DNA from: a virus
Strand: one strand, 5' to 3'
DNA length: 45,424 bases
UHGV virus genome: UHGV-0356033
Shown here: positions 1 to 45,424 of the stretch, piece by piece
Position numbering within the stretch: the first letter of the stretch is position 1
Layout of the letters: every line of letters starts with the position of its first letter
Notes under the pieces: model-generated
What the model saw: the letters and a program-made list of their open reading frames with translations, nothing else
Database searches by the model: none
Told to the model about the DNA's origin: nothing
Made by a program: the position numbers and the translations under genes

Positions 1-119
1 GTGCGCAGTCCTAATTGCACATAACGGGGGAAGGGTACTTCAATAACTTGTTTTGGTAAAACAAATTCAGGGAATTTAAAACCGAAACCTTTGGGTGTAC
101 TAAAAAACTGAGCTTGCAT
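1..119 (-). CDS. hypothetical protein, N-terminal 39 codons only (gene continues beyond the left edge)
   Basis: ATG at 119-117 preceded by AAAGGAGA SD (reverse complement of about 125-132); frame open to position 1 (MQAQFFSTPKGFGFKF...); absent from ORF track because truncated. Confidence 0.4.
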   Translation of the reverse strand, partial: MQAQFFSTPKGFGFKFPEFVLPKQVIEVPFPRYVQLGLR

Positions 120-136
120 GATAATTCTCCTTTAGG

Positions 137-178
137 GTAAAAAATGAAAATACCCTACTCCTAGTCAGGAGTAGGGTA
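137..178 (-). terminator. intrinsic terminator downstream of gene 183..842
   Basis: 12-bp stem 151-162/167-178 (CCCTACTCCT/AGGAGTAGGG core) with 4-nt loop; followed on minus strand by T-rich run (complement of 137-150). Confidence 0.6.
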
Positions 179-182
179 GGTG

Positions 183-842
183 TTACATGCGGGTAACTGA
201 ATCCCAGTAATCACGAAGATATTCTTGGTCTTCAGGATCTTTTGGCGTAGCCGGAATGTGGCCGTCAAACTCAAACGGAATCACAGACAGAACATCCGCA
301 ATCTCGTAACGCTCGACTTCCAGTTCAACTTTCACCCAGTCACCGACGCTGGTACTACTACGCATCTCGGTGAGGAGATCGTTAAAGTCAGCCGAAACTT
401 CAATTGCAGGGTGTCCGGTGGTGATACTGAAAATATCAATATCCCAATGCTTAGCACCTTTATCGGCTAATTCACCCGGTTCTAAGTGAATACGTTTCAC
501 CAGGTGTGCCAAATAACCGTCCTTGTAGAAAGAGAGTGCAGAACTAATACCGATATCCGAATTCTCTTCAACCTTTCCGTCCAGGAATTTACGCTTAAGC
601 GTTAGCTGTGCTGTACCGTCTTCTTTAATACGGATACGACGACGCCCACCTTCTATCGGCATGAGAATGTCCATGAACATCTTAGTGGACTGTGCGTGTA
701 GCCAATCCCATCCCGCTTGCGTAGGTTTAACCCAGACGCAATATTCCTTTTCCACTTCACGTTTAATGGATTCGCCTGCAACGCGAATAACCTCTTCTTC
801 CTGCGCTTTTTCCAATTGCGCAAGGGTATCGAATAATCCCAT
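183..842 (-). CDS. hypothetical protein (219 aa)
   Basis: Long ORF; ATG 842-840 overlaps TAA of upstream gene (TAATG coupling); terminator follows. Confidence 0.6.
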   Translation of the reverse strand: MGLFDTLAQLEKAQEEEVIRVAGESIKREVEKEYCVWVKPTQAGWDWLHAQSTKMFMDILMPIEGGRRRIRIKEDGTAQLTLKRKFLDGKVEENSDIGISSALSFYKDGYLAHLVKRIHLEPGELADKGAKHWDIDIFSITTGHPAIEVSADFNDLLTEMRSSTSVGDWVKVELEVERYEIADVLSVIPFEFDGHIPATPKDPEDQEYLRDYWDSVTRM

Positions 843-1663
843 TAGATTAATCCCATACTTTCACTGACGCTCGTAATGTCGAACGTTGTGTCGTTAAAGT
901 CGATGTTTTCTACAATAGAAACCACCAGATTAGGAAGCCATTCTGAATGGGGCGGTGTAATAACCCGGCCGTTCATAACGTAGTAATGCAAGAACGGTAG
1001 TCCCATCGAATGGCAGTACGATAACACATTACCTAAGCAGCTTCCGTCAAACTTCAAGAGTTGGAGCTTACGCAGTAATGCGTTTTGAAATGCACCGTTC
1101 GCGTAATCGCTAAACTCGCCAGGCCGATAATCCGTGCCCCCGTAAATACTCGCCTTTAACCGCCGACCGCGTTGTATACATTCAGCCCCAGTCAGGGTGC
1201 GTAATAAACGGATGTCAGGATATTCAGTTTCCAAACGACCCAAAGCGTTTATTCCGTAACCCTTGTAGAACAGATAGTCTACGATCCTTAAATAATGATA
1301 GTAGCCTTCTAACGTTAAAAACTGACCGTGAATTGTGTCGAATTTCGCACCGTTAGGTTGCGCGTAGAAGTTACTGATCATTTTCCCTACGGTAGTACGA
1401 CCGTTAGAGTAAAAGTTAACATGGTTGATACCATCGGTAAAAGGGAGTTTTTCGGGTAACGCACAAACGTAGCCTAAACGACGAAGGTATAGGACATAAA
1501 CAAAGCGCTCATCAGGAGTAAGCACGATGTTTGACGCGTTAACGTATCCATTAGGATTATTTCGCCCAGGTTGATAACCCAGCGTTAATGCCAAAGCTTG
1601 ATTGTCTTCGCCCTGGCTTTTGATCTTCTTTAATACGGAACGCAGTAATTGTGGTTCGGACAT
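842..1663 (-). CDS. hypothetical protein (273 aa)
   Basis: ORF track 842..1684 begins at a TTG; first ATG at 1663-1661 has AAGAGG SD 6 nt upstream, start moved there. Confidence 0.55.
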   Translation of the reverse strand: MSEPQLLRSVLKKIKSQGEDNQALALTLGYQPGRNNPNGYVNASNIVLTPDERFVYVLYLRRLGYVCALPEKLPFTDGINHVNFYSNGRTTVGKMISNFYAQPNGAKFDTIHGQFLTLEGYYHYLRIVDYLFYKGYGINALGRLETEYPDIRLLRTLTGAECIQRGRRLKASIYGGTDYRPGEFSDYANGAFQNALLRKLQLLKFDGSCLGNVLSYCHSMGLPFLHYYVMNGRVITPPHSEWLPNLVVSIVENIDFNDTTFDITSVSESMGLI

Positions 1664-1673
1664 AACCGGCCTC

Positions 1674-2948
1674 TTAAATAGCAAAATAGTCTTCCACGAT
1701 TTTATCGGTAGACTGGTAACTTACACTGCCTGCAGCAATCACGTAATTACGTTTCTCGGTGGTTAGTAGCGCCTGAATCGCATTTACGCCTGCATAGGTG
1801 TAAAGTTTAAGTTCAGTCATTTCTGGCGTGATGTTTTTCGCTTTGTCCCATTTTGCATCTAATCCTTTAAATAGCGTTAATAGACGAGTGCCATACGTTT
1901 TGAAACTGACACCGGGTTCAACCCGAAGGTTAGCCATAAGGTTCTGGATAACGGTGGTTGCGATCTGAGTCCCTTGCCCCGGTTGGAGTTTATCCAGATA
2001 GTATTCCGTTGAATCCAGATTACCTGTCGCTGCTGCCTGAATCATCAGCTCGCCGTACAGTACCTCTTTCGCTTGTGCATCAGTAATCGCTTGAAGCATC
2101 GGTTCGATTTTAGCCGGTAAACCATAACTGTTCAGTTTAGTAGACAGGCCATAAATCAGCGCTGAAGAGGTATTAATGTCTAACGTGGAGAAACTGTTGC
2201 TGCCTTTAAAGCTGTTAATCAGGTTATCGATGGCTAGGAAGTCGTCCAAGTCTTTGTAGCTGTCGAAAGTATGCTGTACGTCATCAACAATCGAGGTGAT
2301 TTGATAACGCATACTGTTGACTTCGGACATAAACCCGTTGACTTCTTGACTAACTTCCGAGGGGAGTTTAGCCAGTTGCCCAGCAATGTTCATCGTCCCT
2401 TCGAGACGTTTTTTCACCGAGTTAAAGTCAGTACCGATACCTGATAAAACAGAGTCGGTTAAGCTGCCGATGCTGTCCCACCCTTTATTTAACAGTTTCC
2501 CCATCCCACCTGGACTTAGGTAGTCTAGCGCTTTTAGACCATCTTCATCCTTTTTCTTAAAAGGTTCAGAAACGTCACGCTTTTGCGGGTCGAGGACAGG
2601 AAGCGTTTCTTTGGTATTAGATGCAAAACCGGGAACCTTTTGTCCTGGAGATACACCGGAAGCCGAACTCCCCGCAGTCTTACTTCCTCCAACACTGGCG
2701 GTATCACTACCGCCAAAAAGGTTACCAATTTTGCTGGTCAGCTCGTTACCACCGCTAAGCAGTTTGTTGAATGTTTCACCAGCACGTTCTGATAATCGGT
2801 TGACGCTATCGACCGTGTTTTTAATACCACGCTCCGCATTTTCCACCGTTGATTGTACGCGGTTTGCGGCGTTCTTTGCCGTATTAACGGAATTATCGAT
2901 TGCCGACTGACCTTTATTTATCTGACTGGTTATTTGGTCGATTTTCAT
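1674..2948 (-). CDS. hypothetical protein (424 aa), coiled-coil N-terminus and Gly/Ser-rich linker
   Basis: ORF track 1674..2975 begins at TTG; ATG at 2948-2946 has GGAGA SD; N-terminal region rich in Q/N/K/E heptad-like sequence followed by GGS-rich segment. Confidence 0.55.
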   Translation of the reverse strand: MKIDQITSQINKGQSAIDNSVNTAKNAANRVQSTVENAERGIKNTVDSVNRLSERAGETFNKLLSGGNELTSKIGNLFGGSDTASVGGSKTAGSSASGVSPGQKVPGFASNTKETLPVLDPQKRDVSEPFKKKDEDGLKALDYLSPGGMGKLLNKGWDSIGSLTDSVLSGIGTDFNSVKKRLEGTMNIAGQLAKLPSEVSQEVNGFMSEVNSMRYQITSIVDDVQHTFDSYKDLDDFLAIDNLINSFKGSNSFSTLDINTSSALIYGLSTKLNSYGLPAKIEPMLQAITDAQAKEVLYGELMIQAAATGNLDSTEYYLDKLQPGQGTQIATTVIQNLMANLRVEPGVSFKTYGTRLLTLFKGLDAKWDKAKNITPEMTELKLYTYAGVNAIQALLTTEKRNYVIAAGSVSYQSTDKIVEDYFAI

Positions 2949-3756
2949 TCTGGTCTCCAATTTGGTATTCGTCAAGGTTTACCGTGACCTGAACTTCGTA
3001 GATTTTATTGTCTTTCTGACGCCTTAAAGTCAAAAGGATTTCGAAACTACGAACATCAATTGCCTTGAGTACCCTCATAAACCATTTCCAGGAAAACTTC
3101 TTTTTTAACCTTAGATTGTGCTGCATGTTGTGTCGCAAATCATTTCGTTTCGACGGTGTTTGCTCACAGTTAGCAGGATCGTTAACGAAGTTTGTGGAAA
3201 GACGGTACCACCAGTCCGCATTCATTTTCATGTTTGCGAAGATAGTCCAAGTTAACCGAGATAACGGATGTACCATCATCTTTGCGGTCTCACCACAGTT
3301 CTGGAAATAACGGTTCAATTGTGCAGTTGCAGACTCTTTAGGTCGTTCGTCGTTATCTTCGAACAAATCCCGAGCGAGATCTTCGCGCACGCGTGTGGTA
3401 ATTTCAGATACGGTTTTTGTTTTGAAGTGTCCTCGGTAAGTGGTTACACAAATCCGCAGTGTCTCCACTCCGGTAATCACCAACCCTTCTGTAAAACCTC
3501 GCCAGGTAAGATCGACAGGTAGTGCAGGGATGTTACCTGAACTCAGCTTCGTGGAGATACGTTGTATTCGATCGTCCATCGTTGCTTTTGAACGTGTTTT
3601 AAATTCTGGAGACAGAATATGTTTGGCGACGGCGAGTTTATAATCCGAAGGCTTCCATCCGATCAATTCTTTATAATTCCAATATAGTGTTTGAAGTGGT
3701 CCGCCTGCACGTTCGTCTTCAGCGTCCACGACCACACTTACTTTTTTGCTATCCAT
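2914..3756 (-). CDS. hypothetical protein (280 aa)
   Basis: ORF with ATG at 3756-3754 and AAGGTGA SD; 3' end overlaps start of next gene by about 35 nt. Confidence 0.5.
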   Translation of the reverse strand: MDSKKVSVVVDAEDERAGGPLQTLYWNYKELIGWKPSDYKLAVAKHILSPEFKTRSKATMDDRIQRISTKLSSGNIPALPVDLTWRGFTEGLVITGVETLRICVTTYRGHFKTKTVSEITTRVREDLARDLFEDNDERPKESATAQLNRYFQNCGETAKMMVHPLSRLTWTIFANMKMNADWWYRLSTNFVNDPANCEQTPSKRNDLRHNMQHNLRLKKKFSWKWFMRVLKAIDVRSFEILLTLRRQKDNKIYEVQVTVNLDEYQIGDQNENRPNNQSDK

Positions 3757-3789
3757 CACATCACCTTGTTACAAGGGGTTACTGGTTTA

Positions 3790-4338
3790 TTAAATAGGAC
3801 GTTCTAAAAGGTAGTGTTCGATCAGCGTTTCCAGTTCCCGGAATAAATGCGCTGTTTGATTTACCAACGCTTTGTCTTCGTCGGACTCCGGTTTAAGGAA
3901 CACTGATTCATAAGGTTGAATTAGCGCGAGTAATTTACCCAGCTTATAAGCGGCAACCTCAGGACTGGACGTCCCAAAATAAGTGTCTAGCCATCGGTAT
4001 TCCGCCAAGTCGTTTCGTTTATTTAAAGCGTCAGGTAATGGTAGCCATTCGATTGAACTCCTGTTAATTGCTCGTTGGTATTCATTAATGAGAAATGCCA
4101 AACGTTGATAAACGAGATCAATGTTATTAATACGCAATTCGAGGAAACCGCGAAGGCTGGGACGAAAAGGTTCTTCATTTATGTTTAAAGGCAACGTAAG
4201 CAATTGTAAGCCGGTAAAGACTCTGACATAGGGGTTGTGGGTGTTCTTATGGAACTCCTGCTTCAGAGACTCTCTGAGGGCTTTTAAACGATTATTCTCT
4301 AACCGTTGTTTAAAACGAGTTATTATTCCTGTTAACAT
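3790..4338 (-). CDS. hypothetical protein (182 aa)
   Basis: ATG 4338-4336 with AGGAG SD. Confidence 0.6.
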   Translation of the reverse strand: MLTGIITRFKQRLENNRLKALRESLKQEFHKNTHNPYVRVFTGLQLLTLPLNINEEPFRPSLRGFLELRINNIDLVYQRLAFLINEYQRAINRSSIEWLPLPDALNKRNDLAEYRWLDTYFGTSSPEVAAYKLGKLLALIQPYESVFLKPESDEDKALVNQTAHLFRELETLIEHYLLERPI

Positions 4339-4409
4339 AATTCACTCCTAAAGAATGTCTCACGTAGATAATATCTGTCTGACTTCTTTTTGAAATTGAG
4401 GTAGTAAGA

Positions 4410-4874
4410 ATGGCTGACGAAGAAGTGAAATATCAGGCGTTTGATGGAGATGTGGACGACGAAGAATCGCTTCTCCGCCAAACGCAACAAGCCCGTGTAC
4501 GGATTGTGAATCTCATCTTAGACGATCCACAAGCACACAAAGACTTGAAAACGGTAGACCGGTTAGGGTCTTTGCTTAACGACGTTGACAAACAAATCAT
4601 TTCCAAACGTCGCGTCGCTGCTGCACAGAAAAACAGCGAAGCTAACCAAGATTTGGCGAATGCACTTAATAGCATCCTCATGCAACGTGGTAATATCAAA
4701 ATACGTCGCCACGATGAGGAAGTCGAAGAAACCCAGGGCTACCAGCCCCCCGTTCCTGTTATTCCGGATGTTGAAGTAACAGAAGGGGAGCTGGCACCAG
4801 TAGGCGAACAAATCGATGTTAGGTCCATTATGACGGCGGCGTTTGCACGTCCTGAGCAGGGCGAGCAAGACTAA
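4410..4874 (+). CDS. hypothetical acidic protein (154 aa)
   Basis: ATG 4410 with GAGG SD 8 nt upstream; D/E-rich N- and C-termini; lone plus-strand gene at a divergent intergenic region. Confidence 0.5.
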   Translation: MADEEVKYQAFDGDVDDEESLLRQTQQARVRIVNLILDDPQAHKDLKTVDRLGSLLNDVDKQIISKRRVAAAQKNSEANQDLANALNSILMQRGNIKIRRHDEEVEETQGYQPPVPVIPDVEVTEGELAPVGEQIDVRSIMTAAFARPEQGEQD

Positions 4875-5550
4875 ATAAAGCGGCATCTCGTGGGTCGACA
4901 CCGACCCACTCTGCCATAAACCGGATATGTTCCTTAAACGGGTTAACCCCGTCTTGTTTGATTTGTTCAACCAATTCCCCGGTCAGTTCTGGTGTGAGCA
5001 TGGCAGGGTGTGTGATGGTAAAGCTTGGAATCGGTTTTTTCAAGTGTGTAGCGTTAAGCTTAATCCACTCGAACCAATCGTACATTATCCAGCAATCCCA
5101 CGCCAATGACAATCTCCCTGGTGTGAGATCTTCTAACGACCAAGACACTAATTCAACTTGTACGTTATTGTAGTACATCCGAAACAGATTCAAAAAGGCT
5201 TGAAGTTCTTCGCCCGTTAAATCCGTATAAGGCCACGTATTGATGGTTAGAGTGGGTTTTTCAATTGGCGAATGCATTTCGATTTCAAGCAGCATACACT
5301 CGAATTCGTTTTTCATTGTTGCCAATAATTCAGTAGGCTGCGCATTAATCAACGCGCGCTTATCCCGCTTCCGCCACTCTTCATCCCATTTTTCAAATCC
5401 AAGTACGCCAGCCCAAGCTTCTGTATAGCGACGACGATAAACATCGTAGTCTAGCAATGCTAAGCTTTCGGGCTTAACGGCTTTTACCCAACCTAAACGC
5501 GTATCAAATAACGTATCAATATCGATTAAGAAACGCCGAGATAATCTCAT
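4828..5550 (-). CDS. hypothetical protein (240 aa)
   Basis: ORF; ATG 5550-5548 overlaps TGA of upstream gene (ATGA); 3' end overlaps convergent gene 4410..4874 by 47 nt. Confidence 0.5.
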   Translation of the reverse strand: MRLSRRFLIDIDTLFDTRLGWVKAVKPESLALLDYDVYRRRYTEAWAGVLGFEKWDEEWRKRDKRALINAQPTELLATMKNEFECMLLEIEMHSPIEKPTLTINTWPYTDLTGEELQAFLNLFRMYYNNVQVELVSWSLEDLTPGRLSLAWDCWIMYDWFEWIKLNATHLKKPIPSFTITHPAMLTPELTGELVEQIKQDGVNPFKEHIRFMAEWVGVDPRDAALFSLARPAQDVQTPPS

Positions 5551-6215
5551 GACGGATGGCCTATGTTGTTACCGATATGCATCGCTTTTAGGTACGCCGA
5601 CCACGTACGCGTTGCTTTAGAACTCGTTCGCTCCGCTCCAGGCAAATCAATACGCCCTTTACCGGTTTGGCGCAGTGATTGATAGAAAGCACGTTGTAGT
5701 GCGTCGTTACCACCACGCGCCCACAAGAACTCTTTCAGTGTCCAGTCGTGGCCATCGGAATACATGATGTATGCCTCTGGGAAGGACACCCCAGATGCTT
5801 TGGAAGGTCCGACGACTTGACCGGAGAGTTTATCGCGGACTTTGTCGTTTTTCGCAACCGCCATTTTCTTTTCTTGCATCTGTGTCTGACGACGAACAGG
5901 CAAGCGTAAGACTAAGTGAGGGTAACGAGTACGGTGATAGACACCCGTTTTTGGTTCTGTTAACCAGAGTCGTTGCTCCAGGTTTACCCCGAGAATTTTG
6001 CACACCTCGATATTGCGCAGGTGGTCAATTTCGACTTTACTTCCCACCGGGTTGTAAATAGGCAAACCGTTACGAAGTCGGTTAAACTGTTCATCTGTCA
6101 TTCGAGCGAAGGCTTTCTTCGCGGCTTCAGCATTAATGCCAGAAGGGTCTACCAACTTTAAGATTTGTAAGGCGTAGGCTTCCGCCTTTTTACGCCGCGC
6201 TGGTTCGAGTTTCAT
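5547..6215 (-). CDS. hypothetical protein (222 aa)
   Basis: ORF with ATG 6215-6213. Confidence 0.55.
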   Translation of the reverse strand: MKLEPARRKKAEAYALQILKLVDPSGINAEAAKKAFARMTDEQFNRLRNGLPIYNPVGSKVEIDHLRNIEVCKILGVNLEQRLWLTEPKTGVYHRTRYPHLVLRLPVRRQTQMQEKKMAVAKNDKVRDKLSGQVVGPSKASGVSFPEAYIMYSDGHDWTLKEFLWARGGNDALQRAFYQSLRQTGKGRIDLPGAERTSSKATRTWSAYLKAMHIGNNIGHPS

Positions 6216-6489
6216 TGTCTACCGCCTTACGTAAATTGGATAACGTTTCTGCTTCAAGCAGGTCAATCCAGTAGCTGATAGCTTCCGTGTTTTCAGGAAG
6301 TTCGGAATGTACTGGCGCATACCCGTAACGTACTAATAGATTCGAGTAATACTCAGCGACCTTTAAACAAAAGGATTCCAGATCGGGAAACGGGTGAGTG
6401 AAGGCTTCACGAAATTCGGCCGCTGTTTCTAAATTAACACTTGCCAATCCTTCACTTAAGCGTTCCACAATCTCCGTTTGATAACGCAT
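6190..6489 (-). CDS. hypothetical protein (99 aa)
   Basis: ATG 6489-6487 with AAGGAG SD, 5-nt spacer. Confidence 0.55.
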   Translation of the reverse strand: MRYQTEIVERLSEGLASVNLETAAEFREAFTHPFPDLESFCLKVAEYYSNLLVRYGYAPVHSELPENTEAISYWIDLLEAETLSNLRKAVDNETRTSAA

Positions 6490-6533
6490 GATGACTCCTT
6501 AGGTCGGGTAGGGTTTACCCTACCCGAGCCTAT

Positions 6534-8030
6534 TTATTTCTTTTTCGTCAGGAACTTCGGTTCTAGTCCATCGACAGCCATACCCAGAATGGTACGTGCA
6601 GTCAGTGTACGTTTACCGCCTTTGGTTTCCTGGTCTTTAAACATCCAGTATTCTACCGTGTTGTCCAGAATTTCATTCCAGTCCCACATCTCGTCAATCA
6701 GTTTGTAAATCTCACCCATGCTGAGATGATACTTCATTTCAAGACGATGGTAGTTGTTTTGCATATACGCAATTGCCGCAGTGATTTCTAAAGCGCGACG
6801 TAAGCGGGCGTTATCAGAAATCATATCACGGATCGTCGTGCGTTGGAATTTCACACCAGGTAGAATATCCAGTTCTTTGATGGAACCGCCACTACCGCTT
6901 GATGTGAAACCAAAGTCTGACTTCTTCAGCGTGTCACTTAAATAGTGCCACAGGCTCAGGTGATATAGCAGACCCATTTCCTGAGAGAAGATCATCTGAA
7001 ATTTCACACCGGTGTGACCACCCTTCGCACGATACTGGGTAAAGGTGATAATCTTCAAGTCGTTTACCGACGCATTCATCGCTTTAGAACGTGACGTCGG
7101 ATAAAGTTCTTCGTTAACACCCGTCTGCGCGTTATAGCTCTGGTCTTTCTTCAATTCCCCTGATTTCGTCGCGACGATAAAAGAGTTTGTTAAAAAGCTA
7201 AGCTGACGGCGAGGAATACCTGCGAATTTTAAATCGTCGTTGGCGTCGTCGAGAATTTTTGCATTTGCTTTTTGAGCCTGTCGGCCACCCGCCATCGCTT
7301 TCCCAGAGTCATCGGCCATCTGTGCCACGAAGCCCATGTAAAAACCACCGCGTGCAAACGCAGACGGCCAGCGGCTCATCATATTCGATTTTTGCAGCGC
7401 ATCGTGGGCGTTTAGGATGTTCTGATCAGAATCCCCAATATCAGTTTTTGCGTGTTTGTCTTCCAGCGAACTGGAATGCCACTCTGACAGGGAGTCGATA
7501 GAATAAAGCCAGGGGTCCAGGATTTCTTTTAACTTACGACGAACTGGATCGGGGAACGGTGTTACGCGGGTTTTACCAGACATATACTGCTTGAAGCGTT
7601 TTTCAACTTCATCACGAATATAATCACTGTAATACTGTTCCCCGGGCATTACGTCAGAACCGACCAGGTTATAACGACCTTCGTGGATAAGTTCCAGTAC
7701 GGATGTTCCGTCGTCGATACCGTTGGCGTTCATGGCAGAGATGTACCCAGTTTCTAAACGATCGAGGGCAGCGGACACTTCTGTATCGTACTTAGAACCC
7801 CACTCTGCTTTATAACGTTGCAGGATTTGGAAGATACAGAAATCTAACAAGGTGGATTTAAAGGTGTTTCCGCGACCTGCGAAACCCATGATGTGGGCAA
7901 AACCACCGTTAAGGTAGTACAAACCATCTTCACCTTTTTCGTAGTTACCTAAGGCATGATCCATGATGGTGTAAACGTTAAAACGTGGACGAATTACTTC
8001 ACCGATAACTTGCTTAGTTGGGCCTGCCAT
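6534..8030 (-). CDS. hypothetical protein (498 aa)
   Basis: Long ORF; ATG 8030-8028 with GGAG SD; contains GFAGRGNTFKST segment that is only loosely P-loop-like, so no function called. Confidence 0.6.
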   Translation of the reverse strand: MAGPTKQVIGEVIRPRFNVYTIMDHALGNYEKGEDGLYYLNGGFAHIMGFAGRGNTFKSTLLDFCIFQILQRYKAEWGSKYDTEVSAALDRLETGYISAMNANGIDDGTSVLELIHEGRYNLVGSDVMPGEQYYSDYIRDEVEKRFKQYMSGKTRVTPFPDPVRRKLKEILDPWLYSIDSLSEWHSSSLEDKHAKTDIGDSDQNILNAHDALQKSNMMSRWPSAFARGGFYMGFVAQMADDSGKAMAGGRQAQKANAKILDDANDDLKFAGIPRRQLSFLTNSFIVATKSGELKKDQSYNAQTGVNEELYPTSRSKAMNASVNDLKIITFTQYRAKGGHTGVKFQMIFSQEMGLLYHLSLWHYLSDTLKKSDFGFTSSGSGGSIKELDILPGVKFQRTTIRDMISDNARLRRALEITAAIAYMQNNYHRLEMKYHLSMGEIYKLIDEMWDWNEILDNTVEYWMFKDQETKGGKRTLTARTILGMAVDGLEPKFLTKKK

Positions 8031-8045
8031 TTAGCGCTCCGATAA

Positions 8046-8345
8046 TTAACGATTCTTGGTCGGAAGAAGAAGACGGCGGTTGTGCCAGAATTCAAAGTAG
8101 GTCTCTACCCACTCAGTAACTTCTTCCGCATTTTCAGGATAAGGGTTTTCAATAGACTCGAAACGGCGTTTATTACGCTCGTCAATTTCCAGTTCCATAA
8201 CACGTTTACCGCTCGGGCACGACGTTACGCTCAAGACTTTTCCAACTTGAATAGGCTTACCGTTCTGACCTTTTTTAACAGGGGTCAGATAAATTTCCGG
8301 TTCTAAACGCGGTGTGGTGTTTCGAGTCAGTAATTTGATTTTCAT
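8046..8345 (-). CDS. hypothetical protein (99 aa)
   Basis: ORF with ATG 8345-8343; weak SD. Confidence 0.45.
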   Translation of the reverse strand: MKIKLLTRNTTPRLEPEIYLTPVKKGQNGKPIQVGKVLSVTSCPSGKRVMELEIDERNKRRFESIENPYPENAEEVTEWVETYFEFWHNRRLLLPTKNR

Positions 8346-8394
8346 CGAGCTTTACCTTTATGGAATTGTCTCGGTCATAAGGTTTGGGTGAACT

Positions 8395-8430
8395 GTAAAA
8401 AGACTTTACTATGTAACCCTGACTTATAAT
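8395..8430 (+). promoter_or_regulatory. candidate sigma70-type promoter for gene 8444..9199
   Basis: Perfect TATAAT at 8425-8430, 14 nt upstream of ATG; -35 region is poor. Confidence 0.3.
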
Positions 8431-8443
8431 CCGAGGTTTTAGA

Positions 8444-9199
8444 ATGAATGTAAATCCACTTGCAGCGTTATCTAGCTTCGCCGCTAAAGCGTCTGCAATC
8501 TTACCGAAAGGGTTTAGCGGCCCTCAACAAGAGATTGCATTAACCACTTATGACGAGATGTCGGACGTTTCCAAGTGGATGCAACAAGAAAAATTCCTAC
8601 ACTTTGCGGGAATGTTGGTTATCGTTCCACCTGGGTTTAATACCTACGTGATGGATCACTTGAACCGCTTAGAATCCGTATGGAGTTCACTGCAAAACAT
8701 CTATACGGGTATTCTGCTGCCGGTCGATAAACAACTTTCGGCCCTTACACATGATGTGGGTGTACTGTCATTACCGATTGGTTTCCGTTACAAAAATGTT
8801 AATATACCTTTACGTAACGTTAACCCGAAAGATCTGGTTAACTTGTTAGCGAAATCGTACACTAACAACGTTATCGACCAGCGACCAATTGAGAAGACGT
8901 ATCACAGCGCGTCCGAAATTGATGTTGCGTTCAATCGCGCTAAGGCACTGAACGTTGAAATCACAAAACGTCTACGGACGAACATCGACAAGTCAATCGA
9001 GTCTATTCGCACTACGTCAGAAATCTTGTCCGAACAAAACATTCATCCGAATGTAGCAAAAGAACTGACGATGATGTTAGATTTTGCTTCCGATTGGGTG
9101 GAGCTGTTTGGTTTGTTCATGAAGCAGGTTAACGAATTAATCGAATGCCTGAACGTTACTGCCGAACGCTTAAAAGCGCTTAAGGCAAACAAAAAATAA
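8444..9199 (+). CDS. hypothetical protein (251 aa)
   Basis: ATG 8444 with GAGG SD; followed by bidirectional terminator. Confidence 0.6.
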   Translation: MNVNPLAALSSFAAKASAILPKGFSGPQQEIALTTYDEMSDVSKWMQQEKFLHFAGMLVIVPPGFNTYVMDHLNRLESVWSSLQNIYTGILLPVDKQLSALTHDVGVLSLPIGFRYKNVNIPLRNVNPKDLVNLLAKSYTNNVIDQRPIEKTYHSASEIDVAFNRAKALNVEITKRLRTNIDKSIESIRTTSEILSEQNIHPNVAKELTMMLDFASDWVELFGLFMKQVNELIECLNVTAERLKALKANKK

Positions 9200-9252
9200 A
9201 AAAGTAAAGCTACCCCTAGACCGTGTGGTCTAGGGGTAAACTATTTATTTCC
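9200..9252. terminator. bidirectional intrinsic terminator between convergent genes
   Basis: 12-bp stem 9211-9222/9227-9238 with GTGT loop; A-run upstream and T-rich run downstream. Confidence 0.6.
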
Positions 9253-10144
9253 CACGATAAAATCCAGAGATGTAGCTTGGCGCTATCCATCGCCATTCGC
9301 GCCAGCGCATTTCTGACATTTTACCACACCATACACGCTTCCAATGAGCACGACGGATATGTGCTGCGCAATAAATTGCCAAACAAACCTCGTGTCCTTC
9401 CTTGCGTTGCTGCTCTATATCTTCCCATTGTACCGGACTTACGTCTAAAACGACTGCTTCACTACGTGGGCGAATCTCTGTATCAGGAACATAACGAATC
9501 GTTCTTCCACGAAATTCTTTCTTCTCACGTTCAGTACGTTTAATTCGTGACGAAAGGTATAGCCCGATGTAGACGGCGTCGAGTAGTCGTTGATTCTCCT
9601 TAACCGAAGTAAGAAGCGGTTTTAGCACGACGAAATCATCTTCGCTTTTATCGATTTTGTAAATCTCAAACTCCATGTATACCGATTCTTCACGTTCTTC
9701 GCATGACATTACGAAGAGAACTTCTTCGCCTTCGTAAAGACGTCTTCCGATAAATAACGTGATTGGGCTTTCGTCGAGATTTACGGTAACCGAGAAAGTA
9801 AATGAAGGGATGGTTTCTATCCAGAAGTACGGGACATTTTTTAGTCTCTCAGTTTTTGCTAAGAGCGCCATCAGTTCTTCGTCTGAGATGATTTCAACAG
9901 CAGCGTATTGCCATCCTAGGCCCAGGGACTGTTTAATCAGTCTAGGAATCTGTTCTGTAACACCATACTCTTGATAGGTCGGATCTTTAACTGGCATAAA
10001 CGTTACGGGTATTTGTCGTTTATGCTCGTTAATGAACCGAATAAAACGGCACTGGTCTAATCCGTGAATTGTTTGGTGCGCTTTTTCTATCTGTTCGCTC
10101 ATGCGTCTTAGCGCTTTCCCGTAAAGTCTATTATTCGCTATCAT
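9245..10144 (-). CDS. hypothetical protein (299 aa), paralogue of 10170..11096 with shared C-terminal AAHIRRAHW motif
   Basis: ORF track 9245..10240; start moved to ATG 10144-10142 with AGGAG SD 7 nt upstream; aligns with neighbour along most of its length. Confidence 0.55.
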   Translation of the reverse strand: MIANNRLYGKALRRMSEQIEKAHQTIHGLDQCRFIRFINEHKRQIPVTFMPVKDPTYQEYGVTEQIPRLIKQSLGLGWQYAAVEIISDEELMALLAKTERLKNVPYFWIETIPSFTFSVTVNLDESPITLFIGRRLYEGEEVLFVMSCEEREESVYMEFEIYKIDKSEDDFVVLKPLLTSVKENQRLLDAVYIGLYLSSRIKRTEREKKEFRGRTIRYVPDTEIRPRSEAVVLDVSPVQWEDIEQQRKEGHEVCLAIYCAAHIRRAHWKRVWCGKMSEMRWREWRWIAPSYISGFYRGK

Positions 10145-10169
10145 TTTAATGCTCCTAAACACTTTTAGC

Positions 10170-11096
10170 TTAATTGTGGGGTACGTAGCCACGGACAAAT
10201 GTAGGTGGAATCCAGTAAAGTTTTCTCTTCCTTTCCCCATCTCTTGGACCGACCCAATATCTGCGCCAGTGCGCGCGACGAATATGTGCGGCCTTGGCGT
10301 GTTTGATACCTTCCATGGTTTTCAAGTCGGTGTTAAATCCCTTTAGATATTTCACTTGTCCTGGCGTGATGTCTATTTTAACGTCACGTTCACGAGGTTT
10401 GATTTCGTGACTTATGCTACCATTCTTTTTGATTTCTTTGAACTTAATGTCATTGAAAGACCCTCTGAGATTAGGCGGGATTAGCGTACAGAGAAATATC
10501 AACGATATGGCGGTTTTAGCCAGTGATAACCATAACGTCTTCTCTTGTTCGGTCTGTACGCCAGTCGTATAATCGATTTCAACAAGCCCGTTTCCAACAC
10601 TACATATCTCTAACGAGCAGGTGGCGATCGTGGTAACGCCTTCTGTTAACCCGTAATCAGTATTTGTAGCAATTATAATAAACCTTCTATTCCCATTTTT
10701 TCGATAACCGAGAAAGAAAGTCTCATCTTCTTTACCTACATCGATTGCTACAGTCCAAGTAGGTATAAAGTCTAACCACTCTTCAGGGAATTTACTGGGC
10801 ATCTCAGTCTCGAAAACAAGTTCTCTAAGTGCTCGATCGGATATTAAGGAAGCACCACCGTATAGCCATCCAATTGCCAATGTTTGTGCGTGAAGGGAAT
10901 GGGGATCTTTGAGACCTAACTCAGCATCGTAGGGTATAAAGGCATTAGTTAAATGCTTACGATTCTTTTTTATCCATTTCGAGACAGGATTTTCCTTTAT
11001 TCGGTTTTCTTCCATGACATTTTCAAGATGCTGAGACCCCATTTGTCTAAGGCAGTCTTTAATACCTTTTACTTTTTTACTTTTGTACAAATACAT
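10170..11096 (-). CDS. hypothetical protein (308 aa), paralogue of 9245..10144
   Basis: ATG 11096-11094 with AGGAGAA SD; C-terminus KAAHIRRAHWRRYWVGP...WIPPTFVRGY matches CAAHIRRAHWKRVWCG...WIAPSYISGF of neighbour. Confidence 0.6.
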   Translation of the reverse strand: MYLYKSKKVKGIKDCLRQMGSQHLENVMEENRIKENPVSKWIKKNRKHLTNAFIPYDAELGLKDPHSLHAQTLAIGWLYGGASLISDRALRELVFETEMPSKFPEEWLDFIPTWTVAIDVGKEDETFFLGYRKNGNRRFIIIATNTDYGLTEGVTTIATCSLEICSVGNGLVEIDYTTGVQTEQEKTLWLSLAKTAISLIFLCTLIPPNLRGSFNDIKFKEIKKNGSISHEIKPRERDVKIDITPGQVKYLKGFNTDLKTMEGIKHAKAAHIRRAHWRRYWVGPRDGERKRKLYWIPPTFVRGYVPHN

Positions 11097-11117
11097 GGTT
11101 TATTCTCCTAAAATGGT

Positions 11118-11150
11118 TAAAAATAAAGTAACCCTAGCCGAAGCTAGGGT
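11118..11150 (-). terminator. intrinsic terminator downstream of gene 11156..11644
   Basis: Stem 11131-11138/11143-11150 with CGAA loop; T-run on minus strand. Confidence 0.5.
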
Positions 11151-11155
11151 GTCTA

Positions 11156-11644
11156 TTAATCTATTTTGACGTAATCGGGATAGTTAGCTTTTAGCCACTC
11201 CCATAGTTGCAGAGCAAGTTGGTTTTCGTTACGCTTGATGATTTCTACGATTTCGTTCAAGAGAGAGTCTTCAACCCAAATCCGGGTATAAAATTTTTCC
11301 CATTCCGGTTCTGTATAAGGGACTAGCGGGGTAGGGAATCGTCCCATGTGGTACGCATCAGAAACTTTCTTTAAGAACTCGTTGCGACCATGGCGTAGGC
11401 GTTGCCGTACGTCTGTTTCTGTTATGCGCTTGCTTGATGGATCGAAGAAATCAAGTATGATAAATATGTATCCAAATAAGCTCTGAGAAGAAAAGTAGGA
11501 CGCGGCGTAGTCCGCCATCCAGGGAGTGTCTACAACTAACGGAGTCAACTTTTCTTCAATTTCTTTTCTTACACGCGTTCCGTTATTGAGAAATTCATGT
11601 ACGAAATCGGTGTCACGAATATCGAAGTTATGATTTAAGTTCAT
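11156..11644 (-). CDS. hypothetical protein (162 aa)
   Basis: ATG 11644-11642 directly after stop of upstream gene; AGGA SD. Confidence 0.55.
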   Translation of the reverse strand: MNLNHNFDIRDTDFVHEFLNNGTRVRKEIEEKLTPLVVDTPWMADYAASYFSSQSLFGYIFIILDFFDPSSKRITETDVRQRLRHGRNEFLKKVSDAYHMGRFPTPLVPYTEPEWEKFYTRIWVEDSLLNEIVEIIKRNENQLALQLWEWLKANYPDYVKID

Positions 11645-11645
11645 T

Positions 11646-12170
11646 TTACTGTCCTAAAATTGGGGAGAGTTTGTCTGCGGTGTTTAACAACGCTTTTGTA
11701 ATTTCGTGGTTGGTCTCTTTTAGGATGATGCAGCAGAGAGTGGTATAAACCTCGATTGCTAACGCGATTTCTTGTTCAGTCAGGCACGGTTCGGTACCGC
11801 CAATCCCGTAACGTTGCGCTGCATATTCAATTTCAAGTTTCAAACGTTTTCGTAGTGCCTCATCGTTAGTTAAACGCGTACACGCCCGATCGAAACGTCT
11901 ATTGTAAGCCTCGATCTTGTGGACAATTTCGCGTCGCAGTTGGTCGACATTTACGTTATCATCAAGAGTGATGGTGACGTTGTCAACTAAACAGTAATGC
12001 ACTGTGTGTCGTAAGTTGTGTAATGTGGCGACAGTAACGACCCGCTCCTGATGGTCGCTAAAGCCGTGAGCACCACAGAGCTTGCGTGCAACCGCGCCAG
12101 AGATTTTCTCCTCTAGCGCTATCGGTGTGGCAATGGTTGTTTTCTTACGAAGCTGAATTAAAATATCCAC
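11646..12170 (-). CDS. hypothetical protein (174 aa), GTG start
   Basis: No in-frame ATG near 5' end; GTG at 12170-12168 preceded by AAGGAG SD with 7-nt spacer. Confidence 0.5.
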   Translation of the reverse strand: MDILIQLRKKTTIATPIALEEKISGAVARKLCGAHGFSDHQERVVTVATLHNLRHTVHYCLVDNVTITLDDNVNVDQLRREIVHKIEAYNRRFDRACTRLTNDEALRKRLKLEIEYAAQRYGIGGTEPCLTEQEIALAIEVYTTLCCIILKETNHEITKALLNTADKLSPILGQ

Positions 12171-12172
12171 GA

Positions 12173-12715
12173 TTATACTCCTTTAGGTTGACCGTATTTT
12201 GATGACAGGTAGATGAGCTCAGCATGACAGATTTTCTCAACTAACCCGAGTGTCTCAATGAAAATATCCCGGATACGGGACATTGTTTCGTTGGTAAGAA
12301 TATCGCTCCAACACGTTGTGTCTATTATATCCGTCGTTGAAGATTGTCGCTGCAATATGGCGACATACACTTCGTCGAGGGTATCTGGAGCATTATTCTG
12401 TAAGTAATGCGCGGCATGTAGAAAGGCTTTCTCAAGAATCAGGTGAATATCCGTATCGGGATCAGTTACCCGCACCAAATGTGGGTATGTCATGGCCGAA
12501 CGGATTTTTCGTTCTAACTGTTCAATGAGATTATTCACCATCGCTTCTGAATCCAGGATAGTAATTTCGACCCCACTGTGTTCTTCAGAAATCTTGTTCT
12601 CATGTACTGCTATCGCGTCGTGCAGTTCAAACGCAACGCGGCTACGCATCTCACTTAACAGTTTGTTTAATTTACCCCGTGACTCGCTGAGTGAGAAATC
12701 GATAAGTATTTTCAT
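12173..12715 (-). CDS. hypothetical protein (180 aa)
   Basis: ORF track 12173..12745 begins at GTG; ATG 12715-12713 lies right after TAA of upstream gene (TAACATG); start uncertain. Confidence 0.45.
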   Translation of the reverse strand: MKILIDFSLSESRGKLNKLLSEMRSRVAFELHDAIAVHENKISEEHSGVEITILDSEAMVNNLIEQLERKIRSAMTYPHLVRVTDPDTDIHLILEKAFLHAAHYLQNNAPDTLDEVYVAILQRQSSTTDIIDTTCWSDILTNETMSRIRDIFIETLGLVEKICHAELIYLSSKYGQPKGV

Positions 12716-12716
12716 G

Positions 12717-13454
12717 TTAATAGCCCTGATAAATAATGTCGTCACGGTCTTTACGTAACTGGCAGTATGTTACGTCAGCACCGTTAGGGATTTGTACGCC
12801 AGCGTCTTCAAGATAAATAACACCAGTCTGATTACAGAAATAAAAAGACCACAAGTACGGATTGCCTTGACAACTGTTTTCACGATGATCGAAGGGCCAA
12901 TAGCCTCGATACAATTCGTCGTAATCACCGCGCTCGATACCAAAAGCAATCATTTCTTTTTCCCACAATCTGCTTTCGGCGTCGTAAATCGAAAACCAGA
13001 AACCGACGAGGTTCTTTGTCCGTTTAACGTTCATTAAGTCGTTATAAATGGGGTAGAGTGCTTTATTGAAACTTTCTAACATCTCTGGAGAGAGTAGAAA
13101 GTTCACGTAGTATTCTAGCCATTGATAAACGGCTTCCCAGACATCTTCAGAAGAGAAATGCTCGAATACGGCGTCATCACAATCGTAGTTATCGAAGACC
13201 CCTGAGAGATCTATTATGACGTCGCGAAGGTCAAAGTTTCGGTTGCTATTGACACCCTCAATAACTTCAGCGATGAGACGAGTAAAGACGTTTGTGCAGG
13301 CAGTCTGTGCGGTATAAAAGAATTCTCCTTGTACGGTTGACCACTTTGGGTCCTTCAAATGTTCATTGAAGTATTGTGGCCAAATTTTATAAAAGATTCC
13401 CTCGAACAACGAGGGATTGATACGTTGTAATTGAGGGACATAAACTTTTAGCAT
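12717..13454 (-). CDS. hypothetical protein (245 aa)
   Basis: ORF with ATG 13454-13452 and GGAG SD. Confidence 0.55.
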   Translation of the reverse strand: MLKVYVPQLQRINPSLFEGIFYKIWPQYFNEHLKDPKWSTVQGEFFYTAQTACTNVFTRLIAEVIEGVNSNRNFDLRDVIIDLSGVFDNYDCDDAVFEHFSSEDVWEAVYQWLEYYVNFLLSPEMLESFNKALYPIYNDLMNVKRTKNLVGFWFSIYDAESRLWEKEMIAFGIERGDYDELYRGYWPFDHRENSCQGNPYLWSFYFCNQTGVIYLEDAGVQIPNGADVTYCQLRKDRDDIIYQGY

Positions 13455-13490
13455 CTTAATAACTCCAATGGTGTTACACCTGGATAATAT

Positions 13491-14159
13491 CTATCTAAGA
13501 ATATTTTTAGCGAAAAAAGGATCGACTGTAAACTCCTTCACCTGTGAATCATAACCCGAATGTATTTGATCGCTACTGAGCAAATACCGGTCTAAGTCGT
13601 GCGGAAGAATCCAAGAATCACCTTGTTTAAAAATACCATAATCTGTTGTTCCAGAGGAAGAAATGATTTCCTCTGGAGACGAATAGATGTGGCGTAAAGC
13701 GAGATCGGACGGCTTTAACACGATTAATCGAACGGGAAGTTGACTGACTGCCTCTTTAATAAACTGGTCGCGATTAAACCAAATTATTTTTTCGGGGTAG
13801 GTTTCGAATTCAGCCCATGCCCGCGTGATAACTAATTTGGAAATCTTTTTCAACTCTTCAGAACGCTCTGCGTAGCCGATACACTCCTTGCGTACTTCAT
13901 GATTTTCTATCGATGCTGTGATTTTTTGGAATAGGTGTTGTTGGAAAAAGCCGTTCTCCGGGATATCACAACCCGCGTTGTATAGTGCAATGATCTCCCA
14001 CAACAACGAAAGAGAAAACACAAATGCTAACTTTTCCACAACTTCCCAATCTTCGGAGTAAGGGGCTTTAAAGCCCCAATACTGCCGTGCGTTATACATA
14101 AAGTGAGTTTGTAAAAACCGGGGGGCTTTTGACAAGACCTCACTATAAACGATCAGCAT
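13491..14159 (-). CDS. hypothetical protein (222 aa)
   Basis: ATG 14159-14157 overlaps stop of upstream RNase H gene. Confidence 0.55.
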   Translation of the reverse strand: MLIVYSEVLSKAPRFLQTHFMYNARQYWGFKAPYSEDWEVVEKLAFVFSLSLLWEIIALYNAGCDIPENGFFQQHLFQKITASIENHEVRKECIGYAERSEELKKISKLVITRAWAEFETYPEKIIWFNRDQFIKEAVSQLPVRLIVLKPSDLALRHIYSSPEEIISSSGTTDYGIFKQGDSWILPHDLDRYLLSSDQIHSGYDSQVKEFTVDPFFAKNILR

Positions 14160-15673
14160 TCAAGCTCCTTATCCGTCAATATTCGTTTGTTTGAATAATA
14201 GCCACACCACAACCCATGATATTTTTCCCCGATATAGACCAAAGCGTATTCGATATACTGCCGTTCTGGACGCCGTACCGCCACGTAGAATCGTCCTTCT
14301 GGTTCTTTCATACGGTTGATTTCCGTACGCGTCGGTATGTCGATACCACGAGTAAGGATAGTTTTAACCTTGTTTTTACTACCAGGGATATGGATGGTTA
14401 CGTCAAAACCTTTATCTACGTTACGATAAAAATCTTTCTTCGGCTTACCTTTCTCATCGTAAAGCAGGTCAGTAATGTCGTTCATCACGACTGAGTTTTT
14501 CCCTTCCATGGCATCGCGTAACCAACCTGCAAGTTCATCACGAATCGTAATGCAGCGATAAGACAATAACGCGGGACGAAGAATTCGTGTAATCGAAAGA
14601 TCTTCAAACATCCATAGGTTTTTGTCTTCGCTAAAATGCATCCGATCGATAGGAATACCGTTAGCTGCGGCTTCTGCGAACTTCTTACGTTTTACGAATA
14701 AGTTAAATACAACGGCGATGGGATCAAATTGACGTAAACGGGGCACCCCTTCCCACGCTTTCGCAGAGTGGGTATTTACCAACTCGTATACGTTATCCCA
14801 TGGTTCTTTGGTAAACATTACGCAGAATTGTGCGTCTGGAATGTACTTACCAACGAAGACGATATCGTCCTTCTGTTTTGCATGGTTCCCACCGAACATG
14901 TAATAAAGTTTATTACCCTTAACTGTAACAGTGGGATGCGGTTCGTTCACCATCGGGTAACAGAACTTCGTAACACAGATATCGGGAAAAGCAGACAAAT
15001 TGACACCTTCACCAACAACTTCTGGTTGCTGTTCTTCCTCAGGCATCTCGTCTTTTGACCAATACGGTGTATAGTCTAAGCCCTCCCCTCGAGCCGAAAT
15101 ACTTGAACCCTTCCGTGCTAACTCGTCGGCACGTTCGTTTCCATAACGTCCAGAGTGGCCTTTAATCTTAAGGACACGAACACCTTTCCCTTCTTTCTTT
15201 AACCGCTGTTTAACCTCCCACATCCGTTGGATTAATTCCAAGTTCGCAATGGGTGTACCGTCCGCACGCCGCCATCCTCGTGCTGCCCAACCGTCAATCC
15301 AATCGTTATACGTGTTGACAACGTAAGATGCGTCGATATAGATAACATAGTTTTTAGCAACAAAAGGTGCGTGTTCGAAGACGGTCAAGAAAGCCACGAG
15401 TTCTGCAACGTCGGAGTGTGACATTTTTGGTACAGGCACAACACCGTCAATAAACTCCACGGTTTCTGGTAAAGGTGGAAGTTTTTCATCCTTGTTTATC
15501 TGGCGGTATCCTGACGTCGTAATCCCCTCGGGAATAGAGGGATGGCGATAAACCCGACCATCCTCAATCGTTTCACGATTAAATAAGTATCCATGAATCC
15601 CCGCTCCTGTACCGAGCGGGGAGGTCAAATGGCTACCATCCGTGTAAATTACTGCAACATCAACGTTCTTCAT
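14153..15673 (-). CDS. RNase HI-domain protein fused to an uncharacterised C-terminal domain of about 315 aa (506 aa)
   Basis: N-terminal 190 aa carry RNase HI hallmarks: IYTDGS...G.G, VAEL, IYIDAS, NDWIDGWAARGW..ADG.P..N.EL, KGHSGRYGNERADELARKGS (compare E. coli RnhA FTDGS, [43 protein letters not shown]). Confidence 0.7.
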   Translation of the reverse strand: MKNVDVAVIYTDGSHLTSPLGTGAGIHGYLFNRETIEDGRVYRHPSIPEGITTSGYRQINKDEKLPPLPETVEFIDGVVPVPKMSHSDVAELVAFLTVFEHAPFVAKNYVIYIDASYVVNTYNDWIDGWAARGWRRADGTPIANLELIQRMWEVKQRLKKEGKGVRVLKIKGHSGRYGNERADELARKGSSISARGEGLDYTPYWSKDEMPEEEQQPEVVGEGVNLSAFPDICVTKFCYPMVNEPHPTVTVKGNKLYYMFGGNHAKQKDDIVFVGKYIPDAQFCVMFTKEPWDNVYELVNTHSAKAWEGVPRLRQFDPIAVVFNLFVKRKKFAEAAANGIPIDRMHFSEDKNLWMFEDLSITRILRPALLSYRCITIRDELAGWLRDAMEGKNSVVMNDITDLLYDEKGKPKKDFYRNVDKGFDVTIHIPGSKNKVKTILTRGIDIPTRTEINRMKEPEGRFYVAVRRPERQYIEYALVYIGEKYHGLWCGYYSNKRILTDKELEC

Positions 15674-15675
15674 TC

Positions 15676-16410
15676 TTAATCCCTGGTTAATTGATCACGA
15701 ATCTGCGGCGCAACATACTCGCCCGTTTTCAGTTCTTCGTGACAGGCTTTGGCGCGTTCAAACCCGTATTGGCGTGTGACCAAAGCGAGGTGGTAAATAC
15801 GTGCCGTGGTGTAGGCTTCTTTTGCTGCATCCCACATAGCGTGGTGCTCAAAAGCGGGCTTACCGCGTGTCCAGTAAATTTGCTCTACAGTTAGGTCAGG
15901 CTCGAAACCAAATGCAAAGGCTAAACGTTCTGCGGTACGATCGCTATCCAGTGCACTGAATTTACGGAACTTCCCTGGCGGAATATCACACTGTGCGAAC
16001 GCGTTCATGAAAATCGGTGCATCGAAGTCAGGACCACGCATGGTAATAACAAATTCATGTTTTGCGGTAATCTCCCCGAGCCATTTTTGCATCGCCCACA
16101 GTGCGTCCGGCAATGCTGTCGTCCCACCCCATGCTTCCGCATAGGCTTCACGAGACGGTGCGTATTCGGGTTCGCCTTTACCTTCCCACCAACCAACGGT
16201 TTGTGGGTCTTCGTGGAAAATGGCTTTTGCTTTAGGATCGTTAGGATCAATACGGATGTATGAGGAACCGACCATTTTCAATGTAGGGACGTCAAAAGCC
16301 ACTAAACCTGCACTTAACAGATAAGCATCGGGATGTAATGATTTGGTTTCAGCATCAGCGCCAATAACCAGCGTCGGTGTGTACGGGGTGACAATTTTTG
16401 GGTAGGTCAT
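15676..16410 (-). CDS. DEDDh-type (DnaQ-like) 3'-5' exonuclease (244 aa)
   Basis: Exo I-like DAET near N-terminus, Exo II-like AFD, Exo III-like HHAMWDAAKEAY; ATG 16410 with AGGAGA SD. Confidence 0.5.
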   Translation of the reverse strand: MTYPKIVTPYTPTLVIGADAETKSLHPDAYLLSAGLVAFDVPTLKMVGSSYIRIDPNDPKAKAIFHEDPQTVGWWEGKGEPEYAPSREAYAEAWGGTTALPDALWAMQKWLGEITAKHEFVITMRGPDFDAPIFMNAFAQCDIPPGKFRKFSALDSDRTAERLAFAFGFEPDLTVEQIYWTRGKPAFEHHAMWDAAKEAYTTARIYHLALVTRQYGFERAKACHEELKTGEYVAPQIRDQLTRD

Positions 16411-16452
16411 GTTGAATTCTCCTGTTAGTCTACATTAAAATAGTTGCAAACG

Positions 16453-16496
16453 TTAAAAAGAAAGACCCTCCTGTACCACGAAAGGGTACAGGAGGG
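16453..16496 (-). terminator. intrinsic terminator downstream of gene 16501..16956
   Basis: 12-bp stem 16466-16477/16485-16496 with 7-nt loop; T-run on minus strand. Confidence 0.6.
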
Positions 16497-16500
16497 GGTG

Positions 16501-16956
16501 TCAGTACAAACACGATGTCAAGTATTGGTTGTACGAATCGAGTAGTGTCTGACGGTCGGAGCGGTAATTCCACAACAAATTATTGAGTTTACGCGATAGG
16601 TCACGGCTAATCTCCTGGGGCGTTAAAGAGCTTTCATCGAGAGATAAGCGTTCAGGTACAACATGTAACTTCGGTAACTCATAACGCTCACAAAGTGGAG
16701 CCAGCATTGGTGGGCTCCAGCCACGTTTAACGGCTTGTTGGTTTAAATTTCGGGTGTAGACATAAACGTAGTAAGCATAGGTGTTGACATCCGCAACATA
16801 CTCACGCATTGCATTATTGTCAATTTTCCAATTCACCATTATTGGTGGTGTAGGAGGAAGTTCCAGTGGCCTATAAGCTGGACGTTTAACTTCGTCGCCG
16901 TAGCTATTACTCACCAACCCCACGAACACCATCATGATGAATAACAGCATTTTCAT
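16501..16956 (-). CDS. secreted protein (151 aa) with Sec-type signal peptide
   Basis: ATG 16956 with AAGGAG SD; N-terminus MKMLLFIMMVFVGLVSNSYG; no lipobox Cys. Confidence 0.55.
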   Translation of the reverse strand: MKMLLFIMMVFVGLVSNSYGDEVKRPAYRPLELPPTPPIMVNWKIDNNAMREYVADVNTYAYYVYVYTRNLNQQAVKRGWSPPMLAPLCERYELPKLHVVPERLSLDESSLTPQEISRDLSRKLNNLLWNYRSDRQTLLDSYNQYLTSCLY

Positions 16957-16959
16957 CAA

Positions 16960-17463
16960 TCACTCCTTAGAAGACGTTAGCGTCTTTATGATCTCCTGTC
17001 GAAAGCTGTTCGCATTTAAATTGCCAACAGGTCTCGCCGAAGCCTCTTTACGTTGTTCTGGTGTTGAAGCTGGATTAACAGGAGTTTCTGGTTTTGTCGA
17101 AGACAGATCCTTCGCCGTACCGCTCGCTTTCGATGAATTAAACGTGCTTTCATATGGCGGTTTCTGGCCGAGGCAAACGAAGAGCCTGTCGTATAACTTC
17201 CCATTATCTTCTTTTAGTTTATCTCGATCTTGTTTCATCTCTTGGTAAGACTGCGACATATACGTGTCATGAGACTGCACTGCAACGAGCGCGTGAAACT
17301 GTTGTACATAGGCGTAGGAGACGAAGCCAGAATACGACAACAAGATCGTGATGATTAAAGTCATTATCTTGCTTGCTCTTGATACGTTTTCTCCTTCTCC
17401 TGGTTTAAATGCTTCCATTAACATCTGAAGGAAGAACGGAAGCACTTTAAAAAATGAACCCAT
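16960..17463 (-). CDS. membrane protein (167 aa), single TM helix plus coiled-coil and S/T/P-rich tail
   Basis: TM segment IMTLIITILLSYSGFVSYAYV; stop overlaps start region of downstream secreted-protein gene. Confidence 0.5.
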   Translation of the reverse strand: MGSFFKVLPFFLQMLMEAFKPGEGENVSRASKIMTLIITILLSYSGFVSYAYVQQFHALVAVQSHDTYMSQSYQEMKQDRDKLKEDNGKLYDRLFVCLGQKPPYESTFNSSKASGTAKDLSSTKPETPVNPASTPEQRKEASARPVGNLNANSFRQEIIKTLTSSKE

Positions 17464-17488
17464 TGCTCACCTCGGAGTATTTTTAATT

Positions 17489-18862
17489 ATGTTAGACTTA
17501 CAAGGTTTTATTCAGATACCGGCACTGTTTGACAATCAGGACGGCGTCACCGCTCCGGTGGGCGAGCTGTCGGATTTGACACTCTCGTACGCGAAGAGTA
17601 AACAGACGTTTACTAAAACCAATTTGCAAGTTCAATTGGTGACTTTTACGTCTAAACGAGAAAAACAGACGGTTGTTGTACCAGCCGAATTTTCTGATCA
17701 TATTCTAACCGTTTCTCAATGGATTTACCAGCAAGCCATCTTGGGGAATCTGAGAAATGACGAACTCGAATTCCAGCGCCTGTTATTAGGCCAATTCCAA
17801 TCAACCATTTCTGGTGTTCAGTCTGGTGCGATGATACAGACGAACAGTAACTGGTTCCCACGTTGGGTGAGCTGGAAATATGAAGTAACGGCAGATCAAG
17901 TACAAGATGACACTGATGTAGATAATCAGATCATTGTTTGGTTCTCGGATGAAGACTTCGATCAAGATTACACAGGGTTCGAAATCGAAGTACAGATGCC
18001 GATTTCACCAATCGACACATTTTTGTCGACCAAGTCAGTCGTTGAAAAGGCGATGGAAGGGTTTAACCTTACCGAACACCATAAGAAAATCAATGAGTTA
18101 ATGGCAGGGTTTCCTTATACCGCCATCCAAACCAACTACTATACTTGGCACGATCAAGAAAACTACGAGTCTACCCTAGTTGTCCCAATGTCGGTTATTA
18201 TCTACGGACGTGCGGGAAAAAACCCAACGAAAATAAAGCAAGCGTTGCGAGAACATATTCTCGCTAATTCTAGCTTTACTGTCCCTATCGGGGTAAAAGT
18301 ATTTCCCGAAATTTTCACTACCACGAAATTTACAATTGTCCCTGGATGGAAAATTCGTGGGATACCCAATGAGGAAGATGTGGCGGCGCTTTATTCCCCC
18401 ATCCTTCCATATGATTTCTGGGTCAAAGCTATCAGTCGGTTTGGAGAATGGGCAGACCAGACGGTAGCAGAAAGAAATACTAAAACGATCAGTAAACCTA
18501 CAACAGACGTAACTGACTTACCAACAGTTTATAAATCATTAAACTGTGTTGTAATCAGTGGGCCGGAAAACGATACACGGAAAGCGACCTTACACGAAAC
18601 TATCCCGGATTATGCGTTAATTGCGACGACTAACCCTGATATTGCGCGTATGTCGAAAACAACGACCGAATGGTTGGCGTTATTCTTCCAGGCACTTATT
18701 GCTGCGGAAGAATACCACCCGTATCAAACCAGCTTAGATGTTGTAAAACTGGTCGATGAGGCCGACCCTGATAACTACTTCTGGGTGTTTGAATACGACA
18801 ACGTAGAATATCGTATCCTGTCTCGGAAAGCGAAATGGTACACCGAGTTAGACGAGGAGTAA
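17489..18862 (+). CDS. hypothetical protein (457 aa)
   Basis: Long plus-strand ORF; ATG 17489. Confidence 0.6.
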   Translation: MLDLQGFIQIPALFDNQDGVTAPVGELSDLTLSYAKSKQTFTKTNLQVQLVTFTSKREKQTVVVPAEFSDHILTVSQWIYQQAILGNLRNDELEFQRLLLGQFQSTISGVQSGAMIQTNSNWFPRWVSWKYEVTADQVQDDTDVDNQIIVWFSDEDFDQDYTGFEIEVQMPISPIDTFLSTKSVVEKAMEGFNLTEHHKKINELMAGFPYTAIQTNYYTWHDQENYESTLVVPMSVIIYGRAGKNPTKIKQALREHILANSSFTVPIGVKVFPEIFTTTKFTIVPGWKIRGIPNEEDVAALYSPILPYDFWVKAISRFGEWADQTVAERNTKTISKPTTDVTDLPTVYKSLNCVVISGPENDTRKATLHETIPDYALIATTNPDIARMSKTTTEWLALFFQALIAAEEYHPYQTSLDVVKLVDEADPDNYFWVFEYDNVEYRILSRKAKWYTELDEE

Positions 18863-18865
18863 TGA

Positions 18866-19489
18866 ATGGCTACGCGTTTACCACTCCAGGTACCAGTCAA
18901 CACCACGGGACTGTTTAAAGTAAAAACACCATTTACTTTGGCCGAGACCGTCATTTATACTGTAGAAGCGTCACGTACCTTCCCAGATTTAGTACGTCAG
19001 AATATTGACGTTTATAACTCGTATTACCAGCCAGTAGGGCTAGGACGTGAAGAATATTTAGCAGATGCGAATGTTAGTGCGTCGATTCTGACATTTAAAT
19101 CTCGGGACGGTCAAGTTGTATATATACCTGACACTTACCTGGAATCATACCCAGGTTTATCCGGGATCACGTATCAACGAAATGTGTTAGTGGTAGATTT
19201 GGCACTAGTACCGGATTACGTGAAAGTGTCGTCTATAACAAAAGACGTTTCAGATATTCTCACGCATACACTGGGGATTGAGCCGAAAGTTGAAATTACA
19301 ACGCTCGAGTATGAGGGGAAGGTAACGGAGGAACAACACTTGCAGATGGAAGCGGCACGAAAAAATAAAATTCGTGAATCTATTCCATTAGGTGAGAAAG
19401 TTGCTGCGTTGACAGAAGAAAACAAAAAATTAAAAGAGTTAAACAACCAAATGTTAGAGATTCTTAAAGCTAACGGGTTAGTTAACTAA
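18866..19489 (+). CDS. hypothetical protein (207 aa)
   Basis: ATG 18866 with GAGGAG SD 6 nt upstream, 3 nt after stop of previous gene. Confidence 0.6.
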   Translation: MATRLPLQVPVNTTGLFKVKTPFTLAETVIYTVEASRTFPDLVRQNIDVYNSYYQPVGLGREEYLADANVSASILTFKSRDGQVVYIPDTYLESYPGLSGITYQRNVLVVDLALVPDYVKVSSITKDVSDILTHTLGIEPKVEITTLEYEGKVTEEQHLQMEAARKNKIRESIPLGEKVAALTEENKKLKELNNQMLEILKANGLVN

Positions 19490-19495
19490 AAAGAT

Positions 19496-19532
19496 TACCC
19501 TACTCCCGAAGGAGTAGGGTAGCTTTTATTTT
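19496..19532. terminator. bidirectional intrinsic terminator
   Basis: 11-bp stem 19496-19506/19511-19521 (TACCCTACTCC/GGAGTAGGGTA) with CGAA loop, followed by TTTTATTTT. Confidence 0.65.
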
Positions 19533-20082
19533 AAATGTCGACTTCTAGTTTACGGTAATCGATGACGCCTTGAGCAATCATAGCAGCAACATCGTTCCAG
19601 GTACGAAAAATGAAGTAAACTGTGTCTCCGTTTAAAAAGATGTTAGATTCTTTATCCGGGAAATCGTCTTCGCTGAGGTAGTAGTAGGGTTTGTCGAAAG
19701 GGAAGTCGCGCTCATCAGAGGAACCAAGTACCGCATAACGATTGCCACAATCAAACAGAATCTTCCAACCAGACATTTCACTATTAGCGTCAATACGATC
19801 GTCGATTTCAACGGTAATAGGAGAACGATCAAGAAAGTTGATTGTAACCTCCCCGTTATGCTGTCGTTTAAATCGACGAATATCCGTAGGCACAATTTCA
19901 GATGCTGCTATAAGGGAATAAAGTTGTGTTACGGTGATCTTTTTGTAAACACTATCGCCATCCCACAAACGATCAAATAAGAAATTAGCCAGGAAATTTA
20001 TATCCTTTAAACGTGAACGGAAAACAGAACCACGACGAATACCGTAAGCCAGATGAGTTAAATATTCAGACGATGGAAACAT
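19531..20082 (-). CDS. hypothetical protein (183 aa)
   Basis: ATG 20082-20080 with AGGAG SD. Confidence 0.55.
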   Translation of the reverse strand: MFPSSEYLTHLAYGIRRGSVFRSRLKDINFLANFLFDRLWDGDSVYKKITVTQLYSLIAASEIVPTDIRRFKRQHNGEVTINFLDRSPITVEIDDRIDANSEMSGWKILFDCGNRYAVLGSSDERDFPFDKPYYYLSEDDFPDKESNIFLNGDTVYFIFRTWNDVAAMIAQGVIDYRKLEVDI

Positions 20083-20099
20083 TTTAATACTCCTAAGGT

Positions 20100-20135
20100 G
20101 GAAAAAGAATTAACCCTACTCCCGGAGGAGTAGGG
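20100..20135 (-). terminator. intrinsic terminator downstream of gene 20144..21076
   Basis: Stem 20114-20122/20127-20135 (CCCTACTCC/GGAGTAGGG) with CGGA loop; T-run on minus strand. Confidence 0.6.
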
Positions 20136-20143
20136 GATTTAAA

Positions 20144-21076
20144 TTACTTTTTGGTTTGACCCAGGTTTTCAAGAACCAGTTCACGAATGTACTTCTGAGT
20201 ACGTTTCTTCGGCGGTAAAGCCATAAGGGTGTCAACGATTCCCTGCCCACCGATAACCTTGCTGACGAGTTGTTGAACTTGGAAGAGTTCTGCTTCTTCG
20301 TCACTGATTTCATTAGCTTGGTCTTTCTGACACAATGCTTCTACCAGGTCAGCTACGGATATTTCATTTTCGTCACCAGGGAAATCCAGGTTTAACGATT
20401 CGAAAACATCACGCTTAACGAGCACAGATTTCAGATCATCGTAGTTTTCACAAACGGCGACTTCTGTGCCAGGTACCGTTTCTTCTTCGTCTTGATCTTC
20501 ATTCTCAGCGGAGAGGTAACTTACTTCTGTTGCGTGGAATGTTGCGTCAGCTTTTCTCAGGACGTAGCTCACATGCGACCAATTGCTCAGGATGAAGTAG
20601 ACAACACCCCCATTTAATCCGATATTGCCCTGGCGAAGTTCGAGAGCAATTTCCAGGCGGCGTGAAATCTGCCCCAAGTCAAAGAAAGACTCGTCGCGTG
20701 CCGCAACAACTTCGTACTGATTCACCCCTTGTTCTACAACAACGAACCAGTTATCCGGGAGAGGATACGGGTTGCGCATGAAAGAAAGTTCGTTCCCTAC
20801 GCCTGGGTCAACAGTAACGGATGTATGGCGCATTCCCATGGAGAAGTTGAACGTATCCCCATTTAGAACCGCAATTGCACCGTCAATCGGAAGAATTTTG
20901 GTGGTACGATCAATAGAGAAAATCTCTTTCTGCGTAATTGAAGGCTGATTACTGCCTAGGAAGTGATTACGCAGAAAAGCAGCGGTTGCACCTACGCTGG
21001 TTTGTAGCATATGGTAATTATAACGACGACGTAGAGTGTTAGCCAGTTCGTAAATTACTTCAGATGGAAAAGTCAT
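20144..21076 (-). CDS. hypothetical protein (310 aa)
   Basis: ATG 21076-21074 with AGAGGA SD. Confidence 0.6.
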   Translation of the reverse strand: MTFPSEVIYELANTLRRRYNYHMLQTSVGATAAFLRNHFLGSNQPSITQKEIFSIDRTTKILPIDGAIAVLNGDTFNFSMGMRHTSVTVDPGVGNELSFMRNPYPLPDNWFVVVEQGVNQYEVVAARDESFFDLGQISRRLEIALELRQGNIGLNGGVVYFILSNWSHVSYVLRKADATFHATEVSYLSAENEDQDEEETVPGTEVAVCENYDDLKSVLVKRDVFESLNLDFPGDENEISVADLVEALCQKDQANEISDEEAELFQVQQLVSKVIGGQGIVDTLMALPPKKRTQKYIRELVLENLGQTKK

Positions 21077-21129
21077 TTTAATAGTCCTCTTTTAGGTTTG
21101 TTCAAATCAACTAAGGGTTATGTAAAAAG

Positions 21130-21609
21130 TTAAAATAATGGCAAGTTACGCCATTGACCTACGGAATAAAAAGCTTTTGGATGTTTACGGATATACGCTT
21201 TCGCTTCTTCTGGCAACCAACGGTCACCTACCAGTTTTTGTTGTGCAACAATTACCGCCATCAACAAATACGGGTTTTTCGCACCGGGGAACTTTGCATT
21301 GGTTTCTAGTGCAATATCCAATATTGACGACCAGCCCAGTAATTTATGCTGCGCCGGTAAACGTTCTTCAATATACATCAGCCATTTCATGATTTGTTTA
21401 GGCTTGTACGGACAGGTATAATTCGCCCAACACACCATGACGAACTTAATAGCCTTCGCAATCACCCATACAGGGACAGTCACGAAAAGGCAGAAAATGG
21501 CCAACTGCGAGGCGGGCGCTTCGACAAAAGTAAGCGCTACAAGAACCATACACAGTTCAAGTACCACAAACCAAAAACGCGTTGGATAACGCCAAATGAA
21601 TTTTATCAT
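21130..21609 (-). CDS. membrane protein (159 aa), two N-terminal hydrophobic helices
   Basis: Hydrophobic stretches FWFVVLELCMVLVALTFV and LAIFCLFVTVPVWVIAKAIKFVMV. Confidence 0.5.
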   Translation of the reverse strand: MIKFIWRYPTRFWFVVLELCMVLVALTFVEAPASQLAIFCLFVTVPVWVIAKAIKFVMVCWANYTCPYKPKQIMKWLMYIEERLPAQHKLLGWSSILDIALETNAKFPGAKNPYLLMAVIVAQQKLVGDRWLPEEAKAYIRKHPKAFYSVGQWRNLPLF

Positions 21610-21629
21610 AACTCTGTTCCTTTAGGGAA

Positions 21630-21670
21630 TGAAAATAAAAGTACCCCTTACTCCGTATAGGGTAAGGGGT
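21630..21670 (-). terminator. intrinsic terminator downstream of gene 21676..22185
   Basis: Stem 21643-21651/21662-21670; T-run on minus strand. Confidence 0.5.
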
Positions 21671-21675
21671 AGAGG

Positions 21676-22185
21676 TTAGAAGAACGGCTGGTTTGGAATG
21701 ACAGCGTACTCTAAAATGAACATGTGTTCTGGGGCGTCTTCTTTACGCCAGACTTTGTGTGTCGACACAAGTTTTTCCAGAATCGTTAAGAAACTACGTT
21801 GGCAGTATGTGTTTTCACCAAGCAGTAGATTTTGAAGTTCTACAGTAGCGTCCATATACGCCTGTTTAAAGACTAAATTACGGTTATACTGCCCGGTAAA
21901 ATTCCAAAGCAAGACTTTCCCTTCTTCGGTTTCTTTTACCGTTGGTCGTAAACCACAAATCCACAACAAGGCAAGGTTGACGTTCCAGTCAAACTCTAAA
22001 CCTTCTTCTTCGTCATCACCGAATGCTGTGGGTAAAGCATCGTAAAATTCGTGTTTCTCTGCGAATTCTTCATCCGACTTAATCTCGTCTTCGATACTGC
22101 TTCGGACGATACTGTAAACGTCTTTCGCGGTCAATTGTGCGGCTTTTGTAATGCCTTTATACCAATCGGTTACTACGATGCTCAA
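21676..22185 (-). CDS. hypothetical protein (169 aa), TTG start
   Basis: No ATG at 5' end; TTG 22185-22183 preceded by AGAGGAG SD with 7-nt spacer; overlaps TGA of upstream gene. Confidence 0.5.
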   Translation of the reverse strand: MSIVVTDWYKGITKAAQLTAKDVYSIVRSSIEDEIKSDEEFAEKHEFYDALPTAFGDDEEEGLEFDWNVNLALLWICGLRPTVKETEEGKVLLWNFTGQYNRNLVFKQAYMDATVELQNLLLGENTYCQRSFLTILEKLVSTHKVWRKEDAPEHMFILEYAVIPNQPFF

Positions 22186-22880
22186 AGGGTAACTCCTCTA
22201 TTGATTGGAAAACTCGTGTTTATCGTATCCCAAATTCTACTAACTTCCGCCAGTTGAATCTGACGTGGTGTTTTCTTCGCAAACGCAAGCTGACGTGGGG
22301 CCGAGCCCACAACAACAGGCACATCGATTTTCGCGCTATAGAACGCGGCGTCTTTCATAAAGCCTGCCATTTCTCGTTGTGCTGCTCGAGATTTGCTTTT
22401 GATTCGCGTGTGAGCGCCACTTTCACCCCAGTGGTAAGCTAACGCAATTTCAGCCATGGTGGGCTTGCGTTTGAGTCGTTTGGTTAACCCCTTCTCAAGA
22501 TGTTTAACATACGCAGTAGCCAGCAAAACAGCGTTACGCGGATTATACAAATCGGCGTTCTGACTAAGACCTAATTCTTTTCCATAAAGCTTTAGCAGAT
22601 TACGCTTGGTACTTGGAAGCATTTGTACCAGGCTATGTGCTCGTGAGCTTTTGTTGTAAGCCTTGGGATCAAAACGCGATTCACGATAAATCAGCGTAAT
22701 CATCAGCTTGGGATCAACGCCCTGCTTTCGTGAGATTTCCACAATTAACGGGCTGACTTTTTCGAACCGATGTTGGATTTGTGCAAACTCACGCTGATGC
22801 TTAGAATGTGGCGTTGACGTTGACGCCTGTGCGTTAAACGCGAAAAGTGTTACCAGTAAAAGGAAGAAGATACGAAACAT
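22182..22880 (-). CDS. secreted lytic transglycosylase, SLT domain (232 aa)
   Basis: Signal peptide MFRIFFLLLVTLFAFNAQA; SLT catalytic-region motif LIYRESRFDPKA...AHSLVQMLP; ATG 22880 has GGAGA SD (alternative ATG at 22907). Confidence 0.55.
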   Translation of the reverse strand: MFRIFFLLLVTLFAFNAQASTSTPHSKHQREFAQIQHRFEKVSPLIVEISRKQGVDPKLMITLIYRESRFDPKAYNKSSRAHSLVQMLPSTKRNLLKLYGKELGLSQNADLYNPRNAVLLATAYVKHLEKGLTKRLKRKPTMAEIALAYHWGESGAHTRIKSKSRAAQREMAGFMKDAAFYSAKIDVPVVVGSAPRQLAFAKKTPRQIQLAEVSRIWDTINTSFPINRGVTL

Positions 22881-22980
22881 TTTGTTTCTCCAGTTGGATT
22901 TATACATTTCCGTATTCCGTAAGACGAAATGACGGCGCGGACAGCTAATACTCCTTTGTTGTGTGCCCTAATGATAATAT

Positions 22981-23478
22981 CTATTTAAAAGAGTTTGGAA
23001 TTAATGACTCTGCTTCTTGGTACAACTTATCAGGTAAGTATAACGTGTAGCACTGCCTCCTCGGTTCAAGTTTTTTGTAAAGCCACAAAAAGATTTCTTG
23101 TCTTTCCCAGGAATCTAACCACCCATTTGCCATTCCCAGTGGAGGGATAGCAACGCTGGTATCCAGTTCCTCAACACAATCTGCTAATGCGGTAATGCCC
23201 GCAGTAACATAAGAAACCTGGGACTTTAAACGCCAATGTGTTTTCGTTGGGAGCAAGATGCACTTTTCATCAGGGTAAACGTAAACGCTTCCAATCTTAA
23301 TTTCGTCTTCGCGACACCGCTTACGGTAATCTTGATAAAGGTTGGGGTAGCGTTCACGGCACGCCAGTGCAATACCGCGACCCATCGCTCCTACGCAGTT
23401 AATGGTAACGACTTTATAGTCTTCGGGCGCATTAAAAAGATCGTTACCAATTTCAGATTCTTTACGTACCGTTAACAT
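22981..23478 (-). CDS. macro-domain-like protein (putative ADP-ribose binding or hydrolase), 165 aa
   Basis: VVTINCVGAMGRGIA resembles macro N-A-A-N...G-G-G-V-A motif and VAIPPLGMANGW resembles the macro F-P-x-I-S-x-G-x-x-G motif; start at 23478 chosen from domain architecture, weak SD. Confidence 0.4.
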   Translation of the reverse strand: MLTVRKESEIGNDLFNAPEDYKVVTINCVGAMGRGIALACRERYPNLYQDYRKRCREDEIKIGSVYVYPDEKCILLPTKTHWRLKSQVSYVTAGITALADCVEELDTSVAIPPLGMANGWLDSWERQEIFLWLYKKLEPRRQCYTLYLPDKLYQEAESLIPNSFK

Positions 23479-23565
23479 AACGAAACGCCCGGAGTTGATG
23501 TGTAGTATTAAAACGTGTACCGCCGATTGATAGCTCGACAAGTATAGCGATATATGTTTTACCCA

Positions 23566-23934
23566 TTATCGATTTTTCGTAATCCATTGCTTGACCGCCG
23601 CTTCTAAACCTTCGTGTTGTAAGCCCAGGCGTTGCATAGTCAGCGCCAAGTTGAGCGTGTGCACAACCTGTTCACGGAACTGATGATCGTTCATGCGGTC
23701 CCAGACCTTCTCTACCGAAATATTGTATTTCCAGAGCAAATAAGCTTCACGACACGATGCGCGACGAACCAAACTAGGTTTAACAAAAGGCAACTCGATT
23801 TCAGGCAAGTAACCTAAAAGCTTAACTAGCGGCGTTACCTGCGTCTTACCAAAGTCACCGCACTGATAACAAATTTGTAGAATATCAATTTCATTCAACG
23901 GTATACCGTAAATTGATGGGTTCTCTGTGAACAT
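23566..23934 (-). CDS. hypothetical protein (122 aa)
   Basis: ATG 23934 with GAGGAGAA SD; contains CYQCGDFGKT. Confidence 0.5.
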   Translation of the reverse strand: MFTENPSIYGIPLNEIDILQICYQCGDFGKTQVTPLVKLLGYLPEIELPFVKPSLVRRASCREAYLLWKYNISVEKVWDRMNDHQFREQVVHTLNLALTMQRLGLQHEGLEAAVKQWITKNR

Positions 23935-24136
23935 TCATATTCTCCTCAGGCTCGAAATGTGATTCGGGTGGCAACGTCCCTAAAGCCCCTTGGATACAAG
24001 CCGTCAGTGAAGGTTTGCCGAAACAGACCTTACCTATTGTCCCAACATTGGGATGCTGTAAGAACGCTTTTGCACGTTCGTATTCCTTCCAACAAATACT
24101 CGTATCCAAACCACCCACTCCGTACGATTTTAACAT
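23891..24136 (-). CDS. hypothetical protein (81 aa)
   Basis: ATG 24136 with AGGAGG SD; 3' end overlaps next gene by 44 nt in another frame. Confidence 0.45.
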   Translation of the reverse strand: MLKSYGVGGLDTSICWKEYERAKAFLQHPNVGTIGKVCFGKPSLTACIQGALGTLPPESHFEPEENMNVHREPINLRYTVE

Positions 24137-24202
24137 AATTAGCCCTCCTGACGTAAATTTCTCACACTCATAGTGAGGTACGCCAAGAGAGCTTTATTGT
24201 TT

Positions 24203-24646
24203 TTAGAATGTTTTGCTAAAATCGACCCACTCACGATCGCGTGAGTAAACCGCCTGATAGCCGCGTCGGATGAAATACTCTTTTGCTTCTTTACATTTCG
24301 CATACATGCCAGTAACAATTTCGCCGAAAACTTCATCAGCTGCAATTGCTTTGAAAATCTCTTTCATTACACCCCGTTGACGATAGTCTGGGAGCACGTA
24401 TACCGAACGTATCTTAAGTGAACCGTTACGATTCCGATAACTACAGTATCCTACCGCGACATCATCCTGATACACCAGAACTATGCAGTTACCTTCGATC
24501 AGCTGTCGCGCATTTAACTTCGGCACCGACATTTTGATTTTCAGTAACGTGGCCTGGTGGTCTAAGTAACGGTAGTGCAGTTTGAGTAAATCGGCAGCTT
24601 GTCGCTCACCGACTTTAGAAGATGCGTTCAACAAATAAATTTCCAT
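24203..24646 (-). CDS. GNAT-family N-acetyltransferase (147 aa)
   Basis: GNAT-like core VYVLPDYRQRGVMKEIFKAIAA and C-terminal YFIRRGYQAV; ATG 24646 with AAGG SD. Confidence 0.5.
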   Translation of the reverse strand: MEIYLLNASSKVGERQAADLLKLHYRYLDHQATLLKIKMSVPKLNARQLIEGNCIVLVYQDDVAVGYCSYRNRNGSLKIRSVYVLPDYRQRGVMKEIFKAIAADEVFGEIVTGMYAKCKEAKEYFIRRGYQAVYSRDREWVDFSKTF

Positions 24647-24677
24647 TTGCAAACCTTAGAGACGCAAAAAAGTAAAA

Positions 24678-24806
24678 TTAAAACCAACGCGCGATGACGA
24701 AAGCCGCAGCGGCTAATATGGCTGTGGTGATTATCAATCCACCCCATGAAAGTTCCGCGTCGTATAGTGCGGATATCGCTACATTCGTAGCGTTTATCGT
24801 GGTCAT
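24678..24806 (-). CDS. small membrane peptide (42 aa)
   Basis: Hand-translated: MTTINATNVAISALYDAELSWGGLIITTAILAAAAFVIARWF; AGGAG SD 6 nt upstream of ATG 24806; too short for ORF track. Confidence 0.35.
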   Translation of the reverse strand: MTTINATNVAISALYDAELSWGGLIITTAILAAAAFVIARWF

Positions 24807-24863
24807 TTTCTGCTCCTGTCAATACCCTCATACCGGAGGGTATCTTCTGGATTATCTGGGTGG

Positions 24864-24962
24864 TTAATCTTCGAACGCCCAACGGTGACGTTTAATCAGC
24901 CAGTTTAAACCTTTACCAATTAACCACAACGAGCCAAGTGTTAACAGAACCCCTACAACCAT
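24864..24962 (-). CDS. small membrane peptide (32 aa)
   Basis: Hand-translated: MVVGVLLTLGSLWLIGKGLNWLIKRHRWAFED; AGGAGAGGG SD upstream of ATG 24962; too short for ORF track. Confidence 0.3.
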   Translation of the reverse strand: MVVGVLLTLGSLWLIGKGLNWLIKRHRWAFED

Positions 24963-24972
24963 ATTCCCTCTC

Positions 24973-25158
24973 CTAATTCCGCCATTCGCATTCGCGTTGA
25001 CGCCAAATTGAACCCCATGATAGTTTAATCAGATAAGATGAAACTACCCATAAAATCATCACCACACAAAACATGACATAAAGAACCGCTAGTATGGACA
25101 TGAAGCCAAACCCTGCCGCATCCACAATACGACGGAACCAATCAGTTTGCATAAACAA
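24973..25158 (-). CDS. small membrane protein (about 59-61 aa)
   Basis: Hydrophobic core FGFMSILAVLYVMFCVVMILWVVSSYLI; TTG 25158 with GAAGGAG SD 6 nt upstream (or ATG 25152); overlaps 3' end of ATPase gene. Confidence 0.4.
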   Translation of the reverse strand: MFMQTDWFRRIVDAAGFGFMSILAVLYVMFCVVMILWVVSSYLIKLSWGSIWRQRECEWRN

Positions 25159-27646
25159 TTTTTACTCCTTCGTTATACACCGCAGGCAATGTCACCCCTT
25201 CCGGTTCGATGACACAGTACGATGCTTCATTAAGTTTAGAATGAACCTCGGCTTCGTGGGAGACTACCAACAGTTGAGAAAATTCTCCCGAGTTTGCTAA
25301 CGTTTTAATAAAACCGACCAGGTTGTTACGGTGCTCCTCATCCATGCCTTCCGAAGGCTCATCCAAAAGCAACGGAAACTGATGCAACTTCAGCGCTTTG
25401 TACGCAGTCAGCCTGAACATCAGATTAAATATCGCACGCTGCGCCTTAGACCCTTTACGCACGTCAGGAACAGGCTCAGGATGCGTTTTTAGCTGGACAG
25501 GAAAAGTATAATCCAAATCGCCGTCAGTGAGGTCACAAGGCATAACGCGCATGGGGTACGTCCAGACCTGTTCGATATAACGCGTCATTAACTCTGTGAT
25601 TCTAACGATAGCGTTGTAAAAATACTTTCTAAGTACACCCTTTTCTGGCGAGAAGGCTTGAATCATCAGTTTGTTATTGAACTGCTGGGCTTGTAAGTCA
25701 GCAAGTTCGCGTTCCAAACTGTTGAGCTGATTCAATTCATTTTCCATCTGACGATAACGTTCGCGTGCGGTTGTAAAAGCATCCAGCTTCCCTTCTCGAG
25801 CACGTAAGAGTTCCTCGACGACCGTATTTGTCAACGTAACCTTAACATCACTCTCTAACCGTTCGAATAACGCACTGAAATCATCTACAGCACGTTTAAC
25901 ATTCACCAGATAGGTAAGTGTCGTGTTAGCCAGTTCGTGCTCTCTACGACGCATTGAGAGCATCTCTGTGGCTTTACCTAATCGTGACTGTTGAAAAGCA
26001 ATTTTCTGTTGTAAAGCACCATCGACGTTACCAACGGCCGCTACGGCATCCTGCCATTCTTTTTCCGCCTTCACTAACCGTTGTCGGGTTTCATGGTACT
26101 CAATAGCAGAGTACAACTCACCGTCAAACGCTGCGCATAGACTCCCGAACTGCTCGCGTGATTCTGTGAAAACGTTACGTTCTTGCAAACGCTTAAAGAA
26201 CATGCTCAATACCGGGTCCTTTGAATACGTCAGCACAATCTCACGAACCTGCCGCATATAAGTTACATCAGATTCTAACTCAACACGATCGCGTAATAGG
26301 GCCTCTAACTGCGTTTGCAGTTCCGTGCGCTGCTGCTGTTGTCCGCGAATCGAAGACTCAAGTTCAGGTAAAGAACGTGTAACACCAGGCCGAAACTTAA
26401 ACCGGCACTGCGGACAATCCACTTCCGCTGTTTCTAAGTAGTGATTACGTTCGTGATTTAAATTCTGTAAAACGTTCTCCACTCGCTGGAGTCTATCCCG
26501 CAACCCTGCGGTTTTTTGATCCATCACCAGAAGCCGTTCTTCCAAAACATTGAGTTTTTCAGTTGAATGAATTGCGTCCAGTGTTGTTCCTAACCGTTGC
26601 CCCCAGACACGCGCATCGGTAGCCGCACGAAGTTGGTCTAAATTGACGTTGTCGTTAAATAGACCCGGAAAGAGATGCTCGGTGTCCCATTTGGTAAGTA
26701 ACTCACGTAAACGCGCCAATGTATTCTTGAGACCTTCGTGATTCCGCATCAGGTAGTCTTGTCGTGTCGACTCATCCATCAATAACGACAAGTCTTTATT
26801 CAACATCGATACCTCTGTTTCAGTAGACACGACAGCTTCGCGGGCCGTCGCTTCGTTTTGTCGCGCGGCCAGTATCTGTTCATCAGTAGGCAGTCCACCA
26901 CGATGTTGTAATATTGCGTCGATGGTTGGGCCCAAGCTGTTTAATAACGCTTGGATTGTTTCGATGGTGACGGCACGATTTAATCCTGGCAACTGTTCGA
27001 TTTCTCGGTTCAGTTCACGTAAATCCGATTCCAAACCTTTTAATCTCGTCGCCAACTGCTGCCGTTCTTCCTCGTTCTCAATAACACGCGTCCGCAATTC
27101 GGCGATTTTACGGCTGGTGATTTCAATACCCCCATTTAAGGCAGTAAGGTTTTTACGTAAACGTTGATAAAACCCTAACGCGTAGGTGAGGTCAGAGGTA
27201 CTTAAACGGTAAAACCACTTACGACGCAGTTCCGTTCCTGCATCCGTTAAAAGCACTTCTCCGTTCAGTAGTTCTTTAATCTCTTTTGTAATGCCTGTGA
27301 TTTCTTCAACACGGGAGTTGTAGACTTTCGCATTACCTTGCTCGACGATCTTTGCCCCCGTGGTCAAGTTCTCAATATCACAAACCAGTGAGTTCCCTTT
27401 ACGGGCAACTTTGAAACGATAGCGTTGATCGCCAACTAAACAGTAGTTCGTGTAAGAACCGCCGTCTCTGAATTCAGTTTTAGCCGGTGCTAAGGGTAAG
27501 AACACAGACAGTAGACTGGTTTTCCCGCAGCCGTTCCCACCCAGGATAATTGTTGTTGGAGACTGGATAGTGAAATCGAAAGTTTCAATTTCATGTAACC
27601 CCATCCCCGTAAAACCTTTGAGTATAATGCGTTCAACTTTTAGCAT
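25142..27646 (-). CDS. Rad50/SbcC-family (SMC-like) ATPase with coiled coil and CxxC zinc hook (834 aa)
   Basis: Walker A GGNGCGKTS near N-terminus; long coiled-coil middle with CPQC; C-terminal signature-like GSKAQRA, Walker B LLLDEPSEGMD, H-loop VVSHEA; start set at ATG 27646 (GGAGG SD) rather than track 27721. Confidence 0.6.
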   Translation of the reverse strand: MLKVERIILKGFTGMGLHEIETFDFTIQSPTTIILGGNGCGKTSLLSVFLPLAPAKTEFRDGGSYTNYCLVGDQRYRFKVARKGNSLVCDIENLTTGAKIVEQGNAKVYNSRVEEITGITKEIKELLNGEVLLTDAGTELRRKWFYRLSTSDLTYALGFYQRLRKNLTALNGGIEITSRKIAELRTRVIENEEERQQLATRLKGLESDLRELNREIEQLPGLNRAVTIETIQALLNSLGPTIDAILQHRGGLPTDEQILAARQNEATAREAVVSTETEVSMLNKDLSLLMDESTRQDYLMRNHEGLKNTLARLRELLTKWDTEHLFPGLFNDNVNLDQLRAATDARVWGQRLGTTLDAIHSTEKLNVLEERLLVMDQKTAGLRDRLQRVENVLQNLNHERNHYLETAEVDCPQCRFKFRPGVTRSLPELESSIRGQQQQRTELQTQLEALLRDRVELESDVTYMRQVREIVLTYSKDPVLSMFFKRLQERNVFTESREQFGSLCAAFDGELYSAIEYHETRQRLVKAEKEWQDAVAAVGNVDGALQQKIAFQQSRLGKATEMLSMRRREHELANTTLTYLVNVKRAVDDFSALFERLESDVKVTLTNTVVEELLRAREGKLDAFTTARERYRQMENELNQLNSLERELADLQAQQFNNKLMIQAFSPEKGVLRKYFYNAIVRITELMTRYIEQVWTYPMRVMPCDLTDGDLDYTFPVQLKTHPEPVPDVRKGSKAQRAIFNLMFRLTAYKALKLHQFPLLLDEPSEGMDEEHRNNLVGFIKTLANSGEFSQLLVVSHEAEVHSKLNEASYCVIEPEGVTLPAVYNEGVKIVYAN

Positions 27647-27676
27647 ACCCACCTCCATAAAGACGGAGTGTGGTGT

Positions 27677-27719
27677 AAAAAGAAAAAAATAAAGAAAGGG
27701 AGAACCCGAAGGTTCTCCC
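27677..27719 (-). terminator. intrinsic terminator downstream of gene 27725..28333
   Basis: Stem 27698-27706/27711-27719 (GGGAGAACC/GGTTCTCCC) with CGAA loop; long T-run on minus strand. Confidence 0.6.
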
Positions 27720-27724
27720 AAACG

Positions 27725-28333
27725 TTATTTGGTGTACAGGTGATAACCCATTGAAGTCCAATAATCGACGTTCTTCGTGTTTTCTACCCAAACCTGTCCC
27801 GCCTTTGTGGCTAAGACTTCCATTGTCAATGTACAGATCAGATTTGTTACCGGGATACAATTTCCAGGTGTAACATCATCCAGATAAACCGGATATAAAA
27901 ACGGCGATTTAATGGATTGGTACGGGTAAGAATAGTGGTTACCGACTTTCCACCCTTCTTCTACAGGACAGAGATTAAAAGTACGTGTTTCAGGAACTGC
28001 ATTTTCAGAGATCCAGTTAACAACATCGGCTTTGATTCGATCGTGGTCGATATAGTAGAACACAACACGTTGTGGGATGCTTGTGGTACCAGCCGGATCT
28101 AAAGCCTCCAGCGCCTTGAAAGGCGACGTCAACAATGTTGTACTGTTTTCAAGCGCGTAAACCAACTTTTCGTAAGCGGTCGGCGTTTTGCGTTTAAAAT
28201 ATTCCCGTAAGCGTGGGTACGCCAGGAAGCCCTCTACTTCTTCTTCCATTAAGTCGATGAATAAAGGCGTGTGCGAAAAACGCTCTGCATTTTGCATCGC
28301 TTCAAGAAAACGAACTAATGTAATTTCGTTCAT
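27725..28333 (-). CDS. hypothetical protein (202 aa)
   Basis: ATG 28333 with AAGGAA SD; no Mre11/SbcD phosphoesterase motifs seen. Confidence 0.55.
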   Translation of the reverse strand: MNEITLVRFLEAMQNAERFSHTPLFIDLMEEEVEGFLAYPRLREYFKRKTPTAYEKLVYALENSTTLLTSPFKALEALDPAGTTSIPQRVVFYYIDHDRIKADVVNWISENAVPETRTFNLCPVEEGWKVGNHYSYPYQSIKSPFLYPVYLDDVTPGNCIPVTNLICTLTMEVLATKAGQVWVENTKNVDYWTSMGYHLYTK

Positions 28334-28350
28334 CTGGTCTTTCCTTTTAG

Positions 28351-28381
28351 ATCAAAAAAAGAAGCCCCGAGTAAACGGGGC
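28351..28381 (-). terminator. intrinsic terminator downstream of gene 28390..28866
   Basis: Stem GCCCCG/CGGGGC (28364-28369/28376-28381); T7 run on minus strand. Confidence 0.55.
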
Positions 28382-28389
28382 CGGGCTAA

Positions 28390-28866
28390 TTATAGCCCTA
28401 AGTGCGTGAGTGATAAAATAGGCTGCGTTTCACCTTTAATCGTCGCGAAGGAACGATACATTTCTGCGTTACTTGAAAAAACTTCGTTAGCAACAATACA
28501 TTCACCCGTCTCTAAAGAAAGGAGATAAATGTAGTCACTCCATACGCTTTGTACCAACACCCATTCAAGTGTGGTGTCATTTTCGCGTGTTGTCCGCAGG
28601 TGGTGAAAGTAAGGCCGGATTGCATCAACCGCCGCATTAAAACGACGGTGATAAATTCGGGTTAAGTCAAATGTCCAGATTGTTTCCAGGTCGACTGGAT
28701 GTAATGTGCGCACCGTTTCGATAATCGTCGACTGATCGTTAATACGTGAGGCTTCGGCGATACGCAGTAGTTTCCAGGCCACCGTTAAGTTGTGGCGAAT
28801 TTGTTCAGGTTTAGCCGACAGGTCATGATGAAATTGCGCAGCTTGGTAAACGTTAGATAATTGCAT
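28390..28866 (-). CDS. hypothetical protein (158 aa)
   Basis: ATG 28866 with AAAGGAG SD. Confidence 0.55.
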   Translation of the reverse strand: MQLSNVYQAAQFHHDLSAKPEQIRHNLTVAWKLLRIAEASRINDQSTIIETVRTLHPVDLETIWTFDLTRIYHRRFNAAVDAIRPYFHHLRTTRENDTTLEWVLVQSVWSDYIYLLSLETGECIVANEVFSSNAEMYRSFATIKGETQPILSLTHLGL

Positions 28867-28894
28867 TTTAATACTCCTTTAGGTAAAACATGTC

Positions 28895-28923
28895 GTAAAA
28901 AGGACCCCGGACGTACCGGGGTC
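28895..28923 (-). terminator. intrinsic terminator downstream of gene 28934..29323
   Basis: Stem GACCCCGG/CCGGGGTC (28903-28910/28916-28923); T-run on minus strand. Confidence 0.55.
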
Positions 28924-28933
28924 AAGACTACAC

Positions 28934-29323
28934 TCAATGATCTAATTCGATAGCACCAGCCATCTTGCCCCGTTCTTCGATAACGATCAGATAACGGTCG
29001 CGTGATTTGCTTTTAGCGAGAGTTAAGACAACAGTAGGGTCGCACGTTTTTGTGGTGATTGGAAGAACCTCTTGTGCGACGGAATCGAGCAGAAAGTAAT
29101 AACCTGCGGGACACATTGTTCCACCATCAGCTTTTACCAGAATATAGCGCCCGTCTGCGCCGACTTCTTGGCAGATTGTTTCACCGACTTCACAAACTTC
29201 AAACCCCGGAGGATTGTACTGGTAATCGGTATTGTTGTTTGGGGTTAGCAGTAAATCGTTAACGTGAGTAGATGCTGCTACACTCAGGGAGAAGAAGAAT
29301 GCTAAAACGCAGACGAGACGCAT
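28934..29323 (-). CDS. small secreted Cys-containing protein (129 aa)
   Basis: Signal peptide MRLVCVLAFFFSLSVAAS; AAGGAG SD; several Cys in mature part. Confidence 0.55.
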   Translation of the reverse strand: MRLVCVLAFFFSLSVAASTHVNDLLLTPNNNTDYQYNPPGFEVCEVGETICQEVGADGRYILVKADGGTMCPAGYYFLLDSVAQEVLPITTKTCDPTVVLTLAKSKSRDRYLIVIEERGKMAGAIELDH

Positions 29324-29333
29324 GAGTTACTCC

Positions 29334-29744
29334 TTAAATTTTAAGTTTATCCATAGCCACAACGATAGGTTTTTCCGAAGTGTCTAATATCCCTACCATT
29401 GGCACACCATCTACGACTTTGAAGAATGGTTTGTTATTGCCTGAGCACAACTGTTTGTCGTTGTATTCGAGACGTTGAGCCTTCCACGTTTCGAGGTTGA
29501 GTACGGACATCGGGCTGTCGTAGCACCAGGCACCGCCTTGCTCAACGATGAATACGTATCTGCTACCTTTGTATTTAAACAGACTCTTCGCCTGGCAGTA
29601 CAACCCGTCAATTTCCGTACAATAGAAATCATCGGTGCTATTGACGTATTTAATACCGTCTGGTAACTGTGTTGTTTTTGCTGTAGCGTTAACAGAGAAC
29701 AGAACAGCAATTGCAATGAGAAGAGTATTGATGATAGTTTTCAT
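29334..29744 (-). CDS. small secreted Cys-containing protein (136 aa)
   Basis: Signal peptide MKTIINTLLIAIAVLFSVNATA; AAGGA SD. Confidence 0.55.
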   Translation of the reverse strand: MKTIINTLLIAIAVLFSVNATAKTTQLPDGIKYVNSTDDFYCTEIDGLYCQAKSLFKYKGSRYVFIVEQGGAWCYDSPMSVLNLETWKAQRLEYNDKQLCSGNNKPFFKVVDGVPMVGILDTSEKPIVVAMDKLKI

Positions 29745-29755
29745 GATAGAAGTCC

Positions 29756-30241
29756 TTAGTATTTAGATTGTTCTGCGTATTTCTTAACCAGGTAAGCGAA
29801 TTCAGCAACACCGATATCACCGAACCAAATCAGATAACCGGGGTCGATGTTGTAGTAATAACCGACAAGTTTCTTGGTGTGTGGGTTGTATAGCGTTACG
29901 ATATATTCCCAGCCACAAGCGTTAGCTTTACAACCGCCGCTTTCAATCCAGATTTTGTTGTTGATGTTTACCGGATACATGTTACCTCCAGGGCCATCCA
30001 TGTAACCTTTAGAGCCGAACATACCATCCAGTCCCACGCGGTCTAGTGTTTTATCAACAACGGCTTTAAACGACTTATCGGTATCGTACAAGTCGTTGAT
30101 GTTTGGGCACGCATTTGGCTGACCTTCCCAAGCGTTTCCATCACAGGTAAGCAATTCGTCTACGGAGGCCGCATCTACAGTTGGTGTGACACCGATAAAC
30201 AAGAAAACCAGAAAGAACATCAGTGTATGTAAACGTTTCAT
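29756..30241 (-). CDS. small secreted Cys-containing protein (161 aa)
   Basis: Signal peptide MKRLHTLMFFLVFLFIGVTPTVDA; AAGGAG SD. Confidence 0.55.
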   Translation of the reverse strand: MKRLHTLMFFLVFLFIGVTPTVDAASVDELLTCDGNAWEGQPNACPNINDLYDTDKSFKAVVDKTLDRVGLDGMFGSKGYMDGPGGNMYPVNINNKIWIESGGCKANACGWEYIVTLYNPHTKKLVGYYYNIDPGYLIWFGDIGVAEFAYLVKKYAEQSKY

Positions 30242-30259
30242 TGTAACTACTCCTTTAGA

Positions 30260-30652
30260 TTATTCGGCAGGACGATTTAAGGTAACGCGCCCGATTAATT
30301 CGGCGTTGTGAAAGAAGTCCACAGCGGTATAGTTACCAACTGATAGCGGATGGATACTAACTGACATTACTTTTGGTTGCTCGCAGGCAATATCCGTCAG
30401 ACGTTGGTAGACTTGTGCACGGGTGTCAGCAATGAGTAATCCCGTACACGTTTCACCACGCACTAAACGATAAACTTGCAGTTTACCGAAACTGCGCATT
30501 AACGTAGGCGTCTCATCCGGGTTGATAATCGGTGAGTCAGGAGCCGGTTCGTAATAGCGGACATCCGAATCACCGAAAGCATAAGTACCGGTAATACCGA
30601 CTGCACAGAAAATAATGATAGTATAAAGTATAGTTCTGATATTCATTTTCAC
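30260..30652 (-). CDS. small secreted protein (130 aa)
   Basis: N-terminal hydrophobic signal MKMNIRTILYTIIIFCAVGITGTYA; start (GTG 30652 or ATG 30646) uncertain. Confidence 0.45.
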   Translation of the reverse strand: MKMNIRTILYTIIIFCAVGITGTYAFGDSDVRYYEPAPDSPIINPDETPTLMRSFGKLQVYRLVRGETCTGLLIADTRAQVYQRLTDIACEQPKVMSVSIHPLSVGNYTAVDFFHNAELIGRVTLNRPAE

Positions 30653-30674
30653 GCACTCTAAAAAAGATTAATAT

Positions 30675-31136
30675 TTATTTGTTAGGACGGGTGTGTCCAC
30701 AGTTCTGGAAGAAAGTTTCAGACAGACGTTCGCCTTCTACGGTAAAGTTAGCGGCGTCGTTACCATTGATACTCACACTGAAAGTTTTGGCATTACCGAT
30801 GGCATTAACGAAAGCAACCCAAGCGCGTTCTGCTTTGTCACTACCGTCCACGGTAGGGATGTTATAGGTTTTGCCGTTTACGACAATATCGATCGTGTTA
30901 TCTTCAGCGTTAGTTGCACCTACGGGTTCACCGTAATACCAAACCATGCGACCGTAAAATTTGCGATTCGCAGTTTCAGTGTCACAGTTGATAGACAGTC
31001 CGTTTCCGGCGGTGTCTTCGATTTCGTAAACTGCCTGGCCAGGGTTTTGTATTTGTTCCCAGCTGTTGATAGCGGCGTGTGCGCTATTGAGGCCGAAAGT
31101 TAAAATGGTTATTAAGAAACTGATAAAGGTTTTCAT
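30675..31136 (-). CDS. small secreted protein (153 aa)
   Basis: Signal peptide MKTFISFLITILTFGLNSAHA; AAGGAG SD. Confidence 0.55.
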   Translation of the reverse strand: MKTFISFLITILTFGLNSAHAAINSWEQIQNPGQAVYEIEDTAGNGLSINCDTETANRKFYGRMVWYYGEPVGATNAEDNTIDIVVNGKTYNIPTVDGSDKAERAWVAFVNAIGNAKTFSVSINGNDAANFTVEGERLSETFFQNCGHTRPNK

Positions 31137-31182
31137 TGAAATGCTCCTTCTGGTTATGGGGAAGTTCCCACAAATTATGAAA

Positions 31183-31554
31183 TTAAATAACTGTGTTGGG
31201 GAATGCTTTAATCTGTGTATAACTATCTCCGATACCTCTTATCATTTCCAGACGTTCTTCTGTAGAAAGGCTTTGGTTAATGTCTTTGTCGAGATTGAAC
31301 AGTGTCAAGAGTTTTGCAATTGCAACCGTCAGGTTGTCGGACAGCTCGTTGTTTTTACGCCATTCTTCGTTACGGAAAATAGAGATAAGGTCTTTCGCCT
31401 GGCCTTCAGCGTGTGGTTTGGCTAACTGCGCGTCACGCTGTTCGATAAGGTATGCTTCGTTGGTAAGTAAACGTTTCAGGTCTTCTGGGTTAGTGGCAGC
31501 GCGAGTAACGATCAGTAATACAACAAACGGGTCTTTAAATAATTCGTTTTTCAT
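31183..31554 (-). CDS. hypothetical protein (123 aa)
   Basis: ATG 31554 with AGGAGAA SD. Confidence 0.55.
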   Translation of the reverse strand: MKNELFKDPFVVLLIVTRAATNPEDLKRLLTNEAYLIEQRDAQLAKPHAEGQAKDLISIFRNEEWRKNNELSDNLTVAIAKLLTLFNLDKDINQSLSTEERLEMIRGIGDSYTQIKAFPNTVI

Positions 31555-31584
31555 CTTTAGTTCTCCTAAAATGGTTTTAGTTAA

Positions 31585-31626
31585 GTGAGAGCTTTTGTAC
31601 TCTCACCTAAGTAATATATATCTGAA
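31585..31626. promoter_or_regulatory. conserved regulatory element copy 1: stem-loop plus 19-bp motif TAAGTAATATATATCTGAA
   Basis: Stem GTGAGAG/CTCTCAC (31585-31591/31600-31606) immediately followed by motif at 31608-31626; identical 19-mer recurs at 35894-35912. Confidence 0.4.
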
Positions 31627-31644
31627 ATTATTTTTAATATTAAC

Positions 31645-31679
31645 GAACAAAAAATAAAAGGTGGGGGTTTACCCCCACC
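31645..31679 (-). terminator. intrinsic terminator downstream of gene 31684..32262
   Basis: G/C stem GTGGGGG/CCCCCAC around 31660-31679; T-run on minus strand. Confidence 0.5.
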
Positions 31680-31683
31680 GATG

Positions 31684-32262
31684 TTATACATCGAACCGGT
31701 ACTGCCGGGAGTTAATGAGGAACTCGGTATTCAGCTCAATCCATTCGAGTAAATCACCCAACGGTAATCGGTTTGGGTTTTCTAACTCAATAGACGCTAC
31801 CGGATAAGAGTTTACTAATTCCGTAATTGCCTCAATACCCTCTTGCGTTCCATCGTCTTCTAAGGTGATTGTAAACGGCATATCGGCACGATCCGCATTA
31901 GGATTGTACAAACTGACTTTCGTTGCTTGGACAAACGCAGTCAGGTCGTCACGTATAATGCGTGTATCAGGCGCTAGAACTACCCAGAGATGTTGTCCTG
32001 GCTGGAGTTTACGTTTTGCGTAGTTTAAGAACGGATTAGCCGGTAAGCTTTCTAAACCACTGCAAATGTTCCGTAAATGAATCCCTCGTGGGTCTTTATA
32101 GTCCACGCTGAAGATTCCTACCGGTTCCTTCGCTGCCTGTTTTATCAGAAAGACCAATACCGTGTCCGCTCTTTCTGGTAAGGAAAGCTCTATTCCCTCA
32201 AGCTCCCCATCGACGAGGTTTTCCAACCAAACGTCTTTTCGCATTTCTATTAATCGGTACAC
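31684..32262 (-). CDS. hypothetical protein (about 186-192 aa)
   Basis: ORF; GTG 32262 with GAGGTGG SD, or ATG 32244. Confidence 0.5.
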   Translation of the reverse strand: MYRLIEMRKDVWLENLVDGELEGIELSLPERADTVLVFLIKQAAKEPVGIFSVDYKDPRGIHLRNICSGLESLPANPFLNYAKRKLQPGQHLWVVLAPDTRIIRDDLTAFVQATKVSLYNPNADRADMPFTITLEDDGTQEGIEAITELVNSYPVASIELENPNRLPLGDLLEWIELNTEFLINSRQYRFDV

Positions 32263-32274
32263 GGTACCACCTCA

Positions 32275-33048
32275 CTATTGATTAAGTTTTACATCGGCAA
32301 TAAACAGCAATTGTTTACCATGTTGCTGCACTTCTTTCCAACCCAGTTTCATAGCAGCGTCAACAACATCTAACATGCTGTAACGGGACATCAACGCGGT
32401 TGATTTTGTTCCTGACATTAAATAAAGTGGCTCATTAGGGCAACGGTCTCGAGCATCAGGAAGTTCTCGAATAACCGCTGAGCCTTCGGGTACGGTAACA
32501 ACATGAATCACGGTAAATGGTCTCTTGTGTGTTAAGTAGATACGGAACCCAACGTGTTCAGATTCATGAAAGATTTTCTTCACGACCACATCTTTCAGTG
32601 TCGTCTGAACATCATCCCCAGGTAATATCGTGGATTCACGAGAAACGAAACAACGACTATTTTCAATCGTGGAGAAATAATTACGTATCGGCAAACTGGC
32701 GTTATGATCGCGCAGTTTTTTGCTCAATAGATCGAAGTTCAGTTCTTTAACTTTTTCTAACCACTCTTTGGCTTGTTGAATGTAATAACTACCAACAGCG
32801 CGATAAGTTAATACCTTACCTGTGCTCACTTTCCAAAGCTTGATGCTTAGTGAATTTGGCTTATAGCGACGATACTCACCCTGCGTATGGTTGATGCGCT
32901 CGTAACGCTCTACATCATCAACTGGTGCAGATTCGACCGATTGTAATTGCAGCGTACGATCTAATCTATCGGCAAATAGTAGTGATGATAGCGGGCCTTC
33001 GATCATATACGGTTCGGTTTTAAAGATATCGTCTAAATGGACTTTCAT
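32275..33048 (-). CDS. paralogue-array member A (257 aa), C-terminal GW...QLLF motif
   Basis: ATG 33048 with AAGGAA SD; C-terminus KLGWKEVQQHGKQLLFIADV; N-terminus MKVHLDDIF. Confidence 0.6.
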   Translation of the reverse strand: MKVHLDDIFKTEPYMIEGPLSSLLFADRLDRTLQLQSVESAPVDDVERYERINHTQGEYRRYKPNSLSIKLWKVSTGKVLTYRAVGSYYIQQAKEWLEKVKELNFDLLSKKLRDHNASLPIRNYFSTIENSRCFVSRESTILPGDDVQTTLKDVVVKKIFHESEHVGFRIYLTHKRPFTVIHVVTVPEGSAVIRELPDARDRCPNEPLYLMSGTKSTALMSRYSMLDVVDAAMKLGWKEVQQHGKQLLFIADVKLNQ

Positions 33049-33061
33049 TTCTATTTCCTTC

Positions 33062-33089
33062 TTAACAAAAGCCGCGACTAAAGCGCGGC
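33062..33089 (-). terminator. intrinsic terminator downstream of gene 33116..34267
   Basis: Stem GCCGCG/CGCGGC (33071-33076/33084-33089); TTTTGTT on minus strand. Confidence 0.45.
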
Positions 33090-33115
33090 AGTTAGAGAAA
33101 GTGTATTTTCACTTA

Positions 33116-34267
33116 TTAGAGGTCAGCAACAAACAACAGCTGACTGCCGTATTTTTGCACGTCAGCCCAACCGTAGTCTTTCCCGATTATAGGTAGATGT
33201 AAAGCATCCAGTTTCTCGTCTTTTGCCTTTAGTTGCGCCATTAGCGCATTGGACGCCTCGGCACTGAGCAGTAATGCGGGTTCTTTTTCAGTACGTCCTT
33301 CTGCGGTCGGGAAGAAATCGTAATAGCTGCGAGTAGGTAAATCGACAGAAAAACTACGATTGCCTATTATGATGAAGAACGCAACTCCTTCACAGTTAGC
33401 ATCTACACTACACGACCACCCCGCCTCTGTTAAAAGGTCTTTTAACAGACACCACACTTTAAGTTGGTCCTTAGAAAGTGTACGGTAGATAGCAAGATGG
33501 TCAGGAAGTAAATGTACAGCCATAACCACGTTTTCAGATTTCTCGTCAAGCAACTCTGGATGTTGAATCGGGAACAATAATTCACTGATACCCACGTTAT
33601 CAATTTTGTTAACAAAATCAGTTAATTCATCTTTTAAGGTACGCACGGATTTTTCTCCTTCGACTTCAATAATCTGGTGGGGTTCGCCGCTAATTAAAAT
33701 GTGGTAAACGATGTCGTCGGTAGAACGGTAAGTGAGTTTGATAGCTTTATCACTTAACATTTCGTAGCGGAAGAAACTTTCGTACCAACTTGAGCCGAAA
33801 TCGTTTCGTGTAAGTTCCTGCTCAACTTTGATGGTTTTTGCTTCAAAGCCAATTAACCCGCTTAATAACGCGAGTTCTGGCTTAGTTAAAATAGCCGCAC
33901 CGTGAAAGGGCACTTTCTCAAGCTGAAAACATAAATTACTGACTTTACCACTTGGGAAGACCTTAAACATAATCTTCCGGTTGCTACTCTTTTCTCTAAC
34001 AACGAGTTTACGGTAATTTAGTCCACAATTTGAGTAAACCGCGAACTGGTAACCTTCAATTTCTTCATCGTAAGTACAGACATCGACAGGCGCGATAATC
34101 TCATCGTATTCACTAAGTACACAGCAGCCCAAGTTATAACCAAACAACTCGCGTTGTAATGAAGACTCGATGGTTAAGCTTGGTAGTGACCAAACCCGAT
34201 TATAGCATCTGTCCATCAATTCTTTTAGGATTTTGACATGTCCTGGTTTAGAAATAATATTTCGCAT
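33116..34267 (-). CDS. paralogue-array member B (383 aa), C-terminal GW...QLLF motif
   Basis: ATG 34267 with AAGGAGAG SD; C-terminus KDYGWADVQKYGSQLLFVADL. Confidence 0.6.
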   Translation of the reverse strand: MRNIISKPGHVKILKELMDRCYNRVWSLPSLTIESSLQRELFGYNLGCCVLSEYDEIIAPVDVCTYDEEIEGYQFAVYSNCGLNYRKLVVREKSSNRKIMFKVFPSGKVSNLCFQLEKVPFHGAAILTKPELALLSGLIGFEAKTIKVEQELTRNDFGSSWYESFFRYEMLSDKAIKLTYRSTDDIVYHILISGEPHQIIEVEGEKSVRTLKDELTDFVNKIDNVGISELLFPIQHPELLDEKSENVVMAVHLLPDHLAIYRTLSKDQLKVWCLLKDLLTEAGWSCSVDANCEGVAFFIIIGNRSFSVDLPTRSYYDFFPTAEGRTEKEPALLLSAEASNALMAQLKAKDEKLDALHLPIIGKDYGWADVQKYGSQLLFVADL

Positions 34268-34296
34268 TTTTACTCTCCTTTAGGGTTTTTCGTTAC

Positions 34297-34851
34297 TTAA
34301 GCAGGGTAAGCTAAGAACAACAACTGCTGGCCGAGTTTACGTACGGTATACCAACCGTGGGCTTTAGCGACCGCGATCAACGTTTCCCAGTCGTCAACAT
34401 CGCACTGCTCATTCCGAAGTCTTGTAAAGAGCGCCTCGGCTTCGCTTTGGTTTAATAACTTACCTGGATCGTCTGGGGTGCAATCAGTAGGGGTTGGAAA
34501 GAAAGCATACTGCCGCGCTAGGAGAAAATCGACCAGATACTTGGTGCTCTCTTTATAAACCAGCGTGGAAGTCTTCCCTTCGTGGAAGAAGCTACCTGTT
34601 TTCCAAACGCTATCTTTCAGTAAGCTCTGAAAGTAATCTGTAAAACCCGTTCTAAACGGGATATGGGTTTTACGTGTGATGTTGCGACGCAGCGGAGTTT
34701 CCTCTACAGCTTGTACACTTACCCCTACTATCATCGCACCTGGCTGAATAATGGTATTGGTCAGTACAGTATAAGGACGGACAAAGAAATGTTCGCCTAC
34801 GCCTTTTTCAAGGGTTTGGATAATTTCATTTTTCAGTTCAGTTTGAAACAT
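34297..34851 (-). CDS. paralogue-array member C (184 aa), C-terminal GW...QLLF motif
   Basis: ATG 34851 with AAGGAGAA SD; C-terminus KAHGWYTVRKLGQQLLFLAYPA. Confidence 0.6.
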   Translation of the reverse strand: MFQTELKNEIIQTLEKGVGEHFFVRPYTVLTNTIIQPGAMIVGVSVQAVEETPLRRNITRKTHIPFRTGFTDYFQSLLKDSVWKTGSFFHEGKTSTLVYKESTKYLVDFLLARQYAFFPTPTDCTPDDPGKLLNQSEAEALFTRLRNEQCDVDDWETLIAVAKAHGWYTVRKLGQQLLFLAYPA

Positions 34852-34880
34852 GGTATATTCTCCTTTTTCGGTTTTCTTAA

Positions 34881-35618
34881 TTACGCGGTTTTAATTAGCA
34901 GCAGATAGTCTTTCGTAATCTCAGCACAACTCCACCCTCTCATCGTGGCGATTTTACGAAGATCGATTTTCTCGTGATATCTCAATAAGGGATCGTCCGG
35001 GTTAATTTCAACCAGGTGGGTGGCTTTAGAAATCGTTTCTACATCAGGGATCTGTTTTGCTAAGTCTGATGCAATCAGTTCAATAACGCGGTATCCATTT
35101 AATACAGAAACATAAATGCGTAAACCATATAGCGTGCCCTCGTCTTCTAATGGACAAAGATCGATGCCAGGTCCAAGCAGTGATAACTCGACGTTATCGG
35201 GAAGGTTTTCTGCATTTCGGAGTAACCCTATCCCATTTCTAAACAGAGGGAAGTAAGAGAATAGTGGTGGTAAAGCCCAACCGTTCCCAATAAGCACATC
35301 AGCGATACTAGTAGGTGTGTTCGCAAGAAGACGAATGTGGTCAGCCACAACTTCAAGTTCGGCGTCACTGATCAACTTATAGATTAACATGACACTGGTT
35401 TCGGTATTAATAACAAAGAAGACGCGGTTGGCGTAACTACCTATCGTGTATTCGTCAATCATACGGTCGATAACGTCACTGTCTGGATAATCTTCAGGTT
35501 TAATTGTTCCGGCGTCGATTAACTTAGCAGGTTGCGATTGTTTTATTAGTTCGTTAACCACCGTAGAAGAAAGTTCTAAACTGGTGTTAGTAAAGATATC
35601 GTCTAATAATTCTCTCAT
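34881..35618 (-). CDS. paralogue-array member D (245 aa), divergent C-terminal motif
   Basis: ATG 35618; N-terminus MRELLDDIF matches member A; C-terminus RGWSCAEITKDYLLLIKTA is a degenerate version of the motif. Confidence 0.5.
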   Translation of the reverse strand: MRELLDDIFTNTSLELSSTVVNELIKQSQPAKLIDAGTIKPEDYPDSDVIDRMIDEYTIGSYANRVFFVINTETSVMLIYKLISDAELEVVADHIRLLANTPTSIADVLIGNGWALPPLFSYFPLFRNGIGLLRNAENLPDNVELSLLGPGIDLCPLEDEGTLYGLRIYVSVLNGYRVIELIASDLAKQIPDVETISKATHLVEINPDDPLLRYHEKIDLRKIATMRGWSCAEITKDYLLLIKTA

Positions 35619-35714
35619 GATTTACTCGCTAATCCCAATGAAGGGAAGGCTATTATTATGGATTGTAAAAGAGGTATAAGGAAGTCACTACGTTCCTCTG
35701 GGAAGAGTATGTCG

Positions 35715-35773
35715 GTATACTCCGTATACCTCCGCTATTTATATCCGTATACATAATGCCCCCTACCCCCTAC
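35715..35773. repeat. three TC(C/G)GTATAC palindrome-containing repeats plus tandem CCCCTAC x2
   Basis: GTATAC at 35715-35720, 35724-35729 and 35747-35752; CCCCTAC at 35760-35766 and 35767-35773; inside a 320-bp divergent intergenic region. Confidence 0.5.
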
Positions 35774-35860
35774 CGGTATCCCGAGTAGCAGAATAAAGGG
35801 GCAGACTGTAAAATTTTAGTAACCTTTAACGAAAGGTACTAAAAGGATAACGTGCCCGTA

Positions 35861-35912
35861 GGGACTGAACTGGTACTTCAGTCCCTATTCACTTAAGTAA
35901 TATATATCTGAA
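35861..35912. promoter_or_regulatory. conserved regulatory element copy 2: stem-loop plus 19-bp motif, 28 bp upstream of gene 35940
   Basis: Stem GGGACTGAA/TTCAGTCCC (35861-35869/35877-35885) followed by TTCACT then TAAGTAATATATATCTGAA at 35894-35912. Confidence 0.45.
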
Positions 35913-35939
35913 TTCAATTCCGATCTAAGGAACGTCCCG

Positions 35940-36905
35940 ATGGAGAAATCCAGTGTTGATTTTTTCTCAATTGGTATCGTCGCGGAAGACAAACCCCGTG
36001 GTACAGATCGGGTAAAAGTGATACCAATTGAAACCAACTTTGCTAACCCTACCGTGGTGCAATCTGTTTCTTCAGCAACTGAAAAGACACACGAAACATC
36101 TGGTGCAACAGATAACCTAACCATTAAGACGGGAAACACGATAACGGCAAAGTGGTGGAAGTTTAACTCCAACCGAATTAATTCCCCTGACGTTAAACGA
36201 GAAGACTACGTTATCTTGTTACGTTTGGGGAAAACCGATATTTATTTTTGGATTGATCTGAACTTCGCTAACGTTAAGCGATTAGAAGATGCGGTTTATG
36301 CGTGGTCGGCTGACCCTGAAAACCAAATGGCGGATGACCTGTCGAACGCGTATGTGTTGAATGTCTCGACAATTGACAAACATATCACGCTAAGAACAAG
36401 TATGGTAAACGGCGAGAAAGCGGCGTGGTTGTTTCAGTTTGATAATGCAAACGGTACGTGGCAGTGTGTTGACCATAAAGGAAACAAGTATTACATTAAC
36501 TCGGTGGAAGACGATTTAGGTTTTGAGAATGCGATGCTTTCAAAAGTGAACATCAACAAAGAAGATGCGTTCATTTATTCAAAGCGTTCTATTAACCTGG
36601 AAACGAAAACGATTAATGAAAAATGTGAAGTCCGCAATACAGAAGCAGCGAAATCCGTTACGTTTAAAACACAAACCTGGTTAACGGAAGCGGGAAGTTC
36701 GACAACGTTTAAAACGCCGAACTTTAAACAAGAAGGGAAGGAAGCGATGTTCACCGGTAATTTGGAAGTCGCTAAGAACTTCAAATACGGTGGTACGGGT
36801 GAAGGTGTGGGTGTCTTTACGGTTAAAGATGCCATTATTTCCGGTATTACCTTTAGCGTTCACATTCACCAAGGTAAACATGGCCCGACATCACCTCCGC
36901 AGTAA
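35940..36905 (+). CDS. hypothetical protein (321 aa), possibly virion or tail associated
   Basis: ATG 35940 with AAGGAA SD; sits at head of rightward tail-fibre region; beta-rich T/N/K composition; function not recognised. Confidence 0.55.
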   Translation: MEKSSVDFFSIGIVAEDKPRGTDRVKVIPIETNFANPTVVQSVSSATEKTHETSGATDNLTIKTGNTITAKWWKFNSNRINSPDVKREDYVILLRLGKTDIYFWIDLNFANVKRLEDAVYAWSADPENQMADDLSNAYVLNVSTIDKHITLRTSMVNGEKAAWLFQFDNANGTWQCVDHKGNKYYINSVEDDLGFENAMLSKVNINKEDAFIYSKRSINLETKTINEKCEVRNTEAAKSVTFKTQTWLTEAGSSTTFKTPNFKQEGKEAMFTGNLEVAKNFKYGGTGEGVGVFTVKDAIISGITFSVHIHQGKHGPTSPPQ

Positions 36906-37022
36906 TTCCCCTTTTTCTTACGTTGTTTTTATATATTGTGACCTGACGTTGGTAAAACTTTTTATCAACACTTTTCTTAAACCCATCGTTTAGTTAAGCA
37001 GGCCACTTTTTCGCGCACTCTA

Positions 37023-37042
37023 CTCCTCCCTACGGGGAGGAG
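37023..37042 (+). other. G/C-rich stem-loop upstream of DUF1471 gene
   Basis: CTCCTCCC/GGGAGGAG stem with TACG tetraloop; weak U-tract, so insulator or weak terminator. Confidence 0.3.
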
Positions 37043-37111
37043 CTATCTTATGCTTCGGTTGTAACACACGTCGGTCTTAGACCAACATTCCTTTTGAAAT
37101 GGAGAGCTGTT

Positions 37112-37321
37112 ATGTCTATTAAAGAGTTCTCTTCTGCTGAGCATATTCCAGAAGAGTTTAAGAAAATCGGTAACGTTAGCGCTTTCGGCGACACCGTTGA
37201 TCATGTAACTGGTAAGCTGGCTGCTGAAGCCGAAAAAATTGGCGGCGACGCATTCAAGGTTATCGGTATTTCCGGCAACAACAAACTGCACGGTAACGCG
37301 ATTGTCTACAAAAAAGACTAA
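37112..37321 (+). CDS. DUF1471-domain protein (BhsA/McbA/YdgH-like), 69 aa, no signal peptide
   Basis: KIGNVSAFGDTVDHVTGKLAAEAEKIGGDAFKVIGISGNNKLHGNAIVYK matches, from memory, the C-terminal domain of E. coli BhsA (...LEEQLAQKADEMGAKSFRITSVTGPNTLHGTAVIYK); GGAGAG SD 5 nt before ATG 37112. Confidence 0.55.
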   Translation: MSIKEFSSAEHIPEEFKKIGNVSAFGDTVDHVTGKLAAEAEKIGGDAFKVIGISGNNKLHGNAIVYKKD

Positions 37322-37323
37322 GC

Positions 37324-37383
37324 GAAAAAAAAAAACGTGCTACTCCTACCCTCTTAGAGGGTAGGAGGTTACTTTATTTTTTT
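37324..37383. terminator. bidirectional intrinsic terminator
   Basis: A10 run, then palindrome CCTACCCTCT/AGAGGGTAGG (37345-37365), then TTACTTTATTTTTTT; serves DUF1471 gene and convergent gene 37374..38636. Confidence 0.65.
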
Positions 37384-38636
37384 CGTGCTCTAAAGCGATG
37401 CATTTCTAAATACACTTTTTCCCAGGGACCGAATGGACCGACGATTGCTTGCGCGTCGTTAATCTTCTTCTGATTATACCACCGGGCTTCACGAAAGACG
37501 TAGTTTTGACTGTCGAACTCCGTGGTGTTAAATACCCACTCACCCTCCTCCCATGTAGGCCAATAGCCCACCGTCTTTCCGAAGCGATTATTTAAGTACC
37601 CTAATGGTTTTTCAGAATCAGGATCGCTAGGGTCCTTGAGATAACAACGTCCCCAAACTGCGTTATGTGATACACCCACAACCTCTTCTTCTAAATACGG
37701 ATTATCTACCGTAAAGATAAACGAAGACTCGTGGAGTAAAAGTGCCTTTAATGTTTCGGGGTTGCGAATACGTTGGACATTAGTAGGTGTTGATAAATCC
37801 CCCACACCGATGGCGTCCCAGTCGTAATAGCGACGGGTTTCCAGAACGGTCCGTGCAAGATCAAAATTCGGTAAAGAAATCATGATCGCACGGTCGGAGA
37901 AATAACCGCCAGGAGGCAACCAACGTAACAGTCCACCGATGACGAAACCCACCGTTTTTCCCGTGATAGATTCGGGCAGCGAAATCATTAACGTGGAGTA
38001 ATAGTCACGTGTAGTATCGAGCTTGTTTAGGGTAAGGTTGGCAATGGGGTAAGTTTTAACATTCCCTAACTGACCAAAAACCATACAGCCGATATCTGGC
38101 GTACAGGCTCTTCGTACGATTTTACCGGCCCCGGGTAATCGGACACCTACGGTATCTGTCTGGTGCGGTACCCATTGACCGTTAATGTTGTACAGTACAC
38201 TATTACGGTATTTGTCCTTCCACTTGTCCTCACAAACGATGACAACGTCATCAGCATCGTCTAAGCTGAAATCTTGACTGTGGTGGTACCCAGGCGGACA
38301 CAGATATGTTTCAACGGGTACGTCAGCATTAATCGATTGGTAATGTGCCCAACTGAATTCGAGTTTCGGCAATCCGGCTTTTAGAGTAGGGATGACGTTT
38401 CCGGCTTTTTCATTTAACCAATCTTGTAAAGTGTCTGTTCGGTTTTGTAGTTCGGCAAGATGGTATTGGCTGACTAGCGTATAGTCTTTACCAAGTGCAC
38501 TTAAACCGATCTCAAAGGTGTGGTAGTCTGAACACAACGTATTTAAGGGTTGCGTGACATCGATGGCTCCCCAGGTACGGGACTCTCGAGAGAAGCCAAA
38601 AGCGCTGTCGGGCCGCACTTGATAAGCAGTAGTCAC
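37374..38636 (-). CDS. hypothetical protein (420 aa), GTG start
   Basis: Long minus-strand ORF between plus-strand tail genes; no ATG near 5' end; GTG 38636 with AGAGGA SD. Confidence 0.5.
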   Translation of the reverse strand: MTTAYQVRPDSAFGFSRESRTWGAIDVTQPLNTLCSDYHTFEIGLSALGKDYTLVSQYHLAELQNRTDTLQDWLNEKAGNVIPTLKAGLPKLEFSWAHYQSINADVPVETYLCPPGYHHSQDFSLDDADDVVIVCEDKWKDKYRNSVLYNINGQWVPHQTDTVGVRLPGAGKIVRRACTPDIGCMVFGQLGNVKTYPIANLTLNKLDTTRDYYSTLMISLPESITGKTVGFVIGGLLRWLPPGGYFSDRAIMISLPNFDLARTVLETRRYYDWDAIGVGDLSTPTNVQRIRNPETLKALLLHESSFIFTVDNPYLEEEVVGVSHNAVWGRCYLKDPSDPDSEKPLGYLNNRFGKTVGYWPTWEEGEWVFNTTEFDSQNYVFREARWYNQKKINDAQAIVGPFGPWEKVYLEMHRFRARKK

Positions 38637-38704
38637 AGCTCTTTTCCTCTATAGATTCAAGTCATAGTATGAACTTCGACGCCCACGGACTATAGGAGTA
38701 GAGA

Positions 38705-41700
38705 ATGGCTGTCGTCCTAGACCCACACTTCAAAAAACCGGGGAATAAAATAACCGGTGAAGCGGTCGCCGTCATTGGTACGAAATACCGAATGTTGGTA
38801 CCTGCCCACGCCCCTTTTTTCACCACATCCCTGGTGGTCAAGAGCGGCGGCAAAACACTGACTTTAGGCGACGATTACGTTATTACGCACCCGTACGAGA
38901 CCGGTATGTTGCGCACAGCCTATCTCATTCACGGGATGATTTGGATTGTTAATGACAAATACAAATCGAATTTTACGGTAGATTACCACGCCGTTGGTTG
39001 TGGTCAGGCTACCCAACAACAGATTACCGCAGAACGCGAACTCAATAAAGATAAATACCCGTCTGCGTGTCAGTGGGACACCGTCATCGGAGACGTTTAC
39101 TTTCCACCGGTCGATATCCAGTTCGATTGGGAGAATTGGAAAGGTGAACTGGAATTAATGCAGGCTATTGCTGGATTAGGCGATTCGTTAGGGGAAGTCG
39201 TGAGTCGGCTTAACCCCATCGCACGCAATACCCTGGATTTAGAATACCGTGCTAATAGCAAGGTTATCACTTCCGAGCAGTATGCCGTATACGACAATAA
39301 AGGTGGCTTCACCTACAACACTGCCCGTCATCGTTATAGCTTGAGTTATAAAACTGCAACCTTTAACGACTACGCCCTGTCAGTGAAACACAGAATTCCT
39401 GCTATTCTGCCAGACATGACGAAATTGAATCCAAACGAACAGATCGATTGGATGCTCTGTTATGCTAACGGCGGTGCAAGTATTCTACGGCTGCAGCTAA
39501 AACAGCGCAAAATCTCACTGGTCTTAACGGTCGCTATTGGTAGCGGTTCAACAAACTACGATTATACGTTAATCAACGGTTTAACTGACGATGAGTTAAA
39601 AAACGATATCGATTTTAGTGTAACCCGTCAACCCGGAAACGGTGTTTACGTCATCGTAGTAAAAACAAATAAACAGACCATGGATTACACATTCAATGTC
39701 GATACGCCGCCTGATGAGTTCTCGGCAGGGTATTCGAAAACGGATGTTGCTAAATGGTTGAAGTTTAAAACGAACATTAATTTAAACTGGTATGCGGCCG
39801 AAAACGATTATATTCAAATTCGTTCTTTACCCGGCGCACCAGAACCTGACATCGATAACGATGTTTACCAGTTAATAGTCAAATACCATCAGTTAGTTGA
39901 GCAGCTGTATCGTAACGCGCCTGCACACGAACACGTTACACGTAAGGACAACCCGCACACCGATACGTGGGGTCCGATCCGTGCGTTAGAGCTGAATGGT
40001 ATTGCGACAGATGCCGCGTTAGCTTACGGGAAGACGAAACAGCAGTTAACGGATTATGTTAATGCTAAGTACCCAACACAAGCAACGTTAACCGCACAGA
40101 AAAAACTGCTTCGTGAATCGCCGAGCAAGAACGTTAACGGCACGATTACCACACTTCCGGGTTTTACTTCGTTCACGACGGAAGTTGATCCGGTCTCGAT
40201 GTCGAAATACGTGAGTCCTTATTTTAGCGAAAGCTATGTTAGTAGTGGTCGCAGATATCACGGCGCGCTTCGTTATACAGGAGCGAAAAGCGGTTTCAGT
40301 GCTAACTTTAATGCAGTGCCTGCCAACCTGCAAGATATTGACTTTATTGTTACTGGACGTAAAACAGCGTCTGGTAATGAAGCGGTCGGTAGGGTTGGTT
40401 TACGTTTCTACGAAAATCCTGGTAGTAACTCCGGTAAGTACGTAGAGATTACCGGTGAAGTCTGGTCCGGTACTCTTACTATCGAACTGGCGTTGCACGG
40501 TTACGGTAGTCCGGTACCGGCAGTTCGGTATATTTCACAAGCTCCTAACCCGGCAATACCGGATGGGGATTTTACGCTACGTTTTCAACTGAAGCGTACA
40601 GGGAATGTGTTTGACGTCGTTATTACCGTAAACAGTAAAACGTATAGCGGTAGGATTAACTTCAATAACATGGACGTTGCGTTAGAAGCATTAGAGAATC
40701 AGCACCACTTTAAATCGCTGATCAATAATGTTGCCGACGCCGTTACCATTAGTTCGCAAAACAAAGGTAACACGGTTACCATTAAGAAAGCACCGGATGT
40801 TGTTGACGAGACACGTTTAGGTGCCCAGTTTGTTGTTGATCCGAAATCCATCAAGTTTATTGGCCAAGGTTCAACTGATGTTAACGTGGGTAACAACCCC
40901 GTAACGTTCCAAGCAGGTACTAACCAGCTTGTGCTATACCCCGATGACCGAGGATTGTTGTGGCGTGGTAAAAAACTCTTAGACCCCACCACCGTAGCCC
41001 CGTATCTGCCAGGCAATACCGCAGGTGGCACAGGTTTATTCTACGCAAGTTCGACAACAACGGTTACGATCACCGGTAGCGGGATAAAAGCCTCGCCGTT
41101 CGTAGCGACCTTTATTCTTCCTACCGCGACCGATACAACAGCTCTGGCAGCTTGGCAGTTGACCGATGAGTTCGGTACCGCTGAAAACCTTGCAGCAACG
41201 CCAGCACTGATTGAAAAACTCGATGCGGAGTTCACCGGTAAGTTAGTTGCAGTTAAATCGTACATTAACGACATGCAACTTACCAGCTCGGTTACTATCG
41301 ATAAGATTACCTTTGGTTTAGGTAACGTTGCGAATACGCCTGATGTCGATTTACCGATTTCTACAGCACAACGTGCGGAGTTAGATAAATACTCGCCTAA
41401 AGTTCACCAACACCCGTTTACCGCTTTTGGTACAGGGAACGCAACCACAGCGAAACGCGGTCTGATTAAATTTGGTCTGGATGTGGATGATGCGACTTTA
41501 GCACTCGATGGGAGTGTGGTAATGGCGCAGACTTCCCAGATTGAAAAATTGGAGCGCGCTGTCAGCGGTGTTGACTCGGAGGCACGTCTTGATATTATAC
41601 GTTTTGGTGAGTCTGGTAACGACTTAATAGACGTTACGGTCAAAGACAAAATTCTGGTCACGCTTCCAGCTTCAACGTATTTTATCGGTGGTGAAACATA

Positions 41701-43027
41701 CGACGTTCCGTTGATGACGATTAACGTCAGTGAACGTTTTCCGAAATTGAATACAGAAATCTACGCAGGGATTTTTGTTGATATTGTTGACAACAAAGCG
41801 AAGTATATTGTCCACGACAGCTACAGTCAGGCTGAAACGGATACCATGACGCGTGTAGGGTTGATTGGTGTTAACGACATTTCTGAGGTGTTCGTTACGG
41901 AGATGCGTAATGTCACACGGTTGGGCGATTTCCGTGAACTGAAAGATCATAAAGCCGATGACAACGCACACATTCAGCGCTCCGCGTCACGTGCAGCGCT
42001 TGGGTTAGCTAACTTAACGGTAGGCGCGCCTTGCTGGGCTTCTGGACTCCAGGCAGTAGTACGCGGTGAAGCAGATTGGCGTTATGTTGTCGATGGGCAG
42101 TATAAAGCCTTAGACGGGGTGAAATACGACCAGCTCGCATCCAAGTGGATTTTTGACGCGAAAGGGGTAAGCGATAACCTACACGGGTTTATCCACAACA
42201 TGTTCCCAGCTTTTAAGAACGCAGGAATGCGAGTCAGTTGGGAAACAGAAAGCAACGCAAAAACCGGCACGGTGTTAGAAACTGTTTTAGGTTGTTGGAA
42301 AAACACCGACGGCGAGTTTATGCGGTTGTCGTTACTTATCACTCGTGGTTATCGTTTAACTGACAGCAACGGTGAATATTGTTACGCAGGGTTCGGTTTG
42401 AACTTCGGTAGCGGGAAATCGGTAGTGGTAGGTTTCACACCAACGAAGCGTGTTACGGCTGCACCGTGGAATACGTTACAACCTGACGTAACGTTTACCC
42501 ACACCCGTGCTGCAAATAACGCAATAACGTTTAACGCAACATTGGCCTTAGCGGGCACTACGTATACCATCGTGGTGTTTTTATCTGCGACTGATAAATA
42601 CGTAAGTTGCACGGCAGCAGGGGGAGCTACGCAGAAAATCCCTCTAACTGACCGTTTAACTGGGTTCAATATCGCACCTATCGTTAACGATCCGTATACC
42701 CCTATTTACTACGGTTTAGGGGGACTTTATGAGGATGAAGTTCGTGCCAACATCCGTTCTACGGCAGATAGCGCAACCGCGAATAAAGTCTATGGTACGT
42801 TGTTAGACTATATTAGCAACTATTCCTCATTAAATCGTGTGCGCGTTATGGAATTGACCGGTGTCAGTTCAGACCCCGAAACGCTTAATGCGTTAGTGGC
42901 AACTGAATTTAATAACAACCTGGCGGATTACGCTGCGTTACCGATACCTCCTTATCTTAACAAGGAGCGCGTAATGTCGTTTATCGACACCAACAATAAA
43001 GTGCAGGCGGTAATCATTCGCGATTAA
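38705..43027 (+). CDS. tail fibre protein (1440 aa)
   Basis: Very long ORF, ATG 38705 with AGGAG SD; beta-rich G/T/N/V composition typical of fibres; segment TAKRGLIKFGLDVDDATLALDGS resembles fibre repeat; next gene is also fibre-like. Confidence 0.6.
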   Translation: MAVVLDPHFKKPGNKITGEAVAVIGTKYRMLVPAHAPFFTTSLVVKSGGKTLTLGDDYVITHPYETGMLRTAYLIHGMIWIVNDKYKSNFTVDYHAVGCGQATQQQITAERELNKDKYPSACQWDTVIGDVYFPPVDIQFDWENWKGELELMQAIAGLGDSLGEVVSRLNPIARNTLDLEYRANSKVITSEQYAVYDNKGGFTYNTARHRYSLSYKTATFNDYALSVKHRIPAILPDMTKLNPNEQIDWMLCYANGGASILRLQLKQRKISLVLTVAIGSGSTNYDYTLINGLTDDELKNDIDFSVTRQPGNGVYVIVVKTNKQTMDYTFNVDTPPDEFSAGYSKTDVAKWLKFKTNINLNWYAAENDYIQIRSLPGAPEPDIDNDVYQLIVKYHQLVEQLYRNAPAHEHVTRKDNPHTDTWGPIRALELNGIATDAALAYGKTKQQLTDYVNAKYPTQATLTAQKKLLRESPSKNVNGTITTLPGFTSFTTEVDPVSMSKYVSPYFSESYVSSGRRYHGALRYTGAKSGFSANFNAVPANLQDIDFIVTGRKTASGNEAVGRVGLRFYENPGSNSGKYVEITGEVWSGTLTIELALHGYGSPVPAVRYISQAPNPAIPDGDFTLRFQLKRTGNVFDVVITVNSKTYSGRINFNNMDVALEALENQHHFKSLINNVADAVTISSQNKGNTVTIKKAPDVVDETRLGAQFVVDPKSIKFIGQGSTDVNVGNNPVTFQAGTNQLVLYPDDRGLLWRGKKLLDPTTVAPYLPGNTAGGTGLFYASSTTTVTITGSGIKASPFVATFILPTATDTTALAAWQLTDEFGTAENLAATPALIEKLDAEFTGKLVAVKSYINDMQLTSSVTIDKITFGLGNVANTPDVDLPISTAQRAELDKYSPKVHQHPFTAFGTGNATTAKRGLIKFGLDVDDATLALDGSVVMAQTSQIEKLERAVSGVDSEARLDIIRFGESGNDLIDVTVKDKILVTLPASTYFIGGETYDVPLMTINVSERFPKLNTEIYAGIFVDIVDNKAKYIVHDSYSQAETDTMTRVGLIGVNDISEVFVTEMRNVTRLGDFRELKDHKADDNAHIQRSASRAALGLANLTVGAPCWASGLQAVVRGEADWRYVVDGQYKALDGVKYDQLASKWIFDAKGVSDNLHGFIHNMFPAFKNAGMRVSWETESNAKTGTVLETVLGCWKNTDGEFMRLSLLITRGYRLTDSNGEYCYAGFGLNFGSGKSVVVGFTPTKRVTAAPWNTLQPDVTFTHTRAANNAITFNATLALAGTTYTIVVFLSATDKYVSCTAAGGATQKIPLTDRLTGFNIAPIVNDPYTPIYYGLGGLYEDEVRANIRSTADSATANKVYGTLLDYISNYSSLNRVRVMELTGVSSDPETLNALVATEFNNNLADYAALPIPPYLNKERVMSFIDTNNKVQAVIIRD

Positions 43028-43040
43028 GGAGATTTTTTTG

Positions 43041-45424
43041 ATGAAAGCGTATCCTTACGATCCTCGGGGGACGAAAGCCGAGAATCACTTCTTAGAGGAG
43101 CGTATCATCGGGTCAGAGAACAACAACGATCGGGTGGTGATTTTAGACCACCGCCCGTTCTTTGAAGATTTGGTCGTCAGACAACCAGGTTCAACCACCC
43201 CACTGAGTCGTGGGGTGGACTACGAACTGCAATATCAGCTGACGGAACTGGATGACTCGGTAGCAGCCAACGTGTATTGTGGGGTACACCTTATCAACCC
43301 ATCCATCAAAGGTATCGTAACCTTTGAAGGACAAATGCTCGGCGGTACGTTCTACGACCCGTTTGTTGATATTCTCGATGAACTGGTGAAATATTTGAAT
43401 AACCCAGTCAGTGCTGACTGGCTGTTATTAGACGGTAGACCATCGTTATATCCAGCGACGCCAGCAGCAACGTCCTGGGCGGATTTGCTGAACAAAAAAT
43501 ATTTAGCGTCGGCAGTTCACGATATTGAATTGAAAACCGACGACGCTAACCAGCTAATTAAAGACAAATTAGCTGAAGTTAAAGCGTTAGTGACTGCGTT
43601 GGGTAAAGAAATCGAAGCATTTAACTACCCGGCACATATCGCAGCGAAGAACCCGCACGAAACCACATCCGCGCAGATTAACGCGCATCCTGTTAACTTG
43701 AAAACACCCGACACCTTTATGGCGTACGGGTTAAAGTTGAAAGCACTGACGGATGAGCTGAAAGCGTTTCGTTTACCGCAGTCGGTTATCGATACGTATA
43801 TCTCTCACTGGATTTCTTCGGAAGTGCGGGGCGTGTTTAACTGTACGGTGTCAGGAAACCGCGCACAGTTCCGTTCGAAAAACGGTGAGTCCGAAATCAT
43901 TTTTGCCAACGATGGTTTTACGTTAAAATCCAACGGTTCTGTGGTATTAGCGGTAGGGCATCTGGAAGGTACGGGTGCAGGACGTTATATCAACTGGCGT
44001 GCCGGTAAAAACACATTACGCATCGAGTCAACAGGCGATGCTTTAGGGATGAACAAACTCACCCTGAACGGCAATCCGTTACTGACCACCACAGCGTTGA
44101 TGGAATACCAACAAGATCCAGATGCGGGCTCCGGTAGCGGTGGCGACCCTGATGACTCGAAGGTGTACATTGAAGGTCGTAATGGGATTAGCTTTACCGG
44201 TAAAGGTTCTCGCGCCGACCCTATCGTGGGGACTATCGACCCAACAAAAGCGACAACCGCCGAAAAAGGCGTCGCTAAACTTAAAACAGGTAAAGGTACA
44301 GAAACGACTGGGGTTGCTGCAACACCGGCTTCGTTAGCACCATACTCGACTGACCTATCGGGGTATGTGGCTAAAACGACCATGATTAACGGTAAGCCGA
44401 TGAATGACGGCTCCAGGACAATCACGAAAGCTGATCTGGGGTTAGGGCAAGCGGATAACACCGCAGACGTTGACAAGCCGTTGTCTACCGAGTTAAATAC
44501 GGCGCTTAGTGGTTTAGCGGATGCAGGTCACCACCACGATTGGTCGGAACTAGGCATTTATAAAGCCTCGCAAACCGTTTACGGTATCGGTCGTTACGCA
44601 ACTAACCAGAACGGTTTGGTTGAAAACCGTGCAGTGGTGCCGAACGTCTTAAAAGAACTTTCGGCGCGTTTAGATGTGGTTGCTGCGGCGATTGCAAACG
44701 CGAAAGAAGGGTCGGTAACGGATTTCGCTGCGGTAAAAGGCGCAGACTGGCGCTTTAATAGTCAGGGTACGGCAATCTCCGTCCAAGATTTGAAGTATTT
44801 CTATTTGCTGAACGGCGCGAAAGCTGATAGCGCCGTTACAGGTTCGATTGACCTGCAAACTACGCCGATGTTTAACTGGTTCTCACCGAACAACCAAATT
44901 GAGACGACCTGGCCTACGGGGAAAGTGAGCGCTGGTAAGGGCATTAACTGGACAGGTATTGAAGAACCACCACTAATGGGTTTCCAATCTGTTCCGGTAG
45001 GTAAAACCGCCTCACAGATGGGCGACCAGTCAGTTGTTACTGTGTTGGCAAAAACGCGGGTAAGGGCACGCCAGCCGAAGCTTTGGGTTTATGCCGCAGG
45101 AGGTGGTCCGGTTACAGTTTACATTAACGGTATCCAGGCAGCCACAGGCCAGTCTCCGCTCGTTGCAGTGTACGAAACATCAGCGGACGTTGAAAACTAC
45201 ACCGTAGCGGTTAAAGCTGAGTGTAGCGACACGGCTAAATCCGCAGCGGTGCAATTCGAAATTTACGACGGTGACTACCCCGTTTATTTCAGTGGCCCTG
45301 AAACGCACGTAGAGCTTCTCCAAGAGTTTGTTACAACACACGTAGGCATTCGTCATTATCTGTACGTTAACATGCTCACAGGCTCTCTGTATTCGCGTAC
45401 TGAGCCAATTCAGAGTATTGCAGT
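43041..45424 (+). CDS. tail fibre protein, 5' portion (794+ aa, continues beyond right edge)
   Basis: ATG 43041 with AAGGAG SD; SQTVYGIGRYATNQNGLVENRAVVPNVLKEL and TAEKGVAKLKTGKGTETTGVAATPASLAPY resemble the conserved repeat of T-even fibre proteins gp12/gp34 (from memory). Confidence 0.6.
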   Translation, partial: MKAYPYDPRGTKAENHFLEERIIGSENNNDRVVILDHRPFFEDLVVRQPGSTTPLSRGVDYELQYQLTELDDSVAANVYCGVHLINPSIKGIVTFEGQMLGGTFYDPFVDILDELVKYLNNPVSADWLLLDGRPSLYPATPAATSWADLLNKKYLASAVHDIELKTDDANQLIKDKLAEVKALVTALGKEIEAFNYPAHIAAKNPHETTSAQINAHPVNLKTPDTFMAYGLKLKALTDELKAFRLPQSVIDTYISHWISSEVRGVFNCTVSGNRAQFRSKNGESEIIFANDGFTLKSNGSVVLAVGHLEGTGAGRYINWRAGKNTLRIESTGDALGMNKLTLNGNPLLTTTALMEYQQDPDAGSGSGGDPDDSKVYIEGRNGISFTGKGSRADPIVGTIDPTKATTAEKGVAKLKTGKGTETTGVAATPASLAPYSTDLSGYVAKTTMINGKPMNDGSRTITKADLGLGQADNTADVDKPLSTELNTALSGLADAGHHHDWSELGIYKASQTVYGIGRYATNQNGLVENRAVVPNVLKELSARLDVVAAAIANAKEGSVTDFAAVKGADWRFNSQGTAISVQDLKYFYLLNGAKADSAVTGSIDLQTTPMFNWFSPNNQIETTWPTGKVSAGKGINWTGIEEPPLMGFQSVPVGKTASQMGDQSVVTVLAKTRVRARQPKLWVYAAGGGPVTVYINGIQAATGQSPLVAVYETSADVENYTVAVKAECSDTAKSAAVQFEIYDGDYPVYFSGPETHVELLQEFVTTHVGIRHYLYVNMLTGSLYSRTEPIQSIA

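Follow-up and report, generated by a model that had tools for sequence, protein, structure and literature searches.

A conserved cassette of predicted exported proteins, one of them remotely Ivy-like, in an SPN3US-like jumbo phage

A block of five adjacent genes for small, predicted exported proteins, designated p1 to p5, was found in a virus genome, and the likeness of one of them to Ivy, together with relatives in CP4-57-type islands, suggests a role in shielding the wall or envelope of the infected cell. The sequence analyzed (the window) comprises 45,424 nt of UHGV virus genome UHGV-0356033 and is identified by its sequence relationships as that of an SPN3US-like jumbo phage of enterobacteria. 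All five ORFs are present as neighbors on the - strand at 28934-31136, in keeping with the original prediction of five leftward genes for small proteins with Sec-type signal peptides, and their products are 129-161 aa in length. The description of the phage as virulent is plausible, since its relatives are lytic jumbo phages.

Table 1. Features of the cassette and its flanks, in the direction of transcription (positions are those of the window).
Feature	Coordinates	Strand	Product (aa)	Description
Intrinsic terminator	31660..31679	-		Ends upstream unit (192-aa gene); 5' boundary of cassette unit
phiKZ-type early-promoter-like motif	31604..31626	-		TTCAGATATATATTACTTAGGTG (TATATTAC motif); short hairpin downstream
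w123	31183..31554	-	123	Predicted non-exported; first gene of the unit in the present phage only
p5	30675..31136	-	153	Predicted exported, YfjT-family; 2 conserved Cys
p4	30260..30652	-	130	Predicted exported, SPN3US gp180 orthologue; 2 Cys in mature part
p3	29756..30241	-	161	Ivy-like, predicted exported; 4 conserved Cys, loop C-KANA-C
p2	29334..29744	-	136	4-Cys, all-beta, predicted exported; SPN3US gp182 family
p1	28934..29323	-	129	4-Cys, predicted exported; SPN3US gp183 orthologue
Intrinsic terminator	28903..28923	-		11 nt past p1 stop codon; 3' boundary of unit

Inspection of the N-terminal sequences revealed in each protein a positive n-region, a hydrophobic core of 10-14 residues and a small-x-small site, the putative cleavage sites of p1 to p5 being VAA↓S, ATA↓K, VDA↓A, TYA↓F and AHA↓A, respectively. 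Signal peptides were called by a crude rule applied to hydropathy, charge and the residues at -3/-1, rather than by a trained predictor. This rule picks out just 7 of the 56 non-overlapping ORFs of the window, five of the seven being p1-p5, so that an uninterrupted run of five is improbable (P about 2.5e-4, by permutation); this figure, the organization of the genes as a single unit and their synteny in other phages bear out the view that they form a dedicated cassette of predicted exported proteins and not a chance run. A lipobox is absent from all five, as had been claimed, and the cysteines of p1 (RLVC, residue 5) and p4 (IIFC) lie within the h-region and have no G/A/S at -1. The original prediction that most mature parts carry even numbers of Cys proved too modest, as this applies to every one of them (4, 4, 4, 2 and 2 in p1 to p5), and alignments show that these residues are invariant or nearly so across the homologues of each protein. 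The n-h-c architecture is likewise retained in every orthologue despite diverged signal sequences, and no transmembrane segments were found in p1-p5 beyond the N-terminal hydrophobic stretch. Ribosome-binding sites of the GGAG type precede p1, p2, p3 and p5. Export through the Sec pathway to the periplasm is therefore predicted for the five proteins, as is disulphide formation, and p4 could instead be a signal-anchored membrane protein.

The five genes lie between two strong intrinsic terminators, and are predicted on this basis to form one transcription unit. Both terminators have an 8-bp stem with 7 GC pairs, the upstream one reading GGTGGGGG-taaa-CCCCCACC followed by TTTTATTTTT, and the downstream one GACCCCGG-tacgt-CCGGGGTC followed by CTTTTT. 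The unit opens with w123, which has no signal peptide by the crude rule and matches phrog_27024 (function unknown); L013, L033, L035 and L036 lack it, and there the p5 orthologue directly follows the promoter region. A near-identical copy of the early-promoter-like motif occurs at 35890-35912, with 1 difference in 23 nt, and a degenerate form of the consensus gave four matches in the window compared to zero expected, and all four lie on the - strand ahead of genes of that orientation. Erwinia phages show the motif with 100% conservation over 40 nt, and it is found at the syntenic position in phiEaH2, Asesino, SPAsTU and L013, positional conservation being seen in five relatives; when the region was searched by megablast against 50,697 phage genomes, a 40-58 nt match to this motif was the sole result. 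It matches the published consensus of N1M2, OBP, 201phi2-1 and phiKZ promoters (PMC7058600), which for OBP, 201phi2-1 and phiKZ is described as early, and the cassette is thus probably expressed early, an assignment of promoter class that is set by consensus likeness to these other phages and not by data from the SPN3US group.

As megablast returned no annotated close relative, conservation was examined by synteny at the protein level. The cassette is syntenic in all SPN3US-like phages examined, where a four-gene core is found with orthologues about 30-50% identical, and the gene order F5-F4-F3-F2-F1 (numbered by protein family) recurs in three jumbo-phage-type contigs from IMG/VR, of which two measure about 220-225 kb and the third 107 kb. 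A close known counterpart is SPN3US gp180-gp183 (PHROGs 9424, 8968 and 5248), in which gp180, gp182 and gp183 are orthologues of p4, p2 and p1 and stand in the same order upstream of an SMC-like gene. The present lineage differs from SPN3US in that a gp181-type paralogue is replaced by the Ivy-like p3, and in the addition of the YfjT gene p5. Cassette content also varies elsewhere, a second YfjT copy being present in L013. The possibility that p3 is a diverged gp181 orthologue was rejected, as there is no profile similarity between the two, and p3 is regarded as a replacement at the gp181 position. Homologues of the cassette proteins are all annotated as hypothetical. A structural or lysis identity had been named as grounds for abandoning the prediction; it was looked for, and no member is recognizable as such, the PHROG matches all being of unknown function. 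There was also no match to the PADLOC defence models for any cassette protein, and none above threshold in Pfam for p1-p5. Of the papers searched, none discusses SPN3US gp180-183.

The five proteins were initially thought not to resemble one another in any obvious way, and this does not hold for p1 and p2, which by profile comparison are remote paralogues within a small 4-Cys all-beta family (SPN3US gp181-183). The comparison of family profiles by hhalign gave probabilities of 90% for F1-F2 (E 1.8e-6), 97.8% for F2-F3b and 86% for F1-F3b, and there are PHROG cross-hits: p1 matches phrog_5248 and, weakly, phrog_8968, the memberships of p1 and p2 in PHROGs 5248 and 8968 being indicated by E values of 4e-31 and 6e-32. 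In alignments A3 and A5 the family shares four conserved Cys and a core of the form ...Y-x-L-V-x3-GG-x2-C-P-x-G..., and p1 scores 116 bits with the A5 profile. At the sequence level p1 is 48-51% identical to gp183 orthologues, while p2 is 79% identical to copies in E. coli islands versus about 30% to SPN3US gp182. The predicted model of p2, a confident one, is an all-beta meander. It gave no match to Ivy; a PDB profile search with the p1/p2 family returned nothing significant, hence no solved relative, and a BFVD search matched only uncharacterized jumbo-phage proteins. With its all-beta model and conserved GGxxCPxG turn, p2 resembles the general design of the lysozyme inhibitors PliC/MliC, PliG and PliI, which are small, mostly beta-sheet, exported and often disulphide-bonded, and inhibit through a loop between antiparallel strands. 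Two candidate relatives were set aside as spurious: a Pfam match of p1 to AlgF that was isolated and below threshold, and thus attributed to chance, and a 728-aa repeat protein (P0086) from the representative search, matched through low-complexity repeats.

p3 appears to be a divergent Ivy-like protein, the relationship being a remote one. A signal peptide predicted from the sequence, MKRLHTLMFFLVFLFIGVTPTVDA↓AS in p3, is conserved in all homologues, as would suit a periplasmic location. The match of p3 to NCBIfam NF007443 has an E value of 0.0012 and 18.7 bits, far below the curated cut-off of 180, and the NCBIfam Ivy model is matched by 8 of 9 members of the p3 family. Pfam Ivy (PF08816) is matched by five of the nine (best E 0.0077), and not by the phage copy itself. 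A PDB profile search placed CKPHDC of Ivy and CKANAC of p3 in the same alignment register, and the hhalign score between p3 and Ivy is about 7.8 sd above shuffles; a PDB search with the single p3 sequence gave noise only, and tblastn of p3 against the phage genomes found no match. The predicted model is alpha/beta and Ivy-like, with an antiparallel sheet packed by helices. The loops, CKANAC-G in p3 and CKPHDC-G in Ivy, are of equal length and position, with C, K, C and the next G kept; in p3 the His has become Asn, and the Pro and Asp are lost. Abergel et al. reportedly found in 2007 that the loop His of Ivy enters the lysozyme active site. Given the substitution of the His and the absence of the Pro and Asp, lysozyme inhibition by p3 may have been lost or retargeted. 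The His is retained in the E. coli island homologues P0002 and P0004 (CKAHAC). Ivy (E. coli YkfE; PF08816, NF007443; PDB 1GPQ, 1XS0 and 1UUZ), annotated in K-12 as a periplasmic protein, is the closest known system for p3, which differs from it in having one more putative disulphide pair, near the N-terminus, and a C-terminal part of greater length, and in genetic setting, p3 being carried by a lytic jumbo phage and mobile islands and Ivy by a core chromosomal gene of the Rcs regulon. The idea of one Ivy-like fold for all five proteins, which arose from a shared strand-turn-Cys-strand motif, was dropped because the p2 model is all-beta and without an Ivy match; hhalign of the F1, F2, F3b, F4 and F5 profiles against Ivy likewise gave nothing.

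The remaining two proteins belong to separate families. p4 matches phrog_9424 (E 1.4e-40) and is 44-52% identical to gp180 orthologues; its probable start is the ATG at 30646, two codons past the GTG, where all relatives start. Homologues of p4 were found only on contigs of up to 250 kb, the long ones of jumbo-phage size, and the family is, by this distribution, specific to jumbo phages. It shows no significant relation to the other cassette families by hhalign, and a place as a further paralogue in the 4-Cys family was rejected, as two Cys fall in register but the hhalign probability is below 1%. A PDB profile search with the p4 family gave nothing significant, and an isolated Pfam match to ATP-grasp_5, below threshold, was put down to chance. 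p5 is placed by sequence in the YfjT family: it is 80% identical to an L013 gene with a precomputed PF27224:YfjT match, E. coli K-12 YfjT scores 75.5 bits with the p5-family HMM, and BLASTP of p5 itself with the K-12 protein gave 25% identity over 133 aa (E 2.7e-14). C51 (INC, N-terminal) and C146 (C-terminal) are invariant in the family, a signal peptide is seen in all six aligned members, and the N-terminus of K-12 YfjT is also signal-peptide-like. Neither tblastn of p5 against the phage genomes nor a PDB profile search with its family gave a match or anything significant, respectively. Pfam matches to DUF5114 and DUF3666 were below threshold and recurred only in the close pair of p5 and its orthologue, and were regarded as chance.

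Homologues of p3, p2, the gp181 type and YfjT are found in CP4-57-type integrative islands, where their neighbors include patatin, dynamin-like GTPases, antirestriction proteins, RadC and CbtA/CbeA. In E. coli islands of the CP4 type a p3-like and p2-like pair stands before DUF932, with the order and spacing seen in the phage, and the phage p3-p2 pair is collinear with it at 73% nucleotide identity, which shows that genes have been exchanged between integrative elements and a lineage of lytic jumbo phages. Yersinia and Pantoea islands carry members of the gp181/p2/p1 family in the YfjS slot, directly upstream of YfjT. The corresponding K-12 arrangements are yfjS-yfjT of CP4-57 and yafY-ykfB of CP4-6, with which p5 shares the YfjT family. 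K-12 YfjS, annotated as an inner-membrane lipoprotein, has a lipobox (LSAC), whereas the sites in p1 and p2 are of the SPase I type and a lipobox is lacking. Comparison of A5 with YfjS by hhalign gave a probability of 56% and E 1.1e-4 over 53 columns, in which both Cys are aligned, and the F1 HMM scored 12 bits, so that a link between YfjS and the p1/p2 family is suggestive. None of the papers listed for YfjT, YfjS, YafY or ykfB seemed to concern the function of YfjT, and no function assigned by experiment was found for either YfjS or YfjT; for this reason the comparison is taken as context and supplies no mechanism. The phage genes are nonetheless tied by it to yfjT, and possibly yfjS, among defence and anti-restriction cargo, and a result in either the phage or the island system would inform the other. 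The original prediction did not include the kinship of p1 with p2, the relationships to Ivy and YfjT, or the connection with CP4-type islands of E. coli.

The phiKZ-like and SPN3US-like jumbo phages have been studied mainly for their nucleus-like shell, their own RNA polymerases and their complex virions, and to our knowledge almost nothing has been reported of their effects on the envelope. A conserved block of four to six apparently periplasmic, probably early proteins is an obvious place to seek superinfection exclusion, protection from lysis from without or envelope counter-defence. The explanation favored, which is put forward tentatively and at somewhat under an even chance, is an early cassette for periplasmic protection or superinfection exclusion that includes an inhibitor of muralytic enzymes. 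The unit would be expressed early in the newly infected cell, and its products would be carried by the Sec pathway to the periplasm, fold there as small, soluble, disulphide-bonded proteins, and bind or inhibit periplasmic or envelope targets in a stoichiometric manner. In the case of p3, candidate targets are muralytic enzymes of the lysozyme-like or lytic-transglycosylase type, and the remote relationship to Ivy turns their inhibition into a concrete biochemical question. Engagement may occur by a disulphide-constrained beta-hairpin loop, as in Ivy; inhibition by Ivy, by MliC and by the Pli proteins involves a loop that lies between antiparallel strands and is inserted into the active site (PMC7677548). 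The infected cell would thereby have a wall resistant to lysis from without and to the tail lysins of phages arriving later. Such protection is familiar from T4 Spackle (gp61.3), a periplasmic protein made early, which inhibits the gp5 tail lysozyme and causes superinfection exclusion (PMC7677548). The functions first suggested (superinfection exclusion, receptor masking, lysis inhibition and interference with envelope-located defences) are narrowed somewhat in favor of this model, because one member is Ivy-like and the promoter is of the early type. Spackle is, however, a functional analogue only: it is likewise small, early and periplasmic and guards the wall of the infected cell, but it is a single alpha-helical bundle with another mode of inhibition and no homology to the cassette, which comprises five proteins from four unrelated families, and searches of PHROG, Pfam and PDB gave no match to a Spackle homologue. 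The superinfection exclusion proteins T5 Llp and Cor are outer-membrane lipoproteins that depend on the lipobox lacking in all five proteins.

A broader reading, speculative and judged unlikely as a whole, is that the cassette and its island homologues (the gp181-183/YfjS-slot, YfjT and p3 families) form a hitherto unrecognized, exchangeable periplasmic toolkit for blocking entry or protecting the wall, used for early superinfection exclusion in jumbo phages and as a constitutive anti-phage defence in CP4-57-type islands. If so, inhibitors of muralytic enzymes, whether of phage or of bacterial origin, would gain a new structural class in the 4-Cys beta-meander family, and a first function would be provided for E. 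coli YfjT and possibly YfjS.

The proteins may have targets other than muralytic enzymes, and act in counter-defence or in remodelling of the receptor or envelope by binding host components such as receptors, porins, Tol-Pal, envelope-stress sensors or envelope-located defence effectors. No relationship to inhibitors is seen in the conserved core families (p1/p2 and p4), a small disulphide-bonded beta-meander fold (modelled for p2, extended to others by homology) is suited to protein-protein binding, and the set varies between phages as expected of arms-race genes. In addition, Miyadai et al. are said to have found in 2004 that envelope stress signalling is perturbed when YafY, the CP4-6 paralogue of YfjS, is overproduced. 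The Ivy-like member nevertheless points to muralytic enzymes and no PADLOC or anti-defence family was matched, and this reading is considered unlikely. Control of the phage's own lysis, in which the cassette, especially p3, would hold its Sec-exported lytic transglycosylase inactive in the periplasm until lysis, or modulate host autolysins so that lysis is timed, is improbable. The window does encode a 241-aa SLT-domain protein (22182-22907) with a cleavable-looking signal peptide (AQA↓S), the L013 orthologue of which has a Pfam SLT match, and a muralytic enzyme that is exported has to be restrained. Inhibition of lytic transglycosylases by Ivy-type proteins is seen in vitro, though that by E. 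coli Ivy is weak (PMC10139938), and in the case of Spackle it was argued that a late endolysin is an unlikely target for an inhibitor made early (PMC7677548). Furthermore, the promoter is early-type, the SLT gene is about 6 kb away in a separate unit, and in E. coli islands the p3-like/p2-like pair occurs without an adjoining SLT gene.

The presence of p3, p2, gp181-type and YfjT homologues beside accessory cargo in CP4-57-type islands, and the DNA identity of the p3-p2 block with its island counterpart, could also indicate 'moron'-like cargo of benefit to the host (for example, against animal lysozyme or the muralytic toxins of competitors) with no role in the lytic cycle. Long-term host fitness would bring no gain to a lytic jumbo phage, however, and the synteny of the four-gene core in SPN3US-like relatives, the recurrence of the five-gene order in closer jumbo-phage contigs and the phage-specific promoter in front of the cassette argue for a role in infection, leaving this reading quite improbable. 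That there is no export cassette, the hydrophobic N-termini having arisen by chance or serving to anchor ordinary structural or lysis proteins in the membrane, is extremely improbable and largely refuted: the signal peptides were judged by a crude rule and the h-region of p4 is long enough for an anchor, but the rarity of a run of five, the conservation of signal-peptide architecture and even Cys numbers in distant homologues, the relationships of p3 to Ivy, annotated as periplasmic, and of p5 to YfjT, with its signal-peptide-like N-terminus, the lack of further transmembrane segments and the omission of SPN3US gp180-183 from the main text of two virion papers all oppose it. In the supplementary variant table of one of these papers, SPN3US_0183 is represented by one row, a synonymous SNP.

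Five adjacent leftward genes coding for small, predicted-exported proteins (p1 to p5, the cassette) are tightly packed, with 10–22 nt between ORFs. All five N-termini show one or two basic residues, a hydrophobic core of 10–14 residues and a small-x-small cleavage site, and beyond the signal peptide no second hydrophobic segment was seen. When a simple rule based on hydropathy, charge and the -3/-1 positions was applied to the 56 non-overlapping ORFs of the window, seven passed, five of them p1 to p5, and the permutation probability of a run of at least five consecutive ORFs among the seven flagged was P = 2.5e-4. The original prediction of a secreted-type block without lipoboxes is confirmed for each of the five proteins, and even numbers of cysteines, predicted for most mature parts, were found in all. 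These cysteines are invariant or nearly so in each family alignment, a pattern expected of disulphide-bonded periplasmic proteins, and we infer export and disulphide formation from these features. The true start of p4 is probably the ATG at 30646, two codons downstream of the listed GTG, since all orthologues start at the corresponding ATG. That the proteins might be ordinary structural or lysis components was unsupported: their PHROG matches carry no function, and the SPN3US gene products gp180-gp183 are unnamed in two SPN3US virion papers, apart from one row of a supplementary variant table that lists a synonymous SNP for SPN3US_0183. Outside the cassette, a single small ORF of the window carries a classical signal peptide (MMKMLLFIMMVFVGLVSNSYG↓DE); it lies at 16501-16959 (minus strand), and its 152-aa product belongs to phrog_8165, of unknown function, and is unrelated to the cassette families.

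Cassette genes and associated transcription signals (↓, predicted cleavage; RBS, ribosome-binding site)
Feature	Coordinates	Strand	Length (aa)	Cys in mature part	Cleavage site	Remarks
Consensus copy	4361-4383	-				phiKZ-type early-promoter consensus; upstream of leftward genes
Consensus copy	13477-13499	-				phiKZ-type early-promoter consensus; upstream of leftward genes
Downstream terminator	28923-28903	-				intrinsic; 8-bp stem, 7 GC pairs, T-run
p1	28934-29323	-	129	4	VAA↓S	GGAG-type RBS
p2	29334-29744	-	136	4	ATA↓K	GGAG-type RBS
p3	29756-30241	-	161	4	VDA↓A	GGAG-type RBS
p4	30260-30652	-	130	2	TYA↓F	annotated start GTG
p5	30675-31136	-	153	2	AHA↓A	GGAG-type RBS
123-aa gene	31183-31554	-	123			phrog_27024; non-exported
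Promoter-like motif	31626-31604	-				TTCAGATATATATTACTTAGGTG; between upstream terminator and first gene of unit; followed by hairpin
Upstream terminator	31679-31660	-				intrinsic; 8-bp stem, 7 GC pairs, T-run
Second motif copy	35912-35890	-				one position different from cassette copy in 23 nt; followed by hairpin

No genome in the INPHARED phage collection came close to the window by megablast. Protein comparisons show it to be syntenic with the ~240 kb jumbo phages SPN3US, phiEaH2 and Asesino (Seoulvirus, Erskinevirus). Gene order in this group is a 190-aa gene, variable gene(s), gp180, gp181, gp182, gp183, gp184, gp185 and an SMC-like gene, and the counterparts of p4, p2 and p1 are gp180 (44–52% identity), gp182 (30–36%) and gp183 (48–51%), respectively; signal-peptide-like N-termini are present in all counterparts from these relatives. 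Closer relatives are metagenomic contigs only. One of them, L013, has 85% DNA identity to the window and carries a second paralogue of the YfjT-like p5, giving six consecutive exported genes, while in three IMG/VR contigs (L033, L035 and L036; two of ~220–225 kb, one of 107 kb) a 192-aa gene is followed directly by YfjT-like, p4, p3, p2 and p1 genes. The 123-aa gene between promoter and p5 is found in the window alone. Gene content turns over readily at the cassette head, a hotspot where the window has the 123-aa gene, L013 the second YfjT paralogue (L013:9093-9551; 31% identity to p5), and phiEaH2, Asesino and SPAsTU a gene for a product of 430 or 79 aa. Homologues of the cassette proteins are annotated "hypothetical protein" in every case, and no discussion of these genes was found in the literature searched.

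The 123-aa gene and p5 to p1 are enclosed by two strong intrinsic terminators. A scan with a 23-nt degenerate promoter consensus, allowing up to two mismatches, returned four sites in the window and none in 100 shuffles, and all four lie on the minus strand upstream of minus-strand genes. In phiEaH2, Asesino, SPAsTU and L013 the motif occupies the corresponding syntenic site, and it was the only piece of the cassette region matched in Erwinia phages by megablast (100% over 40 nt). It fits the consensus TATATTAC published for predicted promoters of N1M2, OBP, 201phi2-1 and phiKZ, the OBP promoter having been classed as early by its position ahead of early operons (PMC7058600). From the enclosing terminators and the phiKZ-type motif we conclude that the cassette and the 123-aa gene form one transcription unit, which would be expressed early, a timing deduced from the promoter type. 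The second motif copy lies within a divergent intergenic region of ~320 nt with G-rich repeats (GGTAGGGGGTAGGGGG).

Paralogy of p1 and p2, first hinted at by PHROG cross-hits and by weak BLAST matches of p1 to gp182 and gp181 orthologues, was confirmed by profile-profile comparison, which linked the p1/gp183 and p2/gp182 families (90% probability, E 1.8e-6), gp182 and gp181 (97.8%, E 8e-13) and gp183 and gp181 (86%). The common core reads aromatic-C-x6-9-C ... Y-x-L-V-x3-GG-x2-C-P-x-G-Y/W ... C. The family is tiny, with 35 clusters at E <= 1e-3 among 1.84 billion representative proteins in a profile search, one of which was a spurious repeat protein. The 20 genuine members with retrieved sequences are all 106–164 aa long and 19 have a signal-peptide-like N-terminus, the exception being N-terminally truncated. 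Profile comparison gave no significant link between p4 (phrog_9424) and the other cassette families; homologues of p4 were confined to contigs of up to 250 kb, the long ones being jumbo-phage-sized.

Although p3 sits at the gp181 position, profile comparison showed it to be unrelated to gp181, and no homologue was found in deposited phage genomes. The NCBIfam model of Ivy, which inhibits C-type lysozyme in the bacterial periplasm, matched p3 (E 0.0012) and eight of the nine p3-family members, the Pfam Ivy model matched five of nine, and no other family was hit by more than two members. Structure prediction covered p2 and p3. In a profile search of PDB sequences Ivy ranked second, with C-KANA-C-G of p3 aligned to C-KPHD-C-G of Ivy; the histidine of the Ivy loop is replaced by asparagine in the phage protein but kept in two E. 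coli homologues, P0002 and P0004 (CKAHAC). Alignment of the p3 family with E. coli Ivy by hhalign (75 columns) scored 29.0, against 11.9 +/- 2.2 for shuffled Ivy (maximum 21.6 of 200). These independent analyses point to a distant relationship and, since all Ivy scores fall below the curated family thresholds, p3 is classed as a remote Ivy relative rather than a bona fide Ivy.

A 160-aa E. coli protein ~65% identical to p3 is encoded on hundreds of chromosomal contigs, in CP4-type integrative islands with the order GTPase, dynamin-like protein, YjcZ, patatin, 180-aa exported protein, p3-like, DUF932, antirestriction, RadC and CbeA/CbtA. In other strains the same slot holds the p3-like gene followed directly by a p2-like gene (79% identical to p2), in the order and spacing seen in the phage, and the two blocks share 73% DNA identity over 933 bp across both genes; the island copies have 41–46% GC inside a locus of 51.5% GC. 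In islands of Yersinia rohdei and Pantoea ananatis, gp181-type homologues are flanked by a WYL regulator on one side and a yfjT gene on the other; in CP4-57 of E. coli K-12 this slot holds the lipoprotein gene yfjS. Alignment of YfjS to the 4-Cys family keeps the expected register but is no more than suggestive (hhalign 56%, E 1e-4). As for p5, its counterpart in L013 (80% identity) carries a precomputed Pfam YfjT hit (PF27224), the p5-family profile scores 75 bits against K-12 YfjT, and both family cysteines are invariant. Judging from these homologues, at least three of the four cassette protein families are common to the accessory region of CP4-57-type islands, and, compared with SPN3US, the window's phage lineage has replaced or gained members.

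Upstream of the p3-like gene in one E. coli island (L008:5098-5640), the 180-aa signal-peptide protein has a …GDGCYFYILD…C motif resembling the p1/p2/YfjS core (E 0.02-0.007 with the p1/gp183 and p2/gp182 HMMs in a 12-sequence database) and may be another member of that superfamily. On a 5.5 Mb contig (GCA_910593955.1; L023:6309-7351) the p3-like and p2-like genes are fragmented into 130-aa, 80-aa and 116-aa calls with frameshifts, which shows the two genes to be degenerating in some strains. A small plus-strand ORF of the window (37094-37321; …MSIKEFSSAEHIPEEFKKIGNVSAFG…GNAIVYKKD) is the coordinate-mapped counterpart of L013:2788-2997, which has a Pfam YdgH/BhsA-like hit (PF07338), a host-type stress-protein domain that is normally periplasmic; the phage ORF appears to lack a signal peptide.

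Overall, the phage appears to supply the periplasm, at an early stage of infection, with several small proteins stabilised by disulphides. Only p3 offers a mechanistic lead. In Ivy-type inhibitors a loop between antiparallel strands enters the active site of lysozymes and blocks them (PMC7677548), and Ivy-type proteins inhibit lytic transglycosylases in vitro, E. coli Ivy weakly (PMC10139938). Among phages, the closest functional precedent is T4 Spackle; this early periplasmic protein inhibits gp5, the tail lysozyme that incoming phages carry, which results in superinfection exclusion (PMC7677548). On these two precedents we tentatively favour, at slightly under an even chance, a role in wall protection and superinfection exclusion in which p3, its activity deduced from the Ivy relationship, would inhibit muralytic enzymes and the other proteins would have additional targets in the periplasm or envelope.

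One competing explanation is that the cassette restrains the phage's own signal-peptide-bearing lytic transglycosylase (SLT) enzyme. In this 241-aa protein (22182-22907, minus strand) a Sec signal peptide that looks cleavable (…FNAQA↓STS) precedes an MltC/EmtA-like SLT domain (phrog_4067, "transglycosylase"). With its neighbours, 21676-22185 and 21130-21609 (the next gene but one codes for a 159-aa protein with hydrophobic segments), it may form an exported endolysin/lysis module and be a candidate target of the Ivy-like p3. Alternatively, the cassette might remodel the receptor or envelope, or act in counter-defence. A further rival is that the genes are host-benefit cargo without a role in the lytic cycle. 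Relative to what was already known, namely an early periplasmic envelope-protecting protein in T4 and Ivy-type inhibitors in bacteria, the new elements are a multi-gene, multi-family cassette kept in SPN3US-like jumbo phages, a lytic-phage protein remotely related to Ivy, a 4-Cys beta family that is small and without a solved relative, and the exchange of cassette genes, the yfjT family included, with CP4-57-type islands.

The minus-strand SMC/SbcC-like ORF at 25142-27721 (859 aa, TTG start) has an intrinsic terminator (27719-27698) inside its first codons. This mechanical ORF is probably too long, and the likely start is the ATG at 27646, based on the N-terminus of the 834-aa L013 orthologue, which begins MLKVERIILKGF.

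Follow-up and report, generated by a model that had tools for sequence, protein, structure and literature searches.

Paired copies of a polar element and hairpin in a giant phage genome: probable leftward promoters for the phage's own RNA polymerase

A 19-bp element, TAAGTAATATATATCTGAA, occurs in two exact plus-strand copies, at 31608-31626 (copy 1) and 35894-35912 (copy 2), in the window (the whole 45,424-nt stretch of virus genome UHGV-0356033 analysed here). One copy lies just ahead of a rightward baseplate gene and the other ahead of a leftward gene. What does such an element signal, and in which direction? The repeat exceeds chance (expectation 0.01, with two matches in 0 of 100 dinucleotide shuffles), and no third copy is found in the window with up to three mismatches allowed. 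The original prediction of an exact 19-mer at two loci is borne out by the scan and the shuffles. Its description is accurate in other respects as well: 24 of 25 positions are shared once the preceding tcacC (copy 1) or tcacT (copy 2) is included, each copy adjoins a stem-loop of different sequence, both of which fold significantly, and the start codons lie where it placed them, 28 nt from copy 2 (ATG 35940, plus strand) and about 50 nt from copy 1 (ATG 31554, minus strand). The 19-mer is a known kind of signal, rightly spotted and wrongly oriented at one copy. Both copies are, in our judgement, probably leftward promoters for the own multisubunit RNA polymerase of a phiKZ-like nucleus-forming giant phage, most likely for the virion-packaged early enzyme.

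Two copies of a polar element

Judged by its sequence, the window belongs to a giant phage among whose relatives are the Erwinia Erskinevirus phages and Salmonella phage SPN3US, lineages with multisubunit RNA polymerases of their own. Its baseplate protein shares 73% identity with the Erskinevirus proteins and 62% with the SPN3US protein. Synteny was established with a full tblastn map, because pairwise BLASTP showed no homology for the small flanking genes between the window, phiEaH2 and SPN3US; the map places the window against 77-120 kb of phiEaH2.

Read on the minus strand, the element is tttCAGATATATATTAC-TTAgGT-GAGAG. The early promoter consensus of phage AR9, AAATATATATTAT-(6N)-G+1, comes from dRNA-seq mapping and holds for promoters that chloramphenicol does not affect (PMC5312081). 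The stretch AGATATATATTAC matches it at 11 of 13 positions and has the 6-nt spacer and the G in common with it. Since the polar element reads GATATATATTAC on the minus strand at both loci, both copies most likely fire leftward. The AR9 rule of consensus-(6N)-G+1 (PMC5312081) puts the predicted start at the G six bases after TATTAC, most likely 31604 (copy 1) and 35890 (copy 2), and at each locus the 19-mer then spans -4 to -22. The features are as follows, all on the minus strand.

31649..31679: intrinsic terminator belonging to the leftward operon upstream, GGTGGGGGTAAACCCCCACC then TTTTATTTTTT (terminator scan)
31603..31638: predicted promoter copy 1 (class A), -34 to +2 (exact motif, 41-copy consensus)
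31585..31606: copy-1 hairpin at the predicted RNA 5' end (inverted repeat, fold)
31555..31584: remainder of the copy-1 leader; AGGAG at 31563-31567 lies 8 nt ahead of ATG 31554 (sequence)
31183..31554: first gene after copy 1, 123 aa (ORF list)
35889..35924: predicted promoter copy 2 (class A), -34 to +2 (exact motif, consensus)
35859..35887: copy-2 hairpin, 11-bp stem, +4 to +32 of the predicted transcript (inverted repeat, 100% complementary)
35799..35857: further copy-2 leader structure, an outer helix and an inner hairpin at 35814-35844, then CUUUAUUCU (fold)
34881..35618: first protein-coding ORF after copy 2, 245 aa, lying 272 nt beyond the predicted start (ORF list)

Copy 1 begins 10 nt after the end of the terminator and would head the operon that starts at 31554. 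Its predicted leader of 50 nt is close to the median of 52 nt for the family. The product of the first gene matches only phrog_27024, of unknown function, and no significant Pfam family. The inverted repeat GTGAGAG (31585-31591) / CTCTCAC (31600-31606) gives, in RNA running from 31604 down to 31587, the hairpin GAGAGU-ACAAAA-GCUCUC; folded from the predicted start, it has a dG of -8.3 kcal/mol (z -4.45), and 0 of 200 shuffles fold equally well. The stem could in principle extend into -8 to -1, as for a DNA cruciform or an earlier start. That idea is unsupported, with a mean of 4.3 paired bases there vs 3.6 in controls and no clear enrichment. A 40-bp segment, 31600-31639, is 100% identical to a non-syntenic spacer in the Erwinia phages phiEaH2 and Stratton, and the hairpin and leader recur ahead of another gene at two related loci (L030, L070). 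The 92%- and 78%-identical contigs lack 31150-31598, which holds the gene and the hairpin; the break falls near promoter position +6.

Copy 2 is atypical, having no gene within 150 nt downstream and a divergent gene 28 nt behind it; its upstream half overlaps the 5' leader of that rightward baseplate gene. It nevertheless retains consensus A-34, T-33, A-29, T-22, T-21, C-20 and A-19. The promoter faces away from the baseplate gene. Only in a leftward RNA could the hairpin be the 5' end of a transcript. The stem is formed by TAGGGACTGAA (35859-35869) and TTCAGTCCCTA (35877-35887), with a dG of -17.3 kcal/mol (z -4.14) that 0 of 200 shuffles equal. Beyond it, GGGCA/UGCCC pairs 35853-35857 with 35799-35803 and encloses the hairpin at 35814-35844; the fold of +1 to +111 reaches a dG of -34.4 (z -4.19). 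Two IMG/VR loci, L053 and L060, carry homologues of copy 2, and in L060 an A-to-T change is tolerated at -11. The first hairpin is identical in both, and in L060 the outer helix is GGACA/UGUCC, changed on both sides with pairing kept. On this modelled fold, 35799..35857 may belong to a structured leader or small RNA of about 95 nt. Transcripts from copy 2 would open with about 270 nt of structured leader and may continue into 35618..34881, whose product has no PHROG or Pfam match. An identification of the conserved hairpin element ahead of the baseplate gene with the published small RNA upstream of phiKZ gp182 was rejected, since gp182 has 664 aa and the spacer before it is 55 bp.

A wider search for structured RNAs in the window gave no gathering-score match in Rfam (E-value mode returned only chance-level matches in 31500-36000) and no tRNA. 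A tRNA-like impression downstream of a related copy, L084, was also wrong: ARAGORN finds no tRNA there.

Consensus and hairpin among relatives

Forty-one distinct class A copies, gathered across relatives, define an extended element from about -34 to +2, A-T-T..A...T.TCA-GATATATATTAC-TTAnGT-GA. Conservation of the core is partly circular, because the collection pattern fixed it. The flanks are more informative: A-19 and A+2, which the search pattern left free, are present in 41 of 41 copies, and A-34, T-32, A-29, T-23, T-21 and C-20 are each present in 32-38. C-20, A-19, G-18, C-7, T-5, A-4, G+1 and A+2 are invariant or nearly so, and a G stands at the predicted start, 6 nt past the element, in all copies retrieved with a 16-mer that have promoter context.

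The element also has a constant relation to genes. On the motif strand, 33 of the 41 copies are followed by a ribosome-binding site and gene (start codon, ORF of at least 50 codons, no more than 150 nt downstream), with a median leader of 52 nt. Only eight have a gene behind them in the opposite direction, and three of these are copy 2 and its two homologues. The proposal that the copies serve genes on opposite strands thus does not survive, as the element is polar and its gene lies, in most copies, on the GATATATATTAC-reading strand. The phiEaH2 genome, of 243 kb, has seven class A sites, all on the plus strand, each 67-123 nt before an annotated plus-strand CDS. At homologous positions the two window copies differ. 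Contigs of 96%, 92% and 78% identity have copy 1 in place, and phiEaH2 has it in the matching syntenic interval; for copy 2, only the two closest relatives retain the site, and the baseplate-gene spacer lacks it in all nine more distant phages examined, so that the expectation of a motif at matching places in relatives holds for the one and for the other only at close range.

At or near the predicted start of class A copies stands a hairpin of variable sequence. Across 45 copies, folds of +1 to +32 average a z of -2.57, with 67% below -1.64, vs -0.25 and 12% at random loci (mononucleotide shuffles); pairing begins exactly at the predicted +1 in 23 of 45 copies vs 33 of 200 random segments. The fold listings contain at least 15 distinct stem sequences. 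At the related class B motif, hairpins are not enriched (mean z -0.41). These patterns suggest that the presence of a hairpin is selected while its sequence is free to vary. In the proposed sequence of events, the polymerase, most likely virion-packaged, would recognise the element from about -34 to +2 on the minus strand, and the new RNA would fold at once into a 5'-terminal or near-terminal hairpin. Our best guess at its role is that it guards early mRNA against decay that depends on the 5' end.

Polymerase, timing and direction

The start, polymerase and timing are assigned by analogy with AR9, phiKZ and phiR1-37. Every phage of the phiKZ-related group is described as having both a virion and a non-virion polymerase (PMC7598289; PMC5312081), including a virion polymerase for SPN3US, and the early operons of each are stated to be preceded by a conserved AT-rich motif, some 10 nt long and centred near -10 (PMC7598289). 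Four RNA polymerase beta-like genes are annotated in phiEaH2; no polymerase gene was found in the 45-kb window. A literature search returned no early-expression data for SPN3US, no transcript map for the enterobacterial SPN3US/Erskinevirus branch and no match to the motif string, although the exact consensus may have been printed before.

The alternative closest to the preferred reading keeps the leftward phage-polymerase promoter and changes its temporal class: class A would be middle, served by the non-virion or a modified virion polymerase, and class B early, or the reverse. Class A and class B (GATAGATATTATCTA) share the core, the spacing and TG at -1/+1. Either may be the early class, because there are only 7 class A sites per genome vs 28-41 early promoters in phiKZ and AR9, and class B sites are no rarer than those of class A. 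In phiKZ, the middle motif AAAATTACC resembles the class A variants ATTTTACC of phiEaH2. We still regard such a reassignment as unlikely. Published early promoters are "well-conserved extended" AT-rich elements centred at -10 with conserved -20 and -30 regions, a description that class A fits best; in phiKZ both the middle and the late motif are short and weak, and the AR9 late motif is a short AACA-(6N)-TA/G (PMC7598289; PMC5312081). The match at 11 of 13 positions also concerns the early consensus of AR9.

A leftward early promoter for the host sigma-70 enzyme, with extra conserved flanks as in T4-type phages, is quite improbable. It would account for the TATATT in the AT-rich core, T4-type early promoter cassettes likewise pair a promoter with a stem-loop ahead of ORFans, and in some relatives (phiEaH2 38279, for example) TTGATT-N17-TATATT can be read across the element, so that those relatives may use the host polymerase there. 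At the two window copies, however, a scan of both strands for -35 and -10 hexamers with at least 9 of 12 matches, 16-18 nt apart, found no sigma-70-type site and no usable -35, as the original prediction had held. The positions that are invariant or nearly so across the family are irrelevant to sigma-70, and transcription in the phiKZ-related group is described as needing no host enzyme (PMC7598289). Least probable of all is an element that works in either orientation or rightward, with copy 2 as a promoter, regulator or processing site for the plus-strand baseplate gene. Copy 2 does lie near ATG 35940, the (AT)n core is palindromic, and the baseplate gene has no late-type TATG motif beside it, though relatives have one. 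But the flanks are not palindromic and keep one polarity over 41 copies; on the plus strand beyond copy 1 there is only the terminator and the 3' end of a leftward gene; the nine more distant relatives carry the baseplate gene with no such motif; and an RNA-processing site would require transcription through the terminator that precedes copy 1. The earlier suggestion of a phage-specific promoter with a hairpin at the 5' end of its transcript is accordingly the one favoured by the evidence; a regulator-binding site or an RNA-processing signal is unsupported.

Implications and comparison with known systems

For annotation, the leftward promoter reading gives direction and boundaries to two transcription units, and the spacer before the baseplate gene would hold a leftward promoter and not the baseplate gene's own. 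It also supplies the enterobacterial SPN3US/Erskinevirus branch with a sharply defined consensus (-34 to +2). The interest is modest and comes from two features, the 5'-terminal hairpin and the gain and loss of gene cassettes at the promoter. A hairpin at the first transcribed bases, lacking in the sister class B, is a testable feature. Early transcription takes place inside a membrane vesicle, and mRNA exit is listed as an open question (PMC13282480); a common 5' structure on one promoter class is therefore a cheap lead. The indel at copy 1 hints at a route by which giant phages exchange small accessory genes. It is conceivable, if doubtful, that the class A promoter, 5'-terminal hairpin and conserved leader form a mobile cassette of nucleus-forming giant phages, a counterpart on the phage polymerase to the T4-type PeSL (promoter-early stem-loop). 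Recombination between copies would then insert, delete or swap ORFan genes, and the hairpin would mark early transcripts for their fate, such as stability or vesicle export.

Stabilising 5'-terminal stem-loops are known from the E. coli ompA leader and the T7 gene 10 leader. As in those leaders, the stem here starts no more than a few bases from the predicted first nucleotide, with the structure kept and the sequence free; a stabilising role, established there, is for the phage hairpin a proposal drawn from this likeness.

The PeSL cassettes of T4-type phages likewise set a conserved early promoter and a stem-loop before ORFans, lie at insertion/deletion borders between close relatives and place the same module before different genes (PMC2839356, PMC4122927). 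Their promoter is a sigma-70 consensus, unlike the promoter here, and their stem-loop terminates upstream transcription, whereas here a separate terminator lies upstream and the hairpin has no U-tract. The hairpin promoters of the N4 virion RNA polymerase resemble the present element in having an inverted repeat and a virion-delivered polymerase (the latter presumed here). The N4 hairpin, in contrast, is a GC-rich DNA structure centred at -11 that is recognised by a single-subunit enzyme (PMC4496689), while the hairpin here falls at or after the predicted start (+1 or +4), varies in sequence and has loops of about 3-15 nt.

The early promoters of phiKZ and 201phi2-1 share with class A an AT-rich extended -10 with conserved -20 and -30 (PMC8244752, PMC11512511, PMC10914365). 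They too stand ahead of hypothetical genes and often right after a terminator; intergenic TATATTAC sites directly follow terminators in the small-gene, early region of phiKZ. That phage also yields short structured RNAs from 5' leaders. Its flanking consensus differs, it has 28-32 copies, and the phiKZ sites examined, unlike class A, have no obvious hairpin at the start. AR9 early promoters are matched in core, 6-nt spacer and start G (PMC5312081), in their repetition before early-type small genes of unknown function, and in that they can share a divergent spacer with a late virion gene, the two lying back to back. The present element differs from them in having C and not T at the last core position, conserved flanks farther upstream (to -34), fewer copies per genome, a genome that uses thymine, and a hairpin selected at the start, a word that is absent from the AR9 paper (PMC5312081).

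Identity and strand of the repeated element

The original prediction held that a 19-bp sequence stands identically at two loci, extended by tcacC or tcacT and flanked by stem-loops of different sequence. In the window TAAGTAATATATATCTGAA matches exactly at 31608-31626 (copy 1) and 35894-35912 (copy 2) and nowhere else, even with three mismatches allowed; two exact matches compare with 0.01 expected by chance, and none of 100 shuffles gave two. Reading of the sequence confirms the extension, and both stem-loops are real, folding far better than shuffles (z -4.45 and -4.14; 0 of 200 shuffles equal). The 19-mer is a real element, but the conserved element is twice that length, and its working strand is the minus strand, on which both copies read GATATATATTAC.

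Megablast finds no close phage record for the window. Around copy 1, a 40-bp stretch (31600-31639) matches unannotated spacers of the Erwinia jumbo phages phiEaH2 and Stratton at 100% identity, and Asesino, a third such phage, at 90%. A tblastn map shows collinearity, in reversed orientation, between the window and phiEaH2 77-120 kb, and the 321-aa product of its rightward gene at 35940 (+) is a baseplate protein with 73% identity to Erskinevirus phages and 62% to SPN3US. The window and these relatives are nucleus-forming phiKZ-like phages; nearer relatives in IMG/VR are the contigs L060 (96.4% identity over 13.9 kb), L054 (92%) and L022 (78%).

Among the Erwinia phages the 40-bp stretch is flanked by two genes on the strand opposite to that first proposed, and the gene strand there reads tttcAGATATATATTACTTA-gGTGAGAG, hairpin, about 25 nt, AGGAG, ATG. 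A 16-mer scan of IMG/VR gave 119 loci, many of them unrelated coding matches, and contigs of 125-246 kb carry the same architecture two to four times each. A slightly relaxed pattern yielded 45 distinct copies, 41 of which were kept after four were dropped for having no promoter context. An RBS, a start codon and an ORF of at least 50 codons lie within 150 nt downstream in 33 of the 41 (median leader 52 nt); at 8 such a gene lies in the opposite direction, three of these being copy 2 and its two homologues. The complete phiEaH2 genome has seven sites of this type (class A), all on the + strand and each 67-123 nt ahead of an annotated + strand CDS.

Conservation among the 41 copies spans -34 to +2. 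At positions left free by the pattern, A-19 and A+2 are present in 41/41 copies, and A-34, T-32, A-29, T-23, T-21 and C-20 in 32-38; this agrees with the conservation at "-10, -20 and -30" reported for phiKZ and 201phi2-1 early promoters. The giant phage AR9 has early promoters that work without protein synthesis; dRNA-seq and primer extension were used to map them, and their consensus is AAATATATATTAT-(6N)-G+1 (PMC5312081). Against this consensus the window element, AGATATATATTAC-(TTAGGT or TTAAGT)-G, agrees at 11 of 13 core positions and has equal spacing and the same G. The phiKZ small-gene region has TATATTAC in spacers immediately after terminators; in the window an intrinsic terminator (31679-31660 and a T-run, minus strand) lies just upstream of copy 1. 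A sigma-70 scan found no site at either copy, and Rfam and tRNA scans were negative. The original guess of a phage-specific promoter whose RNA would begin with a hairpin is the favoured reading. We infer the start site, polymerase and timing at both copies. In all members of the group, early genes are described as transcribed by a virion polymerase and later genes by a non-virion one (PMC7598289; PMC13282480); four phiEaH2 genes are annotated as RNA-polymerase beta-like. An element of this kind is already known for this phage group.

The hairpin at the predicted start and a sister motif

For segments +1 to +32 of the class A copies, folding gives a mean z of -2.57 (67% below -1.64), against -0.25 (12%) for random segments from the same loci, and the first paired base is the predicted +1 in 23/45 copies versus 33/200 random segments. 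By our reading of the fold listings there are at least 15 different stem sequences, which argues that structure is retained rather than sequence. A terminator role is unlikely, since the hairpin has no U-tract and a separate terminator precedes the copy 1 promoter. Stems that reach into the promoter are not enriched, and the geometry differs from that of N4 hairpin promoters. RNase E and 5'-end-dependent decay are general background from which we favour a 5'-terminal protective stem-loop as the candidate role.

A related promoter-like motif, class B, is GATAGATATTATCTA-NNNN-TG, with the TG at the same spacing as in class A and a palindromic core, TAGATAtTATCTA. In phiEaH2 same-strand genes follow it at 10 or more sites, and the window holds two sites (GATAGATATTATCCA and GACAGATATTATCTA, in the order listed):

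13481-13495, minus strand: class B site, predicted leader of about 24 nt to gene 13454..12717
4365-4379, minus strand: class B site, predicted leader of about 24 nt to gene 4338..3790

Most class B leaders are only about 24-35 nt long, and hairpins are not enriched in them (mean z -0.41), so the hairpin is specific to class A.

At four sites on short, apparently unrelated viral contigs (three in L121, one in L017) a near-perfect palindrome, TAGTAATATATATCTCACTnTAAGTGAGAGATATATATTACTTA, has the 16-mer as its right half and recurs at intervals of about 1-1.3 kb, with an in-frame ATG visible about 45 nt downstream at 2/4. The sites may represent a system of promoters or operators in another phage group with the same core.

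Copy 2 and the baseplate-gene spacer

Copy 2 had been placed upstream of the baseplate gene as its possible signal; read on the minus strand, copy 2 points away from that gene and most likely does not serve it. Its predicted +1 is 35890, most upstream consensus positions are kept, an 11-bp hairpin begins at +4, and the first gene comes only after 272 nt. The leader folds into strong structure (z -4.19), and one outer helix carries a paired change, GGGCA/UGCCC to GGACA/UGUCC, in L060. A 95%-identical relative, L053, has an insertion of about 105 nt just after the first hairpin. The insert (L053 ~480-590, homologous to window ~35845-35855) lies between two leader hairpins and contains GGGGAG-N7-ATG as well as a tiny ORF of 9 codons, or of 25 if an A-run is shifted by one base.

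Beyond the window, copy 2 is present in L053 and L060 only; it is missing from this spacer in the nine more distant phages examined (phiEaH2, Asesino, SPN3US, STsAS, Proteus phage 7, pEa_SNUABM_29, pEa_SNUABM_4, pEa_SNUABM_6 and ChrisDB), a distribution that points to a recent gain. The nine instead have CGTAAAAAAG...TA(G/A)TATGA directly before the baseplate RBS/ATG, which looks like a phiKZ-type late TATG signal. The 110 nt before the window's baseplate gene (35830-35939, +) hold no TATG-type motif. Sequences resembling the phiKZ late signal occur elsewhere: TAGTATGA at 38665-38672 (+), 40 nt before the 1440-aa virion protein gene (38705), and TATG before gene 8444 (within 8400-8443, +). Sequence comparison also brings out an element that is conserved in this divergent spacer:

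35705-35770 (+ coordinates): conserved element before the baseplate gene, in the order (T/G)ATGTCGG, 6-7 bp hairpin (35714-35720 with 35724-35730), CCTCCGCT, CCCCCTACCCCC at 35759-35770

Erskinevirus, Seoulvirus and Machinavirus phages share it, and Rfam has no match to it. Across 8 sequences 97.9% of cells are paired and 4/6 pairs have changed on both sides, a level reached by 0/500 shuffles. Where relatives have GATG the window lineage reads TATG, which makes a late start site carrying a 5' hairpin of its own a possible reading of this element. Should transcription of the baseplate gene begin further upstream, RNA made leftward from copy 2 would run antisense to the baseplate leader.

Copy 1 and possible gene gain or loss at the predicted promoter

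At copy 1, where the predicted +1 is 31604, every family feature is present and the leader to gene 31554..31183 is 50 nt long. In L054 and L022 (92% and 78% identical) the promoter is retained and about 32 nt stand in place of one segment, with the breakpoint at about +6:

31150-31598, 449 bp: segment absent from both contigs, comprising hairpin, leader and 123-aa gene after copy 1

It appears that a cassette was inserted or lost at the promoter. The copy 1 hairpin and leader (72-79 nt, 95-97% identity) precede a different gene elsewhere in two relatives (L030, L070), and the phiEaH2 class A site at 87451 occupies the same syntenic interval with unrelated neighbour genes. Many class A leaders in relatives (e.g. 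L001, L018, L090, L092, L125) share TAATCGAC(C/T)ATTAA(C/T)CTAAAGGAGTATT between hairpin and ATG, which suggests that promoter and leader, about 90 nt in all, are conserved as one unit ahead of differing genes; in the copy 1 leader this sequence has diverged to CACTTAACTAAAACCATTTTAGGAG. Both the hairpin and the indel next to the promoter offer leads of modest novelty. The copy 1 pattern is similar to that of the T4-type promoter-early stem-loop (PeSL) cassettes, although the promoter type is different.

Follow-up and report, generated by a model that had tools for sequence, protein, structure and literature searches.

The window analysed here is a 45,424-nucleotide stretch of viral genome UHGV-0356033, which belongs to an uncatalogued enterobacterial jumbo phage. 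It carries an array of four consecutive leftward (minus-strand) open reading frames, with exactly the coordinates and lengths that a first-pass annotation had given them: gene D, the first of the array (34881-35618; 245 aa, acidic, pI 4.5), gene C (34297-34851; 184 aa), gene B (33116-34267; 383 aa) and gene A (32275-33048; 257 aa, basic, pI 8.9). Sequence analysis describes the four products as soluble proteins without hydrophobic segments. Gene E (31684-32262, minus strand, 192 aa) starts 12 nt past the end of A; it is a homologue of SPN3US gp177 (32% identity; PHROG 20879 at 3.8e-33), is 90-99% conserved among relatives, and gave no match to the HMM of the domain described below, placing it outside the array's family. 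On the other side lie two baseplate genes, homologues of SPN3US gp173 (35940-36905, on the strand opposite to the array) and gp171 (37374-38636). The leftward block that contains the array is non-structural and also carries UvsX, RNase H and SbcC genes, and three small secreted proteins are encoded among the neighbouring genes.

All four products had been reported to end in the same tail of about 20 residues. For A, B and C, the similarity was far above chance (pairwise BLASTP: A-B 3e-10, B-C 2e-10, A-C 8e-7), and their ungapped 25-residue tails reached z = 7.7-10.4 against shuffled controls, a level attained by none of 2000 shuffles; the tail of D, however, was not significant by itself (P = 0.03-0.19). 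Moreover, the shared element proved to be a domain of 65-70 residues rather than a short terminal tag, and the A/B and B/C pairs have 85-110 residues in common. The domain occupies residues 191-257 of A (32278-32478), 312-383 of B (33119-33334) and 112-184 of C (34300-34518), all on the minus strand. A 23-sequence family HMM recovered each at about 1e-24 (E = 3.4e-24 over aligned residues 191-253 of A, 7.5e-25 for B and 2.7e-24 over aligned residues 112-182 of C), scores that are partly circular because all three proteins are among the 23 seed sequences. The corresponding module of D (residues 180-245; 34884-35081, minus strand) is degenerate: its HMM score was not significant (E = 0.38), and profile-profile comparison of its tail with the family profile gave a weak, in-register match over 27 columns (E = 8.7e-5). 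In the alignment, this module retains IP[DE], GW and LL[LI], and its DR..EP..L[LM]S motif is gone.

The domain starts at a conserved loop, [FIL]P-D-x-x-D-R-[ST]-x-x-[ED]-P-x-x-L-[LM]-S, which in the predicted fold is followed by a strand, two helices and a beta-hairpin. The same strand-helix-helix-strand-strand order appears in the AlphaFold2 models of A (pLDDT 82.6, pTM 0.69; strand 208-211, helices 213-222 and 225-234, hairpin 239-250) and of B (pLDDT 78.9 overall and 86-94 in the domain; strand 331-334, helices 336-349 and 355-364, hairpin 367-381). In proteins that range from 72 to 412 aa, it is invariably the last element at the C-terminus; within each orthologue group it is better conserved than the body, and it alone is conserved across genera. 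In Derbicus/CR5-type phages, it is nearly invariant while the attached bodies differ widely in length and sequence. The domain also exists autonomously in other phages, as stand-alone proteins of 72-84 aa, which again does not fit a short tag. These copies begin exactly at the conserved FPD loop and lie in unrelated genomic contexts, one in a small phage, next to genes for a DNA methyltransferase and an Ant/Bro-N protein, and another, on a different contig, after a DnaB-like helicase gene.

Searches of Pfam, NCBIfam and PADLOC returned sub-threshold chance matches only for A-D, none of the sequence or structure searches gave a functional match, and no immunity gene, toxin domain or secretion signal was found for them. 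The autonomous copies, together with the conservation of this domain alone across genera, would suit an explanation in which the domain itself is active, for example as a small nucleic-acid-binding or inhibitor domain, with the bodies as regulatory or specificity add-ons and the array as several versions of one activity. The order of its secondary structure, which we take to resemble a winged-helix core minus the first helix, points the same way. However, all matches to solved structures fell below the meaningful threshold with none top-ranked, and the domain profile found nothing among PDB sequences or in Pfam. The putative recognition helix lacks basic character, B, C and D have acidic C-terminal domains, and an active domain would leave unexplained why bodies are shuffled as cassettes beside it while it stays constant. 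We consider this explanation possible, but on the unlikely side.

The bodies that precede the domain had been called largely unrelated, a description that the alignments contradict. Gene C aligned over its full length to B (B residues 210-381 with C residues 5-181 in a profile alignment of 167 columns, E = 1.8e-12), which identifies it as the counterpart of the C-terminal half of B. Gene B consists of two modules, an N-terminal module (residues 1 to about 200) and a C-like module (about 210-383), and in its model they are separated by a low-confidence linker (residues about 201-208, pLDDT < 50; 33644-33667, minus strand). A and D were collinear throughout, with invariant anchors, in an end-to-end profile alignment of 237 columns (E = 1.3e-4, probability 54%), and the N-terminal LDDIF motif that had been noticed in both is real and invariant in 33 alleles. 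This weak profile alignment and the in-register tail suggest that D is a divergent full-length paralogue of A.

Comparison with sequenced phages assigned A, B and C, on the significance of their C-terminal domains, to the family of SPN3US gp175 and phiEaH2 gp097 (PHROGs 33648, 26772, 24489 and 18480). A and B matched the PHROG models at 1.7e-9 to 5e-3, matches that in A were confined to the C-terminal domain; C had no PHROG match of its own and is linked to the family through B. D fell outside the family by HMM and within it, weakly, by profile-profile comparison. The best match of SPN3US gp175 is A, which adjoins the gp177 homologue E, and A is by sequence and position the positional orthologue of gp175, with B, C and D as additions. 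The array likewise occupies the syntenic slot, divergent from the gp173 homologue and upstream of the gp177 homologue, and this gene order is kept in relatives L004-L009. One syntenic copy was present in each of 58 isolated phage genomes and one family copy in each of L010-L016, while among near-identical phages the copy number was 4, 3 or 1, D being missing from L007, L008 and an Enterobacter record. These counts show a tandem expansion, specific to this lineage, that took the gene to 3-4 copies in a group, the SPN3US-type jumbo phages, that normally has one. The C-terminal domain, the syntenic site and the pattern of variable body and constant C-terminus are all those of the gp175/gp097 family, whereas the array lineage has 3-4 copies instead of one, including the two-module B, the half-length C and the degenerate D; with three clear copies plus D, the array was therefore classed as an expanded variant of the family. 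Every PHROG of the family is labelled 'unknown function', and in the literature we found no paper that mentions SPN3US gp175 by function and no partner, activity or phenotype for the family, so that membership explains the origin of the array and not its role.

Allelic variation is extensive and modular. D occurs in 84 alleles of 48-99% identity and is 72% identical in one phage whose other genes are at 96-100%; C is 43-47% identical in relatives with flanking genes at 90-97%; A is the most conserved member (80-97% identity, dN/dS 0.11-0.17). Among the orthologues of B, two N-module variants are combined with two C-module variants, and in the linker region nucleotide identity to L005, L006 and L009 drops from at least 95% to 40-70%. 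Sharp mosaic breakpoints thus lie at the B linker, where low model confidence and the recombination breakpoint coincide, and at the body/domain boundary of D, showing that the alleles are mosaic and that their breakpoints fall between domains. Alleles also differ between phage copies from Salmonella, E. coli and Enterobacter. Variable copy number and mosaic alleles bear out the earlier proposal that these are diversifying paralogues with a conserved module at the C-terminus.

The dN/dS ratios across A-D (0.06-0.36; 0.10-0.36 for D) indicate that all four genes are under purifying selection, these gene-wide values below 1 giving no direct sign of positive selection, and B and D, at 0.25-0.36, are evolving faster than the baseplate gene, at 0.02-0.06. 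The raised ratios of B and D, the degenerate motif of D and its dispensability in some lineages would agree with recent duplicates that drift without distinct function or decay, the conserved tail reflecting mere common ancestry. Such decay is difficult to reconcile with four reading frames that stay intact in dozens to hundreds of alleles at identities down to 42-48%, with constraint throughout the array and with a domain conserved across phage genera, and we regard it as the least probable account of the locus.

A promoter-like motif, TTCAGATATATATTACTTAAGTGA, heads the array (35889-35912, minus strand) and is followed by a hairpin (35860-35886). It resembles predicted early promoters of the virion RNA polymerase, whose published consensus sequences in phiKZ-like phages it matches (PMC7058600; PMC7598289). 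Early genes that the virion RNA polymerase transcribes in phiKZ-like phages are marked by an AT-rich TATATTAC-type motif that leads the operon and lies some 10 nt ahead of where transcription starts, and the motif heading the array conforms to this type. The motif is kept at the equivalent position in L004-L009, and a 222-kb complete relative has 9 consensus copies, every one of them (9/9) intergenic and co-oriented with the downstream gene; in SPN3US and phiEaH2, no such motif was found directly upstream of the family copy. A second copy identified by motif search (31603-31627, minus strand) opens the next leftward unit and constitutes a 39-bp perfect match to phiEaH2 and Stratton, with 97% identity to Asesino. 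Early transcription of the array by the virion RNA polymerase is probable, its timing being read from the consensus motif only.

The 5' leader of the array contains a near-invariant non-coding block (35676-35812, minus strand), to which we assign no role; almost all of its columns are invariant among the window, L004, L005, L009 and L007, in which divergence of the adjacent genes reaches 57%, and it gave no match in Rfam. An intrinsic-terminator-like hairpin with a T-run (GCCGCG..CGCGGC then TTTTGTT; 33071-33089, minus strand) lies between B and A, and a strong one (GGTGGGGG..CCCCCACC then TTTTATTTTT; 31660-31679, minus strand) closes the A-E unit. D, C and B would accordingly form one transcription unit, with a terminator preceding A-E; given this terminator and the 280-nt leader, expression of A is uncertain.

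As to where the products act, the 83 proteins identified in SPN3US virions (Table S4) do not include gp175, whereas the products of its neighbours gp167-171 and gp173 were detected in particles, gp173 with just 4-8 spectra (PMC5105663). This absence is negative evidence and comes from a different phage; it suggests that the array's products probably act in the infected cell, not in the particle, and it speaks against the packaging signal that the first-pass annotation had offered as one purpose of the tail. The UvsX, RNase H and SbcC genes in the leftward block, and the methyltransferase, Ant/Bro-N and helicase genes next to stand-alone copies of the domain, likewise favour early action outside the particle. 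The capsid-targeting sequences of T4 internal proteins and the head propeptides of phiKZ and SPN3US resemble the short signal then envisaged, and the SPN3US head includes a 17-member tandem paralogue family. Packaging signals of those kinds lie at the N-terminus, are cleaved off and belong to proteins found in particles; the array's element, in contrast, is a folded C-terminal domain whose SPN3US homologue is missing from them.

A particle-associated role, in which the products would be baseplate-attached host-recognition adaptors or packaged and ejected proteins with the C-terminus as assembly or packaging anchor, gains some appeal from the direct adjacency of the array to baseplate genes and from its hypervariability and host-correlated alleles, which are typical of receptor-binding proteins. 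Nevertheless, gp175 escaped detection where the scarce gp173 was seen, the array is encoded on the other strand and follows a promoter motif of the early type, the models depict small globular alpha/beta proteins with no fibre-like repeats, and in a small phage the stand-alone domain has a methyltransferase and an anti-repressor gene as neighbours. The usual polarity of tail-fibre anchors is also opposite to a conserved C-terminal end, and we find this role very improbable.

Many isolate assemblies of Salmonella, Shigella, E. coli and Enterobacter contain near-complete copies of the phage, of about 222-225 kb, and two of these copies are circular 'plasmids' in complete genomes. These copies, the three small secreted proteins among the neighbours and the hypervariable locus itself would be expected if the genes served a carried, plasmid-like state, through superinfection exclusion or anti-competitor activity, with their diversity arising from phage-phage conflict and not from host counter-defence. 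However, the proteins match no PADLOC defence model and are cytoplasmic without membrane segments, and the gene is retained by strictly lytic isolates such as SPN3US. Furthermore, a promoter-like motif of the type predicted for the virion RNA polymerase speaks for expression upon infection rather than in the carried state. Service to a carried state is, in our estimate, improbable.

The reading that we favour, with a probability of roughly 0.4, is that the array encodes early, non-virion, modular accessory proteins whose conserved domain binds one conserved partner, of host or phage origin, and whose exchangeable bodies adapt to variable host or competitor factors. Each product is a soluble protein of exchangeable alpha/beta modules ending in the conserved domain, which we infer to be the constant half of a modular adaptor. 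The bodies, diverging fast and swapped between phages by recombination at module boundaries, would engage variable targets (host factors, defence proteins or competitors), and by duplicating the gene a single phage would gain several specificities simultaneously. Because D has largely lost the conserved motif, the common partner may not apply to it. A more ambitious version would make the C-terminal domain a new, self-sufficient phage domain that docks to one conserved hub (a host machine, a phage compartment or the transcription apparatus) as the universal handle for cassette-swapped 'sensor' or 'inhibitor' bodies, the result being a recombination-driven counter-defence or host-range system with multiple specificities and this array its most elaborate case; this we hold to be doubtful.

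The array is a reasonable place to look for candidate genes of host adaptation or anti-defence. We know of no role for most jumbo phage early genes, and hypervariable early loci have repeatedly proved to encode host-takeover and anti-defence functions. This locus provides a well-defined handle on such genes, combining a domain that lacks Pfam or PDB-sequence relatives and any credible structural match with a natural series of 1, 3 or 4 copies in otherwise near-identical phages, mapped breakpoints and host-differing alleles. With it, one could ask directly whether host range, or resistance to particular defence systems, depends on the number of copies and the type of body; should the genes be dispensable, the array would represent ordinary accessory-gene turnover.

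Two known types of system share parts of this architecture. Polymorphic toxins, including Rhs and CDI systems, likewise pair conserved with rapidly exchanged modules and show cassette-like recombination and tandem spare copies, but in them the N-terminus is constant and the toxin at the C-terminus varies, so that the polarity of the array is reversed. Proteins of the Bro-N, KilA-N and Ant type in DNA viruses are said by Iyer, Koonin and Aravind to join a conserved domain to shuffled partners, often in several copies per genome. The array resembles them in its constant small domain with exchangeable modules, its lineage-specific expansion and its early or accessory location, and one stand-alone copy of its domain adjoins a Bro-N/Ant gene; it differs in that no sequence relationship was found, the constant domain is C-terminal and any DNA binding is putative. 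We also note that the stand-alone domains fit a domain that is the active part at least as well as one that is the docking part.

The array is a real and tidy finding. It comprises four consecutive minus-strand ORFs, A (32275-33048, 257 aa), B (33116-34267, 383 aa), C (34297-34851, 184 aa) and D (34881-35618, 245 aa), matching exactly the coordinates and lengths described in the first-pass annotation. BLASTP connected A with B (E = 3e-10, 65 residues aligned), B with C (E = 2e-10, 108 residues), A with C (E = 8e-7, 64 residues) and A with D (E = 8e-4, 133 residues). The annotation had attributed a common tail to all four proteins and requested a shuffle control; with 25-residue tails and 2000 shuffles, the similarity held for A, B and C (z = 7.7-10.4, 0/2000 reaching the observed value) and did not extend to D (P = 0.03-0.19). 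An HMM of the C-terminal domain, built from 23 family sequences including A, B and C and without D, recovered A, B and C at approximately 1e-24 each, all three being among its seeds, and gave E = 0.38 for D; no window ORF beyond these four scored. Deeper profiles aligned the whole of C with residues 210-381 of B (167 columns, E = 1.8e-12), residues 166-253 of A with 293-383 of B (E = 6.8e-11), and D with A from end to end (237 columns, E = 1.3e-4, probability 54%), and profile comparison placed the D tail in register with the family profile (E = 8.7e-5). Furthermore, 33 alleles of A and D were collinear in a MAFFT alignment, in which the LDDIF motif previously noted in both proteins was among the invariant anchors. 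The bodies, meaning the portions N-terminal to the domain, had been regarded as largely unrelated; these profile alignments and the collinearity of A and D show that they are related. Two members of the family, A and D, are A-like, B has two modules, and C equals the second module of B. A collinear but non-significant alignment (E = 0.08-0.14) hints at homology of the B N-terminal module (N-module) to the A/D body. Searches of A-D against Pfam, NCBIfam and PADLOC yielded no match above threshold, an Rfam scan of the array locus yielded none, and tblastn of B against GenBank phages found no match because the bodies are too divergent.

The shared segment proved larger than the tail of about 20 residues originally proposed, since PHROG models cover 60-90 residues at the C-termini of A and B and structural models show a folded C-terminal unit. 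The AlphaFold2 models of A (pLDDT 82.6, pTM 0.69) and B (pLDDT 78.9) are of usable quality, and both end alike in a conserved loop, [FIL]P-D-x-x-D-R-[ST]-x-x-[ED]-P, after which come a short strand, a pair of helices and a beta-hairpin bearing GW...G-x-QLLF. A prohead-protease cleavage motif in the conserved loop was rejected by inspection: phiKZ-type proteases cleave at S/A/G-x-E, a pattern that the loop sequences do not fit. The domain profile matched nothing among PDB sequences or in Pfam, and a Foldseek comparison with predicted viral structures brought up no proteins other than uncharacterised members of this family. When 1.84 billion representatives were searched exhaustively with HMMER, only about 20 clusters with the domain were detected; the profile used spanned all 375 columns rather than the shared region alone, which may lower sensitivity for distant stand-alone domains. 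The domain always occupied the extreme C-terminus, in proteins of 72-412 aa. In Derbicus/CR5/Phobos-type phages it is almost invariant, with bodies of 129-356 aa that are diverse in length and sequence.

Three members, of 72-84 aa, are stand-alone domains starting at the FPD loop. One is flanked by a DNA methyltransferase gene and an Ant/Bro-N gene in a small phage or prophage, another follows a DnaB-like helicase gene, and the third is close to a T4-type RNA ligase gene. Because a pure tag would be pointless without cargo, the domain must do something in its own right. These stand-alone forms also favor the main rival reading, that activity resides in the small domain itself, which we regard as improbable. 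Our preferred reading, to which we assign a probability of roughly 0.4, is that the array is a modular early accessory family in which the constant domain would contact one conserved partner, the exchangeable bodies would adapt to variable targets, and duplication would give several specificities within one genome. All four proteins are soluble and without hydrophobic segments, and their charge varies, with a pI of 8.9 for A and 4.5 for D. The architecture resembles that of Bro-N/KilA-N-type modular families and, with reversed polarity, that of polymorphic effector families, in neither case with a sequence relationship.

As to where the array came from, a tblastn search of 50,697 phage records with the domain identified 58 genomes with exactly one copy each; these are SPN3US-supergroup jumbo phages throughout (plus one Shewanella phage). 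Among Enterobacteriaceae phages, the map position of the copy is similar from genome to genome; synteny proper was checked in SPN3US and phiEaH2, where the copy (gp175, 412 aa, and gp097, 223 aa, respectively) lies between the baseplate gene and a gp177 homologue. The best match of gp175 in the window is A, which adjoins E, the gp177 homologue. Judged by this match and its place next to E, A is the positional orthologue of gp175, and B, C and D are additions. A, B and C belong to the gp175 family by sequence and synteny, with D as a degenerate member. This family is already catalogued, only as PHROGs of unknown function. Whereas it is otherwise carried as a single copy per genome, the window array departs from that rule: four-gene arrays occur at loci L004-L006 and L009 of relatives of the window phage and in E. 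coli 98232, three-gene arrays missing D occur at L007 and L008 and in Enterobacter, and multiple copies were seen at no other sampled locus. The gp175-gp176-gp177 trio is kept in SPN3US (gp176 at 6283-6864 of its locus, L001) and phiEaH2, and a 2-kb contig carries genes of 214, 193 and 186 aa, sizes that match the trio. A directly abuts the gp177 homologue because gp176 was lost in the window lineage. SPN3US gp174, gp176, gp178 and gp179 are neither family relatives nor present in the window.

Protein identities to the window were incongruent among A-D across relatives. For L004 they were 72% (D), 98% (C), 96% (B) and 97% (A), with flanking proteins at 96-100%; for L005, 97%, 43%, 74% and 80%, with flanking proteins mostly at 77-95% (baseplate 93%); and for L007, which lacks D, 77% (C), 42% (B) and 92% (A), with flanking proteins mostly at 76-93% (baseplate 93%). 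Sliding nucleotide comparison revealed sharp block boundaries within the array. Against L004, replacement was confined to the D body, with identity returning at the D C-terminal module; against L005, L006 and L009, the B N-module was at least 95% identical and its C-like module 40-70%. The B breakpoint coincides with a low-confidence linker in the AlphaFold2 model (residues 201-208), and among B orthologues, two types of N-module occur in combination with two types of C-module. In each orthologue group the domain is conserved above the body (0.82 vs 0.65 in B). Nei-Gojobori dN/dS was 0.02-0.06 for the baseplate gene, about 0.1 in divergent pairs and 0.29 in the near-identical L004 pair for E, 0.11-0.17 for A, 0.06-0.20 for C, 0.26-0.36 for B and 0.10-0.36 for D, none of A-D showing gene-wide positive selection by this method. 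These values show that purifying selection acts on all four, which are live genes; of these, B and D evolve fastest. Neutral drift of the array copies is ranked below both the modular accessory reading and its main rival.

In the interval between the baseplate gene and D, the gene strand (minus, 35889-35912) carries a promoter-like motif, TTCAGATATATATTACTTAAGTGA, with a hairpin after it, and a second minus-strand copy (31603-31627) lies beyond the terminator that follows E. The motif agrees with the predicted early-promoter consensus sequences of phiKZ-like phages, TATATTAC for phiKZ and TTTCARRYAKATATTATYWAAGTG for OBP/N1M2 (PMC7058600), and fits the general rule by which early promoters used by the virion RNA polymerase are marked by an AT-rich motif near -10 (PMC7598289). 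It is kept at the same place in all close relatives. A complete 222-kb relative (NZ_CP173450.1) contains ten hits, nine with the extended consensus and hairpin; when set against the CDS tables, each of the nine proved intergenic and oriented with its downstream gene. These motif copies probably make up the early promoters of this phage. Strong terminator-like hairpins lie after B (at 33071-33089) and after E (at 31660-31679), and early transcription of D-C-B is thus predicted from the motif matches and these hairpins. In the form TCAGATA[T/G]AT[A/T]TTA[C/T]..GTGAG plus hairpin, the motif occurs about nine times in the 222-kb genome, each time pointing into a leftward gene block, and it is the sole stretch of DNA identity with phiEaH2, Stratton and Asesino.

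Between the promoter-like motif and D lies a conserved leader block of about 140 nt (35676-35812, minus), almost invariant in the window, L004, L005, L009 and L007, where adjacent proteins differ by up to 57%. The block holds a GGTATAC-GGA-GTATACC hairpin and a GGGGG-ATG start with a possible 32-codon ORF (MYTDINSGGIRSIPTY...), and had no match in Rfam; candidate roles are those of a leader RNA, a small protein or the left homology arm for cassette exchange. L005, L009 and L007 carry about 100 nt of extra leader between the promoter hairpin and this block, containing a small ORF (MSTEKKSGLDEVIELFKRYNP...), which the window and L004 do not have. At the same leader position, SPN3US (gp174) and phiEaH2 (gp096) carry a 105-aa gene with no window homologue.

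The first-pass annotation had also raised a packaging signal as a role for the tail. Thomas et al. 2016 detected 83 proteins in purified SPN3US particles, including the adjacent tail/baseplate proteins gp167-171 and gp173, the latter with only 4-8 spectra; their Table S4 passes from gp173 straight to gp193, and gp175 is absent (PMC5105663). This negative evidence, from a relative, disfavors both a packaging tag and a structural role for the array proteins, the latter ranking below the preferred accessory function and its main rival. Table S1 of that study lists gp175 homologues only in PhiEaH2 and CR5, and none in phiKZ (PMC5105663). Further SPN3US proteomics supplements contained no gp175 entry, and all matches of a literature search for gp175 were phiKZ or PhiPA3 proteins.

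The only DNA match of the window among GenBank phages was one 39-bp motif, with no close DNA relative. Its baseplate protein (35940-36905) is 73% identical to those of the Erwinia phages phiEaH2 and Stratton and 63% identical to that of Salmonella phage SPN3US, and its gene content includes UvsX-like, RNase H and SbcC-like genes together with large virion proteins. On baseplate identities and gene content, the window is therefore placed, by sequence, as part of an uncatalogued jumbo phage of the SPN3US supergroup. A single-sequence scan of viral contigs with the domain returned known isolates only. Many Salmonella, Shigella and E. coli isolate sequencing runs contain near-complete contigs of this phage, about 222-225 kb long, and two circular 'plasmid' deposits exist, from E. 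coli 98232 (NZ_CP173450.1) and Enterobacter ludwigii (NZ_CP134650.1). Although its group is regarded as lytic, the plasmid deposits and recurrent contigs together suggest that this phage enters a carrier state or pseudolysogeny. A further reading of the array, a role in competition between phages during such carriage in isolates, is likewise ranked below the modular accessory family and its main rival. The deposits of about 222 kb in complete genomes are annotated as circular and non-mobilizable, and the isolates came from urine (E. coli 98232) and a gull cloaca (E. ludwigii). The genes listed for the plasmid-deposited phage record also include an XRE-family regulator and a Dam-type methylase.

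Beside the array, three consecutive small minus-strand genes (29756-31136; 161, 130 and 153 aa) have signal-peptide-like hydrophobic N-termini and, from sequence, look like secreted accessory proteins. The 153-aa gene has an orthologue with a Pfam YfjT match, conservation of the 161-aa gene among relatives is only 65%, and relatives have a DUF1471 (YdgH/BhsA-like) gene on the far side of the baseplate gene. Behind the second promoter-like motif, a 123-aa gene (31183-31554, minus) is present in the window, L004, L007 and L008 and absent in L005, L006 and L009, a further presence/absence polymorphism in the block of the array.

Follow-up and report, generated by a model that had tools for sequence, protein, structure and literature searches.

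A predicted leftward promoter and a conserved stem-loop module upstream of the baseplate-hub gene of a phiKZ-like jumbo phage

Genes and phage affiliation of the locus

The window analysed here is a stretch of 45,424 nucleotides of the virus genome UHGV-0356033, read 5' to 3' on one strand. At positions 35619-35939 it contains a 321-bp gap that separates a block of leftward genes from the baseplate-hub gene on its right (35940-36905), which is read rightward and whose ATG follows the ribosome-binding site AAGGAA (35927-35942 including the start codon, plus strand). The product of this gene matches phrog_3216, baseplate assembly protein, with an E-value of 3.7e-114 and shares 58-76% identity with its orthologues in the SPN3US and phiEaH2 group. 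In line with the initial annotation, the gap is the largest true intergenic region; a seemingly larger one at 36906-37373 is not intergenic throughout, because it contains a 69-aa gene (37112-37321) with 71% identity to phiEaH2 gp094. The neighbouring proteins lack any Pfam match, and for this reason no DNA-binding domain was seen among them; their only PHROGs are of unknown function. A coding sequence hidden in the gap was considered and rejected, as the longest open reading frames (ORFs) comprise 31-32 aa and the spacing of conserved blocks shifts among lineages by non-multiples of 3. Scans of the region for sigma-70 promoters and terminators returned nothing above shuffles.

Megablast against a phage collection gave no match to a near-identical phage, so that affiliation required distant and protein searches. 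Blastn and tblastn identified the group of Erwinia phage phiEaH2 and Salmonella phage SPN3US as the relatives of the window, which, judged by its sequence, comes from a phiKZ-like jumbo phage; the closest relative of this phage is IMGVR_UViG_3300029126_000001. Phages of this group are annotated with RNA polymerases of their own, and the annotation of SPN3US lists eight RNA-polymerase beta-subunit genes (PMC5105663); none was found within the 45-kb window, the rest of the phage genome lying outside the search. We found no transcriptome for the SPN3US/phiEaH2 group in the literature, and all start sites and timing classes given for the group are inferred.

All features listed for the gap in the initial annotation were recovered where it had placed them, and the comparison with related phages revealed counterparts of the whole control region. 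That a control region, conserved and non-random, lies where the leftward block meets the baseplate gene thus holds, while its reading as operator half-sites for a dimeric regulator does not. The gap appears to be a mosaic boundary between a leftward early-type gene block and the rightward baseplate-hub gene, composed mostly of ordinary jumbo-phage promoter architecture together with one uncharacterised conserved element.

The predicted leftward promoter and its hairpins

The 19-bp element TAAGTAATATATATCTGAA occurs in exactly two copies, at 31608 and 35894; the one in the gap had been annotated before as copy 2. On the minus strand it reads as the core of an AT-rich promoter that occurs throughout the group, CAGATATATATTACYTARGTGA. 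In the gap, the reverse complement of the element forms the promoter core CAGATATATATTACTTAAGTGA, with TT before it, at 35889-35912 on the minus strand; the core sequence of this leftward promoter is ATATATTAC, and ATATATATTAC sits inside the 22-nt core. A role of the element in serving the tail gene is at odds with this orientation, as the core points left, away from the baseplate gene. The 22-nt pattern has two exact matches in the window versus zero expected, and 48 exact copies across 18 related phage contigs, 12 of which exceed 200 kb. At 44 of 45 unique sites a Shine-Dalgarno (SD) sequence and an ORF lie downstream (median distance 49 nt), a T-run is located upstream of 38 of the 45, and the promoter-proximal hairpins have a mean energy of -9.0 kcal/mol compared with -3.9 kcal/mol for shuffles; the layout in common is terminator, A/T-rich element, core, hairpin, SD and ATG. 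All matrix matches in the window (4/4) are on the gene strand, and 17 of the 18 in the whole SPN3US genome (8 strong and 10 weaker) are on the majority-gene strand; the strong SPN3US matches that were checked lie upstream of co-oriented genes. For this group, a model of the putative early promoter is thereby supplied that combines the 22-nt core with an A/T-rich element before it and a 5' hairpin after it.

The two copies in the window represent the extremes of this collection. The one at 31603-31626 (minus strand) has the highest upstream score of all sites (28.1) and a canonical context, with an intrinsic terminator, the A/T-rich upstream element, core, hairpin, AGGAG and the ATG of gene 31183-31554 in this order. 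The 35.9-kb copy has the lowest upstream score (3.6) and is the exceptional site at which no ORF is present within 160 nt. Because it is missing the A/T-rich upstream element, and because four of six clade members carry an A-to-T change inside the core, this promoter may be weak.

Jumbo phages that encode RNA polymerases each possess a conserved AT-rich early motif of ~10 nt, centred near -10 (PMC7598289), and the early promoters of the phiKZ and AR9 type, read by a virion multisubunit RNA polymerase, are the one promoter class of these phages that can be found bioinformatically (PMC7598289, PMC8244752, PMC5312081). The promoters described here are similar in several respects: an AT-rich core of about 10 nt is highly conserved, the stretch before it is rich in A/T, the 5' leaders are short, and each genome has many copies, placed in front of operons that run in the same direction and consist of hypothetical genes. 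They differ in their sequence, which is specific to the group of SPN3US, Erskinevirus, Machinavirus, Wellingtonvirus and Derbicusvirus, and in the hairpin that follows almost every copy in the SPN3US-type group. By analogy with phiKZ and AR9, from which both timing and polymerase are taken, they would belong to the early class, and the core within the 19-bp element would fire leftward, early, by virion RNA polymerase. Compared with phiKZ and AR9 early promoters, the 35.9-kb copy is atypical in being antisense within the upstream region of a late gene. The left block (34881-35618 plus the genes that follow) showed no further early-type promoter upstream of it and is therefore probably expressed by read-through from the 35.9-kb promoter.

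Directly downstream of the promoter core, a perfect inverted repeat at 35859-35887 (minus strand) forms an 11-bp stem-loop, TAGGGACTGAA / TTCAGTCCCTA, with a 7-nt loop. Across six clade members, all of its 66 pair cells are paired, both partners of three pairs have changed in a compensatory manner, and the loop is free to vary; the stem-loop is predicted to be the 5'-proximal hairpin of the leftward transcript. An AU-rich 13-bp hairpin followed by UUUU (35810-35844, stem-loop 35814-35844, minus strand) forms a weak terminator-like end, which the consensus terminator scan does not call. Neither inverted repeat had been mentioned in the initial annotation. The minus-strand RNA of 91 nt at 35805-35895 folds into the two hairpins with -29.7 kcal/mol (z -4.1), and none of 200 shuffles was as good. 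A search with Rfam 15 near the gap produced only weak matches at chance level, such as mir-9447 on the 35857-35889 hairpin (E 5.2).

Stem-loops at the 5' terminus stabilise a number of bacterial and phage mRNAs, for example the 5' hairpin of ompA. The hairpins at the 45 promoter sites and at 35859-35887 resemble such stabilisers in lying at transcript 5' ends, which are predicted ones here, and in having covarying stems with free loops.

In the relatives L004-L006, the two hairpins flank a 25-codon ORF, of which L013 has a frameshifted version and the window and L003 have none. The comparison shows promoter and hairpins to be the remnant of a small cassette, whose ORF is deleted in the window and which was inserted between the ancestral baseplate promoter and the baseplate start codon. 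In its ORF-less form (promoter, hairpin, hairpin-U4), the cassette could give rise to an RNA of ~80 nt antisense to the baseplate upstream region.

Stem-loop P1 in a conserved single-copy module

The three GTATAC repeats, TCGGTATAC at 35712-35720 and TCCGTATAC at 35721-35729 and 35744-35752, are spaced 9 and 23 bp start to start, as previously noted. GTATAC is found 12 times in the window versus 10.3 expected, and its total number is therefore at chance; three of the 12 fall within 38 bp, which under random placement has a p of about 5e-4, and the window has no other GTATAC cluster. The first two copies are the arms of a stem-loop, P1, GGTATAC-tcc-GTATACC at 35714-35730. That they form a single 7-bp inverted repeat had escaped the initial annotation.

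In six lineages P1 has six different stems, namely GGTATAC/GTATACC, GGTGAC/GTCACC, GGTATCC/GGATACC, GGTACTC/GAGTACC, GGTACCC/GGGTACC and GGTAGC/GCTACC, and all of them are perfectly complementary (42 of 42 pair cells paired). Three of the six shared pairs are changed on both sides, and the covariation score of 0.587, compared with 0.143 for shuffles, was reached by none of 500 shuffles. Conserved GTC and TCCG flank P1 on its left and right, respectively. Depending on the lineage, P1 measures 16-18 bp in all and has a loop of 3-6 nt. Sequence comparison indicates that P1 is selected for pairing rather than for sequence, and the variation in length and loop is more easily reconciled with a stem-loop than with a rigid protein dimer. 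The strand cannot be assigned, because all pairs are Watson-Crick; a DNA cruciform or a palindromic site for a protein would account for P1 equally well.

The third GTATAC is confined to the clade of the window and is part of a hairpin, TATAT-CCGT-ATACA (35740-35753), that occupies the place of a variable helix, P2, in the relatives. On the minus strand this hairpin pairs as UGUAU/AUAUA with one G.U; on the plus strand there is an A.C mismatch instead.

P1 and P2 are embedded in a module that also comprises AAGGA-N-GTCG, CCTCCG and a C5-N3-C5 box. The tandem CCCCTAC at 35760 and 35767 is present as annotated and lies within the sole CCCCCTACCCCC of the window (35759-35770), the near-invariant box itself extending over 35759-35773 on the plus strand; its CCCC...CCCC columns are invariant across 14 lineages. 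At the left end (35664-35697, plus strand), TGTAAAAG is followed by ATAAGGAAGTC, a second copy of the block-1 motif, and then by the small hairpin that had been described, AGGAA (35679-83) and TTCCT (35693-97) forming a 5-bp stem. Homologues of this end occur in phiEaH2, Asesino and L008, the hairpin reading GAGGA/TCCTC in Asesino versus AAGGA/TCCTT in phiEaH2.

The module is located upstream of the baseplate gene throughout the group, and its invariant blocks persist in 14 lineages with baseplate-protein identity down to 42%. Its linked blocks occur once in the 240 kb of SPN3US, at 161.44-161.56 kb of NC_027402, with a single C-box linked to the other blocks, and this single copy in a whole related genome excludes a regulon of GTATAC sites. 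A general promoter class was likewise rejected, as the motifs are found at the baseplate locus only (575 kb of sampled relatives and whole SPN3US). Neither the phiKZ-type phage KTN4 nor Vibrio phage Yong MS32 has the module at the orthologous locus, where their intergenic regions are short and unrelated; scanning viral contigs with AAGGAWGTCG...CTCCG gave chance matches only, and Rfam had no match over the module in the window and six related loci up to E = 5-10.

Possible functions of the module and a candidate late start

Comparative folding mildly favours an RNA read from the minus strand. The RNAalifold consensus has -10.1 kcal/mol and 22 pairs on this strand versus -1.87 kcal/mol and 8 pairs on the plus strand, and 89.5% of the pair cells of the minus-strand structure are paired, compared with 79.8% in shuffled and 47-62% in slid controls. 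Several lineages have G.U at P2 positions on the minus strand, and one such G.U in SPN3US is A-U in Proteus phage 7. Two near-invariant blocks are brought together by a long-range helix on the minus strand, which contains many G.U pairs and shows no clean covariation. The stability of the module is not significant versus dinucleotide shuffles (mean z -0.7 for the plus and -1.1 for the minus strand), and a stable structured RNA was rejected in view of these weak single-sequence z-scores on both strands.

We propose a joint reading, which we regard as somewhat probable, that combines the leftward promoter, the cassette remnant and selection of P1 for pairing with a module acting at the RNA or polymerase level. 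The first two GTATAC copies are probably stem-loop arms and not repressor binding sites, and the module would probably act as RNA or as a polymerase-recognition element rather than through operators, as far as can be inferred. In the genome of the window, its minus strand would be the leader of the leftward transcript.

The initial proposal, that the palindromes are operator half-sites through which a dimeric regulator switches on tail-gene expression, could draw on the significant clustering of the three sites, on the operator-sized, perfect 17-bp palindrome of P1 and on the position at the early/late boundary. A DNA-binding protein recruiting RNA polymerase to phiKZ middle promoters has been proposed as a possibility (PMC4666361), and SPN3US has an annotated helix-turn-helix DNA-binding protein, gp165, directly downstream of an early-type promoter match. 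However, the half-sites differ in six lineages with complementarity kept everywhere, their spacing is not fixed, the third site is clade-specific, and neither a cognate DNA-binding protein among the neighbours (Pfam) nor sites at other promoters were seen, GTATAC clusters being absent elsewhere and the module single copy; we consider operators improbable. Less doubtful, albeit still unlikely in our view, is a stand-alone leftward non-coding RNA or insulator-terminator divergent from the baseplate gene. Its minus-strand order would be G5-N3-G5, P2, GGAGG-P1 and UCCUUUAUUCUUUU, the G-runs pairing with UCCUU in the long-range helix, followed by a U-rich tail. The minus-strand consensus structure with its G.U usage is consistent with such an RNA, as is the U-rich sequence after P1 in most lineages. 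In Phobos, Derbicus, L135 and L012 the minus-strand 3' end lies directly before a leftward early promoter, the position where terminators sit at 38 of 45 early promoters, and the module stays put while its left neighbours vary. Yet no leftward promoter was found to the right of the module in the relatives, the folding z-scores are weak, Rfam gives no match and the terminator scan is negative in the window. The U-tract is missing in STsAS and pEa_SNUABM_29, and P1 in the window likewise has no U-rich tract; as the tail is decayed in this clade, the element would here be part of a read-through leader.

A unique cis site at the DNA level, such as a replication origin, packaging site or single-copy landmark with its hairpins as DNA structures, would agree with one copy per genome and with the switch in gene orientation near the minimum of cumulative GC skew at 34-35 kb; the G5-N3-G5 run and the perfect palindromes could extrude, and an origin might be primed by an R-loop at the G-rich strand. 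The skew minimum, however, is explained by the switch of coding strand at the same place, iterons are absent, and there is no AT-rich unwinding element besides the promoter. The module is also missing at the orthologous loci of phiKZ-type and Vibrio jumbo phages and has no tie to replication or packaging genes, which makes a DNA site very improbable to us. We give least credence, and very little indeed, to an anti-SD function, in which CCUCC of the module would mask the baseplate ribosome site in long early transcripts and late transcripts starting downstream would escape, as in the case of the T4 lysozyme gene e. CCTCCG is conserved beside P1, and ACGTTCCT (35690-97) is a perfect 8-nt complement of the baseplate ribosome site AGGAACGT (35928-35). 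But about one such complement is expected by chance in a region of this size by our estimate, duplex energies between leader and SD are no better than those of dinucleotide shuffles in 16 lineages (mean z -0.12), and a rightward promoter upstream of the module is not known.

Under the joint reading, a plausible-looking operator annotation is replaced by a stem-loop, and a short, deeply conserved, single-copy non-coding module is flagged beside the baseplate-hub gene. It is conceivable, if rather unlikely, that the module, read opposite the baseplate gene, is a cis-element or a small non-coding RNA not described so far and specific to enterobacterial SPN3US-like jumbo phages. It would then represent an sRNA or insulator at the early/late boundary, or a recognition site for the middle-transcription machinery; determinants of middle and late promoter selection in nucleus-forming jumbo phages might be found among conserved non-coding elements near late genes.

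In phage N4, the virion RNA polymerase, a single-subunit, T7-like enzyme, recognises early promoters that are DNA hairpins, with 5-7 bp in the stem and 3 nt in the loop. P1 is similar in its stem of 6-7 bp, its loop of usually 3-4 nt and the conservation of pairing with variable sequence. In contrast to N4, the polymerases here are multisubunit, and P1 is single copy and not associated with a multi-copy promoter motif; the likeness is a resemblance only.

In phiKZ, the late promoter of the non-virion RNA polymerase is 5'-TATG-3', with G as +1 (PMC4666361, PMC7618050). In the present group, TA(G/C/A)TATG(A/T) likewise lies just upstream of structural-gene ribosome sites. At 38.66 kb the motif is invariant between two divergent structural genes, the late core TCATAGTATGAAC being kept in all relatives examined, and we supply TCATAGTATGA from this position as the putative late-promoter core of the group. 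The proximal TA(G/C/A)TATG promoter of the baseplate gene is present in other lineages and in L004-L006 but missing from the window, L003 and L013. Directly before P1, the window has GAGTATG (35705-35711, plus strand), in the position of the group block AAGGA(T/A/G)G; the sequence agrees with AGTATG, the core of the late promoter. Its TATG (35708-35711) and one at 35657 are the only plus-strand occurrences in the gap, and the baseplate mRNA may have its late start at G35711. Transcription from GAGTATG would make P1 the 5' hairpin of this mRNA, and transcription of the region would run leftward early but rightward late. Unlike phiKZ late promoters, this candidate is 229 nt from the start codon, and TATG is not conserved at the orthologous position in relatives outside the clade, where the counterpart is GGATG, GGAAG, GGAGG or GGGTG; the first three would fail the phiKZ requirement, because a strict TATG was measured for that phage. 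The conserved TATG of the relatives, lost in the window, lies ~100 nt further downstream than GAGTATG. A further difference from phiKZ late promoters is an A-run (GTAAAAAAG) before the baseplate copy of the relatives, which resembles the A-rich upstream motif of phiKZ middle promoters.

Repeats in the baseplate-proximal gap

The 321 bp separating the leftward gene 34881-35618 from the rightward gene 35940-36905, which encodes a baseplate assembly (hub) protein (phrog_3216), form the largest true intergenic region of the window; the nominally larger gap 36906-37373 encloses a 69-aa gene. The repeats described there are all present: TCGGTATAC at 35712 and TCCGTATAC at 35721 and 35744, each with one GTATAC, CCCCTAC twice inside the sole CCCCCTACCCCC of the window, a hairpin AGGAA/TTCCT with a 5-bp stem (35679-35697), and one of the two window copies of the 19-mer TAAGTAATATATATCTGAA, the other lying at 31608. 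Overlooked so far were two longer hairpins that lie rightward of the GTATAC sites and the fact that the first two sites together make one inverted repeat, GGTATAC-tcc-GTATACC. Across the window the total of GTATAC is at chance (12 versus 10.3 expected), whereas three sites inside 38 bp have p ~5e-4 under random placement. The observation on the sequence is confirmed, and the arrangement is non-random.

A near-identity search of recorded phages found nothing. The baseplate gene is 68-76% identical in DNA to its orthologues in Erwinia phages phiEaH2, Stratton and Asesino and Salmonella phage SPN3US, and five close relatives in IMG/VR, all on contigs of 107-225 kb, share 93-100% protein identity. 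The window phage and its relatives are phiKZ-like jumbo phages, in which a virion RNA polymerase transcribes the early genes and a non-virion RNA polymerase the late genes (PMC7598289); eight RNA-polymerase beta-subunit genes are annotated in SPN3US. This makes host-like promoters and operators a poor starting assumption for the region; a scan for sigma-70 promoters and terminators gave none above shuffles.

A conserved module and its stem-loop

For the most part the region shows the usual transcription architecture of a jumbo phage: an early-type promoter, 5' hairpins and the degraded remains of an inserted cassette. One item is of real interest: upstream of the baseplate gene lies a module that is deeply conserved and single-copy. 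Every relative carries the identical set of blocks in identical order: A(A/T)AAGGA(T/A/G)GTCG, a short hairpin with CCTCCG at its end, a variable segment, CCCC(C)-N3-CCCC(C), about 45 variable nucleotides, CGTAAAAAAG, TA(G/A/C)TATG(A/T) and the ribosome site. This order is kept as far as the Derbicusvirus group, in which baseplate-protein identity has fallen to 42-46%; the module is absent at the orthologous loci of one phiKZ-type phage and one Vibrio jumbo phage, and Rfam gave no match to it.

At the hairpin position, occupied in the window by the stem-loop P1 (35714-35730), six lineages have six different stems: GGTATAC/GTATACC in the window clade, GGTGAC/GTCACC in phiEaH2, Asesino and L008, GGTATCC/GGATACC in SPN3US and Proteus phage 7, GGTACTC/GAGTACC in STsAS, GGTACCC/GGGTACC in pEa_SNUABM_29 and GGTAGC/GCTACC in Machina. 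All 42 cells of the six shared pairs are paired (42/42), three pairs are changed on both sides, and one displays all four Watson-Crick types; the covariation score of 0.587, against 0.143 in shuffles, is reached by 0/500 shuffles. Selection has therefore acted on pairing and not on GTATAC. The total length of P1 varies between 16 and 18 bp across lineages, which speaks for a stem-loop, whether in RNA or in extruded DNA, and against a pair of half-sites for a rigid dimer. The third GTATAC occurs in the window clade only; the small hairpin that contains it (35740-35753) stands in the place of a different and variable helix, P2, of the relatives. Since the module motifs are confined to the baseplate-upstream locus within 575 kb of sampled relatives, and the linked set occurs once in the 240,413-bp SPN3US genome, they are no general promoter or operator motif. 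The proposal that the GTATAC palindromes are operator sites for a dimeric regulator is thus unsupported: the sequence differs by lineage, the length varies, the third site is clade-specific and the module is single-copy. What comparison across related phages retains is the region with its ordered blocks, not the GTATAC sequence itself.

The predicted leftward promoter and its cassette

Both window copies of the 19-bp element read TTCAGATATATATTACTTA(A/G)GTGA on the minus strand. The copy at 31.6 kb (31603-31626) has a textbook layout of canonical terminator, A/T-rich stretch, core, hairpin, AGGAG and the ATG of gene 31183-31554. In IMG/VR the pattern CAGATATATATTACYTARGTGA occurs without mismatch at 48 places, all with a common layout, on 18 contigs that belong to this phage group; 12 of the contigs exceed 200 kb, and complete genomes carry 3-7 matches each. 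Downstream of 44/45 unique sites there is a Shine-Dalgarno sequence with an ORF of 40 codons or more (median distance 49 nt), a T-run lies upstream of 38/45, and the first 40 nt downstream fold at a mean of -9.0 kcal/mol versus -3.9 for shuffles. A matrix built from the unique sites and run over the whole SPN3US genome gave 8 strong hits, those checked being upstream of co-oriented genes, and placed 17 of 18 hits on the majority-gene strand; in the window, 4/4 hits fall on the minus strand, that of the genes. Judged by this sequence context, the element is the core of a leftward promoter. It fits early promoters of jumbo phages as published, namely an AT-rich, highly conserved motif of ~10 nt near -10 that is bioinformatically findable in each such phage (PMC7598289; for phiKZ, PMC8244752), and by analogy would belong to the early, virion-polymerase class; we found no transcriptome of this phage group in the literature. 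A second, related motif of promoter-like character, (C/G)AGATAGATATTATCT, recurs upstream of coding-strand genes (window 13497 and 4381, both minus; SPN3US 72485, 72683, 92539, 109892, 161918, 184043, 191601 and 23809); it may represent either early promoters of lesser strength or a temporal class of its own.

The gap copy (35889-35912) lies on the minus strand and therefore points away from the baseplate gene. This copy is atypical: its upstream-element score is the lowest of all sites (3.6; 28.1 for the 31.6-kb copy), 4/6 clade members have an A-to-T change within the core, and it is the sole window hit without an ORF within 160 nt. An 11-bp stem-loop follows (35859-35887), with 66/66 pair cells paired in six clade members, two-sided compensatory changes at three pairs and a variable loop. 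Directly behind the promoter copy and this stem-loop, L004 (2794-2868), L005 (2797-2871) and L006 (2794-2868) have a minus-strand 25-codon ORF with a good ribosome site, in two versions, MSTEKKSGLDEVIELFKRYNPAIPR and MFAEQKDGIEEVVRLFRHYSPYLPR; in L013 (~2790-2867) its frame is shifted within an A7 run, and in the window and L003 the ORF is deleted. The window remnant comprises promoter, 5' hairpin, an AU-rich 13-bp hairpin (35814-35844) and UUUU; a folding energy of -29.7 kcal/mol (z -4.1) was calculated for its minus-strand RNA of 91 nt. Left of the cassette, L004-L006 retain GTAAATTTTAAGTAATACTATGATTACCGAGGA, which aligns with the relatives' baseplate promoter and ribosome site, GTAAAAAAG...TA(A/G)TATGA...GAGGAGG; by this alignment, the cassette entered downstream of the ancestral baseplate promoter, ahead of the start codon. 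The ORF's final codons overlap the complement of the ancestral baseplate ribosome site.

Possible transcription across the boundary, and flanking genes

In ten lineages, RNAalifold gave a minus-strand consensus of 22 pairs (-10.1 kcal/mol), in which the G-runs pair with UCCUU of the first block, followed by P2 and then P1; the plus strand gave 8 pairs (-1.87 kcal/mol). On the minus strand 89.5% of pair cells are paired, versus 79.8% in shuffled and 47-62% in slid controls. About 50 paired cells are G.U there, which on the plus strand would mean A.C mismatches, and one SPN3US G.U is A-U in Proteus phage 7. The long-range helix lacks clean covariation because the blocks it joins are near-invariant; single-sequence folding stability of the module is not significant. 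The window's inserted early-type promoter would transcribe the module minus strand and is the sole one of its type detected upstream of the left block (31684-35618); in relatives, no leftward promoter was found right of the module.

The plus strand has its own candidate signal. TCATAGTATGAAC is an invariant palindrome in the gap of the divergent structural gene pair 37374-38636/38705-43027, and from it we infer the group's late-promoter core; this core agrees with the phiKZ late motif TATG, with G as +1 (PMC4666361). At 38662-38672, and at the same position in L001-L014, the palindromic TCATAGTATGA resembles a back-to-back pair of TATG late promoters that overlap; every relative examined has GGTCATAGTATGAAC unchanged. 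The proximal TATG promoter is lost in the window, L003 and L013. Right before P1, GAGTATG (35705-35711) replaces AAGGATG in 6/6 clade members; if G35711 were a late start, P1 would be the 5' hairpin of a 229-nt baseplate leader, paralleling those at early promoters. The GGATG, GGAAG or GGAGG of other lineages at this position counts against such a start. For the strand and role of the module, the best reading by inference is a boundary used in both directions: leftward early transcripts would traverse the module as a leader, and rightward late transcripts may begin at GAGTATG.

Masking of the baseplate ribosome site was rejected, the leader-to-SD duplex having a mean z of -0.12 in 16 lineages. 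At 35690-35697, 230 nt from that site, ACGTTCCT is a perfect complement of it (AGGAACGT, 35928-35935); over a region of such length chance alone would produce about one 8-mer pair of this kind. The GC-skew minimum is accounted for by the coding-strand switch.

Pfam gave no hits in neighbouring proteins. The left block holds paralogues with a common C-terminal domain (phrog_26772, 33648 and 24489 hits in 33116-34267 and 32275-33048), families that in phiEaH2 and Phobos are likewise found on the flanks of the module. The gene adjoining the module varies by lineage, a sign of a possible insertion hot spot. The SbcC-like gene (window 25142-27721, minus) and the baseplate gene form a divergent pair only 64 bp apart in phiKZ-type phages. 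In the window's group an 8-kb leftward block of unknown-function genes (27725-35618), with the module at its edge, separates them. The 69-aa gene, unlisted before (37112-37321, plus), is 71% identical to phiEaH2 gp094, whose counterpart is annotated DUF1471/BhsA-like in SPN3US and Kwan; behind it, an A-run/hairpin/T-run bidirectional terminator (37325-37372) is common to the convergent gene 37374-38636. For the late promoter AGTAATATGAG of L009, Caitlin, L012 and Machina, the reverse complement of the late core GTAATATGA, namely TCATATTAC, has ATATTAC in common with the early core ATATATTAC, which could be chance or could hint at recognition in both directions.

What the first reader, a model, noticed from the sequence alone, without database searches (positions are those of the whole stretch)
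37023..37383. Host-like DUF1471 (BhsA/McbA-type) gene without signal peptide, boxed in by terminators among tail genes
The 69-aa protein ends ...GDAFKVIGISGNNKLHGNAIVYKKD, closely matching the hallmark C-terminus of enterobacterial stress and biofilm proteins such as BhsA. Those are exported, whereas this copy starts MSIKEFSSAEH with no signal peptide. The gene has E. coli-like codon choice and lies between a G/C stem-loop and a strong bidirectional terminator inside the tail-gene region, the classic layout of an acquired moron. A cytoplasmic version of a periplasmic stress domain is unusual.
Basis: partly seen in the sequence, partly recalled or inferred. Interest (0 to 1): 0.6.

Follow-up and report, generated by a model that had tools for sequence, protein, structure and literature searches.

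The report
Signal-less DUF1471 protein of jumbo phage
A giant phage of enterobacteria carries, as a fixed and strongly conserved gene between its baseplate genes, a copy of a small bacterial periplasmic stress-protein domain (DUF1471/BhsA type) that has lost its export signal, so it is made inside the infected cell; the domain and its odd location are real, but it is an old core gene of this phage group rather than a fresh host pick-up, and its job is still unknown.

Summary
The ORF is real: 37112-37321 (+), 69 aa. It passes Pfam's threshold for PF07338 (DUF1471) and models confidently as the DUF1471/RcsF fold. There is no signal peptide and no upstream in-frame start. Residue 1 aligns with the first residue of mature YahO. 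A bidirectional terminator follows the gene and a weaker hairpin precedes it.

The "recent E. coli moron" reading fails. The gene holds the same slot (baseplate gene, DUF1471, convergent gp171-like tail gene) in four cultured jumbo-phage genera. Its GC and GC3 match the phage. Its flanking hairpins carry the phage's own terminator heptamer. dN/dS is about 0.1.

Leaderless DUF1471 copies are essentially confined to this phage clade. 73 of 87 bacterial-type cluster representatives carry a hydrophobic leader, and the rest look like mis-called or truncated genes.

Published proteomics on the SPN3US ortholog gp172 show it in crude or step-gradient particles but not in highly purified virions or tails. 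The authors flag it as "unusually high abundance in cell".

Best reading: a domesticated, abundantly made, soluble cytoplasmic accessory protein of the tail-gene region. Its molecular role is inferred only. Known in databases (phrog_8068), never studied. Moderate interest.

The parts
35940..36905 (+). Upstream neighbour: baseplate assembly protein (SPN3US gp173 homologue), 321 aa
   Evidence: phrog_3216 'baseplate assembly protein', E=3.7e-114. Same neighbour in SPN3US, SPAsTU, Asesino, CR5, Kwan and EarlPhillipIV. SPN3US gp173 is a tail protein by MS.
36932..36942 (+). Conserved upstream box TATATTGTGAC, function unknown
   Evidence: Aligned (T)AT(A/T)NTGTGAC in SPAsTU, L004, SPN3US and Kwan. 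Single copy in the window.
37023..37042 (+). Upstream G/C hairpin CTCCTCCC-TACG-GGGAGGAG. Probable terminator of the baseplate-gene transcript.
   Evidence: Second-best terminator-like site in 33-45.4 kb. Fold z = -2.5, weak T tail. Carries the phage's intergenic CTACTCC heptamer. Hairpins followed by T-runs lie at the same place in Asesino and Kwan. Stem invariant and loop variable among population variants.
37049..37052 (+). TATG, candidate phiKZ-type late promoter/start site for a monocistronic transcript (inference only)
   Evidence: TATG is present 60-75 nt upstream of the start codon in all 8 relatives compared. phiKZ late promoters are T(-3)ATG(+1) (PMC7598289). TATG is not enriched upstream of genes in this window, 6 of 24 against 7.7 expected.
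37101..37106 (+). Shine-Dalgarno GGAGAG
   Evidence: Sequence. TGGAGA is conserved before the start codon in relatives.
37112..37321 (+). Leaderless DUF1471 gene, 69 aa plus stop (ortholog of SPN3US gp172, phrog_8068)
   Evidence: PF07338 at 38.2 bits against GA 27. phrog_8068 full length, E=4.5e-32. AF2 pLDDT 89.3 with the DUF1471/RcsF fold. dN/dS 0.07-0.10 among relatives.
37322..37385 (.). Bidirectional intrinsic terminator: A11 run, 11-bp stem CTCCTACCCTC/GAGGGTAGGAG (37343-37367), T-rich run. Shared with the convergent gp171-like gene.
   Evidence: Best terminator-like site. dG -31.3 and -27.8 kcal/mol, z -6.3 and -5.8 on the two strands. The A-run/hairpin/T-run architecture is conserved with different stem sequences in SPAsTU, Asesino, SPN3US and CR5.
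37374..38636 (-). Convergent neighbour: gp171-like protein, 420 aa (essential tail-associated protein in SPN3US)
   Evidence: phrog_3337, E=6e-144. 76-81% identical to the SPN3US and Asesino homologues. gp171 is essential and tail-associated (PMC5105663).
38705..43027 (+). gp170-like large virion protein (baseplate/tail-fibre paralogue family C of SPN3US)
   Evidence: phrog_7557. Synteny with SPN3US gp170. Family C assigned to baseplate/fibres in PMC5694885.

Best explanation
This is a domesticated host domain. An ancestor of the SPN3US-like jumbo phages of Enterobacterales captured a DUF1471 (BhsA/YahO-type) gene and lost exactly the Sec signal peptide. The mature domain has been kept since as a core gene in its own short transcription unit, bounded by phage-type terminators, between the baseplate-assembly gene and the convergent gp171-like tail gene. 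The protein folds like its periplasmic relatives but stays in the cytoplasm of the infected cell. There it is made in large amounts and is not a stable part of the purified virion. The most likely mode of action is inference, not shown: a small, soluble, stoichiometrically abundant binding module that works in the cytoplasm late in infection, as an accessory or chaperone-like factor for baseplate and tail-fibre morphogenesis. It would be needed in quantity and left behind when particles are purified, functionally comparable to small phage tail-assembly chaperones. Shown: domain, fold, lack of leader, synteny, purifying selection, native composition and native terminators. Shown for the SPN3US ortholog in the literature: abundance in the cell and absence from highly purified particles. 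Inferred: timing, cytoplasmic site of action, chaperone-type role.
For: Domain and fold: PF07338 passes the gathering score. The AF2 model has pLDDT 89.3, with the small first strand and short helix, then beta-alpha-beta-beta. Best PDB fold matches are YdgH, SrfN, STM0082, YahO and RcsF. Exact loss of the leader: query residues 9-68 align to 30-90 of full-length YahO (2noc) and to 9-69 of the mature construct (2ma4); the offset of 21 equals the cleaved signal peptide (PMC4092069). There is no hydrophobic N-terminus and no upstream start. Old, fixed gene: same slot in four cultured genera. 52 phage records carry it, all enterobacterial SPN3US-like jumbo phages, while the neighbouring gp171 family reaches 140 records, including phiKZ-like phages that lack the gene. 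Goslar has no such gene next to its gp171 homologue. Constraint: dN/dS is 0.07-0.10 for pairs with unsaturated dS. An identical protein is encoded on contigs whose ORF differs at up to about 17 synonymous sites. Native context: GC and GC3 equal the phage's. All 6 CTACTCC heptamers in the window are intergenic, including both hairpins flanking the gene. High expression: codon choice leans to optimal codons (top 3.9% of phage windows) and the Shine-Dalgarno is good. The SPN3US authors note 'Unusually high abundance in cell' for gp172 (PMC7411985 Table S2). Not a stable virion part (SPN3US gp172): 13 PSM in a crude differential-centrifugation sample, 6 and 3 in CsCl-step preps, 0 in step-plus-buoyant-density tailed particles, and 0 in tail-containing preps where gp171 gave up to 39 PSM and gp173 up to 27. 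Absent from three equilibrium-purified mutant particle preps. Absent from the 2023 deep virion MS, which lists gp171, gp173 and even 2-3-PSM non-virion proteins.
Against: No experiment addresses function, and the whole DUF1471 family lacks a known molecular activity (PMC4092069). All proteomic evidence comes from SPN3US gp172, which is only 45% identical to the window protein and is unusually diverged. A 7-kDa protein can be lost from gels, as the authors themselves caution, so absence from purified virions is not proof. gp172 was labelled 'Tail' by the authors and reached 81% coverage in wild-type step-gradient virions. The chaperone idea rests only on gene position, abundance and non-incorporation. 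Expression timing is unproven: TATG is not enriched upstream of genes in this window, and the paper with in-cell time courses could not be read. Strict monophyly of the phage sequences in a 55-column NJ tree has only 13/40 bootstrap support.
Confidence: 0.5

Rival explanations
1. Recent host-derived moron. The gene was picked up lately from E. coli or a relative and is carried as a self-contained cassette that changes host biofilm, stress tolerance or adsorption for the benefit of the infected or lysogenic cell.
For: Own terminator, and a hairpin upstream. A host-family domain that is otherwise restricted to Enterobacteriaceae. Codon log-ratio slightly shifted toward E. coli usage. Absent next to the gp171 homologue of the more distant phage Goslar.
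Against: Present in the same slot in four cultured genera and 52 phage records. GC and GC3 are indistinguishable from the phage. The flanking hairpins are of the phage's own CTACTCC class. The best bacterial relatives are only about 31-43% identical, and the BhsA equivalog score is 46.8 against a cut-off of 90. Without a signal peptide it cannot reach the compartment where BhsA-type proteins act. These phages are virulent jumbo phages, so there is no lysogen to benefit.
Confidence: 0.04
2. Minor tail or baseplate passenger that is delivered into the next host's periplasm. It is assembled in the cytoplasm, hence no signal peptide, rides loosely on the tail tip or baseplate, and is released in the periplasm when the tail punctures the outer membrane. 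There the DUF1471 domain does what its host relatives do at the envelope, for example sealing or lowering permeability, or excluding superinfection.
For: SPN3US gp172 was detected in CsCl-step wild-type virions with 4 unique peptides and 81% coverage. Its mass-normalised count of 0.86 is similar to gp171 (0.74) and the portal (0.93). The authors classed it as 'Tail'. The gene lies inside the baseplate and tail-fibre gene block. The core residues shared with periplasmic homologues are retained.
Against: 0 PSM in buoyant-density-purified tailed particles and in tail-rich preparations that gave up to 39 PSM for gp171. Absent from three equilibrium-purified mutant virion preps and from deep MS of the virion. 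Highest count in the crudest sample, and 2 PSM in tailless heads. This is the pattern of a carried-over soluble protein.
Confidence: 0.15
3. Holin-gated or post-lysis envelope effector. Like a canonical endolysin, it accumulates leaderless in the cytoplasm and meets its ancestral target (periplasm, outer membrane or anionic surface polysaccharide) only when the inner membrane is permeabilised, or after release. It would then aid outer-membrane disruption, or coat debris or neighbouring cells.
For: This reading reconciles the lost leader with strong conservation of a periplasmic-type domain. It fits high abundance in the cell and absence from pure virions. DUF1471 proteins are linked to envelope permeability and surface properties, and SrfN binds sulfated polysaccharides (PMC4092069; abstracts listed).
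Against: The gene is not located with recognisable lysis genes but among baseplate genes. No DUF1471 protein is known to disrupt membranes. There is no direct evidence of any kind; it is pure inference.
Confidence: 0.15
4. Functionless remnant or chance ORF between two terminators.
For: Small size, and no known function for the family.
Against: Significant Pfam and PHROG matches and a confident fold. dN/dS about 0.1 with saturated synonymous sites. Conserved Shine-Dalgarno. Peptides observed for the ortholog. The exact protein occurs in 876 collection blocks.
Confidence: 0.01

Closest known systems
SPN3US gp172 (SPN3US_0172 / ACQ60_gp094, 'DUF1471 domain-containing protein'; PHROG family phrog_8068)
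   Same: Ortholog by position, between the baseplate assembly gene and the convergent gp171. Same length, same leaderless N-terminus (MSI(K/R)E...) and same bidirectional terminator architecture.
   Different: Only 45% identical, while the neighbouring gp171 is 76% identical. The window protein is closer to the SPAsTU, ChrisDB and Asesino type (72-80%).
YahO (Salmonella STM0366; PDB 2ma4/2noc) and BhsA/YcfR (E. coli b1112), single-domain periplasmic DUF1471 proteins
   Same: Same Pfam domain and fold. Conserved core motifs, (K)IG.vS...G(G/A)..F.(I/V)...G.N..HG.A(I/V).YK. The phage protein corresponds residue for residue to the mature protein after signal-peptide cleavage.
   Different: No Sec signal peptide. 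About 25-37% identity. Below every NCBIfam equivalog cut-off (BhsA 46.8 against 90, YbiJ 33.8 against 110, YahO 24.9 against 90). Encoded by a virulent phage and made in the cytoplasm.
RcsF periplasmic domain (PDB 2y1b, 2l8y)
   Same: Same alpha+beta fold, TM-score 0.84-0.87 normalised to the query. This was already noted for DUF1471 domains by Eletsky et al. 2014.
   Different: 10-12% identity. No lipobox, and none of the cysteines needed for RcsF function (the phage protein has no Cys). No evidence of a link to Rcs signalling.
Classic phage morons (e.g. lambda bor/lom type cassettes; recalled from general knowledge)
   Same: A small host-like gene with its own terminator, set between structural genes.
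   Different: Not variable among related phages, no atypical composition, and native-type terminators. The carrier is a virulent jumbo phage. The product cannot reach the envelope by the Sec route.
Small phage tail/fibre assembly chaperones (e.g. T4 gp57A; functional analogy only, from general knowledge)
   Same: Small, abundantly made, encoded among tail genes, and not retained in the finished particle. This last point is inferred from the SPN3US data.
   Different: No sequence or fold relationship was tested or expected, and no genetic evidence links gp172-type proteins to assembly.

Membership tests
DUF1471 / YdgH_BhsA-like domain (Pfam PF07338) | Sequence match to the family HMM above the curated gathering score | tested here: met
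   38.2 bits against GA 27, E=1.4e-9, residues 17-67 covering profile positions 2-55 of 55.
DUF1471 / YdgH_BhsA-like domain (Pfam PF07338) | Mixed alpha+beta fold with a small first strand and short helix followed by beta-alpha-beta-beta, most similar to RcsF (Eletsky 2014) | tested here: met
   AF2 pLDDT 89.3, with E4-6, E16-26, H29-42, E47-54 and E59-68. Foldseek top hits are 4evu, 2y1b, 2m2j, 2ma8, 2jna and 2noc. Fold description from PMC4092069.
DUF1471 / YdgH_BhsA-like domain (Pfam PF07338) | N-terminal Sec signal sequence and periplasmic location (true of 'most' members) | tested here: not met
   No hydrophobic N-terminal segment and no upstream in-frame start. Residue 1 aligns with the first mature residue of YahO. 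This is a typical rather than a strictly defining feature, so domain membership stands.
DUF1471 / YdgH_BhsA-like domain (Pfam PF07338) | Restricted to Enterobacteriaceae/Enterobacterales | tested here: met
   All phages carrying it infect Salmonella, Erwinia, Escherichia, Cronobacter or Proteus. It is encoded by a virus rather than a cell, which the 2014 family description did not include.
BhsA equivalog (NCBIfam NF047859, multiple stress resistance protein BhsA) | Score at or above the curated equivalog cut-off (90 bits) | tested here: not met
   46.8 bits. GenBank labels such as 'putative multiple stress resistance protein BhsA' on the phage homologues over-state the relationship.
phrog_8068 (jumbo-phage DUF1471 family; SPN3US gp172 orthologs) | Full-length HMM match plus conserved genomic position | tested here: met
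   E=4.5e-32, residues 1-69 on profile positions 1-70 of 70. Synteny in four cultured genera.
Moron (recently acquired, independently transcribed accessory cassette) | Patchy presence among closely related phages, and atypical base composition | tested here: not met
   Present in every SPN3US-like genus examined. GC 43.8% and GC3 47.1% against 44.1% and 44.5% for phage genes.
Moron (recently acquired, independently transcribed accessory cassette) | Own promoter and terminator | tested here: inconclusive
   The terminator is clear. The promoter is only a conserved TATG with no statistical support in the window.
Virion structural protein of SPN3US-like phages | Reproducible presence in highly purified virions | tested here: inconclusive
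   Literature only, for the ortholog gp172. Present in step-gradient wild type. Absent in equilibrium-purified particles, in tails and in the 2023 deep MS. Leans to 'not met', but small-protein loss from gels cannot be excluded.

The most novel reading that the evidence does not exclude
The leaderless DUF1471 protein still works on the cell envelope, but reaches it by a phage-made route instead of Sec. The route would be either the holin lesion at the end of infection or passage as a loosely bound tail passenger during injection. This would make it a new kind of phage envelope effector derived from a host stress protein, and a handle on the still unknown molecular activity of the whole DUF1471 family.
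Probability: 0.15. Interest if true: 0.7.

Novelty: new variant of a known kind. Interest (0 to 1): 0.4.

Why it matters
DUF1471 proteins (BhsA, McbA, YahO, SrfN, YdgH, RclB and others) are numerous, stress-induced envelope proteins of enterobacteria. Their molecular activity is still unknown.

A clade of virulent jumbo phages has kept a leaderless copy for a long time, under strong constraint and apparently at very high expression. This is a natural experiment. It shows that the bare domain has a useful activity outside the periplasm, or one that is delivered there by a phage route.

SPN3US has amber-mutant genetics and established proteomics, so the question is directly testable. The result also corrects database labels that call these phage proteins 'multiple stress resistance protein BhsA'.

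For phage biology it adds one more abundant, unexplained, clade-specific protein of SPN3US-like jumbo phages. It is not a paradigm shift.

Tried and rejected
- Hidden signal peptide: rejected. The only upstream in-frame start (TTG 37094) adds 6 residues, and a stop lies at 36995-36997.
- Recent transfer from E. coli: rejected on composition, synteny and low identity.
- Imported terminators: rejected. Both hairpins carry the heptamer CTACTCC, whose 6 copies in the window are all intergenic.
- Known RNA families or tRNAs in the window: none.
- Known defence-system protein: no PADLOC hit.
- Phylogenetic proof of a single capture: tried with a 55-column NJ tree. The phage sequences group together, but a few long-branch bacterial representatives fall inside and bootstrap support for strict monophyly is 13/40. 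It is inconclusive, and synteny is the better argument.
- Insertion point by comparison with Goslar: the gp171 homologue there is followed directly by a terminator and a convergent gene, with no DUF1471 gene. That convergent gene is not recognisably homologous to the window's baseplate gene, so this is only suggestive.
- Promoter class: no sigma-70-like promoter was called in the intergenic region upstream of the gene. A phiKZ-type TATG is conserved in relatives but is not enriched in the window. An AT-rich box shared partly with a putative early-promoter repeat is not conserved in relatives. Timing is left open.
- Literature linking DUF1471 or BhsA with jumbo phages: none found.
- Weintraub et al. 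2019, which has the in-cell proteome time course of SPN3US, is not held in the library.
- A solved phage structure containing this fold: none in the PDB search.
Full report
**1. What is there**

The finding's span (37023-37383) holds one ORF on the + strand, from ATG 37112 to TAA 37319-37321. It encodes 69 aa: MSIKEFSSAEHIPEEFKKIGNVSAFGDTVDHVTGKLAAEAEKIGGDAFKVIGISGNNKLHGNAIVYKKD. A GGAGAG Shine-Dalgarno lies 5 nt upstream. The only in-frame start further upstream is a TTG at 37094, which adds six residues (MKWRAV), and an in-frame stop lies at 36995-36997. No hidden leader exists.

**2. Domain and fold**

- Pfam PF07338 (YdgH/BhsA/McbA-like, DUF1471) matches at 38.2 bits against a gathering score of 27, E=1.4e-9.
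- NCBIfam's equivalog models for BhsA, YbiJ, YahO, McbA and YhcN all match, but far below their cut-offs. BhsA is best at 46.8 against 90 bits. This is a DUF1471 domain, not an ortholog of any named host protein.
- AlphaFold2 on an 8-sequence alignment gives pLDDT 89.3. The model has a small first strand and a short helix, then beta-alpha-beta-beta.
- Foldseek's best PDB matches are the DUF1471 domains of YdgH, SrfN, STM0082 and YahO, plus RcsF. This is the same set of relatives described for the family by Eletsky et al. 2014 (PMC4092069).

**3. The missing leader is real and precise**

In the PDB sequence search, query residues 9-68 align with residues 30-90 of full-length YahO (2noc) and with 9-69 of the mature construct (2ma4). 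The offset is 21 residues. That is the length of the signal peptide shown to be cleaved in YahO and SrfN. The phage ORF therefore starts where the mature host protein starts.

I searched a profile of the phage family against 1.84 billion cluster representatives and got 91 hits at E<1e-3.

- The top four (68-78 aa) match from residue 1 and have no hydrophobic N-terminus. In a tree they fall with SPN3US, CR5 and Kwan-type phage proteins.
- Of the other 87, 73 have a hydrophobic segment in their first 30 residues. The 14 exceptions look like truncated or mis-started gene calls.

Conversely, E. coli BhsA searched against 50,697 phage records hits only this jumbo-phage clade, apart from one bacterial contig and one 6.5-kb fragment. 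Leaderless DUF1471 and phage-borne DUF1471 are thus essentially the same small set.

**4. Hairpins**

The two best terminator-like sites in 33000-45424 flank the gene.

- The downstream site has an 11-bp G/C-rich stem (37343-37367) between an A11 run and a T-rich run. It folds strongly on both strands, at -31.3 and -27.8 kcal/mol with z = -6.3 and -5.8. It serves the convergent gp171-like gene as well. The A-run/stem/T-run design is kept, with different stem sequences, in SPAsTU, Asesino, SPN3US and CR5.
- The upstream hairpin (37023-37042) is weaker (z = -2.5, poor T tail). Equivalent hairpins with T-runs occur in Asesino and Kwan.
- Both hairpins carry the heptamer CTACTCC. All six copies in the 45-kb window are intergenic, although intergenic DNA is only 6.8% of the sequence, and they sit in terminator hairpins elsewhere in the phage. 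The terminators are therefore of the phage's own make.

**5. Which phage, and how old is the gene**

The window is a jumbo phage of the SPN3US/phiEaH2/Asesino group. The best cultured relatives are only about 75% identical in DNA. The exact 69-aa protein occurs in 876 blocks of the assembly collection, on 222-228 kb metagenomic contigs.

By tblastn, 52 phage records carry a homologue at 40-80% identity. All are jumbo phages of Salmonella, Erwinia, Escherichia, Cronobacter or Proteus. In SPN3US and SPAsTU (Seoulvirus), Asesino (Erskinevirus), Kwan (Wellingtonvirus), and CR5 and EarlPhillipIV (Derbicusvirus), the gene lies in the same slot: baseplate assembly gene, then DUF1471, then the convergent gp171-like gene.

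The gp171 family itself reaches 140 records, including Goslar, phiKZ-like and RAY-like phages that lack the DUF1471 gene. The capture therefore predates the split of these enterobacterial genera and postdates their split from other phiKZ-related phages.

A domain tree is compatible with one capture but cannot prove it, with bootstrap support of 13/40.

**6. Selection and composition**

For pairs whose synonymous sites are not saturated, dN/dS is 0.07-0.10 (SPAsTU-L004, SPAsTU-Asesino, CR5-EarlPhillipIV). Between the window and its nearest cultured relatives pS is about 0.76 while pN is 0.13-0.19. Metagenomic variants encode the identical protein with up to about 17 synonymous differences. These loci were retrieved by protein identity, which is a caveat.

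GC (43.8%) and GC3 (47.1%) equal the phage background of 44.1 +/- 2.1% and 44.5 +/- 3.1%. The log-ratio of E. coli to phage codon preferences is +0.019 per codon, against -0.12 +/- 0.05 for phage genes. It is exceeded by 3.9% of phage 68-codon windows. The shift comes from GCT, GGT/GGC, CTG, AAC, TTC and GAC, which are the translationally optimal codons.

**7. What is known about the ortholog**

The SPN3US homologue is gp172 (SPN3US_0172).

- Ali et al. 2017 found it in CsCl-step-purified virions: 7 kDa, the smallest virion protein, 4 unique peptides, 6 spectra, 81% coverage. They missed it in mutant particles and left its status open (PMC5694885). Their Table S3 shows it absent from all three equilibrium-purified mutant preparations.
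- Table S2 of PMC7411985 is the most telling. It gives 13 PSM in a crude differential-centrifugation sample, 6 and 3 in step-gradient samples, 2 in heads, and 0 in buoyant-density-purified tailed particles. It also gives 0 in three tail-containing preparations in which gp171 gave 23-39 PSM and gp173 3-27 PSM. [quoted passage not shown] - The 2023 deep virion MS lists gp171, gp173 and even 2-3-PSM 'non-virion' proteins, but not gp172 (PMC10052503).
- gp171 is essential and tail-associated (PMC5105663).

The simplest reading is that gp172 is a very abundant soluble protein of the infected cell that follows particles through mild purification only. Two caveats apply. Small proteins are easily lost from gels. 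Also, gp172 is only 45% identical to the window protein, far more diverged than its neighbours.

**8. How it most likely works**

Shown:
- A leaderless, correctly folding DUF1471 domain.
- Conserved for a long time under strong constraint.
- Independently terminated, in the baseplate and tail-fibre gene block.

Shown for the ortholog: abundant in cells and not stably in pure virions.

Inferred: it acts in the cytoplasm late in infection as a small binding module. I favour an accessory or chaperone-like role in baseplate and fibre morphogenesis. The reasons are its fixed place among those genes, its abundance, and its absence from the finished particle. That specific role has no direct support, and I put it at roughly 0.3. 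The broader statement (domesticated, abundant, soluble, non-structural) I put at roughly 0.65.

Rivals:
- A loosely bound tail passenger delivered to the periplasm on injection (0.15).
- A holin-gated or post-lysis envelope effector (0.15).
- A recent moron serving host fitness (0.04).
- A remnant (0.01).

Expression class is unresolved. A TATG like the phiKZ late start site (PMC7598289) lies just after the upstream hairpin and is conserved 60-75 nt upstream of the start in eight relatives. TATG is not enriched upstream of genes in this window.

**9. Comparison with what is known, and novelty**

The family is catalogued: phrog_8068, RefSeq 'DUF1471 domain-containing protein', and some GenBank records 'putative multiple stress resistance protein BhsA'. 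No paper in the searchable library links DUF1471 or BhsA with jumbo phages. The SPN3US papers call gp172 a protein of unknown function.

The 2014 family description states that DUF1471 occurs exclusively in Enterobacteriaceae and mostly with signal sequences. The phage clade is therefore a distinct, undescribed variant of a known domain family. The window's gene is an ordinary member of that variant.

Interest is moderate. The oddity is real and testable in an existing genetic system, but it is one small protein of unknown function, and the 'moron' framing does not hold.

Noticed in passing
whole window; loci L011-L015: The window belongs to an uncultivated SPN3US-like jumbo phage of about 225 kb. 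The exact 69-aa protein is indexed in 876 blocks of the public assembly collection, on metagenomic contigs of 222-228 kb. The closest cultured phages are only about 75% identical in DNA over this region.
   Followed up: partly
window 31610-31626 and 35896-35912 (+), with hairpins just 5' at about 31584-31606 and about 35860-35886: There are two exact copies of AGTAATATATATCTGAA, with 0.15 expected by chance. On the minus strand the repeat reads TTCAGATATATATTACT. This is an AT-rich box of the kind reported for early (virion RNA polymerase) promoters of phiKZ-like phages, and it lies about 60 nt upstream of the minus-strand gene ending at 31554.
   Followed up: partly
window 155, 19500, 20116, 30247, 37020, 37340: The heptamer CTACTCC occurs six times, always in intergenic DNA (6.8% of the sequence). 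Five copies were confirmed as lying in G/C-rich terminator hairpins; the copy at 30247 was not inspected. It appears to be a signature of this phage's intrinsic terminators.
   Followed up: partly
L008 (Erwinia phage Kwan) 3001-3222 and 3287-3847: Wellingtonvirus phages carry two leaderless DUF1471 genes in tandem. One is the 73-aa ortholog. The other is a 186-aa paralogue with an N-terminal DUF1471 domain fused to an acidic, low-complexity tail of about 120 aa.
   Followed up: partly
L001 (SPN3US) 6001-6210 compared with window 37112-37321: The SPN3US-type copy (gp172) is far more diverged (45% identity) than its neighbour gp171 (76%). SPAsTU, also a Seoulvirus, carries an Asesino-like copy. 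This suggests accelerated evolution or allele exchange at this locus.
   Followed up: partly
window 36932-36942 and 37002-37012: Two short boxes upstream of the gene are conserved across genera: (T)AT(A/T)NTGTGAC and GCCACTTTTT(T)C. Their function is unknown.
   Followed up: no
window 38637-38704: The 68-nt divergent intergenic region between the gp171-like and gp170-like genes holds a near-palindromic TCATAGTATGA. It places a TATG 27 and 34 nt upstream of the two start codons, so these are possible back-to-back late promoters.
   Followed up: no
window 23935-24202 and 24653-25141: Two stretches of 268 and 489 nt contain no ORF of 90 aa or more. They may hold small genes (possibly membrane proteins) or non-coding elements. 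No Rfam family matched them.
   Followed up: no
GenBank annotations of homologues: Several phage records label this gene 'multiple stress resistance protein BhsA'. The NCBIfam BhsA equivalog score is about half the cut-off and the protein lacks the leader, so the name over-states what is known.
   Followed up: yes
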